This document shows positions 1 through 64,000 of a stretch of DNA of 64,000 nt, one piece after another. The position numbers and the translations under genes are program-made. The DNA lies in the IMG/VR virus record IMGVR_UViG_3300030419_006251, positions 96,001 through 160,000 of that record; one strand, given 5' to 3'. The notes under the pieces were generated by a model. That model did not search any database. It was not told the origin of the DNA and saw only the letters and a list, made by a program, of their open reading frames with translations. The first letter of the stretch is position 1; each line of letters opens with the position of its first letter. The stretch is from a virus. Taxonomy: Duplodnaviria > Caudoviricetes.

Positions 1-1491
1 TTCTATTCTGCTAAGACCATTTAAGCTCTGTGTTGCTCCCACTGCCTGATCGGTACATTCAAAGTTGACATCAGTTTTAGCTTCTAGCGTTTCTTCACCT
101 TTTAACCTCTTGACATACTTTTCTGATATTCGACTAATCTTATAGGACTTTTCACCAATGGAGATATCAATTTCTCCCATGCACGATTGTCTATTTTGAT
201 TAATAACATTAAGGTTTTTGCGTTCATTTTTAGAAGTCGAGTTAAACATAGTGTAGAGAATAGAATCAATAATACTACTCTTTCCGCTATAATTCTTGCC
301 GAAGATTCCAACAACACCGTTAAGTTTAGAAAAGTCAATTATATTGCCTTTTCCGTAATTAAACAGGTTGTCCCACTTTACCGAATTCAACTTCCAATTA
401 ACATTTCTGCTAACTTCTTCCTCCTGTTCCGCTAACTGATTATATTTGCCATTTAGCGATAATACGCGCTCCATAAGAGCTTCGCCAACCTCATAATCCT
501 TCAAATACTCACGCATTAGTTTTTCTTGTACGGCAGTATCACGAAGATTTTCTTTAACAATTGTGTTTGTTAAAGAATCCACGCTTCCTCGCTGTCCAGA
601 AGCCCTATTTAAAAATGTGATAGCTTCGGGGCGGAAGCGATGCTTTGCAATGTCAACGGCGCGCCTCATGCGAGCTAGAGGAAGGTTATTGTTCGAAACA
701 AGCCTTAATCGAGCCCCCTTGGGAATCTTTGTACCCTTTGGAAGCCGGCCTTTTGGAGTTAGCTCGATAGTAACAAATGGCTTTGGATTTTTAAAAGCAA
801 CATGCTCACATGTGAAATTATCTTTATCTTGAATGTCCCACAATAACAGGCCCTTGTCATTCGTTTCGCCATGATTTTGCTGAATTGTGCTTCCGGGGTA
901 CCGAATTCGACCTTCTCGGTCTAAAGCCTGATTTGTTTTGTGAATATCGCCCAAAAAAGCAAAATCAAACTGTTTGAAAATAGAGACATTATGTTCTCCA
1001 TGTTCCATAACCCATCCAATATCGGTCTTAACTCCGGAAATTGAGCCATGATATAGCGCAATATTGATCTTATCTGGATCTGATGGTTCACACCAATTAT
1101 CTTCATCAAAAACAGATAATACATTTAAACAGAATTTGCCATTTAAATCAGTCTCGCCAGAATTCTTCAATAAATATAAGTCTGGTAGACTGAGTGCTTC
1201 CACAATTGGCGTTAATGCATCTTGTCTACTGCTATTTTTAAGATTACCATCGTGATTTCCCAAGATAATATATGTTGGCGCGATAGCTGCTAAATTACGA
1301 AAAAACTCCGAGCACATTTCGACAAATTCTGGCGAGATCTGTGTCTTTGTATGAGCAATATCTCCGCAATGAACAATATAATCTACCTTTTCTTCTTTTA
1401 GTTTCTCATATAGTTGTTCAAAAATTACGCGATATTCGTAATGGTATTTTAAATTTTTTATGTGCGTATCCGCAATGTGCGCGAACTTCAA
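1..1491 (-). CDS. Mre11/SbcD-like metallophosphoesterase fused to Rad50/SbcC-like ATPase (C-terminal part lies beyond the window edge)
   Basis: Absent from the ORF track; translated by hand. TTG start at 1491, preceded by an in-frame TGA and an AAGGGTGA SD-like site; no stop down to base 1. Phosphoesterase motifs: FAHIADTH, VHCGDIAH, LGNHD, LYHG, LGDIH, YPGS. After a linker comes the Rad50/SbcC start NWKLNSVKWDNLFNYG and Walker A GIFGKNYSGKSSII (~280-310). Confidence 0.9.
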   Translation of the reverse strand, partial: MKFAHIADTHIKNLKYHYEYRVIFEQLYEKLKEEKVDYIVHCGDIAHTKTQISPEFVEMCSEFFRNLAAIAPTYIILGNHDGNLKNSSRQDALTPIVEALSLPDLYLLKNSGETDLNGKFCLNVLSVFDEDNWCEPSDPDKINIALYHGSISGVKTDIGWVMEHGEHNVSIFKQFDFAFLGDIHKTNQALDREGRIRYPGSTIQQNHGETNDKGLLLWDIQDKDNFTCEHVAFKNPKPFVTIELTPKGRLPKGTKIPKGARLRLVSNNNLPLARMRRAVDIAKHRFRPEAITFLNRASGQRGSVDSLTNTIVKENLRDTAVQEKLMREYLKDYEVGEALMERVLSLNGKYNQLAEQEEEVSRNVNWKLNSVKWDNLFNYGKGNIIDFSKLNGVVGIFGKNYSGKSSIIDSILYTMFNSTSKNERKNLNVINQNRQSCMGEIDISIGEKSYKISRISEKYVKRLKGEETLEAKTDVNFECTDQAVGATQSLNGLSRIE

Positions 1492-1501
1492 GTGTCACCC
1501 C

Positions 1502-1711
1502 TTAGTATACTGGATGATCCCAATGATCCCAGTTGTTGGTCTTTTGGCGAAGCTCTTTTTCTCTCTGACGCTGATATTCTCTGACCTCGCTCTTAAGCTT
1601 GTTTCGGTCTTCCATCATAAATCCAGAGAATATTCCAAACAAATACACTGCTGCATAGCTACAAATTAACGCAAACAGCAAGCTTGGATGCATTGTCTCA
1701 ATAGTATTCAA
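1502..1711 (-). CDS. Small hypothetical membrane protein (one hydrophobic helix, then a charged helix)
   Basis: TTG start with AAGGTG 4 nt upstream; hydrophobic LLFALICSYAAVYLFGIFSGFMM; sits behind a sigma70-like promoter. Confidence 0.65.
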   Translation of the reverse strand: MNTIETMHPSLLFALICSYAAVYLFGIFSGFMMEDRNKLKSEVREYQRQREKELRQKTNNWDHWDHPVY

Positions 1712-1727
1712 ACTTCACCTTATATCA

Positions 1728-1756
1728 AATGTAACACATGTGGTAAAATCTGTCAA
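1728..1756 (-). promoter_or_regulatory. Sigma70-like promoter (early/middle)
   Basis: Minus strand: TTGACA (1751-1756), 17-nt spacer, TACATT (1728-1733), in the 1712-1764 intergenic gap. Confidence 0.75.
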
Positions 1757-1764
1757 GACTTTTC

Positions 1765-2079
1765 TTATATGTATATCCCTAGTTTGTGCATCATCTGATG
1801 CATCGCTTCCCAAACAGATTCAGGCAAATGTCCGGCTTCGTGAGCTTCTACTACAAGATGATAAGCATCTTGGTATTGCTCTCTTTCTGCGCGAGTGAGT
1901 TCTACTTCTAATTGTTCTTTGATCGTCAGTTTGTCAAGCTCTTCTGCTACAAGCTGCTTAAGTTCAAAGCCTTTTACTTTAATTTTCGCTTCGTTCTTTT
2001 CCTTTTCTTCCCAATCGTTAGCCATTTCAGGCTCGTTGGCATGCATCCATCTTCTTTGTTTTTCAGATTTGAATGGCAT
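1765..2079 (-). CDS. Hypothetical protein, putative head-internal protein (MPFKSEKQRRWMHANEPE; internal LKQLVAEEL motif)
   Basis: ORF coupled to the upstream gene by TAATG; carries the motif shared across the 1.7-4.8 kb cluster. Confidence 0.75.
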   Translation of the reverse strand: MPFKSEKQRRWMHANEPEMANDWEEKEKNEAKIKVKGFELKQLVAEELDKLTIKEQLEVELTRAEREQYQDAYHLVVEAHEAGHLPESVWEAMHQMMHKLGIYI

Positions 2080-2765
2080 TATTTATCAAGCCCTTTTCCG
2101 CCCGTAGTTCCATCGAGAAGGGCCTGCAACTGCCCTAGGGCGCCCTCTGCATCTCCTTGCTTCAGCTTGCGCACAGCCTCCTCTACGGTCGATCTAAGCA
2201 CATCTTCGTAGGAAGGTTCTCCCATACTGGGATCATGTATAATGTCTTGACCACCAAGCTGGGCCATGGCGCTTTGACCTTGTTCTGTTAAATAATAAAG
2301 CTCTTCAGAAATAATACTTGAAAGCGATTGTTTTGTGAATTTGACTTTTCTATGCTCTCCAAGTCCAATTGCTACCGGCTGAGAAGGCATCAGTTCATAT
2401 TCCAGAAAGCTTCGGACAGAGTTAAGATAATCGGAGGCTTTCGTTAATTTAGACTGGACCCATGCTTGTAATTCGTCGTCCTCACTCACCAATCCTTTGA
2501 GCATACCGGCATTTTGCATAATCTGCTGTAGTTGTGATAAGGCCATTCTTCCTTCGTGATCATGATGATCATCAGACATAGACATATCGCCGCTTCCAGC
2601 ATATGAGGGGTGCTGTACTGCCGGTCCGTGTCCCATTGAGCCGTGTCCCATGTCCGGCATCATTTCTACATGACCTTGCATTGACATGTCGCCGCAGCCA
2701 CCCTCGGCTAATCTTGCTTTTTCTTCAGCAATAAGCTGTTTAAGTTGTGTTTTTGTGATTTTCAT
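2079..2765 (-). CDS. Hypothetical protein, putative head-internal protein with MKITKTQLKQLIAEE leader and DHEGxMA...WVQSK domain
   Basis: 228 aa; leader at the N-terminus and a second copy inside (KVKFTKQSLSSIISEEL); Met/Gly/His-rich stretch. Confidence 0.8.
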   Translation of the reverse strand: MKITKTQLKQLIAEEKARLAEGGCGDMSMQGHVEMMPDMGHGSMGHGPAVQHPSYAGSGDMSMSDDHHDHEGRMALSQLQQIMQNAGMLKGLVSEDDELQAWVQSKLTKASDYLNSVRSFLEYELMPSQPVAIGLGEHRKVKFTKQSLSSIISEELYYLTEQGQSAMAQLGGQDIIHDPSMGEPSYEDVLRSTVEEAVRKLKQGDAEGALGQLQALLDGTTGGKGLDK

Positions 2766-3038
2766 TTTCTATTCCCCTAATCCGTAATCTCGGCAAGGTT
2801 CGGCATGTCGTCTACCCACAAGCTTACCGCCCATTGCTTCATCAGCGGCCCTTAACGCGTCTTCGGCTTCCTGCGGCCAGTAGTTTTTCATTTTTTGACA
2901 ATCTTCGCCTGCCTCTATGAAAGCCTTCCTCTTTGCTTCCATCAGCTTGTGATAGTCGGAAGGGGGCGGTGCCATCGTTTTTTCAAGCTCTTCCTTGATA
3001 ATCTGCCTGAGTTGTGATTTTGTGATTTTCATTTTCTA
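2743..3038. repeat. Dispersed 29-bp direct repeat (2743-2771 and 3010-3038; 28/29 identical) spanning TAGAAA plus the start of two leader-bearing genes
   Basis: agttgtg(t/a)ttttgtgattttcattttcta read at both positions. Confidence 0.9.
2769..3032 (-). CDS. Hypothetical protein with MKITKSQLRQIIKEEL leader
   Basis: 87 aa; ATGA overlap with the upstream gene; leader nearly identical in DNA to that of 2079..2765. Confidence 0.75.
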   Translation of the reverse strand: MKITKSQLRQIIKEELEKTMAPPPSDYHKLMEAKRKAFIEAGEDCQKMKNYWPQEAEDALRAADEAMGGKLVGRRHAEPCRDYGLGE

Positions 3039-4477
3039 TGAGTCCCATAAGGTTTTAGAGCAACATCTCTCATTCTTTTAAAAGGATCTTGGGATTCTTT
3101 CATTTTTTTGCTGGGGCCGGTTTGACTTTCATACAAATCTCGCCTTGGTGGAGCGCTTGCGCCTCCAGGAGGCCGGTTATGGACTGGATGGCCACCGGGG
3201 GGCGGTTGATATCCGTCATAATAATTCTGACTAGGGTCAGTGGAAGACAGGCCCCAAACCATAGGTGAAGTTTGGCCTTTGGGTACGCGCTGGTGAAATT
3301 CCACGCGGTTTCCAACTTGAGTGGGAATGATGGCCGATCTGTATCCCCCGCCGGCCGGAACATCGTCAATATGAATACAACCTCCCGGACGGTCGGCGCA
3401 ATGGGCAGGTGCGTCCGGCCGGACTGGCTCGGACTCAGATGCCGCTGACAATCTGGCCATACAATCCATCATACTCTCTCCGGGCATGTTGTCATCCGGA
3501 CACCTGAAGCCCGGGCCATTCTCATTGATTATCTGCATAATCGCTTCCACAATCTCGTCTGATGTGGGCTCGACTTGCTCACTGACCCATCTCCCGGTTG
3601 CCTTGTTTGCAACATCTGATCGCTCAAACTTGCCAGCTTTTGTATTTGGACCATGCTCTTGATTCTTTTTGCCTCGATTCTTTTTGGCGCCCATATCTGT
3701 GGCCTGGTTTGCAATGTCTGCTCGATCTATCTTACCAGCCTTTGTATTTGGGCCGTGACCTTTGGTGTTCTTATTTTTCTTTTGCGGAGCGCCTAAATCT
3801 TTAACCTGATTTGCGATATCTGTTCGGTCCATCTTGCCGGCCTTCGCACTAGGTCCATTTCTTTTGCTCGCTTCGCCTAATAAGCTTATAAATTCTTGTT
3901 TAATGATCTTATTTAACGATCCATATGATCCATAGTATCCGTCGCCTACAGGAGCAGGAACATGCCTTCTCTCATAGAGATCTCGCTTAGCGCCGGATAC
4001 ACTAGTCGTCTTCGCCCCTTTCAGGCCTAGGCCTTCAAGTTCTTTTCTACTTCCATAGTAACCTCTAACCATATCATCGTATAAGTCTTGCGCCGGGCTT
4101 TCACCGCGTGTGGCGCCACTTGTCCAGTCCTTGTCGCCGTAGCGAGAATCATCGAAGAACATGAGTTCATAGTTAAACCCCTCGGGATTCAATTCATGAA
4201 ATCTTTCGACAGCCTGTCGGGGAGAAAACTCTCCTTCATGGCCGGCCGGTATATAGGTTCGTTCGCCGCCCGGAAATGGCATGTCAACCCAGGGCAGATC
4301 AGGCATAAGATTCCACAAAGGACCATATACTTGCTGATCGAAGGTGTTAACCGGATCCGCTTGTTGTTGGGCCGGATCCGCTTGTTGTTGGGCCGGATCC
4401 GCTTCTTGTTGTTCGTTCAGAAAATATCTTGCGTTTATTCCCTTCTTGTTTTTTGTTGGTTTGCCCCATCTACTCAT
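3029..4477 (-). CDS. Mosaic low-complexity hypothetical protein (482 aa) with internal repeats; putative head-internal protein
   Basis: Long open frame; QQQADPA repeats, three 34-aa basic repeats, Cys/Pro-rich C-terminal part; several (L/I)xE motifs. Confidence 0.75.
   Translation of the reverse strand: MSRWGKPTKNKKGINARYFLNEQQEADPAQQQADPAQQQADPVNTFDQQVYGPLWNLMPDLPWVDMPFPGGERTYIPAGHEGEFSPRQAVERFHELNPEGFNYELMFFDDSRYGDKDWTSGATRGESPAQDLYDDMVRGYYGSRKELEGLGLKGAKTTSVSGAKRDLYERRHVPAPVGDGYYGSYGSLNKIIKQEFISLLGEASKRNGPSAKAGKMDRTDIANQVKDLGAPQKKNKNTKGHGPNTKAGKIDRADIANQATDMGAKKNRGKKNQEHGPNTKAGKFERSDVANKATGRWVSEQVEPTSDEIVEAIMQIINENGPGFRCPDDNMPGESMMDCMARLSAASESEPVRPDAPAHCADRPGGCIHIDDVPAGGGYRSAIIPTQVGNRVEFHQRVPKGQTSPMVWGLSSTDPSQNYYDGYQPPPGGHPVHNRPPGGASAPPRRDLYESQTGPSKKMKESQDPFKRMRDVALKPYGTHRK
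3595..3856 (-). repeat. Degenerate 102-bp (34-aa) tandem repeat, about 2.6 copies (GPxxKAGKxDRxDIANQ...)
   Basis: The GP motifs start at 3856, 3754 and 3652, exactly 102 bp apart. Confidence 0.9.
4351..4404 (-). repeat. 21-bp perfect tandem repeat, about 2.6 copies, encoding QQQADPA
   Basis: ccggatccgcttgttgttggg at 4351-4371 and 4372-4392, partial copy 4393-4404. Confidence 0.95.
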
Positions 4478-4821
4478 CAGTATTGTTCTCCTTGTTCAAA
4501 ATCGCGAAATTCATCTTCTATTATAGTAGGTAAATCTACAAAACTAGGCAAATTCAAGCCTTCAATAAAGTTGCTAGCTGCAGAATCAATAACATCTGCA
4601 ACTTCTTTATACGCTGATTCTTTATTGAAAGATGGGTGCTCTTTATATTCGTCAATTACTGCAAAAGATAGATCTCGCATTGCTTGCTGCAACTTTTCAA
4701 TTAAGTCATCGTACCCGCGATTCATGTCTTCTGGGTAGTAGTCATCGGCCGGCGGCTCATTCTGCTCTCTTAGCAATTCTTCGCTTATGAGCTGTCGCAA
4801 CCTATTTATAGTTGTCTTCAC
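4477..4821 (-). CDS. Hypothetical acidic protein with MKTTINRLRQLISEEL leader
   Basis: GTG start with AAGGAG upstream; TGATG overlap with the downstream gene. Confidence 0.8.
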   Translation of the reverse strand: MKTTINRLRQLISEELLREQNEPPADDYYPEDMNRGYDDLIEKLQQAMRDLSFAVIDEYKEHPSFNKESAYKEVADVIDSAASNFIEGLNLPSFVDLPTIIEDEFRDFEQGEQY

Positions 4822-4840
4822 TGATATGACTCCTTTTATT

Positions 4841-5779
4841 TTAGATCTGCATTAATGCTTTCTTCAATAAATAGTCGCCTTGTGTGATAAAAGTTGCATT
4901 TTCTTTTCGTTCTTTAAACCTTTCCTTTGTCATTACCCCAACATCTTCATATCCTGTTGTATCAACTTTATATGTCTCAATCCCATATTTTAATAAAAGG
5001 TTAATAATTTTGGCCTCTTTTTTCTCTGCGTCGGCGTCGAGAGCTAAATAAACGGGCGTATCGTTTTTAACTATTTTATGAAAAAGCTTTGAGTTTTCGC
5101 GGAGCGTAGAACCAAGCAACGGAATTGCGTTTGGGCCTGCCTGTATTGCATCAAATATGCCCTCTGTAATGACCAAATCATCATCCCAATCAATATACAA
5201 CTCATTAAAGCAAATATCGCGAGAAACTGGTGGGTTTTTATACCTTTTTGGACTCTTGTTGTAAGATCTGGCGACAAAATAGTTAACATAACCCTCTTCA
5301 TTAAAACTGGGAATCACAATTCTTCCTGCATATGCTCCCTTTACACAATATCCGATCTTCCAGTGCAGAATATCTCTTTTAGAAATATCTCTTTTGGTTA
5401 AATACTTTAATGCCGAGAGAGCCGTAAACGGAGTTGAGCCATTGGCCAACGATTCAAATTCTTCCGGTAGCCTGATCTTCTGCTCTTGTTGCTTAACTTC
5501 ATCTTTTCCAAACAACACTCTGTCAAACTTGTTGATGTCGACTGTATTAGAAAGCTCGTCCCACCTCTGAAGCTGTTTATAATCTCCATATCGGCGTACA
5601 ATGCGGCGGATATCGCGGCCTGTTGTGTCGCAAACCCAGCATTTAAACACATTTTTCGCAAAATTAATAGACATTTTACGCTTTTCATGTTTGCAATACG
5701 GACAGAAAAATAGCACCTCATCATTTGATTTAAAGCTATTTCCTAAAATTTTAGTAATGATTTTGATTTTTTCATGCAT
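4841..5779 (-). CDS. DNA primase (zinc finger + TOPRIM; DnaG/T4 gp61-like)
   Basis: N-terminal CPYC..H..CWVC zinc-binding motif; RIVIP, YKNPP, ITEGIFDA and LALDADAE TOPRIM motifs. Confidence 0.9.
   Translation of the reverse strand: MHEKIKIITKILGNSFKSNDEVLFFCPYCKHEKRKMSINFAKNVFKCWVCDTTGRDIRRIVRRYGDYKQLQRWDELSNTVDINKFDRVLFGKDEVKQQEQKIRLPEEFESLANGSTPFTALSALKYLTKRDISKRDILHWKIGYCVKGAYAGRIVIPSFNEEGYVNYFVARSYNKSPKRYKNPPVSRDICFNELYIDWDDDLVITEGIFDAIQAGPNAIPLLGSTLRENSKLFHKIVKNDTPVYLALDADAEKKEAKIINLLLKYGIETYKVDTTGYEDVGVMTKERFKERKENATFITQGDYLLKKALMQI
4868..4875 (-). promoter_or_regulatory. Candidate late promoter ACTATTTA upstream of the leader-protein cluster
   Basis: Matches the (A)CTA(A/T)TTA motif seen before structural genes; lies inside the primase 3' end, 46 nt before the GTG at 4821. 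Confidence 0.35.
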
Positions 5780-5785
5780 GCTATT

Positions 5786-5814
5786 AATATAGCCTTATTG
5801 GTGCGAATTGTCAA
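5786..5814 (-). promoter_or_regulatory. Sigma70-like promoter, predicted to give a leaderless primase mRNA
   Basis: Minus strand: TTGACA (5809-5814), 17 nt, TATATT (5786-5791), 6 nt, ATG (5779). Confidence 0.75.
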
Positions 5815-6322
5815 GTCTAATTCCACCAAGCGCAACAATTACAGCATCAGCCCTATCATCTGTACCGGGTTGTGGATTTCCATGTCTAGTATATTCAAAT
5901 TTAAACTGATCTTTGTATTCGTCTTTGACCCATTCAATAATGATTTTTTTGGCATTTGTGCCGCGTGGGACTTTTATATTTAACTTAGATCTTGCAGAAC
6001 GAGGATTTACCATAGTTGGTTGCATGTCAAAAACTCTATAAGCAATATATGCACACATTCCATTAAATCTTTGCAGCTTTGCCATCGTTTGAGCGGTAGT
6101 TTTGCCGCCCTTGAACATCATAGCCGGTTGTTCAATATATACACTATATGGCACATACGCTTTTTCAATTTCGCGTAGGCGCTTTTCGAATTTGTTTGCG
6201 CGTTCTTCAAGGCTTATATTAGTTTTGAATTTAATCACTTCGCTTAATAGAATATTTTCATCTTTATCTAATACAGCGATACCAATCTTTGAAGAACTTA
6301 TATCAAGTCCTATTGTTTCCAT
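5795..6322 (-). CDS. RuvC-like Holliday junction resolvase
   Basis: RNase H-fold acidic residues in the RuvC pattern: IGLDIS, VYIEQP, DDRADAVIVA; 175 aa. Confidence 0.8.
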   Translation of the reverse strand: METIGLDISSSKIGIAVLDKDENILLSEVIKFKTNISLEERANKFEKRLREIEKAYVPYSVYIEQPAMMFKGGKTTAQTMAKLQRFNGMCAYIAYRVFDMQPTMVNPRSARSKLNIKVPRGTNAKKIIIEWVKDEYKDQFKFEYTRHGNPQPGTDDRADAVIVALGGIRLDNSHQ

Positions 6323-7522
6323 CTAAAAATCTAATTTTAATTTAAAAGTATACTCTTGATCTTCTTTCTTTTTAACAGGTGTGGCTAGGTTTGCAACGCC
6401 AATCAAATTTTTGTCTTCATCATATATACCAATTTTTGTTATGTATGTCTGTCTTTCGAAATTTGACTCTTCATAATCATAATAAGAAGAAGATACCGTA
6501 TTTTTTATCAACATATCTGGGCTTTCCTGAAATTGATATGAACTGGTAGTTGGGTTGAGAGAACCCGTTTGTCCATATACTAAAAATGTTGGATTATTTG
6601 AATAGTTTAACTCTCCTACCTCGGCATGTGCCAACATAGTCAACACTGGAGTGTATGTTGTTCCGCTAAAATGTAGATCATAACTTGCGCTGATAATTGG
6701 AGGGTTTGCCCCTGCGGCAGATACTCCATCATTTGCGCCGGTACCCCAAAAAATCCACGACGATTTCTTCAAATTAGTAGAATCATCGATGTAATCTCTT
6801 TCTATTGTTGAGTCGTTCTCTATGGTCCAGGCACCGGTTAAGACTAAGAACCCTTCACTATAAAGTACTACGCCGGCGACGGATGCAGATCCTGGGGAAC
6901 CCACCGGACCGACTTGAATCAGTTCACCATTTTTGTTTTCATCTCGTAGTTCCCCAATAAGTGTACCAGTCATATAATATTTTAAACTTACTGAGCCTTT
7001 TTGTATAGCTGAACCATAAAAAATAGACGGTATGCTGATTAAGGAAAGATCTTGTGTATCCTTGTCTCCATAGCTAGATGAGTACTGATAATGTGGACTC
7101 AACGGTCTATAGTGATTTAGTGTGTTTTTCAACGCCTTAATATGCTTACGCGCGGTGTCAACAATATAATCCCTTCTTATACTAGCAGAGAGGGGATAGT
7201 CTCCAGAAATAGTGTCGCCATAGCCAAAATCGCTGTTAAAAGAGGTCGTAGATACCGTCTTAAATGCGCTCAAAGAACCATCTTTTGTTATAAAAGGATA
7301 TATTATCCCAGTATCAGAAGTGGTGCGATCTACATTAAGTTCGTATAAACTAATGGTACCGGGGCCCTGAGCGCTGTTTGGCGTAAAATCAGTAAACGCG
7401 CCAGAAATCGGTATTTCTTTATTATAATATATGCTCCCACTGTGTATAAAGAATTCACATGATGGGTGTGCCTTTATAACATTTCGAAATATATCATTTT
7501 GTTTGAATTTGTAAATCGGCAT
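6323..7522 (-). CDS. Virion tail/baseplate structural protein, paralogue of 7556..8716
   Basis: Shares IQKGS, GxxxYxxGxxV, NYSxNPT and the C-terminal YITKIGIYDEDKNLIGVANLATPVKK...KLDF motif with its neighbour; located in the baseplate operon. Confidence 0.65.
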   Translation of the reverse strand: MPIYKFKQNDIFRNVIKAHPSCEFFIHSGSIYYNKEIPISGAFTDFTPNSAQGPGTISLYELNVDRTTSDTGIIYPFITKDGSLSAFKTVSTTSFNSDFGYGDTISGDYPLSASIRRDYIVDTARKHIKALKNTLNHYRPLSPHYQYSSSYGDKDTQDLSLISIPSIFYGSAIQKGSVSLKYYMTGTLIGELRDENKNGELIQVGPVGSPGSASVAGVVLYSEGFLVLTGAWTIENDSTIERDYIDDSTNLKKSSWIFWGTGANDGVSAAGANPPIISASYDLHFSGTTYTPVLTMLAHAEVGELNYSNNPTFLVYGQTGSLNPTTSSYQFQESPDMLIKNTVSSSYYDYEESNFERQTYITKIGIYDEDKNLIGVANLATPVKKKEDQEYTFKLKLDF

Positions 7523-7529
7523 CTCATTT

Positions 7530-7537
7530 TAATTAGT
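7530..7537 (-). promoter_or_regulatory. Candidate late promoter ACTAATTA
   Basis: ATACTAATTA in the 7523-7555 intergenic gap; identical 10-mer at 9691-9700. Confidence 0.5.
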
Positions 7538-7555
7538 ATATGTTTAAAGATCCGA

Positions 7556-8716
7556 TTAGTAATCTAATCTAACGCGTAGTGTTAATTCTGTTGTCGGATC
7601 TTTCTTAAGGGGTTCCGACAATTTTGCAACAGCCAACAATTCATTATCTGCAGAGTATAGTCCAACGGTAGTAATGAAGGACACCGGAGCGTCGGATCTG
7701 GTATTTTTTACTCTAATCGCACTAGAACTCATGTATGTCGGGTTGGCACTATAATTGAAATCATTGTGATTGACCCTACAGAAGTAGATTGTAGAGTTGA
7801 GTTCCGTAGTGTTGTTAAATTGTAGGTTATATATCCTTCTTCTAAAACTATCTGCGGCGCCGGAGATTTGTGATGCTGTCAACTGTTGCCACGAACTCAT
7901 CTTGCCCTGTCCGTCTGCTGCGCCATGCGGATCCATGATCACTGTGCTTGTGTTATTGAAATGATAGGTGCCGCTATAATTTCCCGAATCAGAGAGCAGA
8001 CCTCCATCATCATCTGAATTAAACACAGAAGCTGAAATTACTGCAATACCTGCCTGGTAATATAAAAGGCCGCATTTAACATTTTCAGCCTTAAGTGCAC
8101 TACCTTGCGAGTTGACAGCTTCAAGAATGCCATACTCGCCAGCGGGAGAATTAACACGGAAATCGTTAGAAGCAGATGCATCATGAATTCGAATTCTCTT
8201 ACTAGTAAACGGATCCGTATGGCCCGCGTCACCCGGGGTTACTCCCAGTTCCAACTCAAATGTACCTTTCTTGATCTCATCTTTAACGAGCAGTCTAGAC
8301 AAATTAACGAAATAACACGCATCAATTTTTGTTCCGCCGGCGAGAATATCGCCGTCTTCATCAAATCGTTGAATTGACCCGCTATGATCGTATCCCATAA
8401 GCACTTGAGCCATTTGGTTATAAACATTAACCTTTTTGCCATTTTGTGTATTTGTGGATGCAGAAAGAGTTGTACCAGATGTGTATCCGGGAGCCTGCGT
8501 AGAATATCCACATGTAATGTCGAAGATGTGGTTTGCGGAAGAACTCAAATAAGGATAATCATATGTGCTTTGGAACATAGCATGTGCATAATTTTTAATA
8601 TTATTCTCATCATAAGTTCCAGAAACTATTGTACCCGTTATAGGAATTGCCTCATGTAATAGTGTCCGAGTCGACACCACATCGTTATTTGTTAAAGTCT
8701 TATATGTTGTAGCCAT
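7556..8716 (-). CDS. Virion tail/baseplate structural protein
   Basis: C-terminal FITTVGLYSADNELLAVAKLSEPLKKD...RLDY resembles the tail-collar-fibre-type motif; S/T/G-rich. Confidence 0.65.
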   Translation of the reverse strand: MATTYKTLTNNDVVSTRTLLHEAIPITGTIVSGTYDENNIKNYAHAMFQSTYDYPYLSSSANHIFDITCGYSTQAPGYTSGTTLSASTNTQNGKKVNVYNQMAQVLMGYDHSGSIQRFDEDGDILAGGTKIDACYFVNLSRLLVKDEIKKGTFELELGVTPGDAGHTDPFTSKRIRIHDASASNDFRVNSPAGEYGILEAVNSQGSALKAENVKCGLLYYQAGIAVISASVFNSDDDGGLLSDSGNYSGTYHFNNTSTVIMDPHGAADGQGKMSSWQQLTASQISGAADSFRRRIYNLQFNNTTELNSTIYFCRVNHNDFNYSANPTYMSSSAIRVKNTRSDAPVSFITTVGLYSADNELLAVAKLSEPLKKDPTTELTLRVRLDY

Positions 8717-8730
8717 TTAATTTTTTCCTG

Positions 8731-9669
8731 TTAGCCCACTAGTTTAATAAATCTTACAGGCACATCAATAGAATATCCTGTTGTTGCACCTTGAACTCTT
8801 ACAGTAGAGTCAATATAATATACTTCTGATGTCGTAGCACCGTCAGCTTGGAGCATATTTGTGGTGCTACCCAACCTTGTAAACAAATAATTGCTTGTAT
8901 TAAGCTCCAAAGATGCTTGGAGCCTGAACTCAAGTTTTGTACCGCGCGGGCCGGCGATAGTTTCCGTTGAGGTTTCTGTAGTTCTTTCTGTGTTTTCCGT
9001 AACAAACTCAAGATCTGTTCCCAGACTTAAATAATATGACGCGATGTTATCATCGTCAACAAACGATACCGTTGCAATATTGTCGTTTATAGATCTAAAA
9101 TTTCCAAATCTATTATCTATCTGGAGCATGTACTGAGTTTCGACTAAATCTGCGTCCAATGCTTGAACTGGTGAAATAATTGGGTTTCCACTTGAATCTT
9201 TAGCATCGATGCCTTGATCGATCCTAATATGATAGGGACTGTTGCGAGAAGCTCCATATACCAAACCATCAATTCGGTATGAACCTCCAGTGAAAGCCTT
9301 TTCTGTTGCCGAATCGACTGCGATTAGATATGTCCCTGCTGAATTCTGCGCAGTATTAGAAATAAGAGTATTCAATTTTAACATTGGCATATAAAGCAAA
9401 TCATTTCTAGAAATTGAAATTAAGTGCGACTTCATAGAAGATGCGTTGTTAGTAAAAGCTTCAAGCACCGGAGTTTGTAGAATTTCTAAATCATAATATG
9501 CCGAACCACTGGCGTGAGTTTTGTTATAATTTTCGTAGTTTATTTCGTCATCGCCAAGTGCAAATTTTACAATTTTAAACGATCCGTCTGCTCGGGCTAG
9601 CCTCATTCTCCCAGTATCAGTTAAAACTGCGTCGAGGACGATATCGCCCGAATTATCTAAAAATGCCAT
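8731..9669 (-). CDS. Virion tail/baseplate structural protein
   Basis: N-terminal VLTDTGRMRLARADGSFKIVKFALGDDEINY, similar to the N-terminus of 16245..17285; CAGGAG SD. Confidence 0.65.
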   Translation of the reverse strand: MAFLDNSGDIVLDAVLTDTGRMRLARADGSFKIVKFALGDDEINYENYNKTHASGSAYYDLEILQTPVLEAFTNNASSMKSHLISISRNDLLYMPMLKLNTLISNTAQNSAGTYLIAVDSATEKAFTGGSYRIDGLVYGASRNSPYHIRIDQGIDAKDSSGNPIISPVQALDADLVETQYMLQIDNRFGNFRSINDNIATVSFVDDDNIASYYLSLGTDLEFVTENTERTTETSTETIAGPRGTKLEFRLQASLELNTSNYLFTRLGSTTNMLQADGATTSEVYYIDSTVRVQGATTGYSIDVPVRFIKLVG

Positions 9670-9690
9670 TTTATAGTGTCTCCTGTTAAA

Positions 9691-9698
9691 TAATTAGT
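9691..9698 (-). promoter_or_regulatory. Candidate late promoter ACTAATTA
   Basis: In the 9670-9744 intergenic gap, 21 nt before the start codon and upstream of the SD. Confidence 0.5.
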
Positions 9699-9744
9699 AT
9701 TTTAGTTTATAAATGTCTTATTTTTTTAAATTCAAATTGCATCA

Positions 9745-12330
9745 CTACAAAAGATCTAACAAATCTTCGGAATCCATTTCTTTATGTCTTTTGCGCTGAT
9801 AAAACATTCTCGATGGCTGTGCGACCACATCGGTCGATGAATCTCTAAATGCTTCCTTATTTATATAGTCGCTCTCTGTAGTTATGTGTTTGTGAATAAA
9901 GCTTATATTTAAATCTATTTTTCGGCCAGATTGCCGCGAAGTTAAACGAATCTTAAATCTTTTATTCCATATAGGGCTTTCTTGGAATCCTAATTGAATA
10001 TTTCCGTTAGCAGAATTGGCACTGTCGGCGATTTCCCCATATTCGTTCACCAAACCAGACTTCTCCGCATTGACAAAAACTTGTGCCAAATTAGGAAGAA
10101 TATGTATGTGTTTTTTCATTTTTTTACTGTCTGTTTTTGGAATTTCTGGTTCGAAGTCAATAACTTTAATCATTGGATATACCATACCAGCATCATCGAC
10201 AAGCTCAACCTCATATACTGCAGACGGATATGATATATGACCATGCACATCTATTGATCTAAAAATATAATAATACTTTATATTTGGAGAAAGGTGTTCT
10301 ACATAAGAGGCTGTCGATGCTTTCTGTATTGTCTCCTCTGATACATCAGTATACACTGAAGCTCTTTTGGCGTCTTTAAAGTCTTGGTACGATTTTGGTC
10401 GAGTTGTAATTCTAAATACCTCAAAAACTGAGGCTGGATCGTCACTGCTAAAATTAATTGGATTTCCCGGTAACACCTTTTGTGCTATCCTCAGTCGCTC
10501 ATAATGCTCACGCTCCTCTTCATTAAAGAAGATTGGATGCAGTTCGTACTCTCCGACATTTCCATTGAAATTAAACAGCAATCGATTGTTAATTGCACGG
10601 TAAGGTATAATATCGATATCTGGGGCGACGGGTGGCGAGTCAATAATTCTTTCTTTTTCTGCAAATATAGGCACCTCTATAACTTTCATAGAGGGTCTTG
10701 TATTAACCACAAAACTGGCCAAATAATCCGTAGTATCGTCAACGGTATTATATTGGCTGCCAATTTCGATGTTGCTATATCCGTATTCTGTGCCGAGCAC
10801 TAACTGATAAGCGGTTATAACATATGTGTATTCAGTATCGTATTTAACCTGGGTGTCAAACAAGCTCATTACTTCAACTTGGTTTGAATTGCATGTATAA
10901 AATACCTGGATTGGCTGCCCTGTAGGATCTCCTAGAAATTTTTGAATCTTATACATCAAAGTTTCCGAATGACTTAGGCTGCCCTTCAGTATATCACTAA
11001 AAGAGCGTGTATAATTTTTTATAAATTTGCGAACTTTGCTTTGAAAAACCATATCATGTACTTGCTGCAGATATTGACTTCTAATTGTTCCATGATTATC
11101 AGCGTCATTGGCATCTGAGCCAATTGTTATCGACATATCAGATAAAGTTTCGGAAATATTTTGTTCGTTGTTATAATAATTCTCCCACCATTCAATAAAG
11201 TCAAACATGGCTCTTTCTTTAGTTTTGAACTTTGTTTTGGTCGCATAAGAATCTTCTAACTCGACATTTCTCTTAATCATCATTTTGTTTTGCGCTTCAG
11301 TTAATTTGACCTTATTGTGAGCTTTGGTCACATCCTTGTGCATAACATAGTTCATAAACGAAGTGCTAAGATTTGTTTCTCTCAATATTTCCGCTATATA
11401 GGTAGAGTAATCTGTCAAAAACTCAATATTGGTATACATGGGGAAAATATAGCTTTTTTCATTATATTCTGCTATGTTTTCTATCATATGATTTGAGAAA
11501 GACATCGTTGACATTTGTCTTTTTAATTTTTTAATTCTTTTTGATGCTCTGCGCGTGGTGCGAGCGTAGTTTTTACCATAATTTTTAAGATATTTATCAA
11601 ATGGCTGTTCTTCTATGTTGCCGTGATCTAGCGGTTTTGTGCGCTTTTTTAATATTTGACCAGCAGACATGGTGTCGCTCTTGTCTAATCCGATCAGTCC
11701 GTCAAGAGAATTATTATTTATTGTCTTGCCTGAGCTTCTTTCATTAACCTCTTTTTCTTTTAACGCATATAAACTTGGCAACAGCTGCTCTGGGATTTTC
11801 TTTTCCCTTATTTCTTCTTCGTAACCTTCGATATAGAAATTGTATTCTGGCTTTATATTCGCAGTGTTTGTTTTTTGATCAACATTCATCAGCTTTAACT
11901 CTTTCTCAGAATATGGTAATTCAATTTTAAACGCGTGATCATAATAAACAGCGTATTCCTTATTCGCATCAATTTCGGCGTCTGCCTCTAAATTTGGATA
12001 AAATATATTTTTTATGAAGGACTCCCACTCTGTTGCAGGGTCGGTCATTTGTGCAATTCGTTCTTTATTTGCTTTTAATATAACTTTTTGCTCGAATTCA
12101 TAAAATTCTATTTTTTCATTTAATCTGGGCTGTGTGTTAAATACTATTTCAAATGGCGCGCCGGCGGATTCGAGGCTTTCCCCTATTTCTGACTTGTTGT
12201 CTTTCTTTAGTATTTCAAAATTTCTTCTCTCTTCTCGGGTCCAAAACTTTTTTGCCTTTTGGCGCAATGGATCTGCGGAACTTTTAAAATTTGTCGCATC
12301 GATAACTATTTTTGTTTTACTTAATGGCAT
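9745..12330 (-). CDS. Large putative virion protein (861 aa) with possible fibronectin type III-like segments
   Basis: Long ORF in the structural operon; FN3-like strands DTQVKYDTEYTYVITAY and KYYYIFRSIDVHGHISYPS. Confidence 0.6.
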   Translation of the reverse strand: MPLSKTKIVIDATNFKSSADPLRQKAKKFWTREERRNFEILKKDNKSEIGESLESAGAPFEIVFNTQPRLNEKIEFYEFEQKVILKANKERIAQMTDPATEWESFIKNIFYPNLEADAEIDANKEYAVYYDHAFKIELPYSEKELKLMNVDQKTNTANIKPEYNFYIEGYEEEIREKKIPEQLLPSLYALKEKEVNERSSGKTINNNSLDGLIGLDKSDTMSAGQILKKRTKPLDHGNIEEQPFDKYLKNYGKNYARTTRRASKRIKKLKRQMSTMSFSNHMIENIAEYNEKSYIFPMYTNIEFLTDYSTYIAEILRETNLSTSFMNYVMHKDVTKAHNKVKLTEAQNKMMIKRNVELEDSYATKTKFKTKERAMFDFIEWWENYYNNEQNISETLSDMSITIGSDANDADNHGTIRSQYLQQVHDMVFQSKVRKFIKNYTRSFSDILKGSLSHSETLMYKIQKFLGDPTGQPIQVFYTCNSNQVEVMSLFDTQVKYDTEYTYVITAYQLVLGTEYGYSNIEIGSQYNTVDDTTDYLASFVVNTRPSMKVIEVPIFAEKERIIDSPPVAPDIDIIPYRAINNRLLFNFNGNVGEYELHPIFFNEEEREHYERLRIAQKVLPGNPINFSSDDPASVFEVFRITTRPKSYQDFKDAKRASVYTDVSEETIQKASTASYVEHLSPNIKYYYIFRSIDVHGHISYPSAVYEVELVDDAGMVYPMIKVIDFEPEIPKTDSKKMKKHIHILPNLAQVFVNAEKSGLVNEYGEIADSANSANGNIQLGFQESPIWNKRFKIRLTSRQSGRKIDLNISFIHKHITTESDYINKEAFRDSSTDVVAQPSRMFYQRKRHKEMDSEDLLDLL

Positions 12331-15300
12331 TAATATGTATCTCCAGATCCTCGGTTGTTCATTGAGCTTCGTCGGCGACGAGTTCGTCGGCGGCTAGTAT
12401 TTTGTGTTTCGACAGTTTCACTATCCGAACTTTTGACAGAAGAGCGCTTCTTAAACCCAAACTGTTCTCTAATAAAAATATTAGAAGATATTCTTTCTGA
12501 GGATATCGTTTCAGTGCCGATATCTTTCCTGACCTGTTCTGTGATCTTTACCTTGCCTGAATTCAAACTTCTCCTGTATGTGTTAAAACTAAATGGAGAA
12601 CTTCTAGTTGTCTTTGTAATCTCTTGTTCAGTTGGCTTAAGAAAGAAATATTCATTATAAGTTGGCATATCAAGTACTTCTCTATAAGATGCGTTAATTT
12701 CACTGTTGCTGTAGTTCTTTAGTCTGCATAACAATATCTGGCCTACAGATTCGTTATACAAATCATATGTTAAACTTGTCCACTGCGGCGCCTTGATCAG
12801 TACCGATCCGTCTTCCTTGAGTTGATACCCAGCAAAAACTTCTACAGATTTCAGAAGCTGAAGATTTAATCTTAGGACGCTTTCTATTTCTGCTCGTTGA
12901 GTCGGTTCGGTACTCGCGCGTTCTAACAAATTTACTATTGGACTATTCTGCACGAACAAAGACTTAAACTGATTGGGAAATGCCTGGAATTGGGCCGAAT
13001 CAATTGATTCCAGCACATTATAGGAATTAGATATATCAAACTTTTCTATTTGAAGACCCGCTGTTGTTTCAATATCTGCACTTATATTTGTTTTAAACGG
13101 ATTTTCATTCTTGACAAATGGATTGTTTACATTGTTTTTTATCGGAGAACTGATTATATTTAACACATTGTTGTTATTTTCAGCTATAGACAATTCAAAA
13201 TTAGCTGGTACAGATCCAAGATCTCCTTTTGTTAGGTTTTCAACATTAAGATCTTGTCTCACCATTAGATTTTCTTTACCCAAGTATGTTTTTACATTTT
13301 CGATGCGGCGCTGAACTGTCGTAGGAAACAACGCGGAGAAGCCAGTTATACTTTTTTCTGTGATGTCCGCAACAACGACATTCATTTTGCTAAATAAAGT
13401 TTTTGTATTGTCTTGAATCGTTGTAACAGATAAGCTCGGCGCCTGTGATGCTGCGCCGATAAGAGATATTTTTTCCGGCTCTGCATTGTATAATAATATT
13501 TTAGATTCCAACTCCATAAGAGTTAAGCTTTGTTTTTCAAAATCACAATCGCCAAGCATATTAAAAGCAGTTTTGCCAGCGATTTGTGCGGTTGCGGGAC
13601 ACAAAAATGCAAGTTCAGTATTTGATATCATATCATTTTGTATATAGGCTTTTCCGCCATGCGAAACAACAAGTTCTGCCGACTGATCTTCGCAAAAATA
13701 TTTTCTTGTTTCCTGCTTTGCGCGCGAAACATATGTTTTTCCATCAACCATATACAAGCCTTGCTCGGTCGGATTTTGCTCCTGCATCATCAAATAATCA
13801 TATCCTGTGTGTTTTGGCACATTTGAGTCAAATATCTCATCAAACATTTTATCAAGCTTAATTGTTCTTTTTCTGGCTCCAGATCTTCTCGAAGAAGAGC
13901 GGCCAGATATAGATATTGGAGCGCCTGTAACTGTATCAACCTTATAATATAAGTCGTCAATTAATTTTACTAACCTCAAAATGCTCTCTGGATTTCCGGT
14001 TTCGGTGCTCAGCATCTTATGCAGCATTTTAGATAATTTGTTAATATCGACACTATGGTTTCCTGCAGAAAAAATATCTAGTATTTCAAGATATTCTGCT
14101 ATTGGATTAACCCATGGTGCCATGCTTCTAGAATTAATCACATTCGTTGCGTGGGTGTGTGAGCCAGGTATTTTTTTCTTGGTTTTAGTATCGATGGCTT
14201 CTCCTATTTTGAACCCAGATACCATATGAAAATGATTATCTACTACACTTGTTTGTCCGGTACCCACAGAATCGACTAAAAAACTATGCTTATGATTTTT
14301 AACATTGCGTGGAGCTTTCTCTTTTGTTGCTCCAAGATATACAACCTTTGTTTCTCCTCTGATCTTGTTGTCTTTTGTGGCAGGATATTGAGAATTTTTA
14401 AAGTTTGTAAAAGTGCGAGTATATTTTTCATTTTTGCTATTATAATTTCTCTGTCCTGCGGTGCTGGATATTGCTTCGTTATAATATGTTTCTAATTGTT
14501 TCTTAGCGTTCAATAGGCGTCTGGATATTCCTAAGAGATAATCTCTAGTTCCATCTTCAACAGTTAGCTCAATTCCGTACCGATATACTCCATCTGTTGT
14601 TTTGGCAATGTCATGATCGGTGAAAGCAAAGTGTCGCACATTGCCGTCTAAATTTGGAAACACATTTACTTCGGTAAGAAACCCAGCATCTTCTAAGCCG
14701 GCTCTTATTATTTTATTTTTTTCTGTTTTCTCGACAGCTTGGCCAGTAGAAGTAATCCTTCTAGTATATGGGGATAGTGTCTTTCTTGCTCCAGAAGAAG
14801 AGTATACAACAGTCTTAATTGGTTCTGAATGTGTTATGAGTCCTAGTTCGCTTGTACCAAACGGCACCCGGCCATGGATGATATTTCCAAGCATATTTAA
14901 AGATTCAATATTTTCCACTCTTTGTCTAACAATTTTTGCCATAAGTATTTTACAAGAGTTTGAGATTTCTTCAACAACGGATAAATTCTTGTTTGTTAAT
15001 AATTTTCCAAACTCAGCATTATCTCTTAAAATTTTCTGGAAGTTTACCGCTATAGTGCCTCGAAATCGACCTTCGGCGTCTCTTGTGCCATATAATTCTG
15101 AAAAATATTCTTGCGTCTTTTTGACATCGACGACAGATCTTTCAAGCGTGGAAAGACTTAAATTTAGTAATTTATTTTCGATTATAGAAAATTCTATTTC
15201 TGCCCTTTCAAAATCTAAAGAATCTCTGAGATCTTGTATCTTAGTGTTCTGTACCACCACCCTTCTCAATACAGGGTGCGGCTTGTCAGTATGTTCGATA

Positions 15301-16241
15301 CCTGCCATAAAGCCGACACCTTCATGAAAATGTACCGGACCTAACCAAACTTTATTTTGAGGCGTATAATACACAAACGAATTTTTAGATACTTTAGAGC
15401 TGTTGACAACCAATTCTCCAGTTGTTGGTCCATGTTTTGTTTTTAGTTCAGCAGCTTCTAAGTTTCCAGTTCCACAGCCAAAATCAGCCGCTATCTGTTC
15501 TGAGTCGAGGAAGGCATGCGCAAAATAACTTAAATGTTCGGGATTTGATTTTGTATGGTAAAACGATGCCTCAAATCTAATATCATAAACTCTGTTGCCT
15601 TGTGAATCTTTGTAAGAAGTATATTGATTGATATCCGATAAAATTTCATTTTCAACAGAAATTATTACTTCATTCGCATATTTTTTAAATTTTGATTCTT
15701 TATAGCTTTCTGGAGTTATGTCATATTTTCCTGCTATGAATTCTTGGAATAAACTAGTTTTATGACTTTCAACAACCCTAATTTTTAGGTATTTTAAAAA
15801 CTCTGGATTGTCGTACCATGTTCCAACGCCAGATGAATCTAATATTTCTCTCAAGGTTATCTGCACTTTGACCAACAATCCTGCGGGTGTTGTTGTTTTT
15901 GTTAAATAATCTATACCTTTTGAAACGAACTCTACATTCCCAAATTCATCCACTAAAATATTCGCACCTTCAACATCATCAATGTGGGGGTTATTTTCTG
16001 GTATTATGTCGCCCCCGGTTGGTTCTAAAATAATTTTTGTAATTTGTACTATTGGAAGATTTGAATCGACAGCATTAAAGGAATCTGTATCTAAGTCAAA
16101 ATCTAAACTTTCGTCCCGAGCTTCAAATTCATAGTTGACCATCTCTTCAATACTGGCCGCTACACTATCTGCTAACGATTCAGTACTTTGGAATGCTGCG
16201 ATTGGGGCTATTGCTTCCGTTGTTTTTTTAATAATTGCCAT
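12330..16241 (-). CDS. Large putative virion protein (1303 aa) with HxH clusters and an Arg-rich C-terminus
   Basis: Long ORF with TAATG coupling; HFH, HKH, HFH and HTH motifs; C-terminal SRRRTRRRRSS. Confidence 0.6.
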   Translation of the reverse strand: MAIIKKTTEAIAPIAAFQSTESLADSVAASIEEMVNYEFEARDESLDFDLDTDSFNAVDSNLPIVQITKIILEPTGGDIIPENNPHIDDVEGANILVDEFGNVEFVSKGIDYLTKTTTPAGLLVKVQITLREILDSSGVGTWYDNPEFLKYLKIRVVESHKTSLFQEFIAGKYDITPESYKESKFKKYANEVIISVENEILSDINQYTSYKDSQGNRVYDIRFEASFYHTKSNPEHLSYFAHAFLDSEQIAADFGCGTGNLEAAELKTKHGPTTGELVVNSSKVSKNSFVYYTPQNKVWLGPVHFHEGVGFMAGIEHTDKPHPVLRRVVVQNTKIQDLRDSLDFERAEIEFSIIENKLLNLSLSTLERSVVDVKKTQEYFSELYGTRDAEGRFRGTIAVNFQKILRDNAEFGKLLTNKNLSVVEEISNSCKILMAKIVRQRVENIESLNMLGNIIHGRVPFGTSELGLITHSEPIKTVVYSSSGARKTLSPYTRRITSTGQAVEKTEKNKIIRAGLEDAGFLTEVNVFPNLDGNVRHFAFTDHDIAKTTDGVYRYGIELTVEDGTRDYLLGISRRLLNAKKQLETYYNEAISSTAGQRNYNSKNEKYTRTFTNFKNSQYPATKDNKIRGETKVVYLGATKEKAPRNVKNHKHSFLVDSVGTGQTSVVDNHFHMVSGFKIGEAIDTKTKKKIPGSHTHATNVINSRSMAPWVNPIAEYLEILDIFSAGNHSVDINKLSKMLHKMLSTETGNPESILRLVKLIDDLYYKVDTVTGAPISISGRSSSRRSGARKRTIKLDKMFDEIFDSNVPKHTGYDYLMMQEQNPTEQGLYMVDGKTYVSRAKQETRKYFCEDQSAELVVSHGGKAYIQNDMISNTELAFLCPATAQIAGKTAFNMLGDCDFEKQSLTLMELESKILLYNAEPEKISLIGAASQAPSLSVTTIQDNTKTLFSKMNVVVADITEKSITGFSALFPTTVQRRIENVKTYLGKENLMVRQDLNVENLTKGDLGSVPANFELSIAENNNNVLNIISSPIKNNVNNPFVKNENPFKTNISADIETTAGLQIEKFDISNSYNVLESIDSAQFQAFPNQFKSLFVQNSPIVNLLERASTEPTQRAEIESVLRLNLQLLKSVEVFAGYQLKEDGSVLIKAPQWTSLTYDLYNESVGQILLCRLKNYSNSEINASYREVLDMPTYNEYFFLKPTEQEITKTTRSSPFSFNTYRRSLNSGKVKITEQVRKDIGTETISSERISSNIFIREQFGFKKRSSVKSSDSETVETQNTSRRRTRRRRSSMNNRGSGDTY

Positions 16242-16244
16242 TGT

Positions 16245-17285
16245 TTATTCACAAACCTCTTGATCATCCGTATTAAAGGCGGAAAAATCTTCTTCAGTTA
16301 TTCCTACGCCACCTTCCGGACACTCAAATCCTATCTCATCATACATCTCTTCGGCCCTATCTGCCGTTATAGCACTACACATTACATTTGTGTCTATTTC
16401 TTTGTCAACAAAAACATCGAAATAGTGTCCAATATAACTAGAATCCAAATCTAAATTCTGGTTATCTGCTGAATTCTCTTCATCCGGATCTAATAATATA
16501 TTATTTACAATTTTATACTTAGGTTTAACAAATGAAAGCGGAGTTAAATTATATTTTTTTCCAGGATTTGCAATACTTGGCGTTCTGTAATTTTTCACCT
16601 CTTCTTCTTCCATCAAGAAAACTTCAATATCAAAATTTTCATTTGAAAAATCAGTATTATTCTCAACAATTTCAAGTAATATATGTTTCTCTTTAACATT
16701 TAAACGACTTCCGTCCGGGAATGAACCTCCTAAGTCTATGCCAGCCGGGCCGCGGAGAGAGTATGATGGAGCGTCTTCGTCAAATGTAATGCTTGTTTCA
16801 TATACGATGTCGACATCTAACTGTGGTATTTTTAATGTCTGATGCGAGCCTGTCATATAATAAGAAGAGCCTGTCATCTCCCCTATTAGAAAATTAACCA
16901 AATAAGCTGGAGCTTTAGTTGAACCATAGGTGGTTGTTCCTAAAGGCGCCGAAGAAAACGAGTAATGTCGATCTTCAGTGTGTTGCGGATATGGCAAATC
17001 TTTTTCCCAATATTTTAAAACATTGGCGCTAGTAGTTAATTTTTTAATGTTTGTCTCTGCGCCGGCATAAATATGTTGTACTTTTAATGATGGAGTGTCT
17101 TCTTGAATTCTGCCCTCTGCTTCACTTTGTTTTTCAGAAAACTGTGCCCATTCCGAATTGTAAAGCACAGAATCATCAAAAAAAGCATAGTATGTTGGCT
17201 TAAATTTGCCTTTAGACAGCAAGTGTTTGCCATATTGAGTTAACTTAATTTGCAATACTTCTTCTTTTTTATTAAAAAATGACAT
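16245..17285 (-). CDS. Putative tail/baseplate structural protein
   Basis: N-terminal IKLTQYGKHLLSKGKFKPTYYAFFDDSVLY parallels 8731..9669; acidic C-terminus. Confidence 0.6.
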   Translation of the reverse strand: MSFFNKKEEVLQIKLTQYGKHLLSKGKFKPTYYAFFDDSVLYNSEWAQFSEKQSEAEGRIQEDTPSLKVQHIYAGAETNIKKLTTSANVLKYWEKDLPYPQHTEDRHYSFSSAPLGTTTYGSTKAPAYLVNFLIGEMTGSSYYMTGSHQTLKIPQLDVDIVYETSITFDEDAPSYSLRGPAGIDLGGSFPDGSRLNVKEKHILLEIVENNTDFSNENFDIEVFLMEEEEVKNYRTPSIANPGKKYNLTPLSFVKPKYKIVNNILLDPDEENSADNQNLDLDSSYIGHYFDVFVDKEIDTNVMCSAITADRAEEMYDEIGFECPEGGVGITEEDFSAFNTDDQEVCE

Positions 17286-17288
17286 CTA

Positions 17289-20200
17289 TTAATCCTCAGT
17301 CTCCGGGAATCCTTCTAACAAATTTGTCAATCCTACTGAACTTGGATCAAGCTTGGCCCGCTCCATAAGACTAGTAGGATCTTCTCCATATTCTACAGTG
17401 GCATCAACCTTTGCCAATTCAACTAATGAAAAATAGTCATATGGCCAATTATAAGTATAATCCATTGGAACTAATTTAGAACTTGTAGAGTCTCTAACTG
17501 TCACATAGTTGCTAAGGACGCCTTCATAAGCAGTACGACTTTTACCAACAACTTTATCAAAATAATTTTTCTGAGCTTTCTGCTTCACCTTGAAAACCAT
17601 CCATTGCAGTTTGTTTTGTATTTTTTTACCGGTGACTTGTGCATCGTAACCCATAAATTCTGTTGCAAGAAGAGGGTGCGAAATTGTTGCGCTTTGATGT
17701 TCAAAGGTGCGACCAATGTCTGGCAAAACATTTTGCCAGATATCTGTTAAATCTTGCTGGCTTAGTATTACAGAAAATTCAAAAATATACATTGCAAATG
17801 GTTGTACATCCTTGTTGGTTAAAAAGTCCATTTTTGGAGGAAATACAAATTTATCCATTTTTTCAACCATGTCTATTATCGACTCACCCGGTACGAAATC
17901 TGCTCCTTCTCTTGGAGACTTTGGCGGATTACCCAACACTCGACTGTGCGCTTCATCTACTGTAGTTCTCGCTATTTCAAAAAAGTGTCTCTCACCATCT
18001 TTTTCAATAAATGGAACTGCAACGATAGCTTCGGATATTGTCTTACTTGATGCTGGTTTACCAAGCTTAACAGGACTTGTGTCAAACCCAACCAAGTCTG
18101 CCAATGAACCTATCGACTTCGCTTCATCATGAGATTTGGCGAGACCCATTCGTAAGAAGTTATATGGAACATCGACAACCTCTAAGAACACTCCTGTGTC
18201 ACTGTCTGTTGGGTATTCTCCATATTGATGCCACATGCCATATGCAGAAGACTCTTTGGCAAAAGATCTTCCAGTGCTTCCGGATTTCATAAAATTCAAT
18301 ATTGGTGTTTCAAATTTAGTTTGTATAACCCACGAAGTTAGATCAGATTGCGGATCGTCAGAAACCGTTATTGCTTGGCCCGTGATTGCGCTATATTCGG
18401 CACTTTTTTGTGTGGCCTTTTGCATTAAGTTAATTGATGCTGAAATTTGCATTGCATTTTCATCTATTAAGTCTCGTCCTTGAGGATATGGGTCAAAGAA
18501 ATTTTGTACTTTTGCAATAATATTATCATTACCATTTTTCAGTTCTTTGTCTTTAGCGTGGGCAGATCTATCTAAGTCTATCGGCCTAGACCAAGGCCAG
18601 TTTGGAACATGCTGATTGTGCTCCACTTGGCTTGTTCCGCCTAGACCAGAATTTATAGACGGATCTTGCTTTGCTTTTTGTCGCCCAGCGCGCGTGTACA
18701 TAATCTCTGTACCTTCCAATATTTCATCTAAAGTATATTTTGCCGAACCCTTCGAAGGGGTGAATTCTAGATATGCCCAGGCACCACCATCATAGTACGG
18801 TGGCGTATACGGCATATTAAAGCCAGCATTAGAGCCCCAAAAGCCTATTGTTGGAGGCCCGAAAGCAGATGGGCGACTATACATGTTAATCGTAGGCTCA
18901 GAAAGTGACCACGGATGAGGGACTGGATTGTCTGTGCCCAATCTCTCCATGTTAAACTGTCCATTTCTATAATGATACTCACTTCTAACGCTAGAACTTA
19001 ATCTGTTAAAGTTTTGGTCCTTATTTACACTTTTTCGTATTTTTACCAGGGCTCCAAATTTTCTGTCTGAAGTAATGTCCGCTTCAGTCACTTGGCCAAA
19101 AAGATCATGATTTTCTGGGAGTGACGCAATCGCGCTAAACCCTCCACCTTGTAAGAAAAACTCTGGTACTTCTGCGAAGAAATTGTTTGCCGCCATTCTA
19201 TACAGATCTGAACTCGGTGACGATACTGCAGCTGTCAAGGGTAAATATAGAGAACCCGACGGGTGTGGTTCCATATTTGTTACAGGCAGATCCAGAATAT
19301 ATTGTTGTGGATTTATGATGGCCTCGAAAGGAATTCTATGGTGGAATCTCGGCTCGGCAATATAGTAGCCACTAGCTGTATGATCATATGCTGCATTATA
19401 GGCCATGCCCGTACCACTACTGTTAGCGCTAGCTGCTTCGGCCGTATGCCCCCTGTTGACGCCCTTAATGACGGGATCTTTGTGTACTTTATAAGATCCC
19501 GTCATAATGGGGTAATCAACTGCGAGTCCGGACTTAATTGAGTTAAACATAATTCCCGGGGCGAAGAAGGGCCTCATATAAACAGACCACTCTGCGGCCT
19601 GGACGCGCTGGCCAGTTGTTCCGCCGGCAGGAGAAGTTGTTTGCCCAGAGGGGCCAATTGTTAGCGTTTTATCGATATTCGAATCTATTTGATACATATT
19701 CGGGCCGAACGATTGTGAAAACAGCGATGCTAACTGAGTTGTTCTTTGAGCAGGATAAAATCCATCATAAGGCAATAGTTTTAGATATGCTGAACACTTG
19801 AGTTCAATTTGGGTCGGCCCGCCAAATACTTCATGATCTGTATCGACAATATCGAATTTTTTCATAAAATCAGAATGACTATATACTTTATAAAAGTCTT
19901 CTAATCCAGAGTTATCATATGAAGAACCGGTTAATGAAAGCGATGCCGTATTTTCAGCTAAGAAATCACCTCCCTTTTGAAGCATATAGAAGGGAATGTG
20001 TTCGCTAATTTTAAATTCAGGAATAATTGAATATTCTTTACCCTTAAGTCGAAGATCCTCCGAAGCATATTCTTCATATGAATCATAAAATGGATACTTT
20101 CCTGATTGGGCTGGAACTTCCCAAGTTGTTTCTCCACCAAACACTTCCCAGCCATCATGTGTGCCGGCCTCTGTGTGTAAAAACCAGTCCAAAGAAGAGC

Positions 20201-23200
20201 CGCTCATTGTAAATTTTCGCGGTGCTGTGCCAACAGCGTTATAAGGGGCAACCACTGACATTCCGCGAACACCATAGCGCCACTGATCTGCTGAGCCGGT
20301 TGTTTCAATCGTGTGCCTTCTGTGGTATTGAGCGCCCGGGACTAGCTGATCATAATTGACTGCACTTCCATAATAGGTCTTTCCTCTTAACTGAACATGA
20401 TAATTTTGTAGTTCACCAGATCCAGAAGTCTTTAGGTTCGGATTTACTGCTGAGTTATTCCACTTGTCTTGCGCGGTGGGACTATCGGGCATATTGATGG
20501 GCCACATTTCATCCGGGCCAGTCTTGGATGGGCCCATATAGGCGCCATCATCGGTGGCATCTAGTGGCCATGTGCTATACAGATATTTGCTATCGATCGC
20601 CACACTGTCAAACTTGAAGCCGCCGTCGCTATCTGACTTAGGATAATTTTGTGAATTTTTAAAAGTGGTAATAGATTGAGGATGCACCACATATCGTTTA
20701 TTGGAAATTGGTGTAGTCACGCCGTCGTCGTTTAACCAATTGTCGGGACTAAAGGTTACTCCGCGTTCAGAACGGCGACTGTTCCAGCTAAATTGAAAAT
20801 TCTTACGAGTTCTTACTGTGTTCGAATAGCGATTAACTTCTTTTGGATAAACGCCCTCAGAATATGCTAAGTAATTAAAACTTACAGACGGAACCTTAGT
20901 TGCTCTAGTAAGTGCTTTTGTGTACTCTTCAACCATAGTACTATACATTGTAGGAATATTTTCCGTCAATCCTAATCTATTGTTAATTTCTTGATTTGAA
21001 TACATGCACATATTGTTTCTGTATGTGTGTTGCACTACCGTTCTACTATTAAGCACATGAGTCATAAAACGATTATATACGATAGGCGGCTCACTATAGG
21101 CTCTAAATCCGTTGCCGCGTGGTAGTCCTATAACATTCTTGCTACTTGTTGCTTCTACTATTGTACGCTCTATGGCGCCATCTACTATTGTTAAGGTATT
21201 GTTTTTCTTATGATGTAGGGCTACGGGGTGCTCTCCTCCGCGGATTTGTTTCCATGATGGCCAGCCATATGGACCCTGCCTGCTTAATAATATCGTATTG
21301 AACAGTGCGGCGTTACCTTCTGTTGAGGCAGGTATACCACCAGCAACAAATATATCATTTAAGTATCGTACAATCGAAGTATTTGTATTGCTAGCCGGAG
21401 AGCCTTCAGCGGACTCATAAGATGCCGGCTGAAATAGTGGCCATCCTAAATTATTATCAGAACCAGTGACGGGCTCATAAGTATGCAGATTTAGATTAAA
21501 TGGCGTATACACGAGACTTCCGGAATTTGTAGCGTTTAAGTTAAGACCAAATTTTCTTCCATAAGAACCGCCCCAACTTCCAACAGCGGAGCCAAAGCTG
21601 CTGCCAGTAACAAATTTGATTGCCGGAACATAAGCAGATCCAGTTCTTTCCGAAGCTTCAACAAAGGGTTGGGCCGGCACTTTTCCAGAAGGATGCAGGT
21701 GATGCCATATGGCGTGGCCGTTCGCATCAATAGCAGTTCCATGCAAATCTCTTTCACAAGAAGCCGACATCCACAAGTATTGAGCCCCTGCTCTCGGAAT
21801 TTCGTGAGTTATATACCAATTGTCATAATATGAGCTTGTTGGATAAGTGCAATGTTCTTTTACAACCGTTTCTCCGGGAAGCTGTTTGTTCGCAGTAGAT
21901 TGTTCATGTGAAACATTTAAAAAGGTGTCTGCAGCAAAATCTGATGAGGGCCACGAGTTTATTCTGCCTGCGGGTGGTGCCATATCCCAAAATCTATTTG
22001 TTAAGGTAGGTATACCTGTGCCATCAACTGCGTCATTATATGCACCATCAGGAGAAGAACCGTCGCCGAACCGGTACCACATCGCACATTTTCCAAACGA
22101 CGGATGATCTTCGAGATTAAACGGATTTGGATCGGAAGCAATAATCGTTACATCGTCTTGAGATAATTCATATGGCCATATAGAGCATTCATCCAAATAA
22201 CCGTACCAATAGTATATTGTATCAGTTCCGCACGGACTAGTTCTTCCAATATAACTATCACCAACAGGAGAGACAGGTACAGAATTTATCGGTACAGCCG
22301 TAACAGTAACAATGGTCTCCTTAGTTCCATCAATATATATATCTGGACCTTGAGGAGTTCCGTCAGTATTGATACGGAAACAATTGTGGGCTACGATCAC
22401 ATTACTCCACTGTCCCTCAGTAACCGCATTAGTAGATCTCCACTTTCCGCATGTAAAAGACCAAGTAACCTGTCCGCCGGCGGCATTTATTTGATTATCG
22501 TGATGTGGATTAGTATCTTGAGGCACAGATCTGGTTAAAAACGGTACTTCAACAACCACTTTATTATCTTGATCTAAATAAACATGCCTACTGGCGGTTA
22601 CAGTAAGCGAGTTGCCTGCTGCGTTATTTAAAGTTTGCGAGAGTACTCCAGAACCCAAAGAAAATATTCCTCTCTCACATTCGCCATCTTCTTCGCCTGT
22701 CAGTACATTGGGCCATGTCCAAATTGAAACGGACCATTCTGGCAGAAAAGCGTTTAAAGAAAAGGCGTTTACAGAACGCTGTCCTCTACGATCTTTGAGC
22801 TTTCCTGCTCCATAAGATCCGGCGAGGCCTCCGCTGCCTGGACCGGTGAGACGCGTATCATTCTGGGCTTCTCGGATTGTGCCGGCAGCAGGGGCCTCTC
22901 CCTGATTTTCAACATTGTTTTTTAAATTTCCGTCATCGTCGATATAATCGTTAAATTTAATTTGCAATTCATCAATTTTTCTACCAACTGAGGGGTTATC
23001 TTGTAAGCCGATAGTAACATAGCCTCTAAACACACAGTCTCCAGCGCCGCCAGCCTTTGTCCATTCTAAAGCTTTTCTATTAAAATCACTTTGAGAATAT
23101 ACACAGCTAGGATTTAAGCCATCAATGCGATATCCGGTATTTCTATTTGTTTTATGAAAGTTTGCTTTACCAGTATAATCAAGTGCGTTAACGCTAGCAG

Positions 23201-26200
23201 AACTAATATTTTCTGCGGCGGCTCCATTAGAAATGTTCATCTGATCGCTGTAATAGCCAAATTGCTTTGTATGGTTGGTTAGCAATTCTCTGACTCCATT
23301 TGGCCAGCGTCCCATTCCTCTTACTAACGAATTTCTATAGTTCATCGTATTATAAACAGAATATTGAGCTGTCTCTACATCTAAGCCGAAACCACCATCT
23401 TGATCACCAGCCTGTGATGGACCGCCGGGTGCTGAGAATCTTGACGCTATTACATGCTCGCTTCTACCTCTATCGTGTTTTAGAGTGCCACTAACATCAG
23501 AAACATACAGACATGAACCACTAACCAAAGTGATGCCTTCTGATTCGACAAGGGCCCTGTTGTTGGATTTTCTTCCATGCGCTTGTACGATTTCGTATTC
23601 GTTTTTATAATTACCCATTATCAATACAGAGCCTGTGGCTAATGTTTCTCCACCAATTTCAGTCGTATTTGGAGTATATTTAATATTTTGAATATTGAGT
23701 GGTCTCTTAGCAGAACAGTTTCTCAAATATATTGCTCTTGGTCTATCTATTGGCCTGAACCCGGATGCACATGTTCCCGGGCTTGGAGCGCCAAGAGGCG
23801 GGAATGGGTAGTCTGGACCAACCAAACCAAGCATTAGGGGGTCTGGAGAGTATGGAGAGGAATCCCCAGCCTCTGTAGACGATGGACCCGGAAGAAGCTT
23901 CCATGCTTCGGCTCTATTATTAAAATTATCTACGCCCGTATTTAAATCTATATGTCGATGTTGGCGACCTCCAACATGAGCAAAGGTGAATGGACCCTGC
24001 ATAGGTTCTTCGTTTCTTGAGCCGTAAGAATCAGCATGCAGATTTGTCACTGCGACATTTGAATGAAATGCTTCGTGTATCCGCTTTTGGAATGTACTCT
24101 TTACTGTTGTATAATACAGACTAAATGGCGCCACAAATTCGCCTTTCATAGTCGTTAAATAATCTGGAGGGTGTGCTCCGCCGTACCAAGGATCCTGTCC
24201 GTAATCTCTAAGCATTCTCGCTTTAAAATCATATCTATATTTGTTGTGTGGCCACTCGGAATCTAACCCATCTGTACATATTGGCTCGGCCCGGCCAGAA
24301 ACTCTCCTGGTGGGATCTGAGTCTGCAATATGTTTTGCCGACTTATTAACATAAATATCGTCAAACAACACCACATTAACAGGGAATCCAATATCATTAT
24401 TTTTTCCAAATGGATGAATTGCTGTTCTTGCTATATCTACTTTCTTAGTATCAACAAAGTTTGTACCTCCATGAATTTCTTTCGGTCGATCAAGATTAAG
24501 CCTATATGGTTTTGTAAATCTGCTGACAGCAAATGCAGAGCCGCTATAAGATGTGCCGTCTAATGTAGTCACTTTTCTGGATTCGTCGCGGTGGCGGCCC
24601 GTGATCTTTCTTATAGTCTCTCTATCGCTATCTACTTCAGAATCTCCTGATGTTGTGGCGTCGTCTCTTTCGGCGCGCTCATACCACCAAGGACAATTAG
24701 CTAACTGATTGGTTGTATCGGTAACTGGTGCGTGAGAATATTTCCAATTATATAGCAACTCGTTGATTCCGAAAAGGCCCGCTGTTGGCGGATCGGACTT
24801 CATTTCTATCGTTGGAAATTTATTCCAATATTTATTTCTCTCTAAAACATGGCTTTCAACTGTTGTTTGTAGGCCACGGGAAGTATCAGCAGAAGCAGGA
24901 ATTAATGCATATAACATTTCGTTAATACTATGATCAATCCATTTATAAAACTCTATGTACTTGTCTAAATCAGCTGTATTAGAGACTCTTTCAAAGAAAA
25001 GTTGGCGTAATTTTTCTAAAGATTTATATTCTTGTCGGTACCGATTAACTGGTGCACCGATTAAATTATTAAAATCAACAATCGTACCAAACATGTTTAA
25101 TATTTCTTCAGAAATTGTCTGGTACATGCTCTTTTCTATCGCAAAATAAAACTTTACAGGACGATGATCTCTAGTAAACAAATCGTCATCAGCAGTTCTA
25201 ATGCTAATCATATCGGAGCTATAAATTGTTTCTGGTAACTGCTGTTTTGCAGAATTGACATATCTTTTCTTAATTGCTTTTACTGAATCGGCTGGAAACT
25301 TATCTCCGCGAGCAGTGTGTTGTTTGTTTATTATATCGCCAAACCAACCGTAATCTGTAGATGTTGAAGAGCCAGAAGATGCATCGATCACAGTAAACTG
25401 ACCACTAGTGTCCGATGTTGATAATGTTTCAAAATCCCAGTTTAAAGCAAGAGTCTTGGCCTCTGGAACTCTTATGTTTTCCGTTTCCGAGTGTAATAAA
25501 GTTATATTTTTAGAGGGATTTTTAGTTCCATAGCTTTCAACATCTTTCGCGTGCGCCACGAAAACCGTATCATCGATATAAGTGGGCCAATATCTCACAG
25601 CACTAATTTCTACATCTGAATAGTTTAGCACGGCGCCAGTGAAATTAGTTCTATGGGCTCCAACGAATATTCGTTTGGAAGAGGACATAAAATTTTGTGC
25701 GGCTAATTCAGATAAAGACGCGGTTAATGAAAACTGGTTTTCCGTTGTGTCTAAAGTGTTATTAATTCCTCGGAATTCTAAGGTATAAGATTCGGAAGCT
25801 CCGCCAGTAAACGCAGTTGGCAAAGTGGCAACTGTACTAGAATTCCAGTTACTGTAGTTGCTAAAAGAGATTGTTGTATTGCCTGCCGCACCGTAGGTTC
25901 CTTGCGTTAATAAAACTTCGCCTGTGGCGCCGGCGCCGGCACTAGCAACAATGTCTAAGGTTGAATGTGCATTTATTTTTGCTATAAGATCAGTGGCTGT
26001 GCCTGCACCACCACCGCCCGATCCTGCGATATTATTAACTGCCGTGTTGCCTGAAACGACTCCATCCGCTTCATTATCTATTTCAAAGGTAGCGGATGTT
26101 CCTTCATAATCTACTATTGTAATAGTTGTTGTTTCAAGGGGCTTGTCGTTGAATACAAAAGTTGCGGTTGCAGCATGTTGTTTTCCAGTATAAATTCCGT

Positions 26201-28607
26201 CAGTAATTGGATAATTATCTGGTTTAATTCTAACCGCAAAGTTCCACTTTTCATTATCATAAACATCTTGGAATACGCTGCTTGTTAGCGTAGTTATCGG
26301 AGATTCAAGGCCAGAAACAGTTGTGGCTGAAGAAGTTAATTTAAAATAGCCGTGTGGTGATTCTTCTTCAGTTCTGACAAACAAAACATGGAAGTTAGCC
26401 GGATCGGGATTCTGAAAAGCGTAGCTGCTTGCATCCGATCCTACGGTGTGCATTCCGAATAGTGAAGATTCCGTGAATTCCGTTCTAAAATATCCGGGTT
26501 TATTTTTTTCTGGCTTTTTAGGAAAGAATACCTCTGTTTCCATTGTTGCGCCGAAATGTGCCTCTTTATCAATTGATTTCGAGCCACTAATATAACTAAC
26601 AGAATTTGTGTTGCCCGACTCAGCATATTGATATACTGTAGCTCCAAAAAGAGAGGTATCATTAAAGTTTGCATACCTCCTTACCTTTGCTTTTGCCTTG
26701 TAGTGGTCTTCGAGCTTGTATGTTACATTGTCTCCATAAAGGTTTAATTTAATTAATTCTTCATCGACTCCAAAACAGCGAATTAGATTTCTAAATGCCT
26801 TTTCAGTACCCTTCTCTTTATAAATATTGACAAGGTTGTTGTATATATTTCGGTATATTAAGTTTCTAGTATCGTGAAGTTCAAGCTCAAACTTTTTTGA
26901 TTCACTGCGAGATAGAATTTTAGCCAAGACATCGGCATTGGAGAATAGTTCTGAAGCTGGCATACCATAATGTTCTATCAACTTATTCGCGAACGGCAAA
27001 GGCTTTAAACTAGCAGATGGATAAATGTTGTCTTTTAGCCTGTTTATATTCGATATCTGCATGTGTAGCGTATCAAAATATGATGCCATAATTTGAACTA
27101 AGTTTTCTAGGTCTTGGGCGCCGCGTTTTTCTTGATATTCAAAAATCCAGGCCGGCATAGTGTTGTATATAAGATTGTTATTATTTTTATCCCAAGTCGA
27201 TCCGCTAGTTTTTAAATTATAAGTAAGATCGGATACAGACGGATGAATTGGATATATAATCGGATCTCTAAACTCGGTAGCCGATGCAGTCGATTCTACC
27301 ATTGCCGAGCCAGTTGCGCGCGCAGTAGAGCCAGGATAACCAATCCATACACCATTTGATATTCTACCGGAATAGTCTAGTACGGTCGAATCGTGTTCGG
27401 TGACGCCGGTTATTCCTTCGTTAAATTTGTAATAAACTCCTAAAGTCGTATTTGCTATATCGGTATTTGTTCCGCCACCAACCTGATGATTCCAATATCT
27501 TCCTACTTTCTTATGATCTCTTTCTGTTTTCCAAAATCTAAATTCATCTAGTGATGCAGATAACTTTCCAGCACCTTGTGTTAAGCTAACTCCAGACACT
27601 GGGCTCGCTCTTAGGGCGCCAATATTTGCGACTAAGGCTCCAGTTATTTCTAATATATTTGTACCTAACAGTTTCTCATCATCTAGTGTGCCGTTGACAT
27701 ATAGGCGAGTTCGTATCTTTGTGCCATCATTTTTAAAAGTAAACGCATAGTGTGCCCAATTTTGTAATGAGGACTTTGTTACGCCGGTGCCGACTGTAGT
27801 GTCTGTATACCCAGTAGAGCCAGAAAGACATGTAAGTCTAAATGGAGACGCCGAAGCACTAGAGTTTAATTCAATAAGAAGCCTACCATAATCGCCTGTG
27901 GCGACAGTATTTCCGTTCCATAAATCAAATACTACTTCTTTTACTGTCTTGCTGGCATCGAAGGCTGCTTTTTTTAACCAGAATTCTACAGTCACACCAT
28001 CATCTAATTTCGTTTTAAGGTTTGATTCTCTAGAACCCAGGCCGACTGCTCCACCAGATTTTGTTTCTAAATCACTGTTGGTCTCGTAATAGTTTGAACC
28101 AACTCCCGGCTTGTGCGTGTAAAACTTTTCTACTAAAGTCTTTGCTGAACCTGAATGTGGGCCGCCTTTAACTTGGACATATTCAATGTCGGATGGTAGT
28201 CCGTAGTTCGAAGTAATAGAGCCATTGAGGCTTCCCCAGCCATCAGTTGTCGAGCAAAGATTAATATATCCATTTGTTCTCGGATACATATTCTTGAAAA
28301 TATATAAATCTAATTGAGAAGACGATAATTCCCAATTAACTTTTTCTGCTAAAGTACCATCATAGGGGTATTGATCCTGAATTCTTGATATCGAATCCTC
28401 ATAGTATTTTTCAGCTGATCCGTATTTTGCAAAGTTGGATGCTGAAACAGGATGAAATCGTACATGTGTTAAAAACCTTTCTCTATCTTCGATTCGAGCA
28501 TCAACATAGCGTTCAGACTCAGTGTCCTCGCCATGTTTTTTTACGGATCTACTCGACAAAGGCTTTTGCGCCTTTTCTTTAATAAAAAGTTTTTTGATAT
28601 CACTCAT
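17289..28607 (-). CDS. Giant virion protein (3772 aa) with three LamG/concanavalin A-like domains; putative receptor-binding/baseplate protein
   Basis: 11.3-kb open frame. LamG-like motif sets: TVEFWLK..WAHYAFT..LYVNG..LDEFRFW (~27400-28010); ETEVFF..WNFAVR..IFVGA..SAVRYW (~25570-26550); WSVSIW..WSNVIV..IYIDG..LDECSIW (~22060-22750). Confidence 0.75.
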   Translation of the reverse strand: MSDIKKLFIKEKAQKPLSSRSVKKHGEDTESERYVDARIEDRERFLTHVRFHPVSASNFAKYGSAEKYYEDSISRIQDQYPYDGTLAEKVNWELSSSQLDLYIFKNMYPRTNGYINLCSTTDGWGSLNGSITSNYGLPSDIEYVQVKGGPHSGSAKTLVEKFYTHKPGVGSNYYETNSDLETKSGGAVGLGSRESNLKTKLDDGVTVEFWLKKAAFDASKTVKEVVFDLWNGNTVATGDYGRLLIELNSSASASPFRLTCLSGSTGYTDTTVGTGVTKSSLQNWAHYAFTFKNDGTKIRTRLYVNGTLDDEKLLGTNILEITGALVANIGALRASPVSGVSLTQGAGKLSASLDEFRFWKTERDHKKVGRYWNHQVGGGTNTDIANTTLGVYYKFNEGITGVTEHDSTVLDYSGRISNGVWIGYPGSTARATGSAMVESTASATEFRDPIIYPIHPSVSDLTYNLKTSGSTWDKNNNNLIYNTMPAWIFEYQEKRGAQDLENLVQIMASYFDTLHMQISNINRLKDNIYPSASLKPLPFANKLIEHYGMPASELFSNADVLAKILSRSESKKFELELHDTRNLIYRNIYNNLVNIYKEKGTEKAFRNLIRCFGVDEELIKLNLYGDNVTYKLEDHYKAKAKVRRYANFNDTSLFGATVYQYAESGNTNSVSYISGSKSIDKEAHFGATMETEVFFPKKPEKNKPGYFRTEFTESSLFGMHTVGSDASSYAFQNPDPANFHVLFVRTEEESPHGYFKLTSSATTVSGLESPITTLTSSVFQDVYDNEKWNFAVRIKPDNYPITDGIYTGKQHAATATFVFNDKPLETTTITIVDYEGTSATFEIDNEADGVVSGNTAVNNIAGSGGGGAGTATDLIAKINAHSTLDIVASAGAGATGEVLLTQGTYGAAGNTTISFSNYSNWNSSTVATLPTAFTGGASESYTLEFRGINNTLDTTENQFSLTASLSELAAQNFMSSSKRIFVGAHRTNFTGAVLNYSDVEISAVRYWPTYIDDTVFVAHAKDVESYGTKNPSKNITLLHSETENIRVPEAKTLALNWDFETLSTSDTSGQFTVIDASSGSSTSTDYGWFGDIINKQHTARGDKFPADSVKAIKKRYVNSAKQQLPETIYSSDMISIRTADDDLFTRDHRPVKFYFAIEKSMYQTISEEILNMFGTIVDFNNLIGAPVNRYRQEYKSLEKLRQLFFERVSNTADLDKYIEFYKWIDHSINEMLYALIPASADTSRGLQTTVESHVLERNKYWNKFPTIEMKSDPPTAGLFGINELLYNWKYSHAPVTDTTNQLANCPWWYERAERDDATTSGDSEVDSDRETIRKITGRHRDESRKVTTLDGTSYSGSAFAVSRFTKPYRLNLDRPKEIHGGTNFVDTKKVDIARTAIHPFGKNNDIGFPVNVVLFDDIYVNKSAKHIADSDPTRRVSGRAEPICTDGLDSEWPHNKYRYDFKARMLRDYGQDPWYGGAHPPDYLTTMKGEFVAPFSLYYTTVKSTFQKRIHEAFHSNVAVTNLHADSYGSRNEEPMQGPFTFAHVGGRQHRHIDLNTGVDNFNNRAEAWKLLPGPSSTEAGDSSPYSPDPLMLGLVGPDYPFPPLGAPSPGTCASGFRPIDRPRAIYLRNCSAKRPLNIQNIKYTPNTTEIGGETLATGSVLIMGNYKNEYEIVQAHGRKSNNRALVESEGITLVSGSCLYVSDVSGTLKHDRGRSEHVIASRFSAPGGPSQAGDQDGGFGLDVETAQYSVYNTMNYRNSLVRGMGRWPNGVRELLTNHTKQFGYYSDQMNISNGAAAENISSASVNALDYTGKANFHKTNRNTGYRIDGLNPSCVYSQSDFNRKALEWTKAGGAGDCVFRGYVTIGLQDNPSVGRKIDELQIKFNDYIDDDGNLKNNVENQGEAPAAGTIREAQNDTRLTGPGSGGLAGSYGAGKLKDRRGQRSVNAFSLNAFLPEWSVSIWTWPNVLTGEEDGECERGIFSLGSGVLSQTLNNAAGNSLTVTASRHVYLDQDNKVVVEVPFLTRSVPQDTNPHHDNQINAAGGQVTWSFTCGKWRSTNAVTEGQWSNVIVAHNCFRINTDGTPQGPDIYIDGTKETIVTVTAVPINSVPVSPVGDSYIGRTSPCGTDTIYYWYGYLDECSIWPYELSQDDVTIIASDPNPFNLEDHPSFGKCAMWYRFGDGSSPDGAYNDAVDGTGIPTLTNRFWDMAPPAGRINSWPSSDFAADTFLNVSHEQSTANKQLPGETVVKEHCTYPTSSYYDNWYITHEIPRAGAQYLWMSASCERDLHGTAIDANGHAIWHHLHPSGKVPAQPFVEASERTGSAYVPAIKFVTGSSFGSAVGSWGGSYGRKFGLNLNATNSGSLVYTPFNLNLHTYEPVTGSDNNLGWPLFQPASYESAEGSPASNTNTSIVRYLNDIFVAGGIPASTEGNAALFNTILLSRQGPYGWPSWKQIRGGEHPVALHHKKNNTLTIVDGAIERTIVEATSSKNVIGLPRGNGFRAYSEPPIVYNRFMTHVLNSRTVVQHTYRNNMCMYSNQEINNRLGLTENIPTMYSTMVEEYTKALTRATKVPSVSFNYLAYSEGVYPKEVNRYSNTVRTRKNFQFSWNSRRSERGVTFSPDNWLNDDGVTTPISNKRYVVHPQSITTFKNSQNYPKSDSDGGFKFDSVAIDSKYLYSTWPLDATDDGAYMGPSKTGPDEMWPINMPDSPTAQDKWNNSAVNPNLKTSGSGELQNYHVQLRGKTYYGSAVNYDQLVPGAQYHRRHTIETTGSADQWRYGVRGMSVVAPYNAVGTAPRKFTMSGSSLDWFLHTEAGTHDGWEVFGGETTWEVPAQSGKYPFYDSYEEYASEDLRLKGKEYSIIPEFKISEHIPFYMLQKGGDFLAENTASLSLTGSSYDNSGLEDFYKVYSHSDFMKKFDIVDTDHEVFGGPTQIELKCSAYLKLLPYDGFYPAQRTTQLASLFSQSFGPNMYQIDSNIDKTLTIGPSGQTTSPAGGTTGQRVQAAEWSVYMRPFFAPGIMFNSIKSGLAVDYPIMTGSYKVHKDPVIKGVNRGHTAEAASANSSGTGMAYNAAYDHTASGYYIAEPRFHHRIPFEAIINPQQYILDLPVTNMEPHPSGSLYLPLTAAVSSPSSDLYRMAANNFFAEVPEFFLQGGGFSAIASLPENHDLFGQVTEADITSDRKFGALVKIRKSVNKDQNFNRLSSSVRSEYHYRNGQFNMERLGTDNPVPHPWSLSEPTINMYSRPSAFGPPTIGFWGSNAGFNMPYTPPYYDGGAWAYLEFTPSKGSAKYTLDEILEGTEIMYTRAGRQKAKQDPSINSGLGGTSQVEHNQHVPNWPWSRPIDLDRSAHAKDKELKNGNDNIIAKVQNFFDPYPQGRDLIDENAMQISASINLMQKATQKSAEYSAITGQAITVSDDPQSDLTSWVIQTKFETPILNFMKSGSTGRSFAKESSAYGMWHQYGEYPTDSDTGVFLEVVDVPYNFLRMGLAKSHDEAKSIGSLADLVGFDTSPVKLGKPASSKTISEAIVAVPFIEKDGERHFFEIARTTVDEAHSRVLGNPPKSPREGADFVPGESIIDMVEKMDKFVFPPKMDFLTNKDVQPFAMYIFEFSVILSQQDLTDIWQNVLPDIGRTFEHQSATISHPLLATEFMGYDAQVTGKKIQNKLQWMVFKVKQKAQKNYFDKVVGKSRTAYEGVLSNYVTVRDSTSSKLVPMDYTYNWPYDYFSLVELAKVDATVEYGEDPTSLMERAKLDPSSVGLTNLLEGFPETED

Positions 28608-28616
28608 AATGATTTA

Positions 28617-30542
28617 TTACTCTTCTACTCTAAACTTAATCTTGTCTGATAATTCAACCCAATCGCCAATAGAGCCATTGTAGTAGGCTAAGCGTATACC
28701 ATATGAATAGCCGGGCTCAAGCAACGACATATCTAAGTCGAAAAAACTTCCGGACGAATCATAGGACATTAAAGTGTGGGCAGTAGACCCGGTACCGTAT
28801 GAAATTGCATCAACCTTATCTACGACCCTATACACACTATATGAACCGCTCTCAATAATTTCACTATCAAGAGTTGCTATTGCTCTAGTATATATCGTAG
28901 GATCCCAATTTTTCTTACGAGCAAAAAATCTAAATCGAGCTTTTTCGTTAATGGAGTATGTCGATTTAATATTAAGGGGCGAAACAACATATTCTTGTGT
29001 TGGATCTGCTGTCCAAGCATACCCTTGATCGAATCTTTTAGGTTCAATAGCTGAACCTGTGTGAATTTGTTCGCGTCGATCTGCCGAAGAGGCGCCACCG
29101 GGATCTGCTCCTAAGAACCAAACATCAAATAGTGATTCTGTTAATTCTATAGAACTAGTGCATTGAAGCTGAACTTTATAAACTCCCGTGGAATCAACTG
29201 AGGCTGTGACGGCGTACACAGAACTCGGAGCAGCTGAATCGCCATCTTTAATTTGTAGAGCGGAGCCGGTCGGGCCGGCCGAGCCACTATATAGTGCGAC
29301 GGTAAGAGGGCTGTATGTAGCCATATTGGATGTTGAACCATACACTGCAGGAATTGCTTTAAGTTGGCCGCGAATATAGTTGTATAAATACAGATTATTA
29401 ATATTTTCAGAGTCGGCGAGCGAACTACTTAAGTAAAAACTGCCTCTATCATCTTTAACTGCTGAGTCCCAGCGGGCTTCAATAACGGGTCTCTTAAAGA
29501 AAAATTCAGTGCCACGAGCAAAAAATCTTTTTGTGTATGAAGAAGAAACAGCCGTTTCTGTATGTTCTGGTAATTTGAGCATCAATCCATAGTTTGTAAT
29601 ATCGCCGCCTAGCCATCCGACTTCAACAAGATCGGTTATGTCTATTTCTACATCTTCAATTCCTGTACCAAACGATGCAGTGTTTTGGCCGTATTTGCCA
29701 GTGAGAGAGAAGTCTCCACCTTCTGATGTCCATTCGGCCGCGCCATCGCCACCGGTGAAACTGCCGACAGTCAAGCCGGTACCCTCATCTGTATTAGTTT
29801 TGTTTCCAGCAATGCCGGGAGTGCCTTGTGTCACGGTGACAGTGGCATTAGTTGCGGCGGCTGAAAAACCTATAGAGGTACCGGCATTAATTCTAGCAAC
29901 AAGCTGCGCGGCAACTTCTGCTGCGGTAGTAGTGCCGACAAGACCAATTGTAACGGTGGTGCCGGGAGTATATGCAGTAGTGTTGCCACTAGTGCTTGTA
30001 CCTGTAGAAAGATTATATGTTGTCGTTGTGCCGTCAGAATCAGTTAGTGTAAAATCTTTGGTATCAACAATAGACGCTTCAGCAACAGCTGTAATAGTTG
30101 CCGTTGCAGCGGTACCGATCCCTGAAGAGCCCGATTTTGCAACCACCCAGTTTGCATATCCGTCATAATCGTAACCTTCCATGTCAAGGCCGCGGCCTTC
30201 ATCCCAATCGCTTGTAACAGGATATATATTCATGTAAAGGTTGTGCGGTACATTTTGAGAGTGTGCTGCATTGTATAATCTAAGATACCAACTGACGCTT
30301 CCAGAAGCAGGAATTGTTCCAGCTGTGCGATCTGATGCCATATTTGTCGTAGAAAACTTAATTAAAGATCTTGCCTTTTCTCGCGTTAAACCCGAAGATG
30401 CAGAAGCTTGTCCATATATAGAAAATACCTCTAAAATATCCGAGCCTCCCATATTAGAGCCGGTTCCCCGAGTAGACAAATCTTCTTTAAAAGAATCTGT
30501 TATCGTCGCATCTGAAATTGCCAAATATCTTTTAATAGCCAT
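28617..30542 (-). CDS. Virion protein with a DNRLRE/CBM96-like domain and an inserted ~121-aa module
   Basis: YLRLYN..PVTSDWDEG..W..EGGDF..DITDLV..W..NYGLMLK..FFAR..RP pattern; AATAT...FTGG insert at 29748-30110. Confidence 0.6.
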   Translation of the reverse strand: MAIKRYLAISDATITDSFKEDLSTRGTGSNMGGSDILEVFSIYGQASASSGLTREKARSLIKFSTTNMASDRTAGTIPASGSVSWYLRLYNAAHSQNVPHNLYMNIYPVTSDWDEGRGLDMEGYDYDGYANWVVAKSGSSGIGTAATATITAVAEASIVDTKDFTLTDSDGTTTTYNLSTGTSTSGNTTAYTPGTTVTIGLVGTTTAAEVAAQLVARINAGTSIGFSAAATNATVTVTQGTPGIAGNKTNTDEGTGLTVGSFTGGDGAAEWTSEGGDFSLTGKYGQNTASFGTGIEDVEIDITDLVEVGWLGGDITNYGLMLKLPEHTETAVSSSYTKRFFARGTEFFFKRPVIEARWDSAVKDDRGSFYLSSSLADSENINNLYLYNYIRGQLKAIPAVYGSTSNMATYSPLTVALYSGSAGPTGSALQIKDGDSAAPSSVYAVTASVDSTGVYKVQLQCTSSIELTESLFDVWFLGADPGGASSADRREQIHTGSAIEPKRFDQGYAWTADPTQEYVVSPLNIKSTYSINEKARFRFFARKKNWDPTIYTRAIATLDSEIIESGSYSVYRVVDKVDAISYGTGSTAHTLMSYDSSGSFFDLDMSLLEPGYSYGIRLAYYNGSIGDWVELSDKIKFRVEE

Positions 30543-32344
30543 TACTTAACGGTTCCTTCAATATCCATATTTGGGTATTTTAATTCTAATATTACATTAT
30601 CGGGTACTGCTATATATGTACCATCGGGCGCCCTCTGATCATCAAAATCAAATGTGGAGTTTGAATACAATGAGCCCTCTTTAGGTAAAATTTTAACACT
30701 CTTGACATCTAAAACTCCCTTGACACGATTTAATATTGTATATGCTTTAGAAATATATAATGGCTCTGCGATATCTAAAAGATTATTTCGGCCAGTATAT
30801 TGCCGTTTTAAGGCGCTCTGACAGCGTGATAAGACCGCGGTTTTATCCGCAGATGGATGAGCTTTAACTGAAAATGAGATTCCAAAATTCACAATTTTTG
30901 CATCGAGTATATCAATACTATCATTAATCATTCGATTGGTGTTCAGCCAGGCTTTTAAATTTTCTTTAGCAGTCATGGTCATGGCCGTTAAAGAACCATT
31001 TGCATTTTCACCGACCACATATAAATTTAAATTTCTTTTTAATGAATCCGGATCTCGAATGATGTTGCAGCGTTTAACAAATCCATATTTCGCCGGCATA
31101 GTATTAACTAAAGCGAGATAATCTTGTTTGGTAACTGCTCTATTCTGTGCTGCGAAATGGCCCAAGATTCTTCTTTTTAATTCAGTTGTTGTTGTTTCGG
31201 GAGTTCCGCCAGTTATTGGCTCATCATTAACAACTTCCAAAGAAGTTTGAACATCCTTTTTGTTTGCACCTGTTATCTTGTCCATGTTTCTAAAACGAAA
31301 TTTTGAATTTATCACAGAATTAATGCGACCTGCTGGAGCACTAGTTCTTCCCGGGGAATTCTGACGATATTTTATATTCAGTGTTGTGTTGACCGGACAT
31401 ATACCAAACTTGTCTGTATTTAGCATCTTCGAAGGATCAAATTCTCTGTCGGTGCTGAAGTCTTTTCCGTGCATATTTAAGGTAATGTTAAGCGGATCGT
31501 GTATACTCTTGGTGGTTAATTCAGAATCAGATCCGTATCCAAACTGCAGGAATAAAGAGTTGCCGGTTCTTTCCACAGTAAATCTTCTGGGGGCTATTAT
31601 TGGTTTTAAAACATTTACAACAACATCTTTATCACTATTTGTATTAATGATCGATTTATAAACCACATTTTGTGATAAGTGTTCAACTTCATAATATTCA
31701 TTGCCGTCTGAATCGGTAACAGAAATAATTTCTGATATTGCAGAATTTCCGACTCGAACTCTTTTAAACCTTTCAAATCCGGCAACCGCTACTTGTTTAA
31801 GACTATTTTGGCCGGAAACAACTTTACCCACAGTTTTGAGCGCATAGTGCGTTGGTACACCAGTATTAGCATTAACCTTACCCACGACCACTTCCACACT
31901 AGAGTTTGAAAAATCAACATCTTCTAATAAGCTAAAGGTTCCGCCGCCGGCAGATCCAAATATGCTAGATTTTTGTAATATTGGCAAATAATTTAAATCA
32001 GGGCCCAAGCCAGTAGAATTCGCTGGAACAAGCAGGTATAGTGAAATTAGGCCAAAGCTACTTGGGTATCCTGATTGTTTATATCCAAGTTGTCTGCCCA
32101 AGCGCACAATATTATTATATTCTACGGCCGTGTCTAAGAAAGTTTCATTAACTTGGTAGTCGATATAGAACGACATAACATCGCCAATATAGGCAACAGT
32201 ATCAAGCATTAGGGCGCCGAAAGAAGCTTCATTAAAATCTTGAAAAGTATCTGGATAATATCTCTTTGCATACTGCACTAAATCATTCTTTATTGAATTA
32301 AACTCTCTGCTAGTATAATTTATTGGTATTACTTTTGTTGGCAT
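30542..32344 (-). CDS. Baseplate wedge subunit (T4 gp6 / baseplate J-like)
   Basis: INYTSREFNSIKNDL..YYPDTFQDFNEASFGALMLDTVAYIGDVMSFYID..ETFLDTA..RLGRQLGY; PITGG..ETTTELK; QNRAVTKQDY. Confidence 0.85.
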   Translation of the reverse strand: MPTKVIPINYTSREFNSIKNDLVQYAKRYYPDTFQDFNEASFGALMLDTVAYIGDVMSFYIDYQVNETFLDTAVEYNNIVRLGRQLGYKQSGYPSSFGLISLYLLVPANSTGLGPDLNYLPILQKSSIFGSAGGGTFSLLEDVDFSNSSVEVVVGKVNANTGVPTHYALKTVGKVVSGQNSLKQVAVAGFERFKRVRVGNSAISEIISVTDSDGNEYYEVEHLSQNVVYKSIINTNSDKDVVVNVLKPIIAPRRFTVERTGNSLFLQFGYGSDSELTTKSIHDPLNITLNMHGKDFSTDREFDPSKMLNTDKFGICPVNTTLNIKYRQNSPGRTSAPAGRINSVINSKFRFRNMDKITGANKKDVQTSLEVVNDEPITGGTPETTTTELKRRILGHFAAQNRAVTKQDYLALVNTMPAKYGFVKRCNIIRDPDSLKRNLNLYVVGENANGSLTAMTMTAKENLKAWLNTNRMINDSIDILDAKIVNFGISFSVKAHPSADKTAVLSRCQSALKRQYTGRNNLLDIAEPLYISKAYTILNRVKGVLDVKSVKILPKEGSLYSNSTFDFDDQRAPDGTYIAVPDNVILELKYPNMDIEGTVK

Positions 32345-32360
32345 TTTATCCTCTTTTGAT

Positions 32361-32368
32361 TAATTAAT
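32361..32368 (-). promoter_or_regulatory. Candidate late promoter variant ATTAATTA
   Basis: ATATTAATTA, one mismatch from ATACTAATTA, upstream of the GAGG SD of the gp6-like gene. Confidence 0.35.
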
Positions 32369-32369
32369 A

Positions 32370-32966
32370 TCATACCCACCATCGTGTCGGAAAATCTTGT
32401 AATGAATCTTCAGATTCCGACTCGCTCTCTTCGCCTTCTTCATCATATTCGTCGGCGCCAGTAGAAGAAGGGTGCTCAGAATATCTCGGGCCGGGAGCAT
32501 CTGAATCTGCAGTATCGGATACTTCTTCGTCCGTTGGTTCCAATTCTAGTTCGCTTTCAGAGTCTGAAACCTCTAATATATCTGGAGTAGCCTGGAGATC
32601 AATCCAGGCAACCTCTCCTGTTGTTAAGATTCTAAAAGTTATATTAATTTTAAGCAGATTTTTATCAACATCGGTGCCTGTAAAATCAACACTTTGGATT
32701 TTAATATAGGGAAGATATTCTGCTGCCTGTGCTTTGATCGCGCTTTTTAGGTTATTCCTAACATATGGCAAATTCATTTCAAACAAATATTTTCTCATAC
32801 AGACGCCGAACTTGGGTTCCATTATTCGCTCGCCCGGGCAACAAAGAAGAAGATTCATAAAGTTTTGTACAGCCACCTGCTTCAATGACATATTTTGTGT
32901 GAATCCCGTATCGGGATCTATTTGAAATGGTAGAATTCTCGGTGAGTATCCGTGAGCTGATGACAT
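32370..32966 (-). CDS. Baseplate wedge protein (gp25/GPW-like) with an acidic C-terminal extension
   Basis: QNFMNLLLCCPGERIMEPKFGVCMRKYLFE..AEYLPYIKI..INITFRI gp25 pattern; lies directly upstream of the gp6-like gene. Confidence 0.85.
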   Translation of the reverse strand: MSSAHGYSPRILPFQIDPDTGFTQNMSLKQVAVQNFMNLLLCCPGERIMEPKFGVCMRKYLFEMNLPYVRNNLKSAIKAQAAEYLPYIKIQSVDFTGTDVDKNLLKINITFRILTTGEVAWIDLQATPDILEVSDSESELELEPTDEEVSDTADSDAPGPRYSEHPSSTGADEYDEEGEESESESEDSLQDFPTRWWV

Positions 32967-33005
32967 TTTAATTCCTCACTAACTAAGTATTAGCTTTTTA
33001 ATAAT

Positions 33006-36000
33006 TTAGCCACTATTATATGCCGCTTTTTCAGCATCGGCGCCCATATCATCGTCGCATTCGGGTCCTTCTAACTGCCTATTGACAAAAAACTTAGGAT
33101 TCCAATCAAAGAAAGGAGGCAAATTAACCTTAAATTTAAACTTAGGAAGAGAGAACTTACCATTTACTTTATTATCCCAATCATAGGCGTGCATAAAAAA
33201 GTCTCTTAGTAGCTCTTTAGTTTCTCCAAAGGGCGGGGCTTTGCCGTATTTATCCCAGTTTCTGTAACTCTTCTTTTTCTGTTGACCTTTAAACCAAAGC
33301 AGCCAATCGCCGGTTTCGAGGCCTGGGCCGGCGCTATGTTGTATATTTCTCATAAATTGGCCGATTCGAGAACCATCGTAAGGATCACCGGGGCCATCGC
33401 CCGGGGCGTTTTCAGGACTAACCTCTTGATACCACCCATCGTCCATTCCAATAGAATCTAAGAAACAGTGCATCATATAGATTGTTGGTAATGACAAAAA
33501 TCTATCTAATGCGAATACATATTCAAATAATGTTCTGAACTCTGTGTCGCTTATAAATTGGTCCAGCATACATTCAAAGTCATAATCTTCTACGATATCA
33601 AAATTATTAATTTTAAGATCTCCAGGAATTTCAATTTCTGTCGATGCTATGGGAATTAAATTAACCGGATCTCCTCCCAAATATTCAATATTAAATGCTT
33701 TATTTTTTAATGATATATCGCTAGAAACTTGGCCGCACAACTGTTGAATATCGGAAGTTCCGTGAAAACTAGGGACATAAGATAATCTAAGGCCATATGA
33801 CCACTTCTCAAATAAGTCAGAAATTTTATAACTGTCTTCTTCATCTCCCTCTTCGGTCGTAGATGTGTAAGTAAAATTATTGTTTTCGGAAAGATAAGTT
33901 TTCCACTCCTCCATATTAACAATTTTAAATAGGTGCTCTGAGCGCGAGCCGGTGTCTAAATCAATAGCGGCTTCAGAAGAATCTTCATAATCTTCAATTT
34001 TTATATATTTTTCAACCACAAATCCTCCGTTTTGTAAATATGCAAAGTTGCCAGAATAATAGCCTTCGCCGCCAAAACGATCTTCCTGCAAATCAACTGC
34101 GACATCTGTCACATAAGCTCCGATAGGTCCTTCTGATAAGTTTAATCCTCCTTGCAGAAAGTGTAGCTGTAAGTTATCAATTTCGGAGCATGCCCAATTT
34201 GCAAATTTTCCCGAACCTTCTTCGAATTCATGTCTGAAAAGTTCTTTTGCTACAGTGGTCATGTATGGTTCGCTATTCTCCCACACCTTTCTTCTCCGAG
34301 CTTTGCGTTTTCTATGAAACCAGTCGGCTTGTGGCTGGTTATATAGTTTAGTATTAATTTCATCAATTTTCTCAACCGCCATAAGAGCTTCTGCTGAACC
34401 TGACATATTTCCAGCCGAAACCTGTCTAGCATACATTGCGCAGCATTGTTCTAAAAATTTATAATCATAGCGATTGTGACCTTTACTTATTCTTCCAAGC
34501 GAGCCAAATATTTTGCTTCTTCTAGAATATTGAAATAAAGATTCTCTTAGATTTGCAAATATATATGCTGCTAATAAGTCTCCAAAACAGCCGGTCGAAG
34601 GATTAAACTTCATAAATGCCGGAACGGCACAAATCATTTTTTCGAATATCGTTGTACGCATTGTGGCCTTAATATAACCCTCTATCTTTGCTTTTGATTC
34701 TCGATCATTAACTCGATCAAACGGAGGATCCCAAACACAACTTGGATCAGAAGACACGCGATCATCAGAATCAATGTTGTCCATTGCTTTCGAGATGTGT
34801 TCTGCTACACCGCTCCAATTAAAGATATCGGCACTTACCTGCTCTTCGCAAGGATTCGCGGGGCCGGGCAAATATTCGTCTGCTATTCTTGCCCAACCTT
34901 TTTGATATTGTTGGTGTACATAGTAAGCCCCTACTCCATACTCTTCTTCTGGCAAATCAACGATCTCTGACAGGCCCTCACTTCCCGGTACCGGGACGGG
35001 CCGGTACCACCCAGTATCCTCATTATTATTTGGATGGTATGGAAATTCTTTGCGGTTTTTCTTCCGGGTACTTCGAGGAAGCGGAATTTCTTTCTTATCT
35101 TCATCATCTCCCTTGAATTTAGATATACCAGCATCCAAACACTCTTCTTCAGAAAGTTCTTTTAAATAAAAATTTAACAGGCCGCTGTCCCACGCATCGT
35201 CATCATCTGAGATTTGCGCAGCATATTCTTCGACAAAACTTTCACATAAGCCTGAGTAATCTTGTCCGTAAAGCTTCTGCCACACTGATTCTAAATTGCT
35301 TTGTTCCGCTTCTTCTCCAGATTCAACAATTGCAGATTCAATAACATTGGTGATGTGTGTTGCCCATATAGTAGGCTTTTGCTGTCTATTAGCCACATCT
35401 AATTCCATCGAAGATATGTGGTCTAATATGTCTGAGTCTAAAGCGCGGACGACTCTGATTATTGGATCCAGCGCGGATTTGGAGCGACTTGAGTTTGGCG
35501 CGCCGTTTGATAGCGGACCGAATCCTTTGAAAAAAGAATCAAAATTTCCTCTCCGATCTTTATCAAACTGCATTGTATATTCTCCGACTGAGCTGGCCGC
35601 CTGACTACTTCTGCTGACTCCAATTGCGTTTGGCACTAGTCTGAAAATATGAAGCTTTCCAACATCCTTAGTTAATTCTTCTTCGTCATAAAGCGCTGTG
35701 TCAGTATATCCCTCGGGTATAAAGTCTAATTCATTTCTTTCTTCATTCCAAAAATGAAAATGATATGCTGGCTGGCCAGCCTCCTTGTGTGAGTTAGCAC
35801 CCATAGATGGATCCGTACCCATAAATTGCATCCTAGCATGCGGTTCTGGATAATAGTGGAACTTCTCTTTTCCTATTTTATATTTGCGATATATAACATA
35901 TCTGGGATCATATTCATATTCTACTCCCCAATCAGTAGCAATTCTTTTATAAGCTTCATTAACTTCCCAAACATCATAAGCTGTTGATTCATCCTTATCG

Positions 36001-39000
36001 AGTTTTCGATCGTTTGAGTCTAATTCGTGATAATACTTTTTAGTATCCTCCCATACGCGACCATAGGAAGAAACATATACATTTTTTCCTTGATAAGTGC
36101 CTAAAGAATTATCCCACGATTTTGAAAATCCGCCGTCAAGAGCACCATAACCAACACCTTCGACTGGATCAAAATTTAAAAATGTAAAATTTCTACCGTA
36201 ATTATCGATTACAGTGCTAGAGGCGATCTCCCTATGAACTCTAATTGTGGCGCCTTCTTCTGTAGCGCCTGAACGCATGATGTCTCGAAGATATTTTCCA
36301 ACTGTTTCTGGGTTTCCAGCAATTGCTTTTTCTAACAAATCGACCAATCTTCTATCGTGTTCTTGTTTTCCTCGGCCGTCCATGTCTGACTGGATTCTAT
36401 CCATTAATCCGCCGGGACCGATAAGCTCTCTTTCATATGTTATTTGCAAGAACTGAATATCATCTCCCACATCATTGGCGAACATACTACGATCAAAAGC
36501 AGTATCTCTAGGAAGAAAGCTGCCATCATCCATATTCTCACAAGGTATTAAAGAGCCTGTCGGCAGAAGATTACTAATATCTCCACCAGACTGCGCTAAT
36601 TTTAAAGCCTCATCAAGTGTAGAATCTAAATCTGCTAAAGTAGAATCCGTCAAATGCTCACATGCTTCTTCCGGGATTCCTAAATTACAAAATGCATCCT
36701 TAATAGGTTCTCGAACTCCACAAAACGGAATTACAGGCCCACAACCATCTTCGTCAACGCAACTCTTACTTTCCAAATAAGAATCTCTTAATGCGTCAAT
36801 AGTTTTGGTTCCAATAAAAGTTTGACCAATAGTTTTGTAAAGAGCGCGAAGATTGTTTGCATTTCCAAGTGTACCCGCCAAAGGTGTCTCGCTGTATCTA
36901 TAAAAGTCTGCTGCATCTCTTAATGCACGAGTTGATGGTGAACCACCGAGCAATTCTAAAGAGTCCCTTACTGATGCCACTTCCATATAGCTACCCATAG
37001 ATGTCAGGGCGATTTCGCCGATTGCAAGTAGCTCTTCTTCCGTCTGAGCGCCGGTGGCGCCTAAAGCAGATAAGATAGTCGCCATTGCTGTTGCTATTTC
37101 ATTGTCTGTAGCATTCGTGCCACACATAGTATCTTTTAACAAATTAGAGAACTCGCCGGCGCTCATTAAGCCAGTGGCCGTAAGTGCGGCTGAACCTAAA
37201 ACATTCATCAAAGAACAAAGTACTCCGAATATCCATTCAAGTATTTTTTTCAACATAGTCATTAAAGCTTGTACAATTGCTGCTTCCAAAGCGGCGAGTA
37301 TTAAATTGCCAATGGCTTTCATGGCATCCCAAAATCTATATGGTCTATTGAAAACAATTCTAGGAATTATAAGTGGTTTTCCAGATCTACAAAATCCGAA
37401 GTCCCACTGAGATATCGCCCTCGTCAGATCATTATACCAGCCCTTGATCGGCGGATGAAAAATTGCAACGCCAGGGCACTTAGTTAAGTCAATCAAATTT
37501 CTTAAAAATGTGAATCCAGGAATATTTTCTAATAAATCTAAAATTTCATCCGGTTGAAGCAAGTCCATTAAAGCTTTAATGTATGCGTCTTTGATATCTT
37601 TTACGGCGCCGGAATCTACTAAAACAGAACCTAATGTTTTTGTCTTGCTAGCATCATCTGTCCCTTGGTATGATGGGGTTATTGTTGCCGCATCGGCCAA
37701 ACCTTCTTCATAAGCTTCTTGTTTTGCAGCACTATTTACTGGATCGTCTATGCTGCTGTGTGAGGTTGTCCATCGAAGCGTTTCTGTCTGAGTAGTCGTG
37801 GTATAATCGTCGGGGCCCAAGCCGGTCTGTTCTGTAGTGGTTAAAGTGACTTCTTGTTCTCGATTCATGGTTGTCGGATTTTCATTCAACTGTTCTTGTG
37901 CGGCTTCATAGTGCTTTTGTATTGCCGCGTCTTGTAGTACCTGGGCTGTTCTTTGCTGCCTCTCCAGTGAAGGTTCCTTGTCCCATGGTCTCCAATCTTG
38001 AAGATTCTCAGAAAGGCCTGCGGTAGCGTTGGCAGCTATCTCATTCTGCACATGAGGAGGTAAACCTACCAGAAGCCTTTTAAACAAATTCATGTCCATA
38101 TTCTGAAGTGCGCTTATTAAGGCTTTTTCAAGAATGTCACCAAAATCTACACCATTGAACAGACATTGAAATAAAGTTTCCAAAAAGTCCAACAGACCAC
38201 AAACACCTAATTGGCCTAAAATCTTACGCCACAAGTCATCAGCCGATCTAATATAATCCAAACTATCAATCATTTGTGACATAAACGGATCATTAGTTAG
38301 TACTTGATTAACCGCGGCTTTTGTTGCCTCTTCTAAGTCTTGCCCAAATGGTGATTTAACGAGTTTCCCCTCGGGATCCCCCCGGGGATCACGAAGTCTA
38401 GTTCCGGTGTTTTCCGGGTCATCTGGTGTGTGGTATTTTGTCCAATAATCTGCCCACGCCTCAGAGCCTTCTTCGATCGTTTGGCAAAGCTGTTGATCGA
38501 ATTTGCTTGTTAAAGTTTCAATAAATACATTTACACCGCTCTGTAGGATTCCTTCTAAAGCGCTTGAGGTGGAATTGCAAGCAGGGTCGTTGTCCGCTAA
38601 TTCGTTAAAGTTCGCAATTCTTACTTTTGGATATGTCCATAATGTAATAAAGTCTTGCCACTCCATAGGAGTTGTGGCTTTTGCAACATCATCCATATAT
38701 GTAATCGAAGCAACATAAGCCATCGTTCGCGGATCTGTTTGAGGATAGGTATTAGCAAAATCATCCCATCCTTTTGCAATTTTAAACTCAGGATTAACAA
38801 ATGGGTTCATTAAATATTCTTCGTCATCATATTTTTCTTGCAACAATGTCTTATAATAGTCTTGCCCAGTAAGAGTGATGGGTGGGCAGCCCCGAAGATT
38901 ATATGTCACGCTTTGGATAGAATATGTTGGAGAAAATTCTATTTTTATATTCTCAATTCCATTTTTCTTGTTGTGTTCGCCCAAATAAGTAAATTGCCAT

Positions 39001-40970
39001 CCATCCGTATTTTCATTTAGAAAGTCTAATAAATTATTTTTAAAATCTCTTAAATTAGTGGCCTGTTGCACTAAATCTGAAGATGCAAGTATCTTCTTAT
39101 AGTTCGGCGGCTGTTCTTCGCCATATTTGGTATTTAACCATGTATTCCAAGCATTGAGTCGCTTAGTACTTACAGCAGGTTCGTAGGAGTCAATATTATC
39201 CTCTAGGTTTACAGACTCTGCATCTGAATATTCATCATCGTCAACCACCTCATCAACTTCCGGTACACCGGTATCTTCTAAGGTTTCGATAACGCACATT
39301 CGATTGTCTTCGTAGGCCATCGGCACTCGCTTTTTTCCATAATGATTAATTAACCATCTAACGCGAGTAAACATACCATCTGCCACATCTTCCGTTGTAA
39401 ATTCTACTTCATAAGGTAGACTTACATCAACGCCTTCTTCGCTAGTTACAGAATATGGTTGGTCTTCTCCGGGGGCGGCCTCTGGTATTTGACTAAATAT
39501 TAATGATGGTATGCATATTAATACTTTGATTCTGGAGCCTGCTGTATTTGAAACATACCAATCTGTGGCCATAACCTGATCATAAGTTAGTAAATATTGA
39601 CCAGCAGGACTCTGCTCAACATCGTACTGCCATGCCTTAGATGGTGTAGCAATACCCACATCTGCCGAAGGACCGCTAGAAACTTGTTGTTCTTCTTGTT
39701 CATGACTAATAAACTCTATATCTGCAGCTTCTTCCTCCTCCTCTTCGATCGCGGTTTCTTCCGTTACTTCTTCTTCATATTCAATAACCATAGTAGCCCA
39801 ATCTTCAAAAGTTTTGGGGTCATCATCGCTCAAGTATTCTTCATTGTGCGTCCGATTGCCAGTAACAAGATACATGCTCTCTATTTGATATAACACTGTA
39901 CTTTGTGATGAGGTTGCTTTATGGTATGATTCGTTATCGGCGTCCCAAACCCATAAGTTGCCAGCAAGATCTATGCGCAATCCAGTGGTAGATTTTGAAG
40001 TTGGTATGTATTCTGTTAAAGCGTCAGCCTTAGTAAGACTGGTTTCGTCAAATGCAATACCCTCTGCTTCGACATAATCTCTATATGTGCGCCAAGCGCT
40101 TGGCGCATCCTCATCTTCCGGGTCAGAAGAGACTTTAAAAAATGATGTCTCTGAATTCCAACCATATGGACTATTTGATCCATCCTCATTATCGGCATCG
40201 TAATACCAATCCTTTCCAGACGACGGGCTTCTGCTGACAGTTCCATGTTCAATAGGCTCGTTGTTCTCAGTCATATTGCCTTCGATGTCAAAATAGACGC
40301 GTTCTTTGCTAGCTGGGTCTATGGTTTCATAATCAGATGTATCTTCTGCATCTGCTGATCTAGTTGCACCCCCGCCTAGGCGCGCGCAGCCACTTTCTAT
40401 TGGAGATTCAAGAGAGCCTGGAGCAGGGATGGAGCCGTCCGGGCGACAGAGATCTAAAGGACCAACCCAATTAAGATCTTTTGCATAAAATCGAATTAAT
40501 TTAGCAAGGCCAGTGACTTTTGCCGATTCCATTACCGTGTTTTTAATCCAATCATCAAAGAGCGCGTCGGAATCAGTGCTCATCTCTATCCCCGACATGT
40601 CAGTCCAATCCTCAAGTGTATAGTCTGTCCACACAGTAACACAATAATCACAAGTTTTCTTATTTAGAAATGGTCTAACTCTGTTCTTCCAATCGGGAAT
40701 TTGAGATTCCGGATAATCCGGATCCGGAACACACTCCGGGCATAATGGCTCCGTACATATGTCATCTTCGTCTTCATCTTCCTCACAAGGAAAAATATCT
40801 GCTGCTGTTAAGTCAACTTCTTCTTCAGCCTCAGCGGCTTCAGTTTCTAGCTCGGGTGGGATGTCTGTCGGATCTATTGATGAGTCCGGATCTCTGTCGG
40901 TACCGACCTCAAGATCGTCTGCGGTATCTGTTGGATCTGTATCTGCTGTAGGATCTGTAGTCTCTGACAT
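33006..40970 (-). CDS. Giant acidic hypothetical protein (2654 aa), probably virion-associated
   Basis: 8-kb open frame between the spike-like and gp25 genes; D/E/T/P-rich N-terminus, Cys clusters, long helical hydrophobic segment; no family recognised. Confidence 0.6.
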   Translation of the reverse strand: MSETTDPTADTDPTDTADDLEVGTDRDPDSSIDPTDIPPELETEAAEAEEEVDLTAADIFPCEEDEDEDDICTEPLCPECVPDPDYPESQIPDWKNRVRPFLNKKTCDYCVTVWTDYTLEDWTDMSGIEMSTDSDALFDDWIKNTVMESAKVTGLAKLIRFYAKDLNWVGPLDLCRPDGSIPAPGSLESPIESGCARLGGGATRSADAEDTSDYETIDPASKERVYFDIEGNMTENNEPIEHGTVSRSPSSGKDWYYDADNEDGSNSPYGWNSETSFFKVSSDPEDEDAPSAWRTYRDYVEAEGIAFDETSLTKADALTEYIPTSKSTTGLRIDLAGNLWVWDADNESYHKATSSQSTVLYQIESMYLVTGNRTHNEEYLSDDDPKTFEDWATMVIEYEEEVTEETAIEEEEEEAADIEFISHEQEEQQVSSGPSADVGIATPSKAWQYDVEQSPAGQYLLTYDQVMATDWYVSNTAGSRIKVLICIPSLIFSQIPEAAPGEDQPYSVTSEEGVDVSLPYEVEFTTEDVADGMFTRVRWLINHYGKKRVPMAYEDNRMCVIETLEDTGVPEVDEVVDDDEYSDAESVNLEDNIDSYEPAVSTKRLNAWNTWLNTKYGEEQPPNYKKILASSDLVQQATNLRDFKNNLLDFLNENTDGWQFTYLGEHNKKNGIENIKIEFSPTYSIQSVTYNLRGCPPITLTGQDYYKTLLQEKYDDEEYLMNPFVNPEFKIAKGWDDFANTYPQTDPRTMAYVASITYMDDVAKATTPMEWQDFITLWTYPKVRIANFNELADNDPACNSTSSALEGILQSGVNVFIETLTSKFDQQLCQTIEEGSEAWADYWTKYHTPDDPENTGTRLRDPRGDPEGKLVKSPFGQDLEEATKAAVNQVLTNDPFMSQMIDSLDYIRSADDLWRKILGQLGVCGLLDFLETLFQCLFNGVDFGDILEKALISALQNMDMNLFKRLLVGLPPHVQNEIAANATAGLSENLQDWRPWDKEPSLERQQRTAQVLQDAAIQKHYEAAQEQLNENPTTMNREQEVTLTTTEQTGLGPDDYTTTTQTETLRWTTSHSSIDDPVNSAAKQEAYEEGLADAATITPSYQGTDDASKTKTLGSVLVDSGAVKDIKDAYIKALMDLLQPDEILDLLENIPGFTFLRNLIDLTKCPGVAIFHPPIKGWYNDLTRAISQWDFGFCRSGKPLIIPRIVFNRPYRFWDAMKAIGNLILAALEAAIVQALMTMLKKILEWIFGVLCSLMNVLGSAALTATGLMSAGEFSNLLKDTMCGTNATDNEIATAMATILSALGATGAQTEEELLAIGEIALTSMGSYMEVASVRDSLELLGGSPSTRALRDAADFYRYSETPLAGTLGNANNLRALYKTIGQTFIGTKTIDALRDSYLESKSCVDEDGCGPVIPFCGVREPIKDAFCNLGIPEEACEHLTDSTLADLDSTLDEALKLAQSGGDISNLLPTGSLIPCENMDDGSFLPRDTAFDRSMFANDVGDDIQFLQITYERELIGPGGLMDRIQSDMDGRGKQEHDRRLVDLLEKAIAGNPETVGKYLRDIMRSGATEEGATIRVHREIASSTVIDNYGRNFTFLNFDPVEGVGYGALDGGFSKSWDNSLGTYQGKNVYVSSYGRVWEDTKKYYHELDSNDRKLDKDESTAYDVWEVNEAYKRIATDWGVEYEYDPRYVIYRKYKIGKEKFHYYPEPHARMQFMGTDPSMGANSHKEAGQPAYHFHFWNEERNELDFIPEGYTDTALYDEEELTKDVGKLHIFRLVPNAIGVSRSSQAASSVGEYTMQFDKDRRGNFDSFFKGFGPLSNGAPNSSRSKSALDPIIRVVRALDSDILDHISSMELDVANRQQKPTIWATHITNVIESAIVESGEEAEQSNLESVWQKLYGQDYSGLCESFVEEYAAQISDDDDAWDSGLLNFYLKELSEEECLDAGISKFKGDDEDKKEIPLPRSTRKKNRKEFPYHPNNNEDTGWYRPVPVPGSEGLSEIVDLPEEEYGVGAYYVHQQYQKGWARIADEYLPGPANPCEEQVSADIFNWSGVAEHISKAMDNIDSDDRVSSDPSCVWDPPFDRVNDRESKAKIEGYIKATMRTTIFEKMICAVPAFMKFNPSTGCFGDLLAAYIFANLRESLFQYSRRSKIFGSLGRISKGHNRYDYKFLEQCCAMYARQVSAGNMSGSAEALMAVEKIDEINTKLYNQPQADWFHRKRKARRRKVWENSEPYMTTVAKELFRHEFEEGSGKFANWACSEIDNLQLHFLQGGLNLSEGPIGAYVTDVAVDLQEDRFGGEGYYSGNFAYLQNGGFVVEKYIKIEDYEDSSEAAIDLDTGSRSEHLFKIVNMEEWKTYLSENNNFTYTSTTEEGDEEDSYKISDLFEKWSYGLRLSYVPSFHGTSDIQQLCGQVSSDISLKNKAFNIEYLGGDPVNLIPIASTEIEIPGDLKINNFDIVEDYDFECMLDQFISDTEFRTLFEYVFALDRFLSLPTIYMMHCFLDSIGMDDGWYQEVSPENAPGDGPGDPYDGSRIGQFMRNIQHSAGPGLETGDWLLWFKGQQKKKSYRNWDKYGKAPPFGETKELLRDFFMHAYDWDNKVNGKFSLPKFKFKVNLPPFFDWNPKFFVNRQLEGPECDDDMGADAEKAAYNSG

Positions 40971-40971
40971 T

Positions 40972-41934
40972 TTAGTTTACCTTGTTCCATTTACTTCTAA
41001 TGGCGAATTCGCCATGTTCGTGCAAATAAGTATTTACAAATAAATTCTGTAAGTTCTTGTGCACGGTTTTAGTATCTGTATTTGAAATGGAGAGTTGTTG
41101 ATTACATGCAATAACGGCTCCCGGGAGAGTCGGTGATGGTGAGGTCGGGATCCCAAAAAAAGGCGAATTGTGAAAGTGGGTACCCAAAGCATAGTTCATT
41201 TTTTTTATCACTCCTTGTGTGCGCATCAAATTTGCACACAAAGACATCATCATATCTGCTAATTCTTCAAACGCAAAAACCAAGTTGTCTCCCTTCACCA
41301 TGGGCTGTAAAAGATCTGGATCTGCGCCGGCAATTAAATCTATACCTTGAATTCCGTCGATTGGCTCACTGTGTGAATTTCGAGCTTCAGTTCTGGTCAC
41401 TAGTTTAATACCCTCTCGTCCCACCAGTCTAATTGCGTCTGCTTTTGCAGCTACGCAGGACCGGTCTTTAGAATTAACACATCCCTTTTCTGGTTCGGCA
41501 CCCTCCATAGCTCTCGGATCATATACATCTATTCCCAGATATCGATCGATATCTGCGTTTTGGGAAATATAAACTCTGGCAGCATCTGTAATAAAATTTG
41601 TATCAACAGTGTTATTGGGGTCTGGATCGTAGCTTGATCTACCACATACCAAATCAATGCTGGAGCATCCGTGTGACCCGATACCGCCTTTGCCGCTATG
41701 TGGGCTAGCAAATCGATCCGGGCCCAATATAATCCAAGCATTATTAGAGTTGCCAAGTAACAACTCGCCGCCCGTTCGGCGCCAATTAATTCTAGCTTCG
41801 GGAGTATGTGATCCTCTTATTCCACTAGGATCACTATTGGGGTTAGTACCATACTTGTTTGCAATATTATCGCCGTACTCTTTTTGTCCAGGTGTACCGC
41901 CCTTGCTGGGTATTGTTTTATCGTGACTACTCAT
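40972..41934 (-). CDS. Putative baseplate central spike (gp5/gpV C-terminal-like)
   Basis: Short beta-strand repeats (WIILGPDR, SIDLVCGR, RVYISQ, IRLVGREGIKLVT, IDLIAG); C-terminal HFHNSP; follows an OB-fold-like gene. Confidence 0.5.
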   Translation of the reverse strand: MSSHDKTIPSKGGTPGQKEYGDNIANKYGTNPNSDPSGIRGSHTPEARINWRRTGGELLLGNSNNAWIILGPDRFASPHSGKGGIGSHGCSSIDLVCGRSSYDPDPNNTVDTNFITDAARVYISQNADIDRYLGIDVYDPRAMEGAEPEKGCVNSKDRSCVAAKADAIRLVGREGIKLVTRTEARNSHSEPIDGIQGIDLIAGADPDLLQPMVKGDNLVFAFEELADMMMSLCANLMRTQGVIKKMNYALGTHFHNSPFFGIPTSPSPTLPGAVIACNQQLSISNTDTKTVHKNLQNLFVNTYLHEHGEFAIRSKWNKVN

Positions 41935-41958
41935 AATTTATTACTTTAGTTTAGTTTA

Positions 41959-42891
41959 TTAATTTGTCGTTTTAGATGGCTTCTCGTCTGGTGCTGTCTC
42001 AACCGCAGAAGTAACCAAAGCGGCAGAGGTGGATGCTACTTGGTTCCATATCCTCCCCTCATCCTTGGCCCATTCACCAGCTTTCTCTTTTAGAGTTTGC
42101 TTTTGCGCTGCTGTTGAGGCCTCATTCGCTTCGCTCATCGTCATTGGTGCGTCGGAAGAAATACCATCTTCAAAAGTATCACTAGAACTCTCTGGTTCTT
42201 GTATTATATTAAAAATTATATCATTTTGTACCACTGTTTCCAAATAATATGCATATCCCTCTGATGCATCCGCATCTGGAAAGCTTACACGAACTTTTGA
42301 ACCTATAGTGGGGAGCGAAGCTGCCTGTGACCTATCTGGCAATCCTATACATAATTTACAGTATTCATGAGCATAGGGGCCGGCAGGTTCGCCGAGGAGG
42401 CTTTTGCCCGGGCCAAGATGGCCCGATGTTAAGGGTCCAGGCTGCATAGGTTGAATCTCTGCAATATAAACCCAAAAAACTGGCACTATCAAGCCTTTAA
42501 GTGCGTCTGGACCTCTTAATTCTATATATTCTCGCAATATTGGGAAAGCGTTACTCAAATGATGCTTTTTTATGAAGTTTTCATTAAAATAATGTAAGTC
42601 TTGCATCGCGATTGGAAAATGTTTAGTAACCGTTCCAATATAAGTGTCTTGATTAAATGGCGCCCAGACTGCTTCGCCAGTTTTCCTCATGTTTAACTCA
42701 AACTGCTTTGCTTGACGCACTAATGATTTAAACGGATACCTAGCTGGCTCAAGACTACCTTCATTTTGCATAAAGAACGAGTCGCCGGTACCACAGGAAT
42801 AGTTATGAGGACTACGAAGATCTAATTTTGAATTATTATAAAATAGATTTTCGAATTTTACTGGTGTTTTCGTTGGATCTGAATCGCTCAT
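41959..42891 (-). CDS. Putative baseplate hub protein with a gp5/gpV N-terminal OB-fold-like motif
   Basis: LPTIGSKVRVSFPD...AYYL matches the PxxGxxVxVxF pattern of gp5/gpV/VgrG OB domains; first gene of the baseplate cluster. Confidence 0.45.
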   Translation of the reverse strand: MSDSDPTKTPVKFENLFYNNSKLDLRSPHNYSCGTGDSFFMQNEGSLEPARYPFKSLVRQAKQFELNMRKTGEAVWAPFNQDTYIGTVTKHFPIAMQDLHYFNENFIKKHHLSNAFPILREYIELRGPDALKGLIVPVFWVYIAEIQPMQPGPLTSGHLGPGKSLLGEPAGPYAHEYCKLCIGLPDRSQAASLPTIGSKVRVSFPDADASEGYAYYLETVVQNDIIFNIIQEPESSSDTFEDGISSDAPMTMSEANEASTAAQKQTLKEKAGEWAKDEGRIWNQVASTSAALVTSAVETAPDEKPSKTTN

Positions 42892-43196
42892 TCTTCTTCT
42901 CCGCTATCTTTAATTAGATCAAATATCTTTTCTTTGTCAATAGAAAAATCTTGTGACTGATGTTCCTTTTTTTGTATCAATGCAGAGACTTTTACCAACT
43001 GTTCGTTTGATCTTTGCAATGTCTCAACATACTTGGCCGCCACAGGGCCAACCTCTCTGTGGTGTGATTCGTTTCTGCTCAAATACTTAAATACATCGTC
43101 TAAAAGCTCTTTTGTAACTTCGCGATCTGCTCTTATATTATCAATAGCTTCTTGAAGATATTTGTCTAATTTGCTCATATATCGCCCTTGTTCCAC
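42888..43196 (-). CDS. Small helical hypothetical protein
   Basis: ATGA overlap with the downstream gene; amphipathic helices (YVETLQRSNEQLVKVSALI). Confidence 0.7.
   Translation of the reverse strand: MEQGRYMSKLDKYLQEAIDNIRADREVTKELLDDVFKYLSRNESHHREVGPVAAKYVETLQRSNEQLVKVSALIQKKEHQSQDFSIDKEKIFDLIKDSGEEE
42911..42918 (-). promoter_or_regulatory. Candidate late promoter TCTAATTA
   Basis: 19 nt before the start of 41959..42891, inside the end of the upstream small gene; a TTGACA also lies at ~42935-42940. Confidence 0.35.
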
Positions 43197-43900
43197 TTTT
43201 CCCTAAAATTCTTGTATTTTATTCTAAGTTTTTTTAGATTATTAACGACCTGTTTTGTATTAAGACCGGTTATTTCTCTAAGGTATAAGTAAATAGCCTT
43301 TTTGTTAAAAATTTCTATATCATCAGTATTCGAAAGTAAAATTTTTACAGCCTCTAAAACCTTTTTTTCATTTTCTTTTAGATTTCCAGTATCCCATGTA
43401 TCGATCTCTTTCCACAAAAATTCCCAAAATTCTTGTTCTTTTCTCTTGTCATAATACCCATGTTGAGCCACCAAATTTTCATATTCATATTCTTCTCGAC
43501 TCGTAATATCTTCTAAATGAACTTCTCGTTTCATTTGAGATGAATTTTTCTTAACTTTATGAATAAACCAGTTTTTTGTTATAACACTAAAATAAGAAAA
43601 GGCCTTAGAGCCTTTATTTGGATCATATTTGTCTAGTATCATAGTTAACCACACCTTACATTCAGCCCTTAAATCATCTATATTTGGAAGTGTAGTAAAT
43701 TTATAAGTATAAACAATTTTGTCAACCATTTCGTCAAACGCCGGCTGTATTAGATTAACATATAATTCTGTTCTTTCTTTCATGCATTGTGTATTGGCGT
43801 ATTTTATTATGGCATCTTCGTGCTCTTGAGTAAAATAGTGTCTTCCTTTTTTGCTGCGTCGGCGACGGCGGCGTTTAGGCGCTTCGTTCTTCTTCGTCAT
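43175..43900 (-). CDS. Phage RNA polymerase sigma factor (sigma70 region 2; T4 gp55-like late sigma)
   Basis: YFTQEHEDAIIKY..IDDLRAEC..LDKYDPNKGSKAFSYFSVITKNWFI region-2 pattern; C-terminal helix-turn-helix-like YLREITGLNTKQVVNNLKKL. ATG at 43900 preferred over the track start at 43933. Confidence 0.75.
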   Translation of the reverse strand: MTKKNEAPKRRRRRRSKKGRHYFTQEHEDAIIKYANTQCMKERTELYVNLIQPAFDEMVDKIVYTYKFTTLPNIDDLRAECKVWLTMILDKYDPNKGSKAFSYFSVITKNWFIHKVKKNSSQMKREVHLEDITSREEYEYENLVAQHGYYDKRKEQEFWEFLWKEIDTWDTGNLKENEKKVLEAVKILLSNTDDIEIFNKKAIYLYLREITGLNTKQVVNNLKKLRIKYKNFREKWNKGDI

Positions 43901-44231
43901 CGTATGGTAATTCCTCTTCATCATCAGGCTCATCTTGTTCTGCCTCCAGATCCGTAGTTAGTGTGTATATAGATTCAAACTGCTCTATTTCCTCAACAAC
44001 AGCAGCTGTATGTTGCAATAGAGATTGAAGCGTTTCATCGCCATAAAATGTTTCCATATTATATACGGTATCTAGATGATTTGCATAATTGTCAACGACA
44101 ATCATAAAATCTCCCATACTTTCTGACACATAAAGAAGTTTACTCAGTATTCCTCTTATGTACCAAACTAAAAACGCTGTGGTGCTAAAGAAAAAGAAAC
44201 ACAATACACTTAATATAATAACCGTTTTCAT
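43875..44231 (-). CDS. Membrane-anchored hypothetical protein
   Basis: N-terminal hydrophobic helix VIILSVLCFFFFSTTAFLVWYI; helical, acidic remainder. Confidence 0.7.
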   Translation of the reverse strand: MKTVIILSVLCFFFFSTTAFLVWYIRGILSKLLYVSESMGDFMIVVDNYANHLDTVYNMETFYGDETLQSLLQHTAAVVEEIEQFESIYTLTTDLEAEQDEPDDEEELPYDDEEERSA

Positions 44232-44488
44232 TCTTTGTATTCCTCTTCTTTGTATTGCCTCTTTTCGGCCTTGATCTCTTCTGAAGCTTCTTTGATAAAC
44301 CTATCAACAAGTTCTCCTGGCTTCTGCTTTTGATTGGGCTTCTTAGATATAGTGGTCACAGGAAATGGAATCCTGTTTAAAGAACCGCTAACCTCACAAG
44401 CCTCACAATCATATTTTTTATCTGTGATGGGGTGGATTATTTCAATCGCAACATCACAGTTCTTACATTCATAATAATATTTGGGCAT
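44228..44488 (-). CDS. FmdB-family zinc-ribbon protein
   Basis: MPKYYYECKNC...CEAC...LNRI matches the MPxYxYxCxxC...CxxC signature. Confidence 0.75.
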   Translation of the reverse strand: MPKYYYECKNCDVAIEIIHPITDKKYDCEACEVSGSLNRIPFPVTTISKKPNQKQKPGELVDRFIKEASEEIKAEKRQYKEEEYKE

Positions 44489-44497
44489 ATATTCCTA

Positions 44498-44695
44498 TTA
44501 GGTCTTTACAGTGTCGGCAAAATTTACTTTAACTGTCGGAGGGTTTGTTACCAAAAGCTCTTCTTCTGCTCCATCAGTTGGAGTTAACTCAAATGCTTTT
44601 AATACCGGCACAATATCCGATTGCTCTAATAAAGACTTTTGCAGGGCCATCATAATAGCTCCCAAAGCCTGATCGCTAAGTTTGAAAGTTGTCAT
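44498..44695 (-). CDS. Small hypothetical protein
   Basis: Strong AAGGAG SD; 65 aa. Confidence 0.7.
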   Translation of the reverse strand: MTTFKLSDQALGAIMMALQKSLLEQSDIVPVLKAFELTPTDGAEEELLVTNPPTVKVNFADTVKT

Positions 44696-44721
44696 ATTAT
44701 TCTCCTTTTTTATATTTTAGG

Positions 44722-45714
44722 CTATATGCCTCTTTGAAATAAATCTTTTAAATCCGCTTCATACATCATAGCAGCTAACTCTTTGAAATTAACTTTTGGC
44801 TGCCATCCTAAAACTTCCTTCGCTTTAGTAGGATCTCCTAATAGAAGCGGAACTTCGTGTGGTCTAAATAGTCGCTCATCTATTTTAACATGTTTCTCTA
44901 TGCTTAAGCCGGCCTCTTCAAACACTGTCTCTAGAAATTCTCTAACAGTATGTGTTTCACCCGTTGCGATTACAAAATCATCAGGGGTTTCCTGTTGCAA
45001 CATGAGCCACATGGCTTCAACATAATCGCCGGCGAAACCCCAGTCTCTTTTTGCATCTAGGTTTCCTAAATATAGTGTATCTTCTAAACCAAGCTTAATT
45101 CTTGCAGCTGCTCTTGTAATCTTGCGTGTAACAAATGTTTCTCCTCTTCGTGGAGATTCGTGATTAAACAAAATTCCATTTGCTCCAAAAATATTGTAAC
45201 TTTCTCGATAATTCCGCACAATATTGTAAGCAAAGACTTTAGAACAAGCATATGGTGATGCCGGCATTAACCTAGTATCTTCATCTTGTGGATGAGCTGG
45301 ATTGTCTCCATACATCTCAGAGGACGATGCCTGATAAAACTTTGCCCATGGGCAAACATTTCTTACAGCTTCTAATAACCTGAGTGTTCCCATAGCAACA
45401 TAATTTGCTGTTTCTTCTGGAGTGTCAAAAGAGACTCGTACATGCGACTGTGCCGCTAAATTGTATACCTCGTCTGGTTTATATTTTGCCAATATTCTAT
45501 GCAAACATCCAGAATCGTTCACATTGCCGTATACTAAATCAAAATTTTCTATTTTGTCCGAGCTTTCAAATATATGATCGATCCGGTCTGTCGAAATTAG
45601 AGAAGTTCTTCTCTTCATCCCAATAACTCGATATCCTTTATCTATTAAAAAGTCTGCCAAATAAGAGCCGTCCTGTCCTGTAACTCCCGTAATTAATGCT
45701 TTTTTTTGTGTCAT
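44722..45714 (-). CDS. gmd: GDP-mannose 4,6-dehydratase
   Basis: [71 protein letters not shown]. Confidence 0.97.
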
Positions 45715-46637
45715 TTTGTTCCTCTAATGTTTGGATAATTTGTTAAAAACCAATCACATGAATTTTTAAGTGCTGTTTCGAAGTTTGTATACATGTTTTT
45801 ACGCCATCCTAACTGTAATAAGCTTTGATTGGTTGATGGCTTTCGAAACTGTCCTGACGGCTTAGATGTGTCCCATATAATTGAATTATGGTACTCAAGA
45901 TTGTGCGCTATCATCTGAGCTATAGTGCCGATTGAATATTCTCCCGTGTCTCCCACATTGATTGGGGCGCGGCCATCGTAATGTTCTAATAGAAATAATA
46001 AAATATTTGCTAAATCGACCGAATATGTAAATTCTCTCAGAGGAGTGCCATCACCCCATAATACAACATTCTCATTCTTTTGTTTAGCATTATACATTTT
46101 ATGTATTAAGGCAGGAATTACATGCGAGTCGTTTAAATCGTAATTGTCGTTTTCTCCGAATAAATTATTCGGTACCGCAGTAATAAAATTACAACCATAT
46201 TGATCGCGATAGGCCTGCGATTGTATATCCAACATACGCTTTGCGTGCGCATACGCATAATTTGACTTGTGCGGAGATCCACTATGAATTTGTTCTTCGG
46301 TTAAAGGATACATAACATTGTCTGGGTATATACATGTGCTCAAAAGTGACAGAACTTTTTCTGCTTTATGTTTATGTGCACTATCAAGCACATTTGTATT
46401 AATCCTAATATTATCAGAATAAAAATCTCCTAGATTCTCCATATTTGCTTTGATGCCACCGACTTTTGCTGCCAAATGAATCACTTGTTCTGGCTGATGT
46501 GTCCTAAACATTTCTTCGGCTTGTCGACGATCTCGTAAATCATAATCTGTAGAAGCTACAAAGGTTGCTTCTGGGATCAAGCGCTTAAGAGCGTGACCGA
46601 CCATACCCGAACCTCCAGTTACAAGAATTCTTTTCAT
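45711..46637 (-). CDS. fcl: GDP-L-fucose synthase (GDP-4-keto-6-deoxymannose epimerase/reductase)
   Basis: [27 protein letters not shown] (catalytic Cys), [29 protein letters not shown]; adjacent to gmd. Confidence 0.95.
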
Positions 46638-47561
46638 TTATTCACTCGCATATTCCATAATAGTTGGGTAGTAGTATTTATCGAAATAAACATCAGGTTT
46701 GTGATTTTCATTATAATCCTTATATGCTCTTTCTCCATAATCTTTATATCTTTCGTTCTCTAACATATACACAATTTTATCTTCTAAATCTTGAAAATCA
46801 TCTTGTATAACACAATAGTCTGTAAATGGCATATGCTCTTCCGATACCGACTTATTTCTCATCTTTGGCATTATTATTCCAGCTTTGCAACTAGCTAATT
46901 GCCAAATTCTCCATGCATCGTATGAATTCCCAAAATAGTGTAGTCCTATTTTACATCGATTTGCAGAATATTTAAAGGCATCCGACTGTAAGCCTCCGTG
47001 CGGATTCCAATCCTCAAAATTTAAAGCCCAATTTAAATGCTTTAGATTTCCTTCGGATAATTTTAAAACATGCTCATTAAACGGGCGACGACGAATATTG
47101 GTCATATTTGCCATAAAAAATATATCTATTGGACGGCCGTCTTTTTCTGCTTCAGGGTCTCTTAGTGAGTCAATAACAAAATGGAAAGGTTCTATTGGCG
47201 TATGTGGCCACATATTTACAGTCTGATCCGTTAATTCTCGCTGCATAATTAAGTCTGGTTTTCTATTACTCCAAATTTGCACATGTTCATGGTCTGTGGT
47301 ATCGTGCTGAATTAGAAAGGCGTCTTGAAAATAGTTGTTAATTAAGTGATTTGTGATTGGTATCGTATCGTTTTCGTGCAAATATAATACTACATTCTTA
47401 TATGTGTGTTCTGGGCCATGTTTTAATATATTGTCTGCGAATGGTCTTAGGGTTTTTTCATCTATGATATCAATCGTGTGACCCTTTTTGGCAAATGATT
47501 CAAACAAGAAAGTAGAATTTTTGACAAACGAATAATTAAAAAATAAAAAATCTTTATGCAT
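46638..47561 (-). CDS. Putative GT-B glycosyltransferase (Glyco_trans_1_2/CgeB-like C-terminus)
   Basis: KIGLHYFGNSYDAWRIWQLASC..DLEDKIVYML..YGERAY..H pattern. ATG at 47561 with GGAG SD preferred over the track start at 47630. Confidence 0.6.
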   Translation of the reverse strand: MHKDFLFFNYSFVKNSTFLFESFAKKGHTIDIIDEKTLRPFADNILKHGPEHTYKNVVLYLHENDTIPITNHLINNYFQDAFLIQHDTTDHEHVQIWSNRKPDLIMQRELTDQTVNMWPHTPIEPFHFVIDSLRDPEAEKDGRPIDIFFMANMTNIRRRPFNEHVLKLSEGNLKHLNWALNFEDWNPHGGLQSDAFKYSANRCKIGLHYFGNSYDAWRIWQLASCKAGIIMPKMRNKSVSEEHMPFTDYCVIQDDFQDLEDKIVYMLENERYKDYGERAYKDYNENHKPDVYFDKYYYPTIMEYASE

Positions 47562-47982
47562 ATTTTCTCCATAATAAAGCATAATCTGTACACACTCCGT
47601 ACAGATTAGGATAAGTTTCAGTTGGGGCATTTAAATGAACTGTTATTCCATTTTGAATATAGTTTTCCGGATAACACCAAATATGACCTTTGCTTGTCTG
47701 TGTCATAACATCACTTTCATGCCAAAACCAATTAAAGTTAGTTTTTTGTAGCTGTTCTACAGCTTCAATGTTTTTACAGTGCAACCACATTCGCGGATCA
47801 AAAAAGTTTTGACTAACTTCATATGTTGGTAAATCGTGACCTAAAAACCATTTTTCGCTGGTAAACCACACATCTACCTCTACATCGAACCCCAAAGCTA
47901 TAGCTGTTAACAAATATTCTGGCCTGTTCTCTTTGCTCGGATCAGCGCCACTTATGTTTCCTCGGTGTGATATTATATGCAC
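47554..47982 (-). CDS. Glycerophosphodiester phosphodiesterase/PLC-like small protein
   Basis: IISHRGN..EN....GFDVEVDV...LGHD, the GDPD catalytic His/Glu/Asp pattern; GTG start. Confidence 0.7.
   Translation of the reverse strand: MHIISHRGNISGADPSKENRPEYLLTAIALGFDVEVDVWFTSEKWFLGHDLPTYEVSQNFFDPRMWLHCKNIEAVEQLQKTNFNWFWHESDVMTQTSKGHIWCYPENYIQNGITVHLNAPTETYPNLYGVCTDYALLWRKYA
47582..47608. other. Perfect 10-bp inverted repeat with a 7-nt loop
   Basis: taatctgtac-acactcc-gtacagatta. Confidence 0.85.
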
Positions 47983-47983
47983 C

Positions 47984-48709
47984 CTATCTCCTGTGTCTCC
48001 AGTTATTTAAAAATTTTGTAAGATCTTCTGGCGTTCCCAGGCCCCACATTTCAGATACATAAAATGGGATCAATGACTTACCATCTTGGATTAGTTCGTT
48101 ATAAACTGGAGCAATATAAAATTCATTATTGACTCGTATATCTTTCTCAATCATTTGTTTCGCATATTTAACAAAATCTGAGCCTTTACGATACCAATAA
48201 ATTCCACAAGTCGCAATATTTGAAATTGGTCGCTTTTCTGCTACCTCTGTAATAAATCCACGAGAATTTGTTTTTACAAAAGACCATTTTGGATGTACAG
48301 CATTGAAAGTAAACACAATCCCATCAACACTTGTAAGGCTCTTAAGTGTATCAAAATTATCTGGCTCATATTGAATAAACTGATCCGAATTTGCAATTAA
48401 AAGACTTTCATCGTTGTCAATATATTTTTCAGCTAAAAGCGCTGTGCAGGCGGCCCCTTCGGTTAATCCATTAACTGTTACATAATTGAAACGACCATTT
48501 GTAATTCTATCCAGCGTATCTAAAAGTCCAGAGTATTTCTGTACATGCTCTTCTCTAACAAGAAAAATATAATCACAATCAAAATCTAAATTTTCTACAA
48601 CGGATTGTATCATAGGCTTGCCAGCAACATCAATTAATGGCTTTGGAAAAGTATATCCCTCTTTTGCAAACCTGCTGCCTTCACCGGCCATTGGAATCAA
48701 GATCTTCAT
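47984..48709 (-). CDS. Sugar-phosphate nucleotidyltransferase (NTP_transferase family, capsule-locus type)
   Basis: ILIPMAGEGSRF..GYTFPKPLIDVAGKPMI (GxGxR..PK motif), LLIANSDQ, EVAEKRPIS. Confidence 0.85.
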   Translation of the reverse strand: MKILIPMAGEGSRFAKEGYTFPKPLIDVAGKPMIQSVVENLDFDCDYIFLVREEHVQKYSGLLDTLDRITNGRFNYVTVNGLTEGAACTALLAEKYIDNDESLLIANSDQFIQYEPDNFDTLKSLTSVDGIVFTFNAVHPKWSFVKTNSRGFITEVAEKRPISNIATCGIYWYRKGSDFVKYAKQMIEKDIRVNNEFYIAPVYNELIQDGKSLIPFYVSEMWGLGTPEDLTKFLNNWRHRR

Positions 48710-49316
48710 TTAAATACTCCTTAAATAATTTTATACATACATCATCAGGATTTTTGACCTGTATGATATTACAGCCAGAGGCAAGTGCCGCGGCCATTCC
48801 TTTGGGCGAATCCTCTACAATCAGCATAGAAGACTTGTCTATTTGAAAATGTTCCAAAACTTTAAGATACCCTTCTGGATGTGGTTTTGGATTTTTCACA
48901 TCTTGGTTAGTGATCACCAATTCAAACAAGTCAAAAATGCCGGTTTTTTGCAGCATTAAATCAGCAGTCATTCTGATACTGTTAGTATAGCATGCCACAT
49001 GTAATTGTCTATCTTTTAGCCAATTAATTAAATCTACTTTTTCTTGTCGTAATTCGGCATTTTCAGAAATAATTTTAACTGTCTTCTCTTGCTTCAAATC
49101 ATATACTCGCTCATGTTGTTCTTTGTTTAATATTCCCATTTCTGTTAGTTTGTTTAATTTTACTTTTGTAGGAATTCCATTAAAAGTTTTATAATGATCT
49201 TCGAGAGATATCTCATAATTGCATATTTCTTTTAACGATTCGTTCAAAGCAACTCGATGCCATTCACATGCGTCGACAAGCACCCCATCTAAATCGAATG
49301 TAACTAACCTAATCAC
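48681..49316 (-). CDS. HAD-superfamily phosphatase (beta-PGM-like)
   Basis: TFDLDGVLVD motif I, TNS, KPHPEGY, IVEDSPKG. Confidence 0.9.
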   Translation of the reverse strand: MIRLVTFDLDGVLVDACEWHRVALNESLKEICNYEISLEDHYKTFNGIPTKVKLNKLTEMGILNKEQHERVYDLKQEKTVKIISENAELRQEKVDLINWLKDRQLHVACYTNSIRMTADLMLQKTGIFDLFELVITNQDVKNPKPHPEGYLKVLEHFQIDKSSMLIVEDSPKGMAAALASGCNIIQVKNPDDVCIKLFKEYLNEDLDSNGR

Positions 49317-49668
49317 CTTTCATAATCCTGTGGCTGTCGCTGTCAAAGTGTTGTGTAGAAAATTCAAAAAGCTCTGTATCTTCTAATGCTATCATTTGAT
49401 GTCGAAGGCCACGATATACATGAAAGTTGTCGCCGCGCTCCAATATTAGCTCTTCTGCTTCTGCTATGTCATCTTTCTCAGAATATTTTACCAGCATTTT
49501 TCCAGATTGTATATAAAAAACCTCGTCTTTTAACTTATGATAATGCCAAGAGCAGCGCTTTCCCTTTACAAAATAAAGAAGTTTGCCACAGTATTCGTCA
49601 TTATTAACAATCCATTTTTCAAAGCCCCAACCTTTAGGGACAAAATTCATTTCTAAAGAAGTCTTCAT
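49309..49668 (-). CDS. Cupin-domain sugar isomerase-like protein (mannose-6-phosphate isomerase type II / D-lyxose isomerase-like)
   Basis: VPKGWGFE..GKRCSWHYHKLKDEVFYIQSG (HxH-E) and HQM motif 2; the start may be ATG at 49650. Confidence 0.75.
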   Translation of the reverse strand: MKTSLEMNFVPKGWGFEKWIVNNDEYCGKLLYFVKGKRCSWHYHKLKDEVFYIQSGKMLVKYSEKDDIAEAEELILERGDNFHVYRGLRHQMIALEDTELFEFSTQHFDSDSHRIMKGD

Positions 49669-49966
49669 CTCTTATTCCTCTGTCATCGACATAAATATCG
49701 CCGGCAGGTTTTCCCAAAAAGAGCATATGGTGTTTTACGCCCCATTCTTTTAGCTGCGCAGCTGTTTTATCATATAAATCTTTAATGGCCTTTTCGGCAT
49801 CATTGTTGTGTCTTCCCATTCCGCGGGCAGTCTGCATTATAATTGTGTTGCCCTGTTCATATAAAGCGTTAACAACCTTTACTCTTTCGACTATAGGCAT
49901 TGCTTTTTCGTATTCACCATAAGTGTTTGTACATATAGTTCCATCGATATCAAAAACATATGTCAT
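49634..49966 (-). CDS. Small HAD phosphatase (capsule-biosynthesis phosphatase type)
   Basis: YVFDIDGTIC, QTARG, LGKP, IYVDD; ATGA overlap with the transaldolase stop. Confidence 0.85.
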   Translation of the reverse strand: MTYVFDIDGTICTNTYGEYEKAMPIVERVKVVNALYEQGNTIIMQTARGMGRHNNDAEKAIKDLYDKTAAQLKEWGVKHHMLFLGKPAGDIYVDDRGIRDEDFFRNEFCP

Positions 49967-50631
49967 TTTATCCACCTTTCAAAGTCTTTCATAAAGCCCT
50001 CTACAGATTCATCAGTTTTAACATGCGAGGTAGCCTTTTTAATAACAGAATACCCTGCTGTTACTATGTGGCATCCTTGGTTCCAACAATTAGATAAATC
50101 ATATGCATTGCGTATAGAGCCTGCGATGATTTCGCAATCTAATTTGTTATCATCGATAAACTTACGAGTTCTTCGAAGTACTTCGAGCGGATCTCCACCA
50201 ACATCTATTAGTCGGTTATAAAATAGTGAAACATATCGAGCCCCGGAAAGGGCTGCTAGTTGCAATTGTGTATCGCTAAAACAACAAGTACAATTAACTC
50301 GGATTCCTTGTTTTTTAAGTTGATCTATTACTCTTAATTCTTCAAAGCCTACAGGAATCTTAATATTCAAGTTCTTATAATCTATTCTTTCGCATATTTC
50401 AACAGCTTGTAATATCATGGAATCCGGCTCAGTAGCAAATACTTCAACCGAGACCGGGATGTCTACGCCGTACTGTACACACAAATCACAAATTTTTTGT
50501 ATGTGGTCATAAAAGTCTGTTTTTGGTTCTTTAGCCAAAAGGGAAGGATTAGTAGTTATCCCTTGTATGACTCCCTTTTGTAATAAGCTTTCTATTTCTT
50601 TCAAATTAGCAGTATCTGCAAATAATTTCAT
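49963..50631 (-). CDS. tal: Transaldolase (small TalC/FSA-type subfamily)
   Basis: LFADTA, GITTNPSL, VSVEV, NIKIP (Schiff-base Lys), YVSLFYNR, AGSIR. Confidence 0.9.
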   Translation of the reverse strand: MKLFADTANLKEIESLLQKGVIQGITTNPSLLAKEPKTDFYDHIQKICDLCVQYGVDIPVSVEVFATEPDSMILQAVEICERIDYKNLNIKIPVGFEELRVIDQLKKQGIRVNCTCCFSDTQLQLAALSGARYVSLFYNRLIDVGGDPLEVLRRTRKFIDDNKLDCEIIAGSIRNAYDLSNCWNQGCHIVTAGYSVIKKATSHVKTDESVEGFMKDFERWIK

Positions 50632-50632
50632 T

Positions 50633-51043
50633 TTATTCCTCGATGTGTTTATAGGTTTTGCCGTCTTCTACGATATGTGAGTCTCCATCGTCGTCCAGTG
50701 TTGAAAACTCAATAATTACGGTATCTTCTAATGCGATTCTCATATGCATAAATCCAACAGGTATATGAAAGACATCTCCTTCATTTAAGATAAGCGAGGT
50801 GTTCTTGGCGCGACCTATCCTTGTTCCCACTTTAAGTTTTCCAGACTCTATGTAATATGATTCTTCTTTTTTTATATGATATTCCATACTACTTTGAGTG
50901 CCCTTCTTCATAAAAATTCTTTTAACTGTATAGTGTTCATTTTCGAAAAGAGTCTTCATATTTCCCCAATATTTATCGACCTCTTTTATAACTCCATGAA
51001 TTGGAGGCAATTCTTGTCTTCCATATTTTATATCATTGGCCAT
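50633..51043 (-). CDS. Second cupin-domain sugar isomerase-like protein
   Basis: VDKYWG..GTQSSMEYHIKKEESYYIESG..HMR; ATG at 51043 preferred over the track start at 51121. Confidence 0.7.
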   Translation of the reverse strand: MANDIKYGRQELPPIHGVIKEVDKYWGNMKTLFENEHYTVKRIFMKKGTQSSMEYHIKKEESYYIESGKLKVGTRIGRAKNTSLILNEGDVFHIPVGFMHMRIALEDTVIIEFSTLDDDGDSHIVEDGKTYKHIEE

Positions 51044-51716
51044 AATATTTTTCTTTTCCATTCTTGCGAAAAAAGTGTTTATCAATAACATATTTTGGTA
51101 TACGCATACTGCTTGCTCCAATTAAAGTTAAACTCTTGTACGCCATCTCCGCAACCAACTCTAAAACATAGGCCGTTTCTAATGTTTGTTCTATCGATGG
51201 CCCCCAAATAAAAGCGCCGTGGCCGGAAACCAACGAACAAGGCATTCTTTTGTAGTCAATGCCAGATGATTTAAAATATTTACAAATTTCTACACCTGTT
51301 TCAAGTTCATAATTGGTTTCTATCTGTCGTCTGTTCGGGTGTGGAACACAGGGTATATCTCCATAAAAATAATCTGCGTGTGTTGTTCCCAAGCAGGGTA
51401 TTTGCCTATTAGCTTGTGCAAATGTAGTGCTGTATTTGGAATGTGTATGTACTATGCAATTAATATTATTGAAATTCTTATAGATCTCCAAATGTGTAGG
51501 TGTATCGACGGATGGTTTTTTGCCATCAATTTTTTGACCGTATATTGTCAAAACAGATATATCCTCTTCTGTCGCAGCATCTAAATCAACTCCAGATGGT
51601 TTTATATAGATTATATCTCCTTGCCTGTAACTCACATTTCCCCAAGTTAACTCTACCAAGTCTTTTTCGACAATCCACCTATTGGCCTTTAAAACTTCTT
51701 TCTTAATTGAGCGCAT
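51033..51716 (-). CDS. araD: L-ribulose-5-phosphate 4-epimerase-like class II aldolase/epimerase
   Basis: TWGNVS, IKPSGV, KPSVDTPTH, HTHS, GTTHADYFYGDIP, LVSGHGAFIWG; C-terminal KHFFRKNG..YYGQ. Confidence 0.9.
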   Translation of the reverse strand: MRSIKKEVLKANRWIVEKDLVELTWGNVSYRQGDIIYIKPSGVDLDAATEEDISVLTIYGQKIDGKKPSVDTPTHLEIYKNFNNINCIVHTHSKYSTTFAQANRQIPCLGTTHADYFYGDIPCVPHPNRRQIETNYELETGVEICKYFKSSGIDYKRMPCSLVSGHGAFIWGPSIEQTLETAYVLELVAEMAYKSLTLIGASSMRIPKYVIDKHFFRKNGKEKYYGQ

Positions 51717-52635
51717 AGAAATCCTCGTATGTAGGAGGCTTAGTGCCCATATTCAATGTTGATGCAGCTGCCCATTTGTTGCAGAATTCAAGATCAAAAT
51801 CGGGATATTTTACAGCAAATGCTGCGAGGAACGAGTCGCCGGCGCCGCAAGAATCTTTCGCTTCTATTGGATATCCGCCATGATGAATTACTCTGTTGCC
51901 ATCATATAAAACGCTGCCGCGAGATCCTAAAGTAACACAGATTCCCGCTCTTAAATTTTCCGAAAGTTCTTTCAATTGATTTAATACTGGTTTAAATGAA
52001 TTTGATGGACAATACAAAGATTTAAGATTATTAGTTGCCTCAGTTTCGTTCATACAAATAAGATTCGAGCCGGCGAAATGAAAATATTGATTTTTTCCGT
52101 CTGATATTTGCGAACTAGCGATGACTTTTATATCCCTCTCTTTCAAAAGTGATATTAATTCTTGAGTTTGTTTGGCATTATTGAAGAACCCCTTTCTGTA
52201 ATCTACTAGTAGTGCTGTTTCAAAACTTTCATTGTTTATTTTGTCTTTTATTTGCTGGATGTGCTCATTAGTCAACGAAACCTGTTGACCTCTATTAACT
52301 TGTAAAAATTTATACTTATTATCACCCTTACTTATCCAATATCTTGATTTAACGGTATTTTTACCACTGTGTTCTATCAAATATAAATCAAGATTTTCCG
52401 ATTTCCAAGAATTGAGAACATCTTTGTGTGCATCTTGCCCATTAGCTGTAATAAAAGTGACCTTTGCTGATAGAGATAACAAGTTACTAACCACATTGGC
52501 CGCTCCTCCAAAAGTGTATTCTTCTTCTACGAACTCGGTTTTCATAGTCGGAGTTTCTAGCGATATACCTATTGGGTTGCAAAAAATAGAATGATCTATG
52601 ATTGTATCGCCTATAACCAATATATTATCTTTCAT
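51703..52635 (-). CDS. PfkB-family kinase resembling the HldE/RfaE heptose-7-phosphate kinase domain
   Basis: LVIGDTIID..ISLETP..GGAANV, VDYRKG, NETE, VTLGSRG, DSCGAGDSF. Confidence 0.8.
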   Translation of the reverse strand: MKDNILVIGDTIIDHSIFCNPIGISLETPTMKTEFVEEEYTFGGAANVVSNLLSLSAKVTFITANGQDAHKDVLNSWKSENLDLYLIEHSGKNTVKSRYWISKGDNKYKFLQVNRGQQVSLTNEHIQQIKDKINNESFETALLVDYRKGFFNNAKQTQELISLLKERDIKVIASSQISDGKNQYFHFAGSNLICMNETEATNNLKSLYCPSNSFKPVLNQLKELSENLRAGICVTLGSRGSVLYDGNRVIHHGGYPIEAKDSCGAGDSFLAAFAVKYPDFDLEFCNKWAAASTLNMGTKPPTYEDFYALN

Positions 52636-53491
52636 GCTTATCCCAATGTTGCTTTTCGTGAATTTTCTTTATTACACTTGTGGTGGAATAATTTTCCAAA
52701 AATGGATAAATTTTGATATCAATATGTCGTGGGATTCCATCTCTGGCCCTGACTTCTTCGGAAGTCCACTCTCCACCTTTGACAACAATAGATGGATCAA
52801 TCGCCTCAATAATACCAATACTCTTTGTATTATCAAATATAACCACCTCATCGACACAATGCAAGGATTCTAGTATTTTTTTTCTGTCATTTTGATTATT
52901 AATCGGCCGATCTGGCCCTTTAAGTTGCCGAACACTATTATCAGAATTGATTCCTACCACCAATTTATCTCCGAGAGATTTAGAAAAATTCAGTAATTCA
53001 ATATGACCTGTGTGTAGGATATCGAAGACCCCGTTTGTAAAGACCACTCTTTTCTTCTTAGAAGATAGTTTTTCGACTCTCTTAACATGGCGACCTTCTC
53101 CAAACTTAGTTTGCAGCCACAAATCTAAAATTTTAAAGTTTTCTTCTTCAGAGGTAGTCCAGTGTCCTAAACATAATATATTTGAATCATTGTGTTCTCT
53201 GCATTTAGGGGCCGTAGTAACATTATGCACCAATGCTGCTCTGACTTTTTCAAATCGGTTTGCCGCTATGCTCATTCCGACTCCGGTGCCACATATCAAT
53301 ATACCACTCTGTATATCGTCGTTAGTCAACATTTGACTTAACTGGTTCGCATAGTCTACATAATCTACTTTTCTTGCCTCGTCAAATGGTCCAATATCTA
53401 CAGCAATAAAATTGTTTTCTTTGAGATATTTTCGTATTTTATTTTTTAATGCTATTCCGTTATGATCGGAGGAAAGTCCTATTATTTTCAT
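52625..53491 (-). CDS. Fusion of ribose-5-phosphate isomerase B (RpiB/LacAB) and an HldE/RfaE domain II nucleotidyltransferase
   Basis: N-half: SSDHNG, DYVDYA, ICGTGVGMSIAAN, REHNDSN, GEGRHVKRV. C-half: VFTNGVFDILHTGH, GINSDNSVRQLKGPDRPIN, VKGGEW, YSTTSVIKKI. Confidence 0.9.
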   Translation of the reverse strand: MKIIGLSSDHNGIALKNKIRKYLKENNFIAVDIGPFDEARKVDYVDYANQLSQMLTNDDIQSGILICGTGVGMSIAANRFEKVRAALVHNVTTAPKCREHNDSNILCLGHWTTSEEENFKILDLWLQTKFGEGRHVKRVEKLSSKKKRVVFTNGVFDILHTGHIELLNFSKSLGDKLVVGINSDNSVRQLKGPDRPINNQNDRKKILESLHCVDEVVIFDNTKSIGIIEAIDPSIVVKGGEWTSEEVRARDGIPRHIDIKIYPFLENYSTTSVIKKIHEKQHWDKHER

Positions 53492-53501
53492 ATCGCTCTC
53501 T

Positions 53502-54182
53502 TTAGGATTTTGTATATTTTACTATATTCCATTTATCTGAAAATTTAAACGATGTCGGCTTGATTGTGTGAAAAAATAATTTATCTGTTTTATGTGTCAT
53601 GCCATCAATAAGGTTGATAACACTACTATCAATACAATGTATTTCTGATGCATTTTGGATAATTTTTACATAATCGAGCAAGTTCTCCGTCAATCCGGGG
53701 CGAATTTCTATTACTGGTAATTTTGATTTTATATCCACAAAAAACTTTCCTATGCTGGACTGTTGGTGTAATAAAACATAATCCTTTTTGGTGTGCACTA
53801 AAGTCTCGTATAGTTTATCAGAATTTGGTATGTGGCTCGGCAGTTTAAAGTTTGAATATCTGATGGAAAAATCTAGGTTTAATTGTTCATAAAAGCATAT
53901 ATTACATTCTAATTCGCAAGTATCTAAATATTCAAATCCAACTCTAAGTACCGGTAGCTTCTTAGTATTACAGTAGTCTATAACATCCCTGTGTTCTACG
54001 GCCACAGGAAACACTGTTATATTATCCCAATCTTGATATAGGCACTGTACAGTATTAAAGTTGTGAAGCTTGGCTGGTAAATGAATTTTATCGTATGTTG
54101 TTGCAACTTGATGTACTAAGCCGTTGCATACGAAATGATCGCCCAAACCTAAGTGGTGATGTAGAACAACTTCTTTATTCAT
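53502..54182 (-). CDS. Putative GT9 (heptosyltransferase)-like glycosyltransferase
   Basis: N-terminal HLGLGDHF and C-terminal IIQNASEIHCIDSSVINLI resemble the GT9 xGD and DSxxxHL motifs; divergent. Confidence 0.45.
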   Translation of the reverse strand: MNKEVVLHHHLGLGDHFVCNGLVHQVATTYDKIHLPAKLHNFNTVQCLYQDWDNITVFPVAVEHRDVIDYCNTKKLPVLRVGFEYLDTCELECNICFYEQLNLDFSIRYSNFKLPSHIPNSDKLYETLVHTKKDYVLLHQQSSIGKFFVDIKSKLPVIEIRPGLTENLLDYVKIIQNASEIHCIDSSVINLIDGMTHKTDKLFFHTIKPTSFKFSDKWNIVKYTKS

Positions 54183-55068
54183 CTTTAAGCCAATTTTCTA
54201 ATTTAATTTTTGGCGTCCAGTTGAGCAAATTCTGCGCTTTTGTATTATCAGCCAATGAAATTTCAGCTTCCGCTGGGCGAGGCGGAATGAAAGTATATTC
54301 TCCTCCGACAAGTTTTGCTAGCTCAACAATGCTGTGATTTTCTCCCGTTCCTATGTTTATAAGTTGGCCAATTGGCTTCTTATTTTCTAAATCTGCTGCT
54401 AATATATTAGCGGCGACTACATCAAGCACATTGGTAAAGTCTCTTCGCTGCCTTCCTGAGCCTATTATAGTCATCGGCAGACCCGCACCCTTCTGTCTTA
54501 GAAAGAGACCTACTACGGGTGCATATTGTCCTCTTACGGGCTGCCTTTTTCCATATACATTAAAATATCTGAAGACAACGGTTTCAAGCCCATATAAATC
54601 CATATACATTTTACACAAATCTTCGCCGGCACATTTCGAAATTGAATAAGGATTTAAACAATCTCGCGGCATATCCTCGTGGAGTGGAGGAATGTTTTTA
54701 AGTCCATAAGCAGCAGAAGTAGAGGAATAAACTACCCGTTTAACACCAGCTTCGCGTGATGCTTGAAGTATGTTGCATGTGCCGACAGTGTTTACGGTTG
54801 TTGCATAAATAGGATTGTGAATAGCTGGCTGGATTCTTGACTCAGCTGCTAGATGAAAAACAACATCGATATCTGTAAATAAGTGTCGTATTGCATCATA
54901 TTCGCAGATATCATATTTATAGTTTTTTGCATTCTCGTTCCAGTAAAATTGTTCATGTGCATCGGAAGACTCATTATCAATAACTATTACCTCATGTTCT
55001 AAATTGATCAATTCGTCAACTAAATTGCTTCCAATAAATCCAGCGCCGCCCGTAACTAAACATCTCAT
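54175..55068 (-). CDS. NAD-dependent nucleotide-sugar epimerase/dehydratase (extended SDR)
   Basis: VTGGAGFIGSNL, HLAA, YSSTSAAYG, NPYSISK (YxxxK), RYFNVYG, RDFTNV. Confidence 0.9.
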   Translation of the reverse strand: MRCLVTGGAGFIGSNLVDELINLEHEVIVIDNESSDAHEQFYWNENAKNYKYDICEYDAIRHLFTDIDVVFHLAAESRIQPAIHNPIYATTVNTVGTCNILQASREAGVKRVVYSSTSAAYGLKNIPPLHEDMPRDCLNPYSISKCAGEDLCKMYMDLYGLETVVFRYFNVYGKRQPVRGQYAPVVGLFLRQKGAGLPMTIIGSGRQRRDFTNVLDVVAANILAADLENKKPIGQLINIGTGENHSIVELAKLVGGEYTFIPPRPAEAEISLADNTKAQNLLNWTPKIKLENWLKDE

Positions 55069-56024
55069 TTTGCGTTCCCTTCAATAAACACATCATTAAA
55101 TTTTTTCATAACATTCTCTGGCGTGTATTTATCTACTAATACACTGTACTTTCCACCATGCGTTTCTCGTCTGACATTTACCAGATGTGTATATAACTCT
55201 TCTGGTTCGTTATACCATAGACCTTCTTCGCCAAGCATCTTAAGGTGATTTTGATCGCCCCCTCCTGGCCAAGCAATTACTGGCTTATCGTGATACAAAA
55301 ACTCTCCTATTGCTAAACCAAAACTTTCTCCCATGGCCCGGGCATGAATCATCGCATCGCACATTCCAATAAAATTTGATTTTTCTTGTAAATCGTAAAT
55401 CGGATCTAAATGAATAATATTGGGCAAAGGCATACAAAATCGATCTGTATTTAAAAATACAAAATATAAAAATCTATTATTTAAAGCTGCTCGTTCAATA
55501 ATCGAACCAATGGGCAAATTAAATTGATCTCTTCCGCCGTGTCGGCCAATAACAACTGCGTGTTCTGGAATATTCAATTGTGCGCGCATATCTGCATTTG
55601 GTTGTGGCATATTGATCATGTGAGGTACATACGGAGAATTACCAGAGGTCATCTTATCTGACAACCACTCCGACACATACGCATATATATCGCCGTGCGG
55701 CTCATAGTTTTGGAAAACTGCATGGACACCTGTTTTACACGCATCTGTTATTTTTCCATCTTTTTCTCCGCCTTTGATCATATAAAGTAAATCCGCCTGC
55801 TCTGCTTTAATAATTGCATCAACTTCGGACCAGTCATCGTATCCAAAAATCTCAAAATGTTTTTTGTACTTTTCAATCCCTAAAGGATGATTGGCGGTAG
55901 AACCCTTCCAGTGTAAAACAATAGATTCATTTCCTAATATTTTTCTATTAAAATATGCATAATCAAACATGGCTACAGAGGCGCCTCGCAAGCATATTTC
56001 ATTTGAGTGAAAGGCAATTTTCAT
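55065..56024 (-). CDS. GT-B glycosyltransferase (GT4-like)
   Basis: DAMIHARAMGESFGLAIGEFL (EX7E), KPVI. Confidence 0.75.
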   Translation of the reverse strand: MKIAFHSNEICLRGASVAMFDYAYFNRKILGNESIVLHWKGSTANHPLGIEKYKKHFEIFGYDDWSEVDAIIKAEQADLLYMIKGGEKDGKITDACKTGVHAVFQNYEPHGDIYAYVSEWLSDKMTSGNSPYVPHMINMPQPNADMRAQLNIPEHAVVIGRHGGRDQFNLPIGSIIERAALNNRFLYFVFLNTDRFCMPLPNIIHLDPIYDLQEKSNFIGMCDAMIHARAMGESFGLAIGEFLYHDKPVIAWPGGGDQNHLKMLGEEGLWYNEPEELYTHLVNVRRETHGGKYSVLVDKYTPENVMKKFNDVFIEGNAK

Positions 56025-56698
56025 TTTAATATCTCACTGTTATAAAGGCCGCATTGCGAACCTTGTCTTGTAATTGGTGGCTCCCACCAATATACTTTCA
56101 TATCCGCCTCCTTCATATGATAATTGATCTCGAAATCAATTGGAAGCGTAAATGGTTTTGTATTCTTGTTTATTATAGCAGCTGCTTCATAGTTTATTAA
56201 ATACGAATCTACACATTTGCTAGCCGGATGTTCTTTGCGATATGCCACAACTCCGTCTTTCACCTTTCTTTTAGGAATTCTTAAATTACAACCATTGCCT
56301 ATAAAAATCAAATCCCAATCTTTTGGAGTCGATAGCAAATTAAAATTAAACACTTCAACAAATCTATCACTAAATAACAAATCATCTTCTAAAATAAGGG
56401 CGGTAGATATTTTATTATTTACAATATCTTCCCAGATTTTAATATGTTTATATGCAATTGATTTTTCAGATTTAGTAAGTTCTTTCCAAGGTATTGGGCC
56501 GCCATAATCTAAACTAAAAATTTTTTTATACCACAAATCACAATTACTATCATAGATCTCACCTAACTGCTTCTCAGTTGGCTCACACTCAATCCATGTT
56601 ACATCAATATTAAACTCTTGAAGTGTTTTGAGTAATTTTTCTTTTCTTTCTCGCAGCGGAGTATAATGAGCTACATAAATCTTATCAACCATCAACAT
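56021..56698 (-). CDS. GT25-family glycosyltransferase (Lex2B-like)
   Basis: IYVAHY..ERK, HIKIWEDIV, ALILEDD, YLINYEAA, PID. Confidence 0.8.
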   Translation of the reverse strand: MLMVDKIYVAHYTPLRERKEKLLKTLQEFNIDVTWIECEPTEKQLGEIYDSNCDLWYKKIFSLDYGGPIPWKELTKSEKSIAYKHIKIWEDIVNNKISTALILEDDLLFSDRFVEVFNFNLLSTPKDWDLIFIGNGCNLRIPKRKVKDGVVAYRKEHPASKCVDSYLINYEAAAIINKNTKPFTLPIDFEINYHMKEADMKVYWWEPPITRQGSQCGLYNSEILK

Positions 56699-57573
56699 AT
56701 TATATTCTCCTCAAAAAACTTAAGCACTGATTCGGGCTTAACCGAGTCTGGAATTTTTCCTGATGGGAAAACCGGGGCTGTGATGTATTGTTCATATAAA
56801 CTATCGTCTGATTCAATTTCCTCAATTAAATCGACTACTTCAACCAAATCATTAAATTTATGTACATCAATAAATGCGTCTTTGTTGAAGTCCAAATGAG
56901 CAATCGGAGATCCCCAATAGATAGGAATACTACCAATCGACAATGGGTGCAACAACTTTTCTGTTGTATATCCCGGATGCGATGAATTTTCTGCCGCAAT
57001 TGTAAACCGGTAATTTGAAATAAAATCTACTTTGGGCTTCTGATCTCCTCGACCCGGAATTCGTTGACCCATATTGTTTAAAAGACTGCCGGCAGAGTCA
57101 ACTCGCTCGTACATTGAAATTTCATTTAACAGTGGTACTCGAATTCCCGTATGGTTGGAAAAAATAAAATTACAAAACTTTGGTTTCTTCCTTATTTTTC
57201 GAGGGCCAATTAAATTATTTAAAGGAGTTAAATAAGAAACATCTCGCTCTTCTGAGTGGGGTACATTGAACCAATTAATCCACAGCACCCAGAGAGGTAG
57301 GCGATAGTTTTTTGGGTTGTCCGAAAAATCAAATGAAAATGCAAATTCGCATTCATCGAAATTGGGCCTTTTATTCTCGCCAGTATAATAAACCTTTCGC
57401 GTCGTGCTGTGCGCTTTGTGCGAAGTTCCGAAATCTGCATAAAAAAGAATATCTGGAGTTTCGCTTATCTCCACATCGTACTTGGTCGAAAGAAGATGAT
57501 AAAAATAATTGTCCGTTGCAACAAAGTTTGGCCAAAAGTCAGCAAAGTTAATTTTTAACTTCATATATCCCAC
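56692..57573 (-). CDS. Alpha-1,3/4-fucosyltransferase-like (GT10)
   Basis: KFCNFIFSN, YRFTIAAENSSHPGYTTEKLL (GT10 fucosyltransferase motif), IPIYWG; gmd and fcl lie in the same island. Confidence 0.85.
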   Translation of the reverse strand: MGYMKLKINFADFWPNFVATDNYFYHLLSTKYDVEISETPDILFYADFGTSHKAHSTTRKVYYTGENKRPNFDECEFAFSFDFSDNPKNYRLPLWVLWINWFNVPHSEERDVSYLTPLNNLIGPRKIRKKPKFCNFIFSNHTGIRVPLLNEISMYERVDSAGSLLNNMGQRIPGRGDQKPKVDFISNYRFTIAAENSSHPGYTTEKLLHPLSIGSIPIYWGSPIAHLDFNKDAFIDVHKFNDLVEVVDLIEEIESDDSLYEQYITAPVFPSGKIPDSVKPESVLKFFEENIIC

Positions 57574-58223
57574 ACCCTGCTGTCGACATCATTTTCGTCA
57601 AATACTTGTCCTATAAAGTTAACAGGATATCCACCCTCGTCCAAACCTCCTTCTCGTTTTACGGGAAAAGGTTTCTTTTCAAAATAATCATCATGTACGC
57701 AAGATTCTTCGCGGACGATTGGGTATATTACATTTCTCAAAAAATCTTGATCAATCTGCCATCTGTCTTCTTTCGGAAATCTACTAATCAAACGCGACAT
57801 GTTAGATAAAAGACTATTTCTTACGCCCCACATTCCGCCCATGATTGGTGCTGCGTGACATGGGTGATCTCTCATAATATGAAAATCCTTATCTCCAGCC
57901 AACCAATCATCAACTGCTGCTTTCTCTCTTTGTGTTAGACGACTATCTGTGTCCCGCGAGATCATGACATCGACATTAGGATCTGATGCCGCATAAAACC
58001 TCCAAAACATTCCGTTCCAATCGCCGGGATCCTGCATGATGTATAATTCAGTATTATTCATCATGAATAAGTTGTTGATGATTCCCATGGGAACACATTT
58101 GGCAATATAAAATCGACATACCCAATCAGGATAAATTTCTTTTGCCAGTTGTGCATTTTTTATTGCACCAACAGTATATCTCGGATTCGAACCCCACAAA
58201 CAAAAACTAATGACCTTTTTCAT
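57561..58223 (-). CDS. Putative GT-A-like protein (KKVISFxLWG family)
   Basis: KKVISFCLWG, MFWRF, ISRDTDSR (DxD), RDHPCH, IMGGMWG, DQDFL. Confidence 0.55.
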   Translation of the reverse strand: MKKVISFCLWGSNPRYTVGAIKNAQLAKEIYPDWVCRFYIAKCVPMGIINNLFMMNNTELYIMQDPGDWNGMFWRFYAASDPNVDVMISRDTDSRLTQREKAAVDDWLAGDKDFHIMRDHPCHAAPIMGGMWGVRNSLLSNMSRLISRFPKEDRWQIDQDFLRNVIYPIVREESCVHDDYFEKKPFPVKREGGLDEGGYPVNFIGQVFDENDVDSRVWDI

Positions 58224-59017
58224 AAACTCTCCACAATTCTTTTTGTTGTTTCAAACGAGCCTAGTCTAGAACAATTACGCTCGTACCATTGCCTGCCGTA
58301 GTAAGACAGGTATTGCCATTGCGCCTCAGAGCAGCCTTTGACCGCCTGCTGAACCTCTTGTGGCGTCTCAGCCCTTAAATAGTGCTTTCCCTCTATTAGA
58401 GGGTCGTGATAGGCCGTACAGACGCCTTCTGTAATTACCGGGACAACTCCAAGGCCCAAATATTCAATTTCTCTATTACATTTGGGCCCGTACCCCGGAA
58501 GGCACAACCCAAATTTTGTACTAGCAACTTTTTCTAAATATTCGTCTTGTGTAAATGGCCAATTAAAGCTATCACCCATCGCAATGGGCATGTTGAACAG
58601 CTCTATGGCTTCAAACCAGTTGTGAGCAGTTCTGTTTGCCAACTGAACTCTATTTTCGACTTTTCCGAGGAATATAGATTCAATTTCTCGCTCTGCATAT
58701 GTTTTAATTCCATTGTGAATCTTTTCCTCTAATTTTCGAGGATGTCTGGCCCAATAAATCCAAGGATGAGCGTTTGGCCATCGGTGCTGCATACCGGCAA
58801 ATAGGCCGCTCTTCCAGTGGCCAGGAAGATTCGGGTAAACATCATAACGATCATACTCATAAAGCAAAATATCTCCAGGTTCGTTAGCCCAAAGAAATAC
58901 ATCACCAGCATCGTCATCTATTATTTCGCAATAACCAGATTCTTGCCACATATCTAATAGTTCTCTTGATGTGTCACCTTTGTGTTCTGGAGTTTGTACG
59001 CCTCTGTGGATTTTCAT
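58220..59017 (-). CDS. Exostosin/GT47-like glycosyltransferase
   Basis: TKFGLCLPGYGPKCNREIEYLGLGVVPVI matches the GT47 C-terminal FCLxPxG...R..E...GxxPV pattern. Confidence 0.55.
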   Translation of the reverse strand: MKIHRGVQTPEHKGDTSRELLDMWQESGYCEIIDDDAGDVFLWANEPGDILLYEYDRYDVYPNLPGHWKSGLFAGMQHRWPNAHPWIYWARHPRKLEEKIHNGIKTYAEREIESIFLGKVENRVQLANRTAHNWFEAIELFNMPIAMGDSFNWPFTQDEYLEKVASTKFGLCLPGYGPKCNREIEYLGLGVVPVITEGVCTAYHDPLIEGKHYLRAETPQEVQQAVKGCSEAQWQYLSYYGRQWYERNCSRLGSFETTKRIVESL

Positions 59018-59880
59018 GCTGCTCCGTAGAAGTTTTTAAGCTCGTTATTCTCAAACAGCTTGTTTCTTATTTCGGGAAACCGGTTTAACAAGTGTTTTGT
59101 GTATTTTCCACGAGAATCAACCGGTTCCCCTGCCCAATTATCTAGATCACACTGTTTTTGAAGCAAAAATACCATTTTTTGCTCATTATTCATTTTTATC
59201 TGCGATATTTGCTCTTTTGAGGCCTCAATACACGGAAAATCTTGAGAATTCGCCTGATTATACGCCTTATGGTCAAAAAAGTGATTTTTTGTGAATTCTG
59301 GGCTATTTGTGAATCTTTCTATCATTAAATCCTGATCTGAGCCATAATTTCCGTGTTTCATTGCATAATATGTATAAAAACTATCAAATTTCATTATATA
59401 TGGCACTTTTTGAGGTTTAAAGCTCGATAATCCTGCTAGCATGCGACATTTTATGCCATAATGGTTCTGATGTGTTCTTAAAGTACCAATTGCGCACGAA
59501 GATTGTTCAAATGCGCTTGTATATCGATATTCTGTCTCTGTTGGGATTGAATCTATATCTCTGGTATGAAAAACTTCAATATCCCTCTCCCACAATGGCA
59601 TCATACGCCAAATAGCCGGCTCGGTACCGGCATATTCTAGCTCAATTGTTTCATATGTCTGCGATAAGGCTTCAAATACCGGAAATAAGCGATGTTCCAT
59701 AATATTTGGAGTAATATAGACGCGCATTTCATGGTTTGGGTATAATATTCGGTTTGTTAACACTACTGAAGGGAGGTTAAACCAATATCTATCCCTATTA
59801 GCCCTATGTTTGTCGTGTGTTCTGTGTTGTGGTAGAATTTTTGGACTGAACAGACTGTACGAAAGCACCTTCTTCAGCAT
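59014..59880 (-). CDS. Putative GT-A-like protein, paralogue of 57561..58223
   Basis: KKVLSYSLF, IWRM, TRDIDS, MLAGL, DQDLM align with the motifs of 57561..58223. Confidence 0.55.
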   Translation of the reverse strand: MLKKVLSYSLFSPKILPQHRTHDKHRANRDRYWFNLPSVVLTNRILYPNHEMRVYITPNIMEHRLFPVFEALSQTYETIELEYAGTEPAIWRMMPLWERDIEVFHTRDIDSIPTETEYRYTSAFEQSSCAIGTLRTHQNHYGIKCRMLAGLSSFKPQKVPYIMKFDSFYTYYAMKHGNYGSDQDLMIERFTNSPEFTKNHFFDHKAYNQANSQDFPCIEASKEQISQIKMNNEQKMVFLLQKQCDLDNWAGEPVDSRGKYTKHLLNRFPEIRNKLFENNELKNFYGAA

Positions 59881-61855
59881 TTTCCCTCTCTTTCTCCATC
59901 ATAGTCTTATACTTTGTATAAATTTCCTTTTCTTCTTCCTGTTTCCAGGCAAAATTTTCAAAATTTGTAGAAATACCCTTTGGATTAAAATAGTATAAGC
60001 CTAAAATATCATTAATTTTCTTAAATTCTGCTCCTCCAAAAGTGCAGCGAAGAAAAAACTCCCAATCACCAGCCGATTTATAGTCGCTATTAAACTCTCC
60101 ATGTTGTTCGTGTAAAGATTTTCTCCACATTGGATTATTATGAGGCTGATTACCTCTTAACATAGCATCTTTTGAAAACTGTTCGAAATTATACCTGCGA
60201 TCTTGTGAAGTATTGTTATCGAATGTTTCGTTTGGTGCGTTTGTAATATAAGAATCTGCATATACGAGATCAATATTTGGATTTGTATATAATTCGCGTG
60301 CATGAACTTCTAAGGAATTAGATGCTTTTCTATCATCTAAATTGGCATTAGTTACATATTCGCCAGTAGCCAATTTTAGAGCCTCATTCCAAGTACCGTA
60401 TATGCCCGGATCTTCATCTAGCTTTTTATAGATAATGTTGTCGTATTTTTGCATATACTTTTCAATTACTTCCTCCTCATTCCCGGGAGAATTTGCATTA
60501 ACCAATATTAATTCACACTTATCGAACACAGTTTGATTAGTCATATCATTTAAGAATGGTTCGATGAATTCTTCGCCATCATAAACAGAAGTTATGATTG
60601 AAATCTTTGGCAATTCATCAGTATCAAATCTAATAATTTCTTGTCCCAATACAGATTCGGCAAACAATTTGTATTGCCTCTCTTCTGTGAAGGTTTTCAT
60701 AATATGTTTGTATAGCTTGTTTGCCATTCCAACATATTTGGTATAATCTTTCTTTACATTTCGTATAGTAGACTTATAACTTTTTTCAATTGGATAACAC
60801 CACATAGAATCGGGCTGCACAACTCCATCCCATACTGCTTCAGGCTGTACATGGTTTAGATTATAATCAACTCTTCCAAATAAGGGTCTAACTCTGCTTT
60901 TCTTGGATTTTTTATTAACAACTGGTGCATATAAGAAATCGCAATGTCCGCTCCAGGCCGGGGCAATCACTGGCAGCTTATGCTGTGCTGCTTCAAACAT
61001 AGGCAGGCCGAACCCTTCTCCATGTGCTAAGTTAATGAAGGCCTTAATTTTATCATTCGAATATAATCCAGCTAATTCCTCATTTGTCATAGAGCCGTGC
61101 AAAAAGTAAATTTTACACTTTCGCTCTCCATAGGGCTCTAAAAGTGCCTTAAGTTTCTTAGAAGTATAAAAGTGATCAATATTTGAATTTGTTTTCTGGA
61201 ATGTTTTGACCACTAGGCCGACTTCCTCATCTTTAAACTCCTCAACGAACCACTTAATTGTATTATCGAGATTTTTTCTAGGACCCCATTGTGACATTGT
61301 TAAAAAATTAAAATCATATTCTAAATCTAATTCCAACGGTTCAATATCATGCTGTTTGGTACAATAATTTACAGCTGTAACTGGCTTTTCACACTTTATT
61401 TTGAGTGGCGCGCCGGTACGACGATCAGTAGCATCATAACTAGTAATATCGAAGCCGGTTTTTGCAAACTCGGAAACAACAATAATTCTATCCATTAAAA
61501 AGCTTTTTTCTACCCATTGTGGAGCTATTTTAGTAGTTTCAATACCAGCAGTATATCCCACATCAACAGCAGCGATCTTTTCCCACTCATTAGGAATTGT
61601 TACTTGCAACGAAAGATCGAATTGACCACCAGACGAAATATATTCGATAGTCTTGGCTAATGTTGCATCAATCCATTTCCTTTCTTCTGAGACATCTGTG
61701 ATAAATCCAGTGTGGCCCCATGAAATGTTAATCAAATAGATATCAAATATATCTTCATATGCCCTAAGAGCGCGTAGAGCGAACCTACATTGCTCGCCAT
61801 ATCCAGAAAGTGACATGGCGGGGCCTTTTACTAAAATCTTCTTCTTGTTCGTCAT
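59804..61855 (-). CDS. Bifunctional glycosyltransferase: N-terminal GT4 (GT-B) + C-terminal GT2 (GT-A)
   Basis: GEGFGLPMFEA (EX7E); then KISIITSVY, ILVNANSP, NANLDDR, AGDWEF. ATG at 61855 overlaps the upstream TGA. Confidence 0.85.
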   Translation of the reverse strand: MTNKKKILVKGPAMSLSGYGEQCRFALRALRAYEDIFDIYLINISWGHTGFITDVSEERKWIDATLAKTIEYISSGGQFDLSLQVTIPNEWEKIAAVDVGYTAGIETTKIAPQWVEKSFLMDRIIVVSEFAKTGFDITSYDATDRRTGAPLKIKCEKPVTAVNYCTKQHDIEPLELDLEYDFNFLTMSQWGPRKNLDNTIKWFVEEFKDEEVGLVVKTFQKTNSNIDHFYTSKKLKALLEPYGERKCKIYFLHGSMTNEELAGLYSNDKIKAFINLAHGEGFGLPMFEAAQHKLPVIAPAWSGHCDFLYAPVVNKKSKKSRVRPLFGRVDYNLNHVQPEAVWDGVVQPDSMWCYPIEKSYKSTIRNVKKDYTKYVGMANKLYKHIMKTFTEERQYKLFAESVLGQEIIRFDTDELPKISIITSVYDGEEFIEPFLNDMTNQTVFDKCELILVNANSPGNEEEVIEKYMQKYDNIIYKKLDEDPGIYGTWNEALKLATGEYVTNANLDDRKASNSLEVHARELYTNPNIDLVYADSYITNAPNETFDNNTSQDRRYNFEQFSKDAMLRGNQPHNNPMWRKSLHEQHGEFNSDYKSAGDWEFFLRCTFGGAEFKKINDILGLYYFNPKGISTNFENFAWKQEEEKEIYTKYKTMMEKERENAEEGAFVQSVQSKNSTTTQNTRQT

Positions 61856-63123
61856 ACTTCCTCCATTGTCCACGACTGATAATTTTTTCTTGCATCCCAA
61901 GAACCATGAGTATTAATAATGTGCGTCATTACCTCATCCCATTTCTTTGTATAAGAATCAAATGAATAATTCTTTAAAACATGTTTTCGACCTTTAGCTC
62001 CCATTTTTTTCCTTTCTTCGCGAGTCATGTGGTACATTTTCTTCAAGGCATTAATAAAATCGTCCTTGCTAATTCTATCTTCATAGATATACGGTACATC
62101 CTGAGAGCCTATAATTGCCTTAGAAGAAGGCTCTATCCCTACTCCGAAATATTCCTTACCGTCTGTAACTTGTTCTTGCAATCCTCCAGTCATGTTTACA
62201 ATTACTGGGGTTCCGCAACTTAAAGATTCCAATGTTGATAACCCAAATCCTTCCGCATCTGAAATATTGATCGTACAGTCCGCCACATTATAAATCATTG
62301 CCAATTCTTTCAAATCAACCTTATTGACAGAAAGTAGCACTTGACCGTCGGTAATATCTAATTCTTCCAATATGGCCTCTAAGTCTTGCCCATGCGGATC
62401 TTTAGGTTCTGTGTGCATAATCAAAGTGGCATTATCATGTCCTACTTCGTCTAAAAATTCTTTAAACCACCAAATTAAAGTTCCGCTCTGCTTTCTTCGA
62501 GCGTTTCGATTATTCCAAAAGAAAACTACCTTTTCTTTTCCATTGACAATTAGTTTGTCATGTTTTTCTTTATATTCTTGTACCACTTGCTCAGATAATG
62601 GGCAATATGCAGATGACGGAACAGCGTGTGGAACATGGATACACTCAACATCAGGAGATACTGTTCTAACAATATCATCAGTAACTTTGGAAATTGTGCA
62701 CACAACATCATTAGAATCATAAAATTTCTTATTAAATGTCGGATAAGGATAATTATCCCACACATGATAGTACACCATTGGAACATGTGGACGAATTTCG
62801 TTTTCTATCATCCAAAGCCAAGTCCAAAACCTAGGATCAGTCATAAACCAGACAACATCTGGCCTCTCGTTGATTACTATAGAGCGCACCTGATCTTCAG
62901 TGCCATATCCATCGACCGGATATATGATCCAATCTTCGCCATATTCTTCAGTATATACTGGATTATGATTTTCGTGCCTGATGGCGCCGCCAAGCGAAAT
63001 AACTTTGTATTTGCCAGTATCAAGCAAGCCCTCGATCATAAATCTAGTCTGTGTGCCCACACCCGAGGGAGAGAGTGGATGGTCTGATAGTGTTAGTATT
63101 AGTGTTTTTTTGTCTTCTGTCAT
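61852..63123 (-). CDS. GT4-family glycosyltransferase
   Basis: SGVGTQT, HVPHAV, NNRNARRK, AEGFGLSTLESLSCGTPVI (EX7E). Confidence 0.85.
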   Translation of the reverse strand: MTEDKKTLILTLSDHPLSPSGVGTQTRFMIEGLLDTGKYKVISLGGAIRHENHNPVYTEEYGEDWIIYPVDGYGTEDQVRSIVINERPDVVWFMTDPRFWTWLWMIENEIRPHVPMVYYHVWDNYPYPTFNKKFYDSNDVVCTISKVTDDIVRTVSPDVECIHVPHAVPSSAYCPLSEQVVQEYKEKHDKLIVNGKEKVVFFWNNRNARRKQSGTLIWWFKEFLDEVGHDNATLIMHTEPKDPHGQDLEAILEELDITDGQVLLSVNKVDLKELAMIYNVADCTINISDAEGFGLSTLESLSCGTPVIVNMTGGLQEQVTDGKEYFGVGIEPSSKAIIGSQDVPYIYEDRISKDDFINALKKMYHMTREERKKMGAKGRKHVLKNYSFDSYTKKWDEVMTHIINTHGSWDARKNYQSWTMEEV

Positions 63124-63134
63124 TTTATTCCTTT

Positions 63135-63908
63135 TTACGGACAGTGTTCTGTTTTATAAAAATCGCAACCATATCCGCTAGTACACGAAAGGCGATTTTT
63201 TATGCATGAGCCCTTTTTTATATTGTGCAATGCTTTTTTCAACAACTCAAGTGCATTATTTGTTTTCTTATTTCCGCTTGAAACTTTAAAGAATTCGACG
63301 CGTTCATTTTTTGCTGTTCTTTTTAAAAGAGCAAAATGAGTATCTACAATTGCTGGATCTATATCGTGCTTTTTACACCAATAGTATTTATACAATGTAA
63401 GTTGGTATGTTGTCATTGGCTCTGTTCGCCGGCGGAAATTCCATCCCCATGAACAAGTTTTCCAATCTACTATATGATATCTTCCATCGTTTGTTTTTAA
63501 AACAGCATCGATAAAACCTTTAAACTTATAATCTTTAAAATCCTCTATCTCTTCGTAAAGTTGTTCTTCAGTCGAAGCAACCTCAAATTCACCAAAATAA
63601 TTATTTAATGCTTCTTCGACTTCCGGAAGTATAGCCAAGCCTTGTCCCACCATTTGATCAACAAGTCGGCGATCCACAGACACACCGTCTCCGAGAGCAG
63701 CAATGTGATTAGAAAAACTATCAATAAAAACTCTTGCATCGTCAATATTCTCCTTTAATAGTTTCTTTTCACAAACATCATGAATTGCTGTTCCAAAAGC
63801 AGTAAATTCATTACCCTTAAAGCCGTCAATCTTGTCAATATGTACCAACTTGTGATAAAAAGAACAAAAATTCCAGTTCTTTAATTCCGAATAGGAAATG
63901 TGTGACAT
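63135..63908 (-). CDS. PD-(D/E)XK exonuclease (RecB/AddB/Cas4-like), probably Fe-S binding
   Basis: ISYSEL..C, GTAIH, KGFIDAV, IVDWKT, QLTLY; C-terminal CTSGYGCDFYKTEHC. ATG at 63908. Confidence 0.85.
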   Translation of the reverse strand: MSHISYSELKNWNFCSFYHKLVHIDKIDGFKGNEFTAFGTAIHDVCEKKLLKENIDDARVFIDSFSNHIAALGDGVSVDRRLVDQMVGQGLAILPEVEEALNNYFGEFEVASTEEQLYEEIEDFKDYKFKGFIDAVLKTNDGRYHIVDWKTCSWGWNFRRRTEPMTTYQLTLYKYYWCKKHDIDPAIVDTHFALLKRTAKNERVEFFKVSSGNKKTNNALELLKKALHNIKKGSCIKNRLSCTSGYGCDFYKTEHCP

Positions 63909-63910
63909 TT

Positions 63911-64000
63911 TCACTCCACAGCTTTAGTTGTTGTTTTTTTTCTTGATGAGCGACGACTTTTCTTCGGTGGCTCTTTTTCTTCTGGCGGTGGTGCTGACGC
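63911..64000 (-). CDS. 3' end of a gene entering from beyond the window (Pro/Lys/Arg-rich tail)
   Basis: Open frame ASAPPPEEKEPPKKSRRSSRKKTTTKAVE ending in TGA at 63911-63913, next to the nuclease start. Confidence 0.6.
   Translation of the reverse strand, partial: ASAPPPEEKEPPKKSRRSSRKKTTTKAVE

Follow-up and report, generated by a model that had tools for sequence, protein, structure and literature searches.

The gene considered here lies on the minus strand of a 64,000-nucleotide stretch of viral DNA (the window), at positions 52625..53491, and consists of a single unbroken ORF of 288 amino acids that encodes an RpiB–HldC-type fusion. Residues 1-146 (53054..53491, minus strand) form an RpiB domain, recognised by Pfam (PF02502), NCBIfam and Foldseek. 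Residues 149-279 (52655..53047, minus strand) form a nucleotidyltransferase (NT) domain of the HldC/HldE-domain-II type, recognised by Pfam (PF01467), by a tree and by its motifs. The linker SSKKKR occupies residues 143-148 (53048..53065, minus strand). The Pfam matches themselves span residues 4-142 for LacAB_rpiB (E = 2.8e-46) and 151-274 for CTP_transf_like (E = 1.1e-17). The original prediction was that RpiB motifs, this linker and an HldE-II-like domain are joined in one protein, and every motif it named is present: D9-H10, C67-G-T-G70, H100-N-D-S-N104, G133-R-H-V-K-R138, S143-SKKKR148, H160-T-G-H163 and S269-TTSVIKK276.

No stop separates the two domains in this ORF, and the frames of the homologues are open too. 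Inspection of the DNA at the domain junction revealed no long homopolymer. When fusion homologues are aligned the linker sequence differs between them, yet one frame is open throughout. An AF2 model (mean pLDDT 85.4, pTM 0.50) has two confident domains, with block means of ~80-96, and a low-confidence stretch at about residues 131-150 that contains the linker, over which pLDDT is 60-67. It is therefore confirmed that the fusion is a genuine single protein, in which a Cys-type RpiB is joined by a Lys-rich flexible linker to an NT of the HldC/HldE-II type.

The RpiB domain scores 157.3 bits against PF02502 (cutoff 24.7) and 165.8 against TIGR00689 (cutoff 88.3), and it marginally passes the rpiB equivalog TIGR01120 (138.9 against a cutoff of 138.65). 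Foldseek matched the N-terminal half to the solved RpiBs 3HE8, 2VVR and 3K7S, with 37-42% identity and a TM-score on the target of 0.85-0.9. Residues D9, H10, C67, T69, H100, N101, N104, R134, H135 and R138 show little or no variation across 13-16 fusion homologues. Every residue that is conserved in stand-alone relatives is kept and there are just three differences, all of them conservative. The conserved set includes what we take to be the catalytic and phosphate-binding residues. Judged by these residues the active site cannot be told from that of stand-alone RpiBs, and the domain is a predicted isomerase. Substrates of the RpiB/LacAB family are sugar phosphates of the C5 and C6 classes (ribose-5-P, allose-6-P and galactose-6-P). 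The canonical substrates of RpiB are 3R ketoses with the phosphate on C5 or C6, whereas sedoheptulose-7-P (S7P) is 3S and longer.

The NT domain carries HTGH (160-163), KGPDRP (a KGxxRP motif, 191-196), R203, KGGEW (238-242), VRxRD (247-251) and YSTT (268-271). Its NCBIfam score against TIGR02199 (HldE domain II) is 158.4 bits, which is under the curated cutoff of 181.5. The HldC structure 5X9Q is matched with E = 1.4e-30, and Foldseek pairs the C-terminal half with Burkholderia HldC (5XF2) at 44-46% identity. Identity to HldE-type NT domains is typically 40-55% and reaches ~56%, with nearly all of the HldE-type invariant columns kept. There are also changes that are specific to the fusion family and invariant within it, namely GGDY to GGEW, plus R248, R250 and D251. 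Taken with the sub-cutoff score, these suggest that the substrate may differ from heptose-1-P. In a quick maximum-likelihood tree (138 columns, with many forks unresolved), all 18 fusion NTs make up one group (SH-aLRT 94), nested in a larger set, most of whose members are kinase-NT proteins.

One aspect of the original prediction that does not hold is the reading of nucleotide preference. An "STT-R5" rule had been taken to concern the fifth residue after STT, where the fusion has Lys, and this Lys was thought to hint at ATP. The published STTR5 motif, which marks promiscuous heptose nucleotidyltransferases (Tang et al. 2024), is (F/L)XXGRSTT, with Arg immediately before STT (PMC11573728, PMC11461863). 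The later position is not the reported determinant, and basic residues there are common to HldE-type relatives (Lys in 34 and Arg in 21 of 72). The fusion reads FLENYSTT. This puts Tyr in place of the motif Arg and Asn in place of the motif Gly, so the STTR5 motif is lacking. The residue before STT is Tyr in 32 of 40 fusions; among the 72 HldE-type relatives it is Arg in just 5.

The fusion is followed by a series of genes, all on the minus strand. A gene for a PfkB-family sugar or sugar-phosphate kinase (51703..52635) begins within the fusion gene and shares 11 nt with its end. The kinase matches Pfam PfkB (E = 1.6e-25) and has the GAGD catalytic motif at residue 264. Its best NCBIfam model is TIGR02198 (E = 9e-34), with a score of 117 bits where the cutoff is 345. 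It is distantly HldE-domain-I-like and is also related to ribokinase (TIGR02152, E = 2.4e-18). Then comes an AraD-like 4-epimerase of the class II aldolase fold (51033..51716; NCBIfam NF006047, 259.5 against a cutoff of 257). Over its whole length this protein can be aligned with E. coli AraD 1JDI (E = 5.7e-55, ~50% identity), and HTH, D120 (the residue mutated in 1K0W) and the C-terminal YYGQ are conserved. The residues whose roles and numbering we assume from AraD are D76, H95, H97, H171, D120, Y229, N28, K42, S44 and G45. The identity and the conservation of the presumed phosphate-pocket residues point to a pentulose-5-P substrate. This argues that the putative activity is one for which neither a heptose nor an octose route accounts.

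Next is a cupin resembling type II phosphomannose isomerase (PMI), at 50633..51043, with matches to Pfam Cupin_1 and MannoseP_isomer. Translation probably begins at the ATG at 51043, giving a 136-aa form; the mechanical ORF start is a TTG at 51121. In the 136-aa numbering E54, H56, E61 and H100 are invariant in 15 homologues, and by analogy with type II PMI we take them to be metal ligands. The cupin is the most conserved protein of the cassette. A phmmer search of the PDB returned weak oxalate-decarboxylase matches alone, and the PMI-like reading comes from Pfam and the motifs. It is probably a ketose-to-aldose isomerase, or at least a candidate for one. The cupin is followed by a TalC-type transaldolase (49963..50631; Pfam TAL_FSA, E = 2.1e-45) with D6, E63, the Schiff-base K91 and F137. 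It matches the PDB transaldolases 3R8R, 1VPX and 3S0C with E = 1e-34 to 1e-37, compared with 1e-17 to 1e-22 for fructose-6-P aldolases, and Glu63, Lys91 and Phe137 line up with B. subtilis Tal. By these comparisons it is predicted to be of the transaldolase rather than the aldolase type. The last gene encodes a minimal capless HAD phosphatase (mini-HAD; 49634..49975) with the motifs DIDGT, TAR and GKP...DD. Its matches are to PDB 9IQW, a "capsule biosynthesis protein" (E = 4e-12), to 1XPJ (E = 1.8e-6) and, weakly, to Pfam HAD_PNKP.

Upstream, also on the minus strand, a gene for a compact protein of 226 aa (53502..54182) ends 10 nt before the fusion starts. The protein has no match in Pfam or PHROG. 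Its AF2 model has pLDDT 94.7 and pTM 0.91, and the top ten Foldseek matches in the PDB are all GT9 enzymes, including 3TOV, TibC (4RAP/4RB4), WaaF (1PSW) and WaaC (2H1H), with probabilities of ~1.0 and TMq 0.52-0.66. There is also a weak local BLASTP match to the C-terminal motif of a SAR11 GT9. The modelled structure is that of a GT9 (heptosyltransferase-like) fold, and the protein is a predicted transferase. A 289-aa protein encoded ahead of the fusion in 16 further viral loci is unrelated to it (hhalign probability 0.3). The next gene (54175..55068, minus strand) encodes an NAD-dependent SDR epimerase/dehydratase (Pfam Epimerase, E = 5.5e-56). NCBIfam GalE, LegB and heptose_epim are all matched below cutoff, and orthologues with 47-65% identity are found 3-9 kb from the cassette in many loci. 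The SDR possibly modifies a nucleotide sugar. This glycan island adjoins baseplate and giant fibre-like ORFs. The capsid of the phage is closest to that of Flavobacterium phage "immuto" (45% identity), and psbA is absent from its genome.

How widespread is the arrangement? Both domains are carried at full length by at least 120 protein clusters at 90% identity, or ~14 representative clusters at 50% identity, and the fusion is encoded on 54 IMG/VR viral contigs, 41 of them distinct. Ocean viral metagenomes contain the cassette in abundance, and it lies within the glycan/host-recognition island of large T4-like phages. It also occurs in cells, specifically in a Deltaproteobacteria MAG (L007), another MAG (L008) and a Pelagibacteraceae single-cell genome (L011). 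A search of 50,697 GenBank phage records gave no match to the 6.8-kb region (megablast) or to the capsid locus (blastn), and tblastn with the fusion found single-domain matches only, none covering ≥80%. Our literature search yielded no published description of an RpiB–HldE-type fusion or of the cassette. Published heptose-NT architectures number three, namely NT alone, kinase-NT and GmhA-kinase-NT (PMC11573728), and the fusion is outside all of these, in line with the original statement of knowing no characterised protein with this architecture. The architecture is thus rare in isolate genomes and common in metagenomes; it is uncharacterised rather than unique.

Synteny was counted in the 36 viral loci with enough downstream DNA. 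The fusion always stands first in the cassette, whose six genes usually run fusion, PfkB, AraD-like (in most cases), cupin, Tal and mini-HAD, and 22 of the 36 have exactly the order seen here. PfkB (directly downstream), the cupin and Tal each accompany the fusion in 35 loci and AraD in 32. The mini-HAD is ≤4.5 kb downstream in 26 and elsewhere in some others. AraD is absent from one 93%-complete phage genome that has the cassette. The identities of the other proteins to those of this phage are similar in cassettes with and without AraD. A Pfam GT9 gene adjoins the cassette in all three cellular loci and also in the locus L145. Three cellular genomes that carry the fusion (G001, G002 and G003) each have a stand-alone RpiB besides it. 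This, with the conserved glycan cassette, upholds the proposal that the fusion ties the isomerase to sugar activation and not to housekeeping pentose-phosphate metabolism.

A variant provides another clue, of the Rosetta-stone kind. In P0137 the NT, which groups with those of the RpiB-NT fusions, is fused to Tal, and the gene order is GT9, methyltransferase, SDR, Tal-NT, PfkB, bicupin and Tal. There is no RpiB on the available sequence of this locus, and the cupin is kept as a bicupin, which makes the cupin the constant candidate isomerase. Two other proteins were set aside. P0133 is a tandem RpiB-RpiB protein and not a fusion of this kind. P0135, an RpiB-AraD fusion that might have served as Rosetta-stone support, has an AraD that is 32% identical and lies on a 3-kb contig with an inositol phosphatase and a SWEET transporter.

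GmhA, the SIS-family isomerase, is the conspicuous absentee. No SIS_2 match was found in this complete phage genome, nor in four other cassette-bearing phage genomes that are ≥93% complete (0 of 5 in total). The SAR11 locus (L011) does have a GmhA-like SIS gene beside the cassette, and a separate NT-PfkB protein is encoded near it as well, so GmhA is possible in cells. When this SIS protein was used as a tblastn query over 62 fusion loci it matched in L011 alone. Host GmhA could also serve the phage.

What might such a cassette make? It is likely that a GmhA-less cassette fed by pentose phosphates assembles a sugar phosphate of higher carbon number and converts it to a nucleotide sugar for GT9-type transferases. 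The product, destined for glycans of the cell surface or the virion, would most likely be an unusual C7 or C8 sugar in NDP-activated form. Tal would form a 2-ketose phosphate, either S7P from erythrose-4-P or octulose-8-P from ribose-5-P. An isomerase would convert this ketose phosphate to an aldose phosphate, the PfkB kinase would phosphorylate O-1 and the mini-HAD would remove the distal phosphate. The NT domain would then couple the sugar-1-P to NMP (most likely AMP from ATP), and the resulting NDP-sugar would be used by the GT9-like protein. Optionally, the AraD-like enzyme might invert C-4 of a (3S,4R) ketose phosphate to give a stereo-variant. The fused activities are non-consecutive steps of such a pathway. 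The flexible linker suggests co-expression or co-assembly, not channelling.

The least certain part is the isomerase step and, with it, the chain length. Our tentative assignment is that the RpiB domain makes ribose-5-P from ribulose-5-P as the acceptor for Tal, and that the cupin is the ketose-to-aldose isomerase. This would give an octose route like the Lmb route of lincomycin. In full, it would be an ADP-octose pathway without GmhA in marine phages, SAR11-type bacteria and other uncultured microbes, in which RpiB yields ribose-5-P, Tal octulose-8-P and the cupin the aldose, followed by PfkB, the mini-HAD and the NT, with use by the GT9-like protein. The complete scheme is possible but rather doubtful. 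Neutral octoses are not known to us from the surface glycans of bacteria, and GT9 enzymes are known mainly for using ADP-heptose. On these grounds a heptose is favoured over an octose.

What if RpiB itself replaces GmhA? It would then convert S7P, or a 4-epimer of it made by AraD, to an aldoheptose-7-P, possibly non-manno at C-2, and the cupin would act as a second isomerase or as an epimerase at a later step. A published architecture already joins GmhA isomerase and kinase to the NT (PMC11573728), and GmhA is lacking from all five near-complete cassette phage genomes. That the RpiB/LacAB family takes both C5 and C6 sugar phosphates and that the GT9 neighbours suggest a heptose donor also fit. 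However, the RpiB active site is not remodelled, with its three conservative differences, and S7P departs from the canonical substrates in both configuration at C-3 and length. Moreover, the Tal-NT variant has a bicupin and, on the available sequence, no RpiB, and the very highly conserved PMI-like cupin would be left without a clear role. A replacement of GmhA by RpiB is our second choice for the role of the domain, though an unlikely one. Quite unlikely, too, is that the product is ordinary ADP-D-glycero-D-manno-heptose, with the cupin as a GmhA analogue and with RpiB, AraD and Tal as feeder or balancing enzymes, so that the fusion is chemically meaningless. Judging from its motif, a PMI-type cupin would, like GmhA, yield the manno configuration; very few of the HldE-type invariant residues have been lost from the NT, and GT9 genes are adjacent. 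Nevertheless, the GmhA-like gene and separate NT-PfkB of SAR11 would make the cassette redundant, the substitutions around GGDY are invariant in the NT family and the HldE-II cutoff is missed. It is also hard to explain why at least 120 clusters should retain the fusion to the NT if RpiB were a mere feeder, and the AraD product L-ribulose-5-P is useless for supplying S7P.

The AraD-like enzyme and RpiB both look canonical for C5 phosphates, and the kinase is related to ribokinase as well. This brings to mind an NDP-pentofuranose, for which AraD would convert xylulose-5-P to L-ribulose-5-P and RpiB or the cupin would form an aldopentose-5-P (alternatively from D-ribulose-5-P), with phosphorylation of O-1, dephosphorylation of O-5 and nucleotidylation to follow. 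Yet Tal would have no role there, despite being in 35 of the 36 cassettes and fused to the NT in the variant. Some cassettes, and one 93%-complete phage genome, lack AraD, and the NT and GT9 suggest heptose-like donors, all of which renders a pentofuranose decidedly improbable. Could the RpiB half instead be a plain auxiliary metabolic gene that raises ribose-5-P for phage nucleotides, as has been proposed for cyanophage talC, with the fusion incidental or an artefact of assembly or frameshift? A canonical RpiB that passes the equivalog cutoff, if marginally, and a transaldolase nearby would agree with this. However, cellular genomes as well as 41 distinct viral loci keep the fusion, always within glycan loci and with linkers that vary. 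The cellular carriers have their separate RpiB, and the junction has neither a stop nor a long homopolymer. This idea is largely refuted by the conserved fused frame and the genomic context, and we give it almost no credence.

Our favoured reading remains a cassette for an activated C7 or C8 sugar. NDP-heptose synthesis is regarded as well mapped, and its products are innate-immune agonists and building blocks of LPS. The cassette would add a fourth heptose-NT architecture (RpiB-NT, and also Tal-NT) and a GmhA-independent start to the pathway. If the octose reading is true, this would be the first octose pathway beyond antibiotic biosynthesis and a new class of building block for surface or virion glycans. 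Because it lies in the glycan/host-recognition island of T4-like phages, the cassette is likely to change the surface glycans of the host or to decorate virions, and either would bear on marine phage-host recognition.

Several known systems invite comparison. The N-terminal domain of the fusion resembles Cys-type RpiB/AlsB enzymes (E. coli 1NN4/2VVR, C. thermocellum 3HE8, T. cruzi 3K7S) in its 37-42% identity and in keeping all of their conserved residues. What sets it apart is that this copy, an additional and dedicated one, is joined to an NT and encoded in a glycan cassette. With HldC and HldE the NT domain has in common the fold and the motifs HxGH, KG..RP and (I/Y)STT, and the similarity extends to an HldE-I-like kinase after the NT, a HAD phosphatase and a GT9-fold transferase. 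In contrast, the NT is joined here to RpiB and not to a PfkB kinase or to GmhA-kinase. It also has a sub-cutoff TIGR02199 score, GGEW with R248, R250 and D251 and no STTR5 Arg, and it is encoded by a phage without GmhA. Marine T4-like phages (pelagimyophages and cyanomyophages) have rfaE-like genes and many glycosyltransferases beside tail and baseplate genes (PMC7029224). Their "LPS-related" host-recognition cluster is like the island described here in its position next to baseplate and fibre-like ORFs, but neither an RpiB fusion nor the cassette is described there (PMC7029224).

The last comparison is with the octose pathway of the lincosamides (LmbR, LmbN, LmbP, LmbK and LmbO), which has the same logic of transaldolase, isomerase, anomeric kinase, phosphatase and NT (PMC5854111, PMC12945683). 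All of the families differ except the transaldolase, with a cupin and/or RpiB here in place of a SIS isomerase, and with a PfkB kinase and an HldC-type NT. LmbP is a GHMP-type kinase and LmbO is of the NTP_transferase type. In lincomycin synthesis LmbK is the phosphatase and LmbO the NT, and the product is GDP-octose (PMC12945683). LmbR moves a C3 unit from fructose-6-P or S7P onto ribose-5-P (PMC5854111), and an isomerase forming ribose-5-P within the cassette would supply just this acceptor. However, the lincosamide genes belong to an antibiotic cluster, whereas the genes described here are set among those for phage or cell-surface glycans.

The fusion of an RpiB isomerase domain to an HldC/HldE-domain-II-type nucleotidyltransferase (NT) domain, which the original prediction had proposed from sequence, has been corroborated. 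Its ORF (52625-53491, minus strand) is one open frame of 288 aa, in which Pfam places LacAB_rpiB at residues 4-142 and CTP_transf_like at residues 151-274. No stop separates the two domains: the frame is uninterrupted, the linkers of full-length homologues differ in sequence yet stay open throughout, and no long homopolymer was found in the DNA of the domain junction. The protein scores just above the NCBIfam cutoff for the rpiB equivalog TIGR01120 (138.9 bits, cutoff 138.65) and below that for rfaE_dom_II, TIGR02199 (158.4 bits, cutoff 181.5). An AlphaFold2 model built from a 13-sequence alignment shows both domains with confidence, joined by a floppy linker at about residues 131-150 (pTM 0.50). 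Foldseek matched the N-terminal half to solved RpiBs (37-42% identity) and the C-terminal half to Burkholderia HldC (44-46% identity), and a phmmer search of the PDB was concordant. The protein belongs to the RpiB/LacAB family and, as an HldC-like protein, to the cytidylyltransferase-like superfamily.

The fusion is not confined to one phage. At least 120 clusters at the 90% identity level, a lower bound from a 5.8-billion-protein collection, match it over the full length at 58-86% identity with both Pfam domains present. The architecture occupies about 14 representative clusters at the 50% level, and an IMG/VR scan located the full fusion on 54 viral contigs, 41 of them with distinct DNA. Because of this recurrence the fusion is real, beyond chance. 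The two domains occur together in none of the 50,697 GenBank phage records. In 185,579 species-representative genomes, no more than three of the best 80 matches contain the fusion over its full length, namely a 'Woesearchaeota' MAG contig, an Acidobacteria UBA contig and a 267-kb contig of a Pelagibacteraceae single-cell genome. The architecture is thus common in uncultured marine viruses and some uncultured cells, and much rarer in other collections. Current names go no further than 'RpiB' or 'rfaE domain'. The original prediction knew of no characterised protein of this kind, and a literature search likewise found no paper on the fusion or its gene cassette. Relatives include longer forms, RpiB-NT-NT (P0002, 464 aa, L008 7623-9017) and NT(partial)-RpiB-NT (P0049, 469 aa), as well as an RpiB-GT9 fusion (P0154, 289 aa), a 4856-aa protein with two RpiB domains (P0188) and an RpiB-AraD-like fusion (P0135, 376 aa) whose neighbours, an inositol phosphatase and a SWEET transporter, mark an unrelated context.

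Both domains look intact, and the motifs originally named are all where they were said to be. All positions that stand-alone relatives conserve are unchanged in the RpiB domain, among them the Asp-His, Cys-Gly-Thr-Gly, His-Asn and Arg/His/Arg sites. The comparison gave only three differences, all conservative, and no sign of a remodelled active site. The NT domain keeps almost all HldE-type invariant residues. Its family-specific changes are C155V, GGEW in place of GGDY (241-242) and three invariant residues, R248, R250 and D251, at positions that are V/G/A in HldE types. In a quick maximum-likelihood tree all 18 fusion NTs fall in one group (SH-aLRT 94) among kinase-NT (HldE-type) proteins, together with one Tal-NT (transaldolase-NT) and one SDR-NT fusion. 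What did not survive is the idea that a Lys five residues after STT hints at ATP preference. That rule was misstated, and Lys or Arg at this position is general among fusion NTs and HldE-type relatives. The published hallmark of promiscuous heptose nucleotidyltransferases is (F/L)XXGRSTT with Arg directly before STT (PMC11573728, PMC11461863), and according to the latter the motif is not strictly required. The window's fusion reads FLENYSTT, with Tyr at the Arg position. Tyr before STT is the rule in the family (32 of 40 fusions), and HldE-type relatives too have Tyr there more often than any other residue, with Arg in only 5 of 72. Therefore, by the published motif rule, the NT is not predicted to be broadly promiscuous, and ATP would be the default expectation for its nucleotide substrate.

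The fusion heads a cassette on the minus strand, followed by a PfkB kinase (51703-52635), an AraD-like class II aldolase-fold protein (51033-51716), a cupin (50633-51043), a TAL_FSA transaldolase (Tal, 49963-50631) and a 113-aa HAD-like protein, or mini-HAD (49634-49975). The genes are tightly packed, with frames that overlap or abut. The mechanical cupin ORF (50633-51121, minus strand) has a TTG start and an 89-nt overlap with araD; since homologues begin near 'M..(D/E)IKYG', translation probably begins at the 51043 ATG (or that at 51061). Directly upstream, a gene at 53502-54182 (minus strand) ends 10 nt from the fusion. It has no family match in Pfam or PHROG, but its product has a predicted fold (pLDDT 94.7) whose ten best PDB matches are all of the GT9 heptosyltransferase family (3TOV, TibC, WaaF, WaaC). 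Many related phages have an unrelated 289-aa protein without a Pfam match in this position (L003 9132-10001 and 15 other viral loci), which may be another transferase.

How constant is this cassette? A tblastn census of the window's proteins against all fetched loci covered 36 viral loci with at least 3.8 kb downstream of the fusion. The kinase, cupin and transaldolase are each present in 35 of the 36, the AraD-like gene in 32 and the mini-HAD, within 4.5 kb, in 26; in 22 the order is exactly that of the window. AraD is missing from four loci, and one phage genome, 93% complete, has none anywhere. Cellular versions exist in a Deltaproteobacteria MAG (GT9, fusion, PfkB, AraD, cupin, Tal, small HAD), another MAG (GT9-GT2 fusion protein, RpiB-NT-NT, PfkB, AraD, HADs) and a SAR11-type single-cell genome (SIS, GT9, Tal, fusion, PfkB, cupin, AraD, small HAD). 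In a variant from MAG GCA_041643395.1, which includes a Tal-NT fusion (P0137, L145 8001-9074), the genes run GT9, methyltransferase, SDR, Tal-NT, PfkB, bicupin, second Tal, and the contig shows no RpiB. NT, PfkB, cupin and Tal are the core common to all variants.

The other enzymes are recognizable. The kinase has a GAGD motif, and its best NCBIfam match is HldE domain I, far below cutoff. Over its whole length the AraD-like protein is about 50% identical to E. coli AraD; it lies just above an NCBIfam AraD subfamily cutoff and conserves the metal, catalytic and phosphate-pocket residues. The transaldolase (Glu63, Lys91, Phe137) is much closer to true transaldolases than to fructose-6-P aldolases. 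The cupin, the best-conserved cassette protein, has a type-II-PMI-like motif with invariant E54, H56, E61 and H100 (numbered from the ATG at 51043); cupins of the cellular cassettes are bicupins. The 113-aa protein has HAD motifs and matches a 'capsule biosynthesis protein' (PDB 9IQW, E 4e-12).

The cassette sits in a 200,760-bp phage genome from IMG/VR, rated 100% complete, of which the window covers bases 96001-160000. Its major capsid gene is of T4 type (Pfam Gp23), and it encodes a gp6-like baseplate wedge (30542-32344, minus strand); psbA was not found in it. The capsid's nearest cultured relative, Flavobacterium phage vB_FspM_immuto, is 45% identical. By these features the phage is a distant T4-like marine phage. 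The capsid protein (634 aa; G000:C1:69470-71374 in the complete genome, L005 1450-3354, minus strand) also has Microcystis phage Mel-JY01 and Rhodothermus phage RM378 among its nearest relatives, and it probably carries an insertion domain because the Gp23 match falls in two separated pieces. All long ORFs of the window are on the minus strand. Around the cassette, a glycan island at about 44.7-63.1 kb holds some ten glycosyltransferases and a group of genes resembling a separate GDP-mannose/GDP-fucose set: Gmd (44722-45714), SDR (45711-46637), NTP_transferase (47984-48709), HAD_2 (48681-49316), a PMI-like paralogue of the cassette cupin (49309-49668) and a GT10 fucosyltransferase (56692-57573), all minus strand. 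Elsewhere in the genome a small CTP_transf_like gene (G000:C1:165400-165708, on piece L002) is 29% identical to the fusion's NT domain, and related locus L003 has a similar 157-aa gene 7 kb from its cassette. The island adjoins the baseplate and giant fibre-like ORFs, in agreement with the 'host recognition cluster' of marine T4-like phages, which includes rfaE and glycosyltransferases (PMC7029224). The giant ORFs (17289-28607 and 33006-40970, minus strand; 3772 and 2654 aa) flank the baseplate wedge just downstream of the island and presumably encode fibre or host-recognition proteins.

What might the cassette make? A pathway in outline is probable. The transaldolase would build a 2-ketose phosphate that is isomerised to an aldose phosphate. 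PfkB would phosphorylate this at O-1, the mini-HAD would remove the distal phosphate, the fused NT would nucleotidylate the sugar and GT9-like transferases would use the product. The transaldolase appears central, because it is present in 35 of 36 cassettes and is itself NT-fused where RpiB is not visible. Given the constancy of the core, the ketose-to-aldose isomerase is most economically sought in the PMI-like cupin, and RpiB and AraD look like add-ons that shape or supply substrate. One clue is a separate stand-alone RpiB in all three cellular genomes that carry the cassette. The fused RpiB is therefore not the housekeeping enzyme, in line with the original argument against a plain pentose-phosphate role.

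Several roles for RpiB can be weighed. Tentatively, it would make ribose-5-P as the transaldolase acceptor, leading to octulose-8-P and finally an NDP-octose. This has direct precedent in the lincomycin octose pathway, where LmbR moves C3 from F6P or S7P onto ribose-5-P (PMC5854111) and a phosphatase and NT later yield GDP-octose (PMC12945683). It is rather unlikely that RpiB is itself the heptulose-7-P isomerase in place of GmhA, the SIS-domain enzyme of the canonical ADP-heptose pathway. In phages the cassette looks GmhA-less whatever RpiB does: the search for a SIS domain came up empty in this phage and in four further near-complete genomes of cassette-bearing phages, and tblastn with the GmhA-like protein of the SAR11 genome (Pelagibacteraceae SAG AG-900-G16, L011) matched, among fusion loci, only its own. 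There the SIS and GT9 genes lie directly upstream of the cassette, and 9 kb away is a 495-aa protein (L011 3-1487, minus strand) with NT N-terminal and PfkB kinase C-terminal, the HldE order reversed. Together, the SIS gene and this protein suggest a canonical heptose pathway running beside the SAR11 cassette. It is improbable that RpiB is a mere feeder and the product ordinary ADP-heptose. The feature least well explained by the proposed pathway is the canonical-looking AraD, which would suit a pentulose-5-P substrate or, through the same aldol chemistry, inversion at C-4 in any (3S,4R) ketose phosphate. That RpiB works in a pentofuranose route from L- or D-ribulose-5-P seems a long shot.

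Since the RpiB and NT activities would be non-consecutive steps, stoichiometric co-expression, or co-assembly, is a likelier benefit of the fusion than channelling. Three heptose-NT architectures have been published, and the fusion matches none of them (PMC11573728). The cassette also lacks the GmhA by which the canonical ADP-heptose pathway is recognized. Its predicted logic is like that of the ADP-heptose or lincosamide-octose pathway, but carried out with partly different folds.
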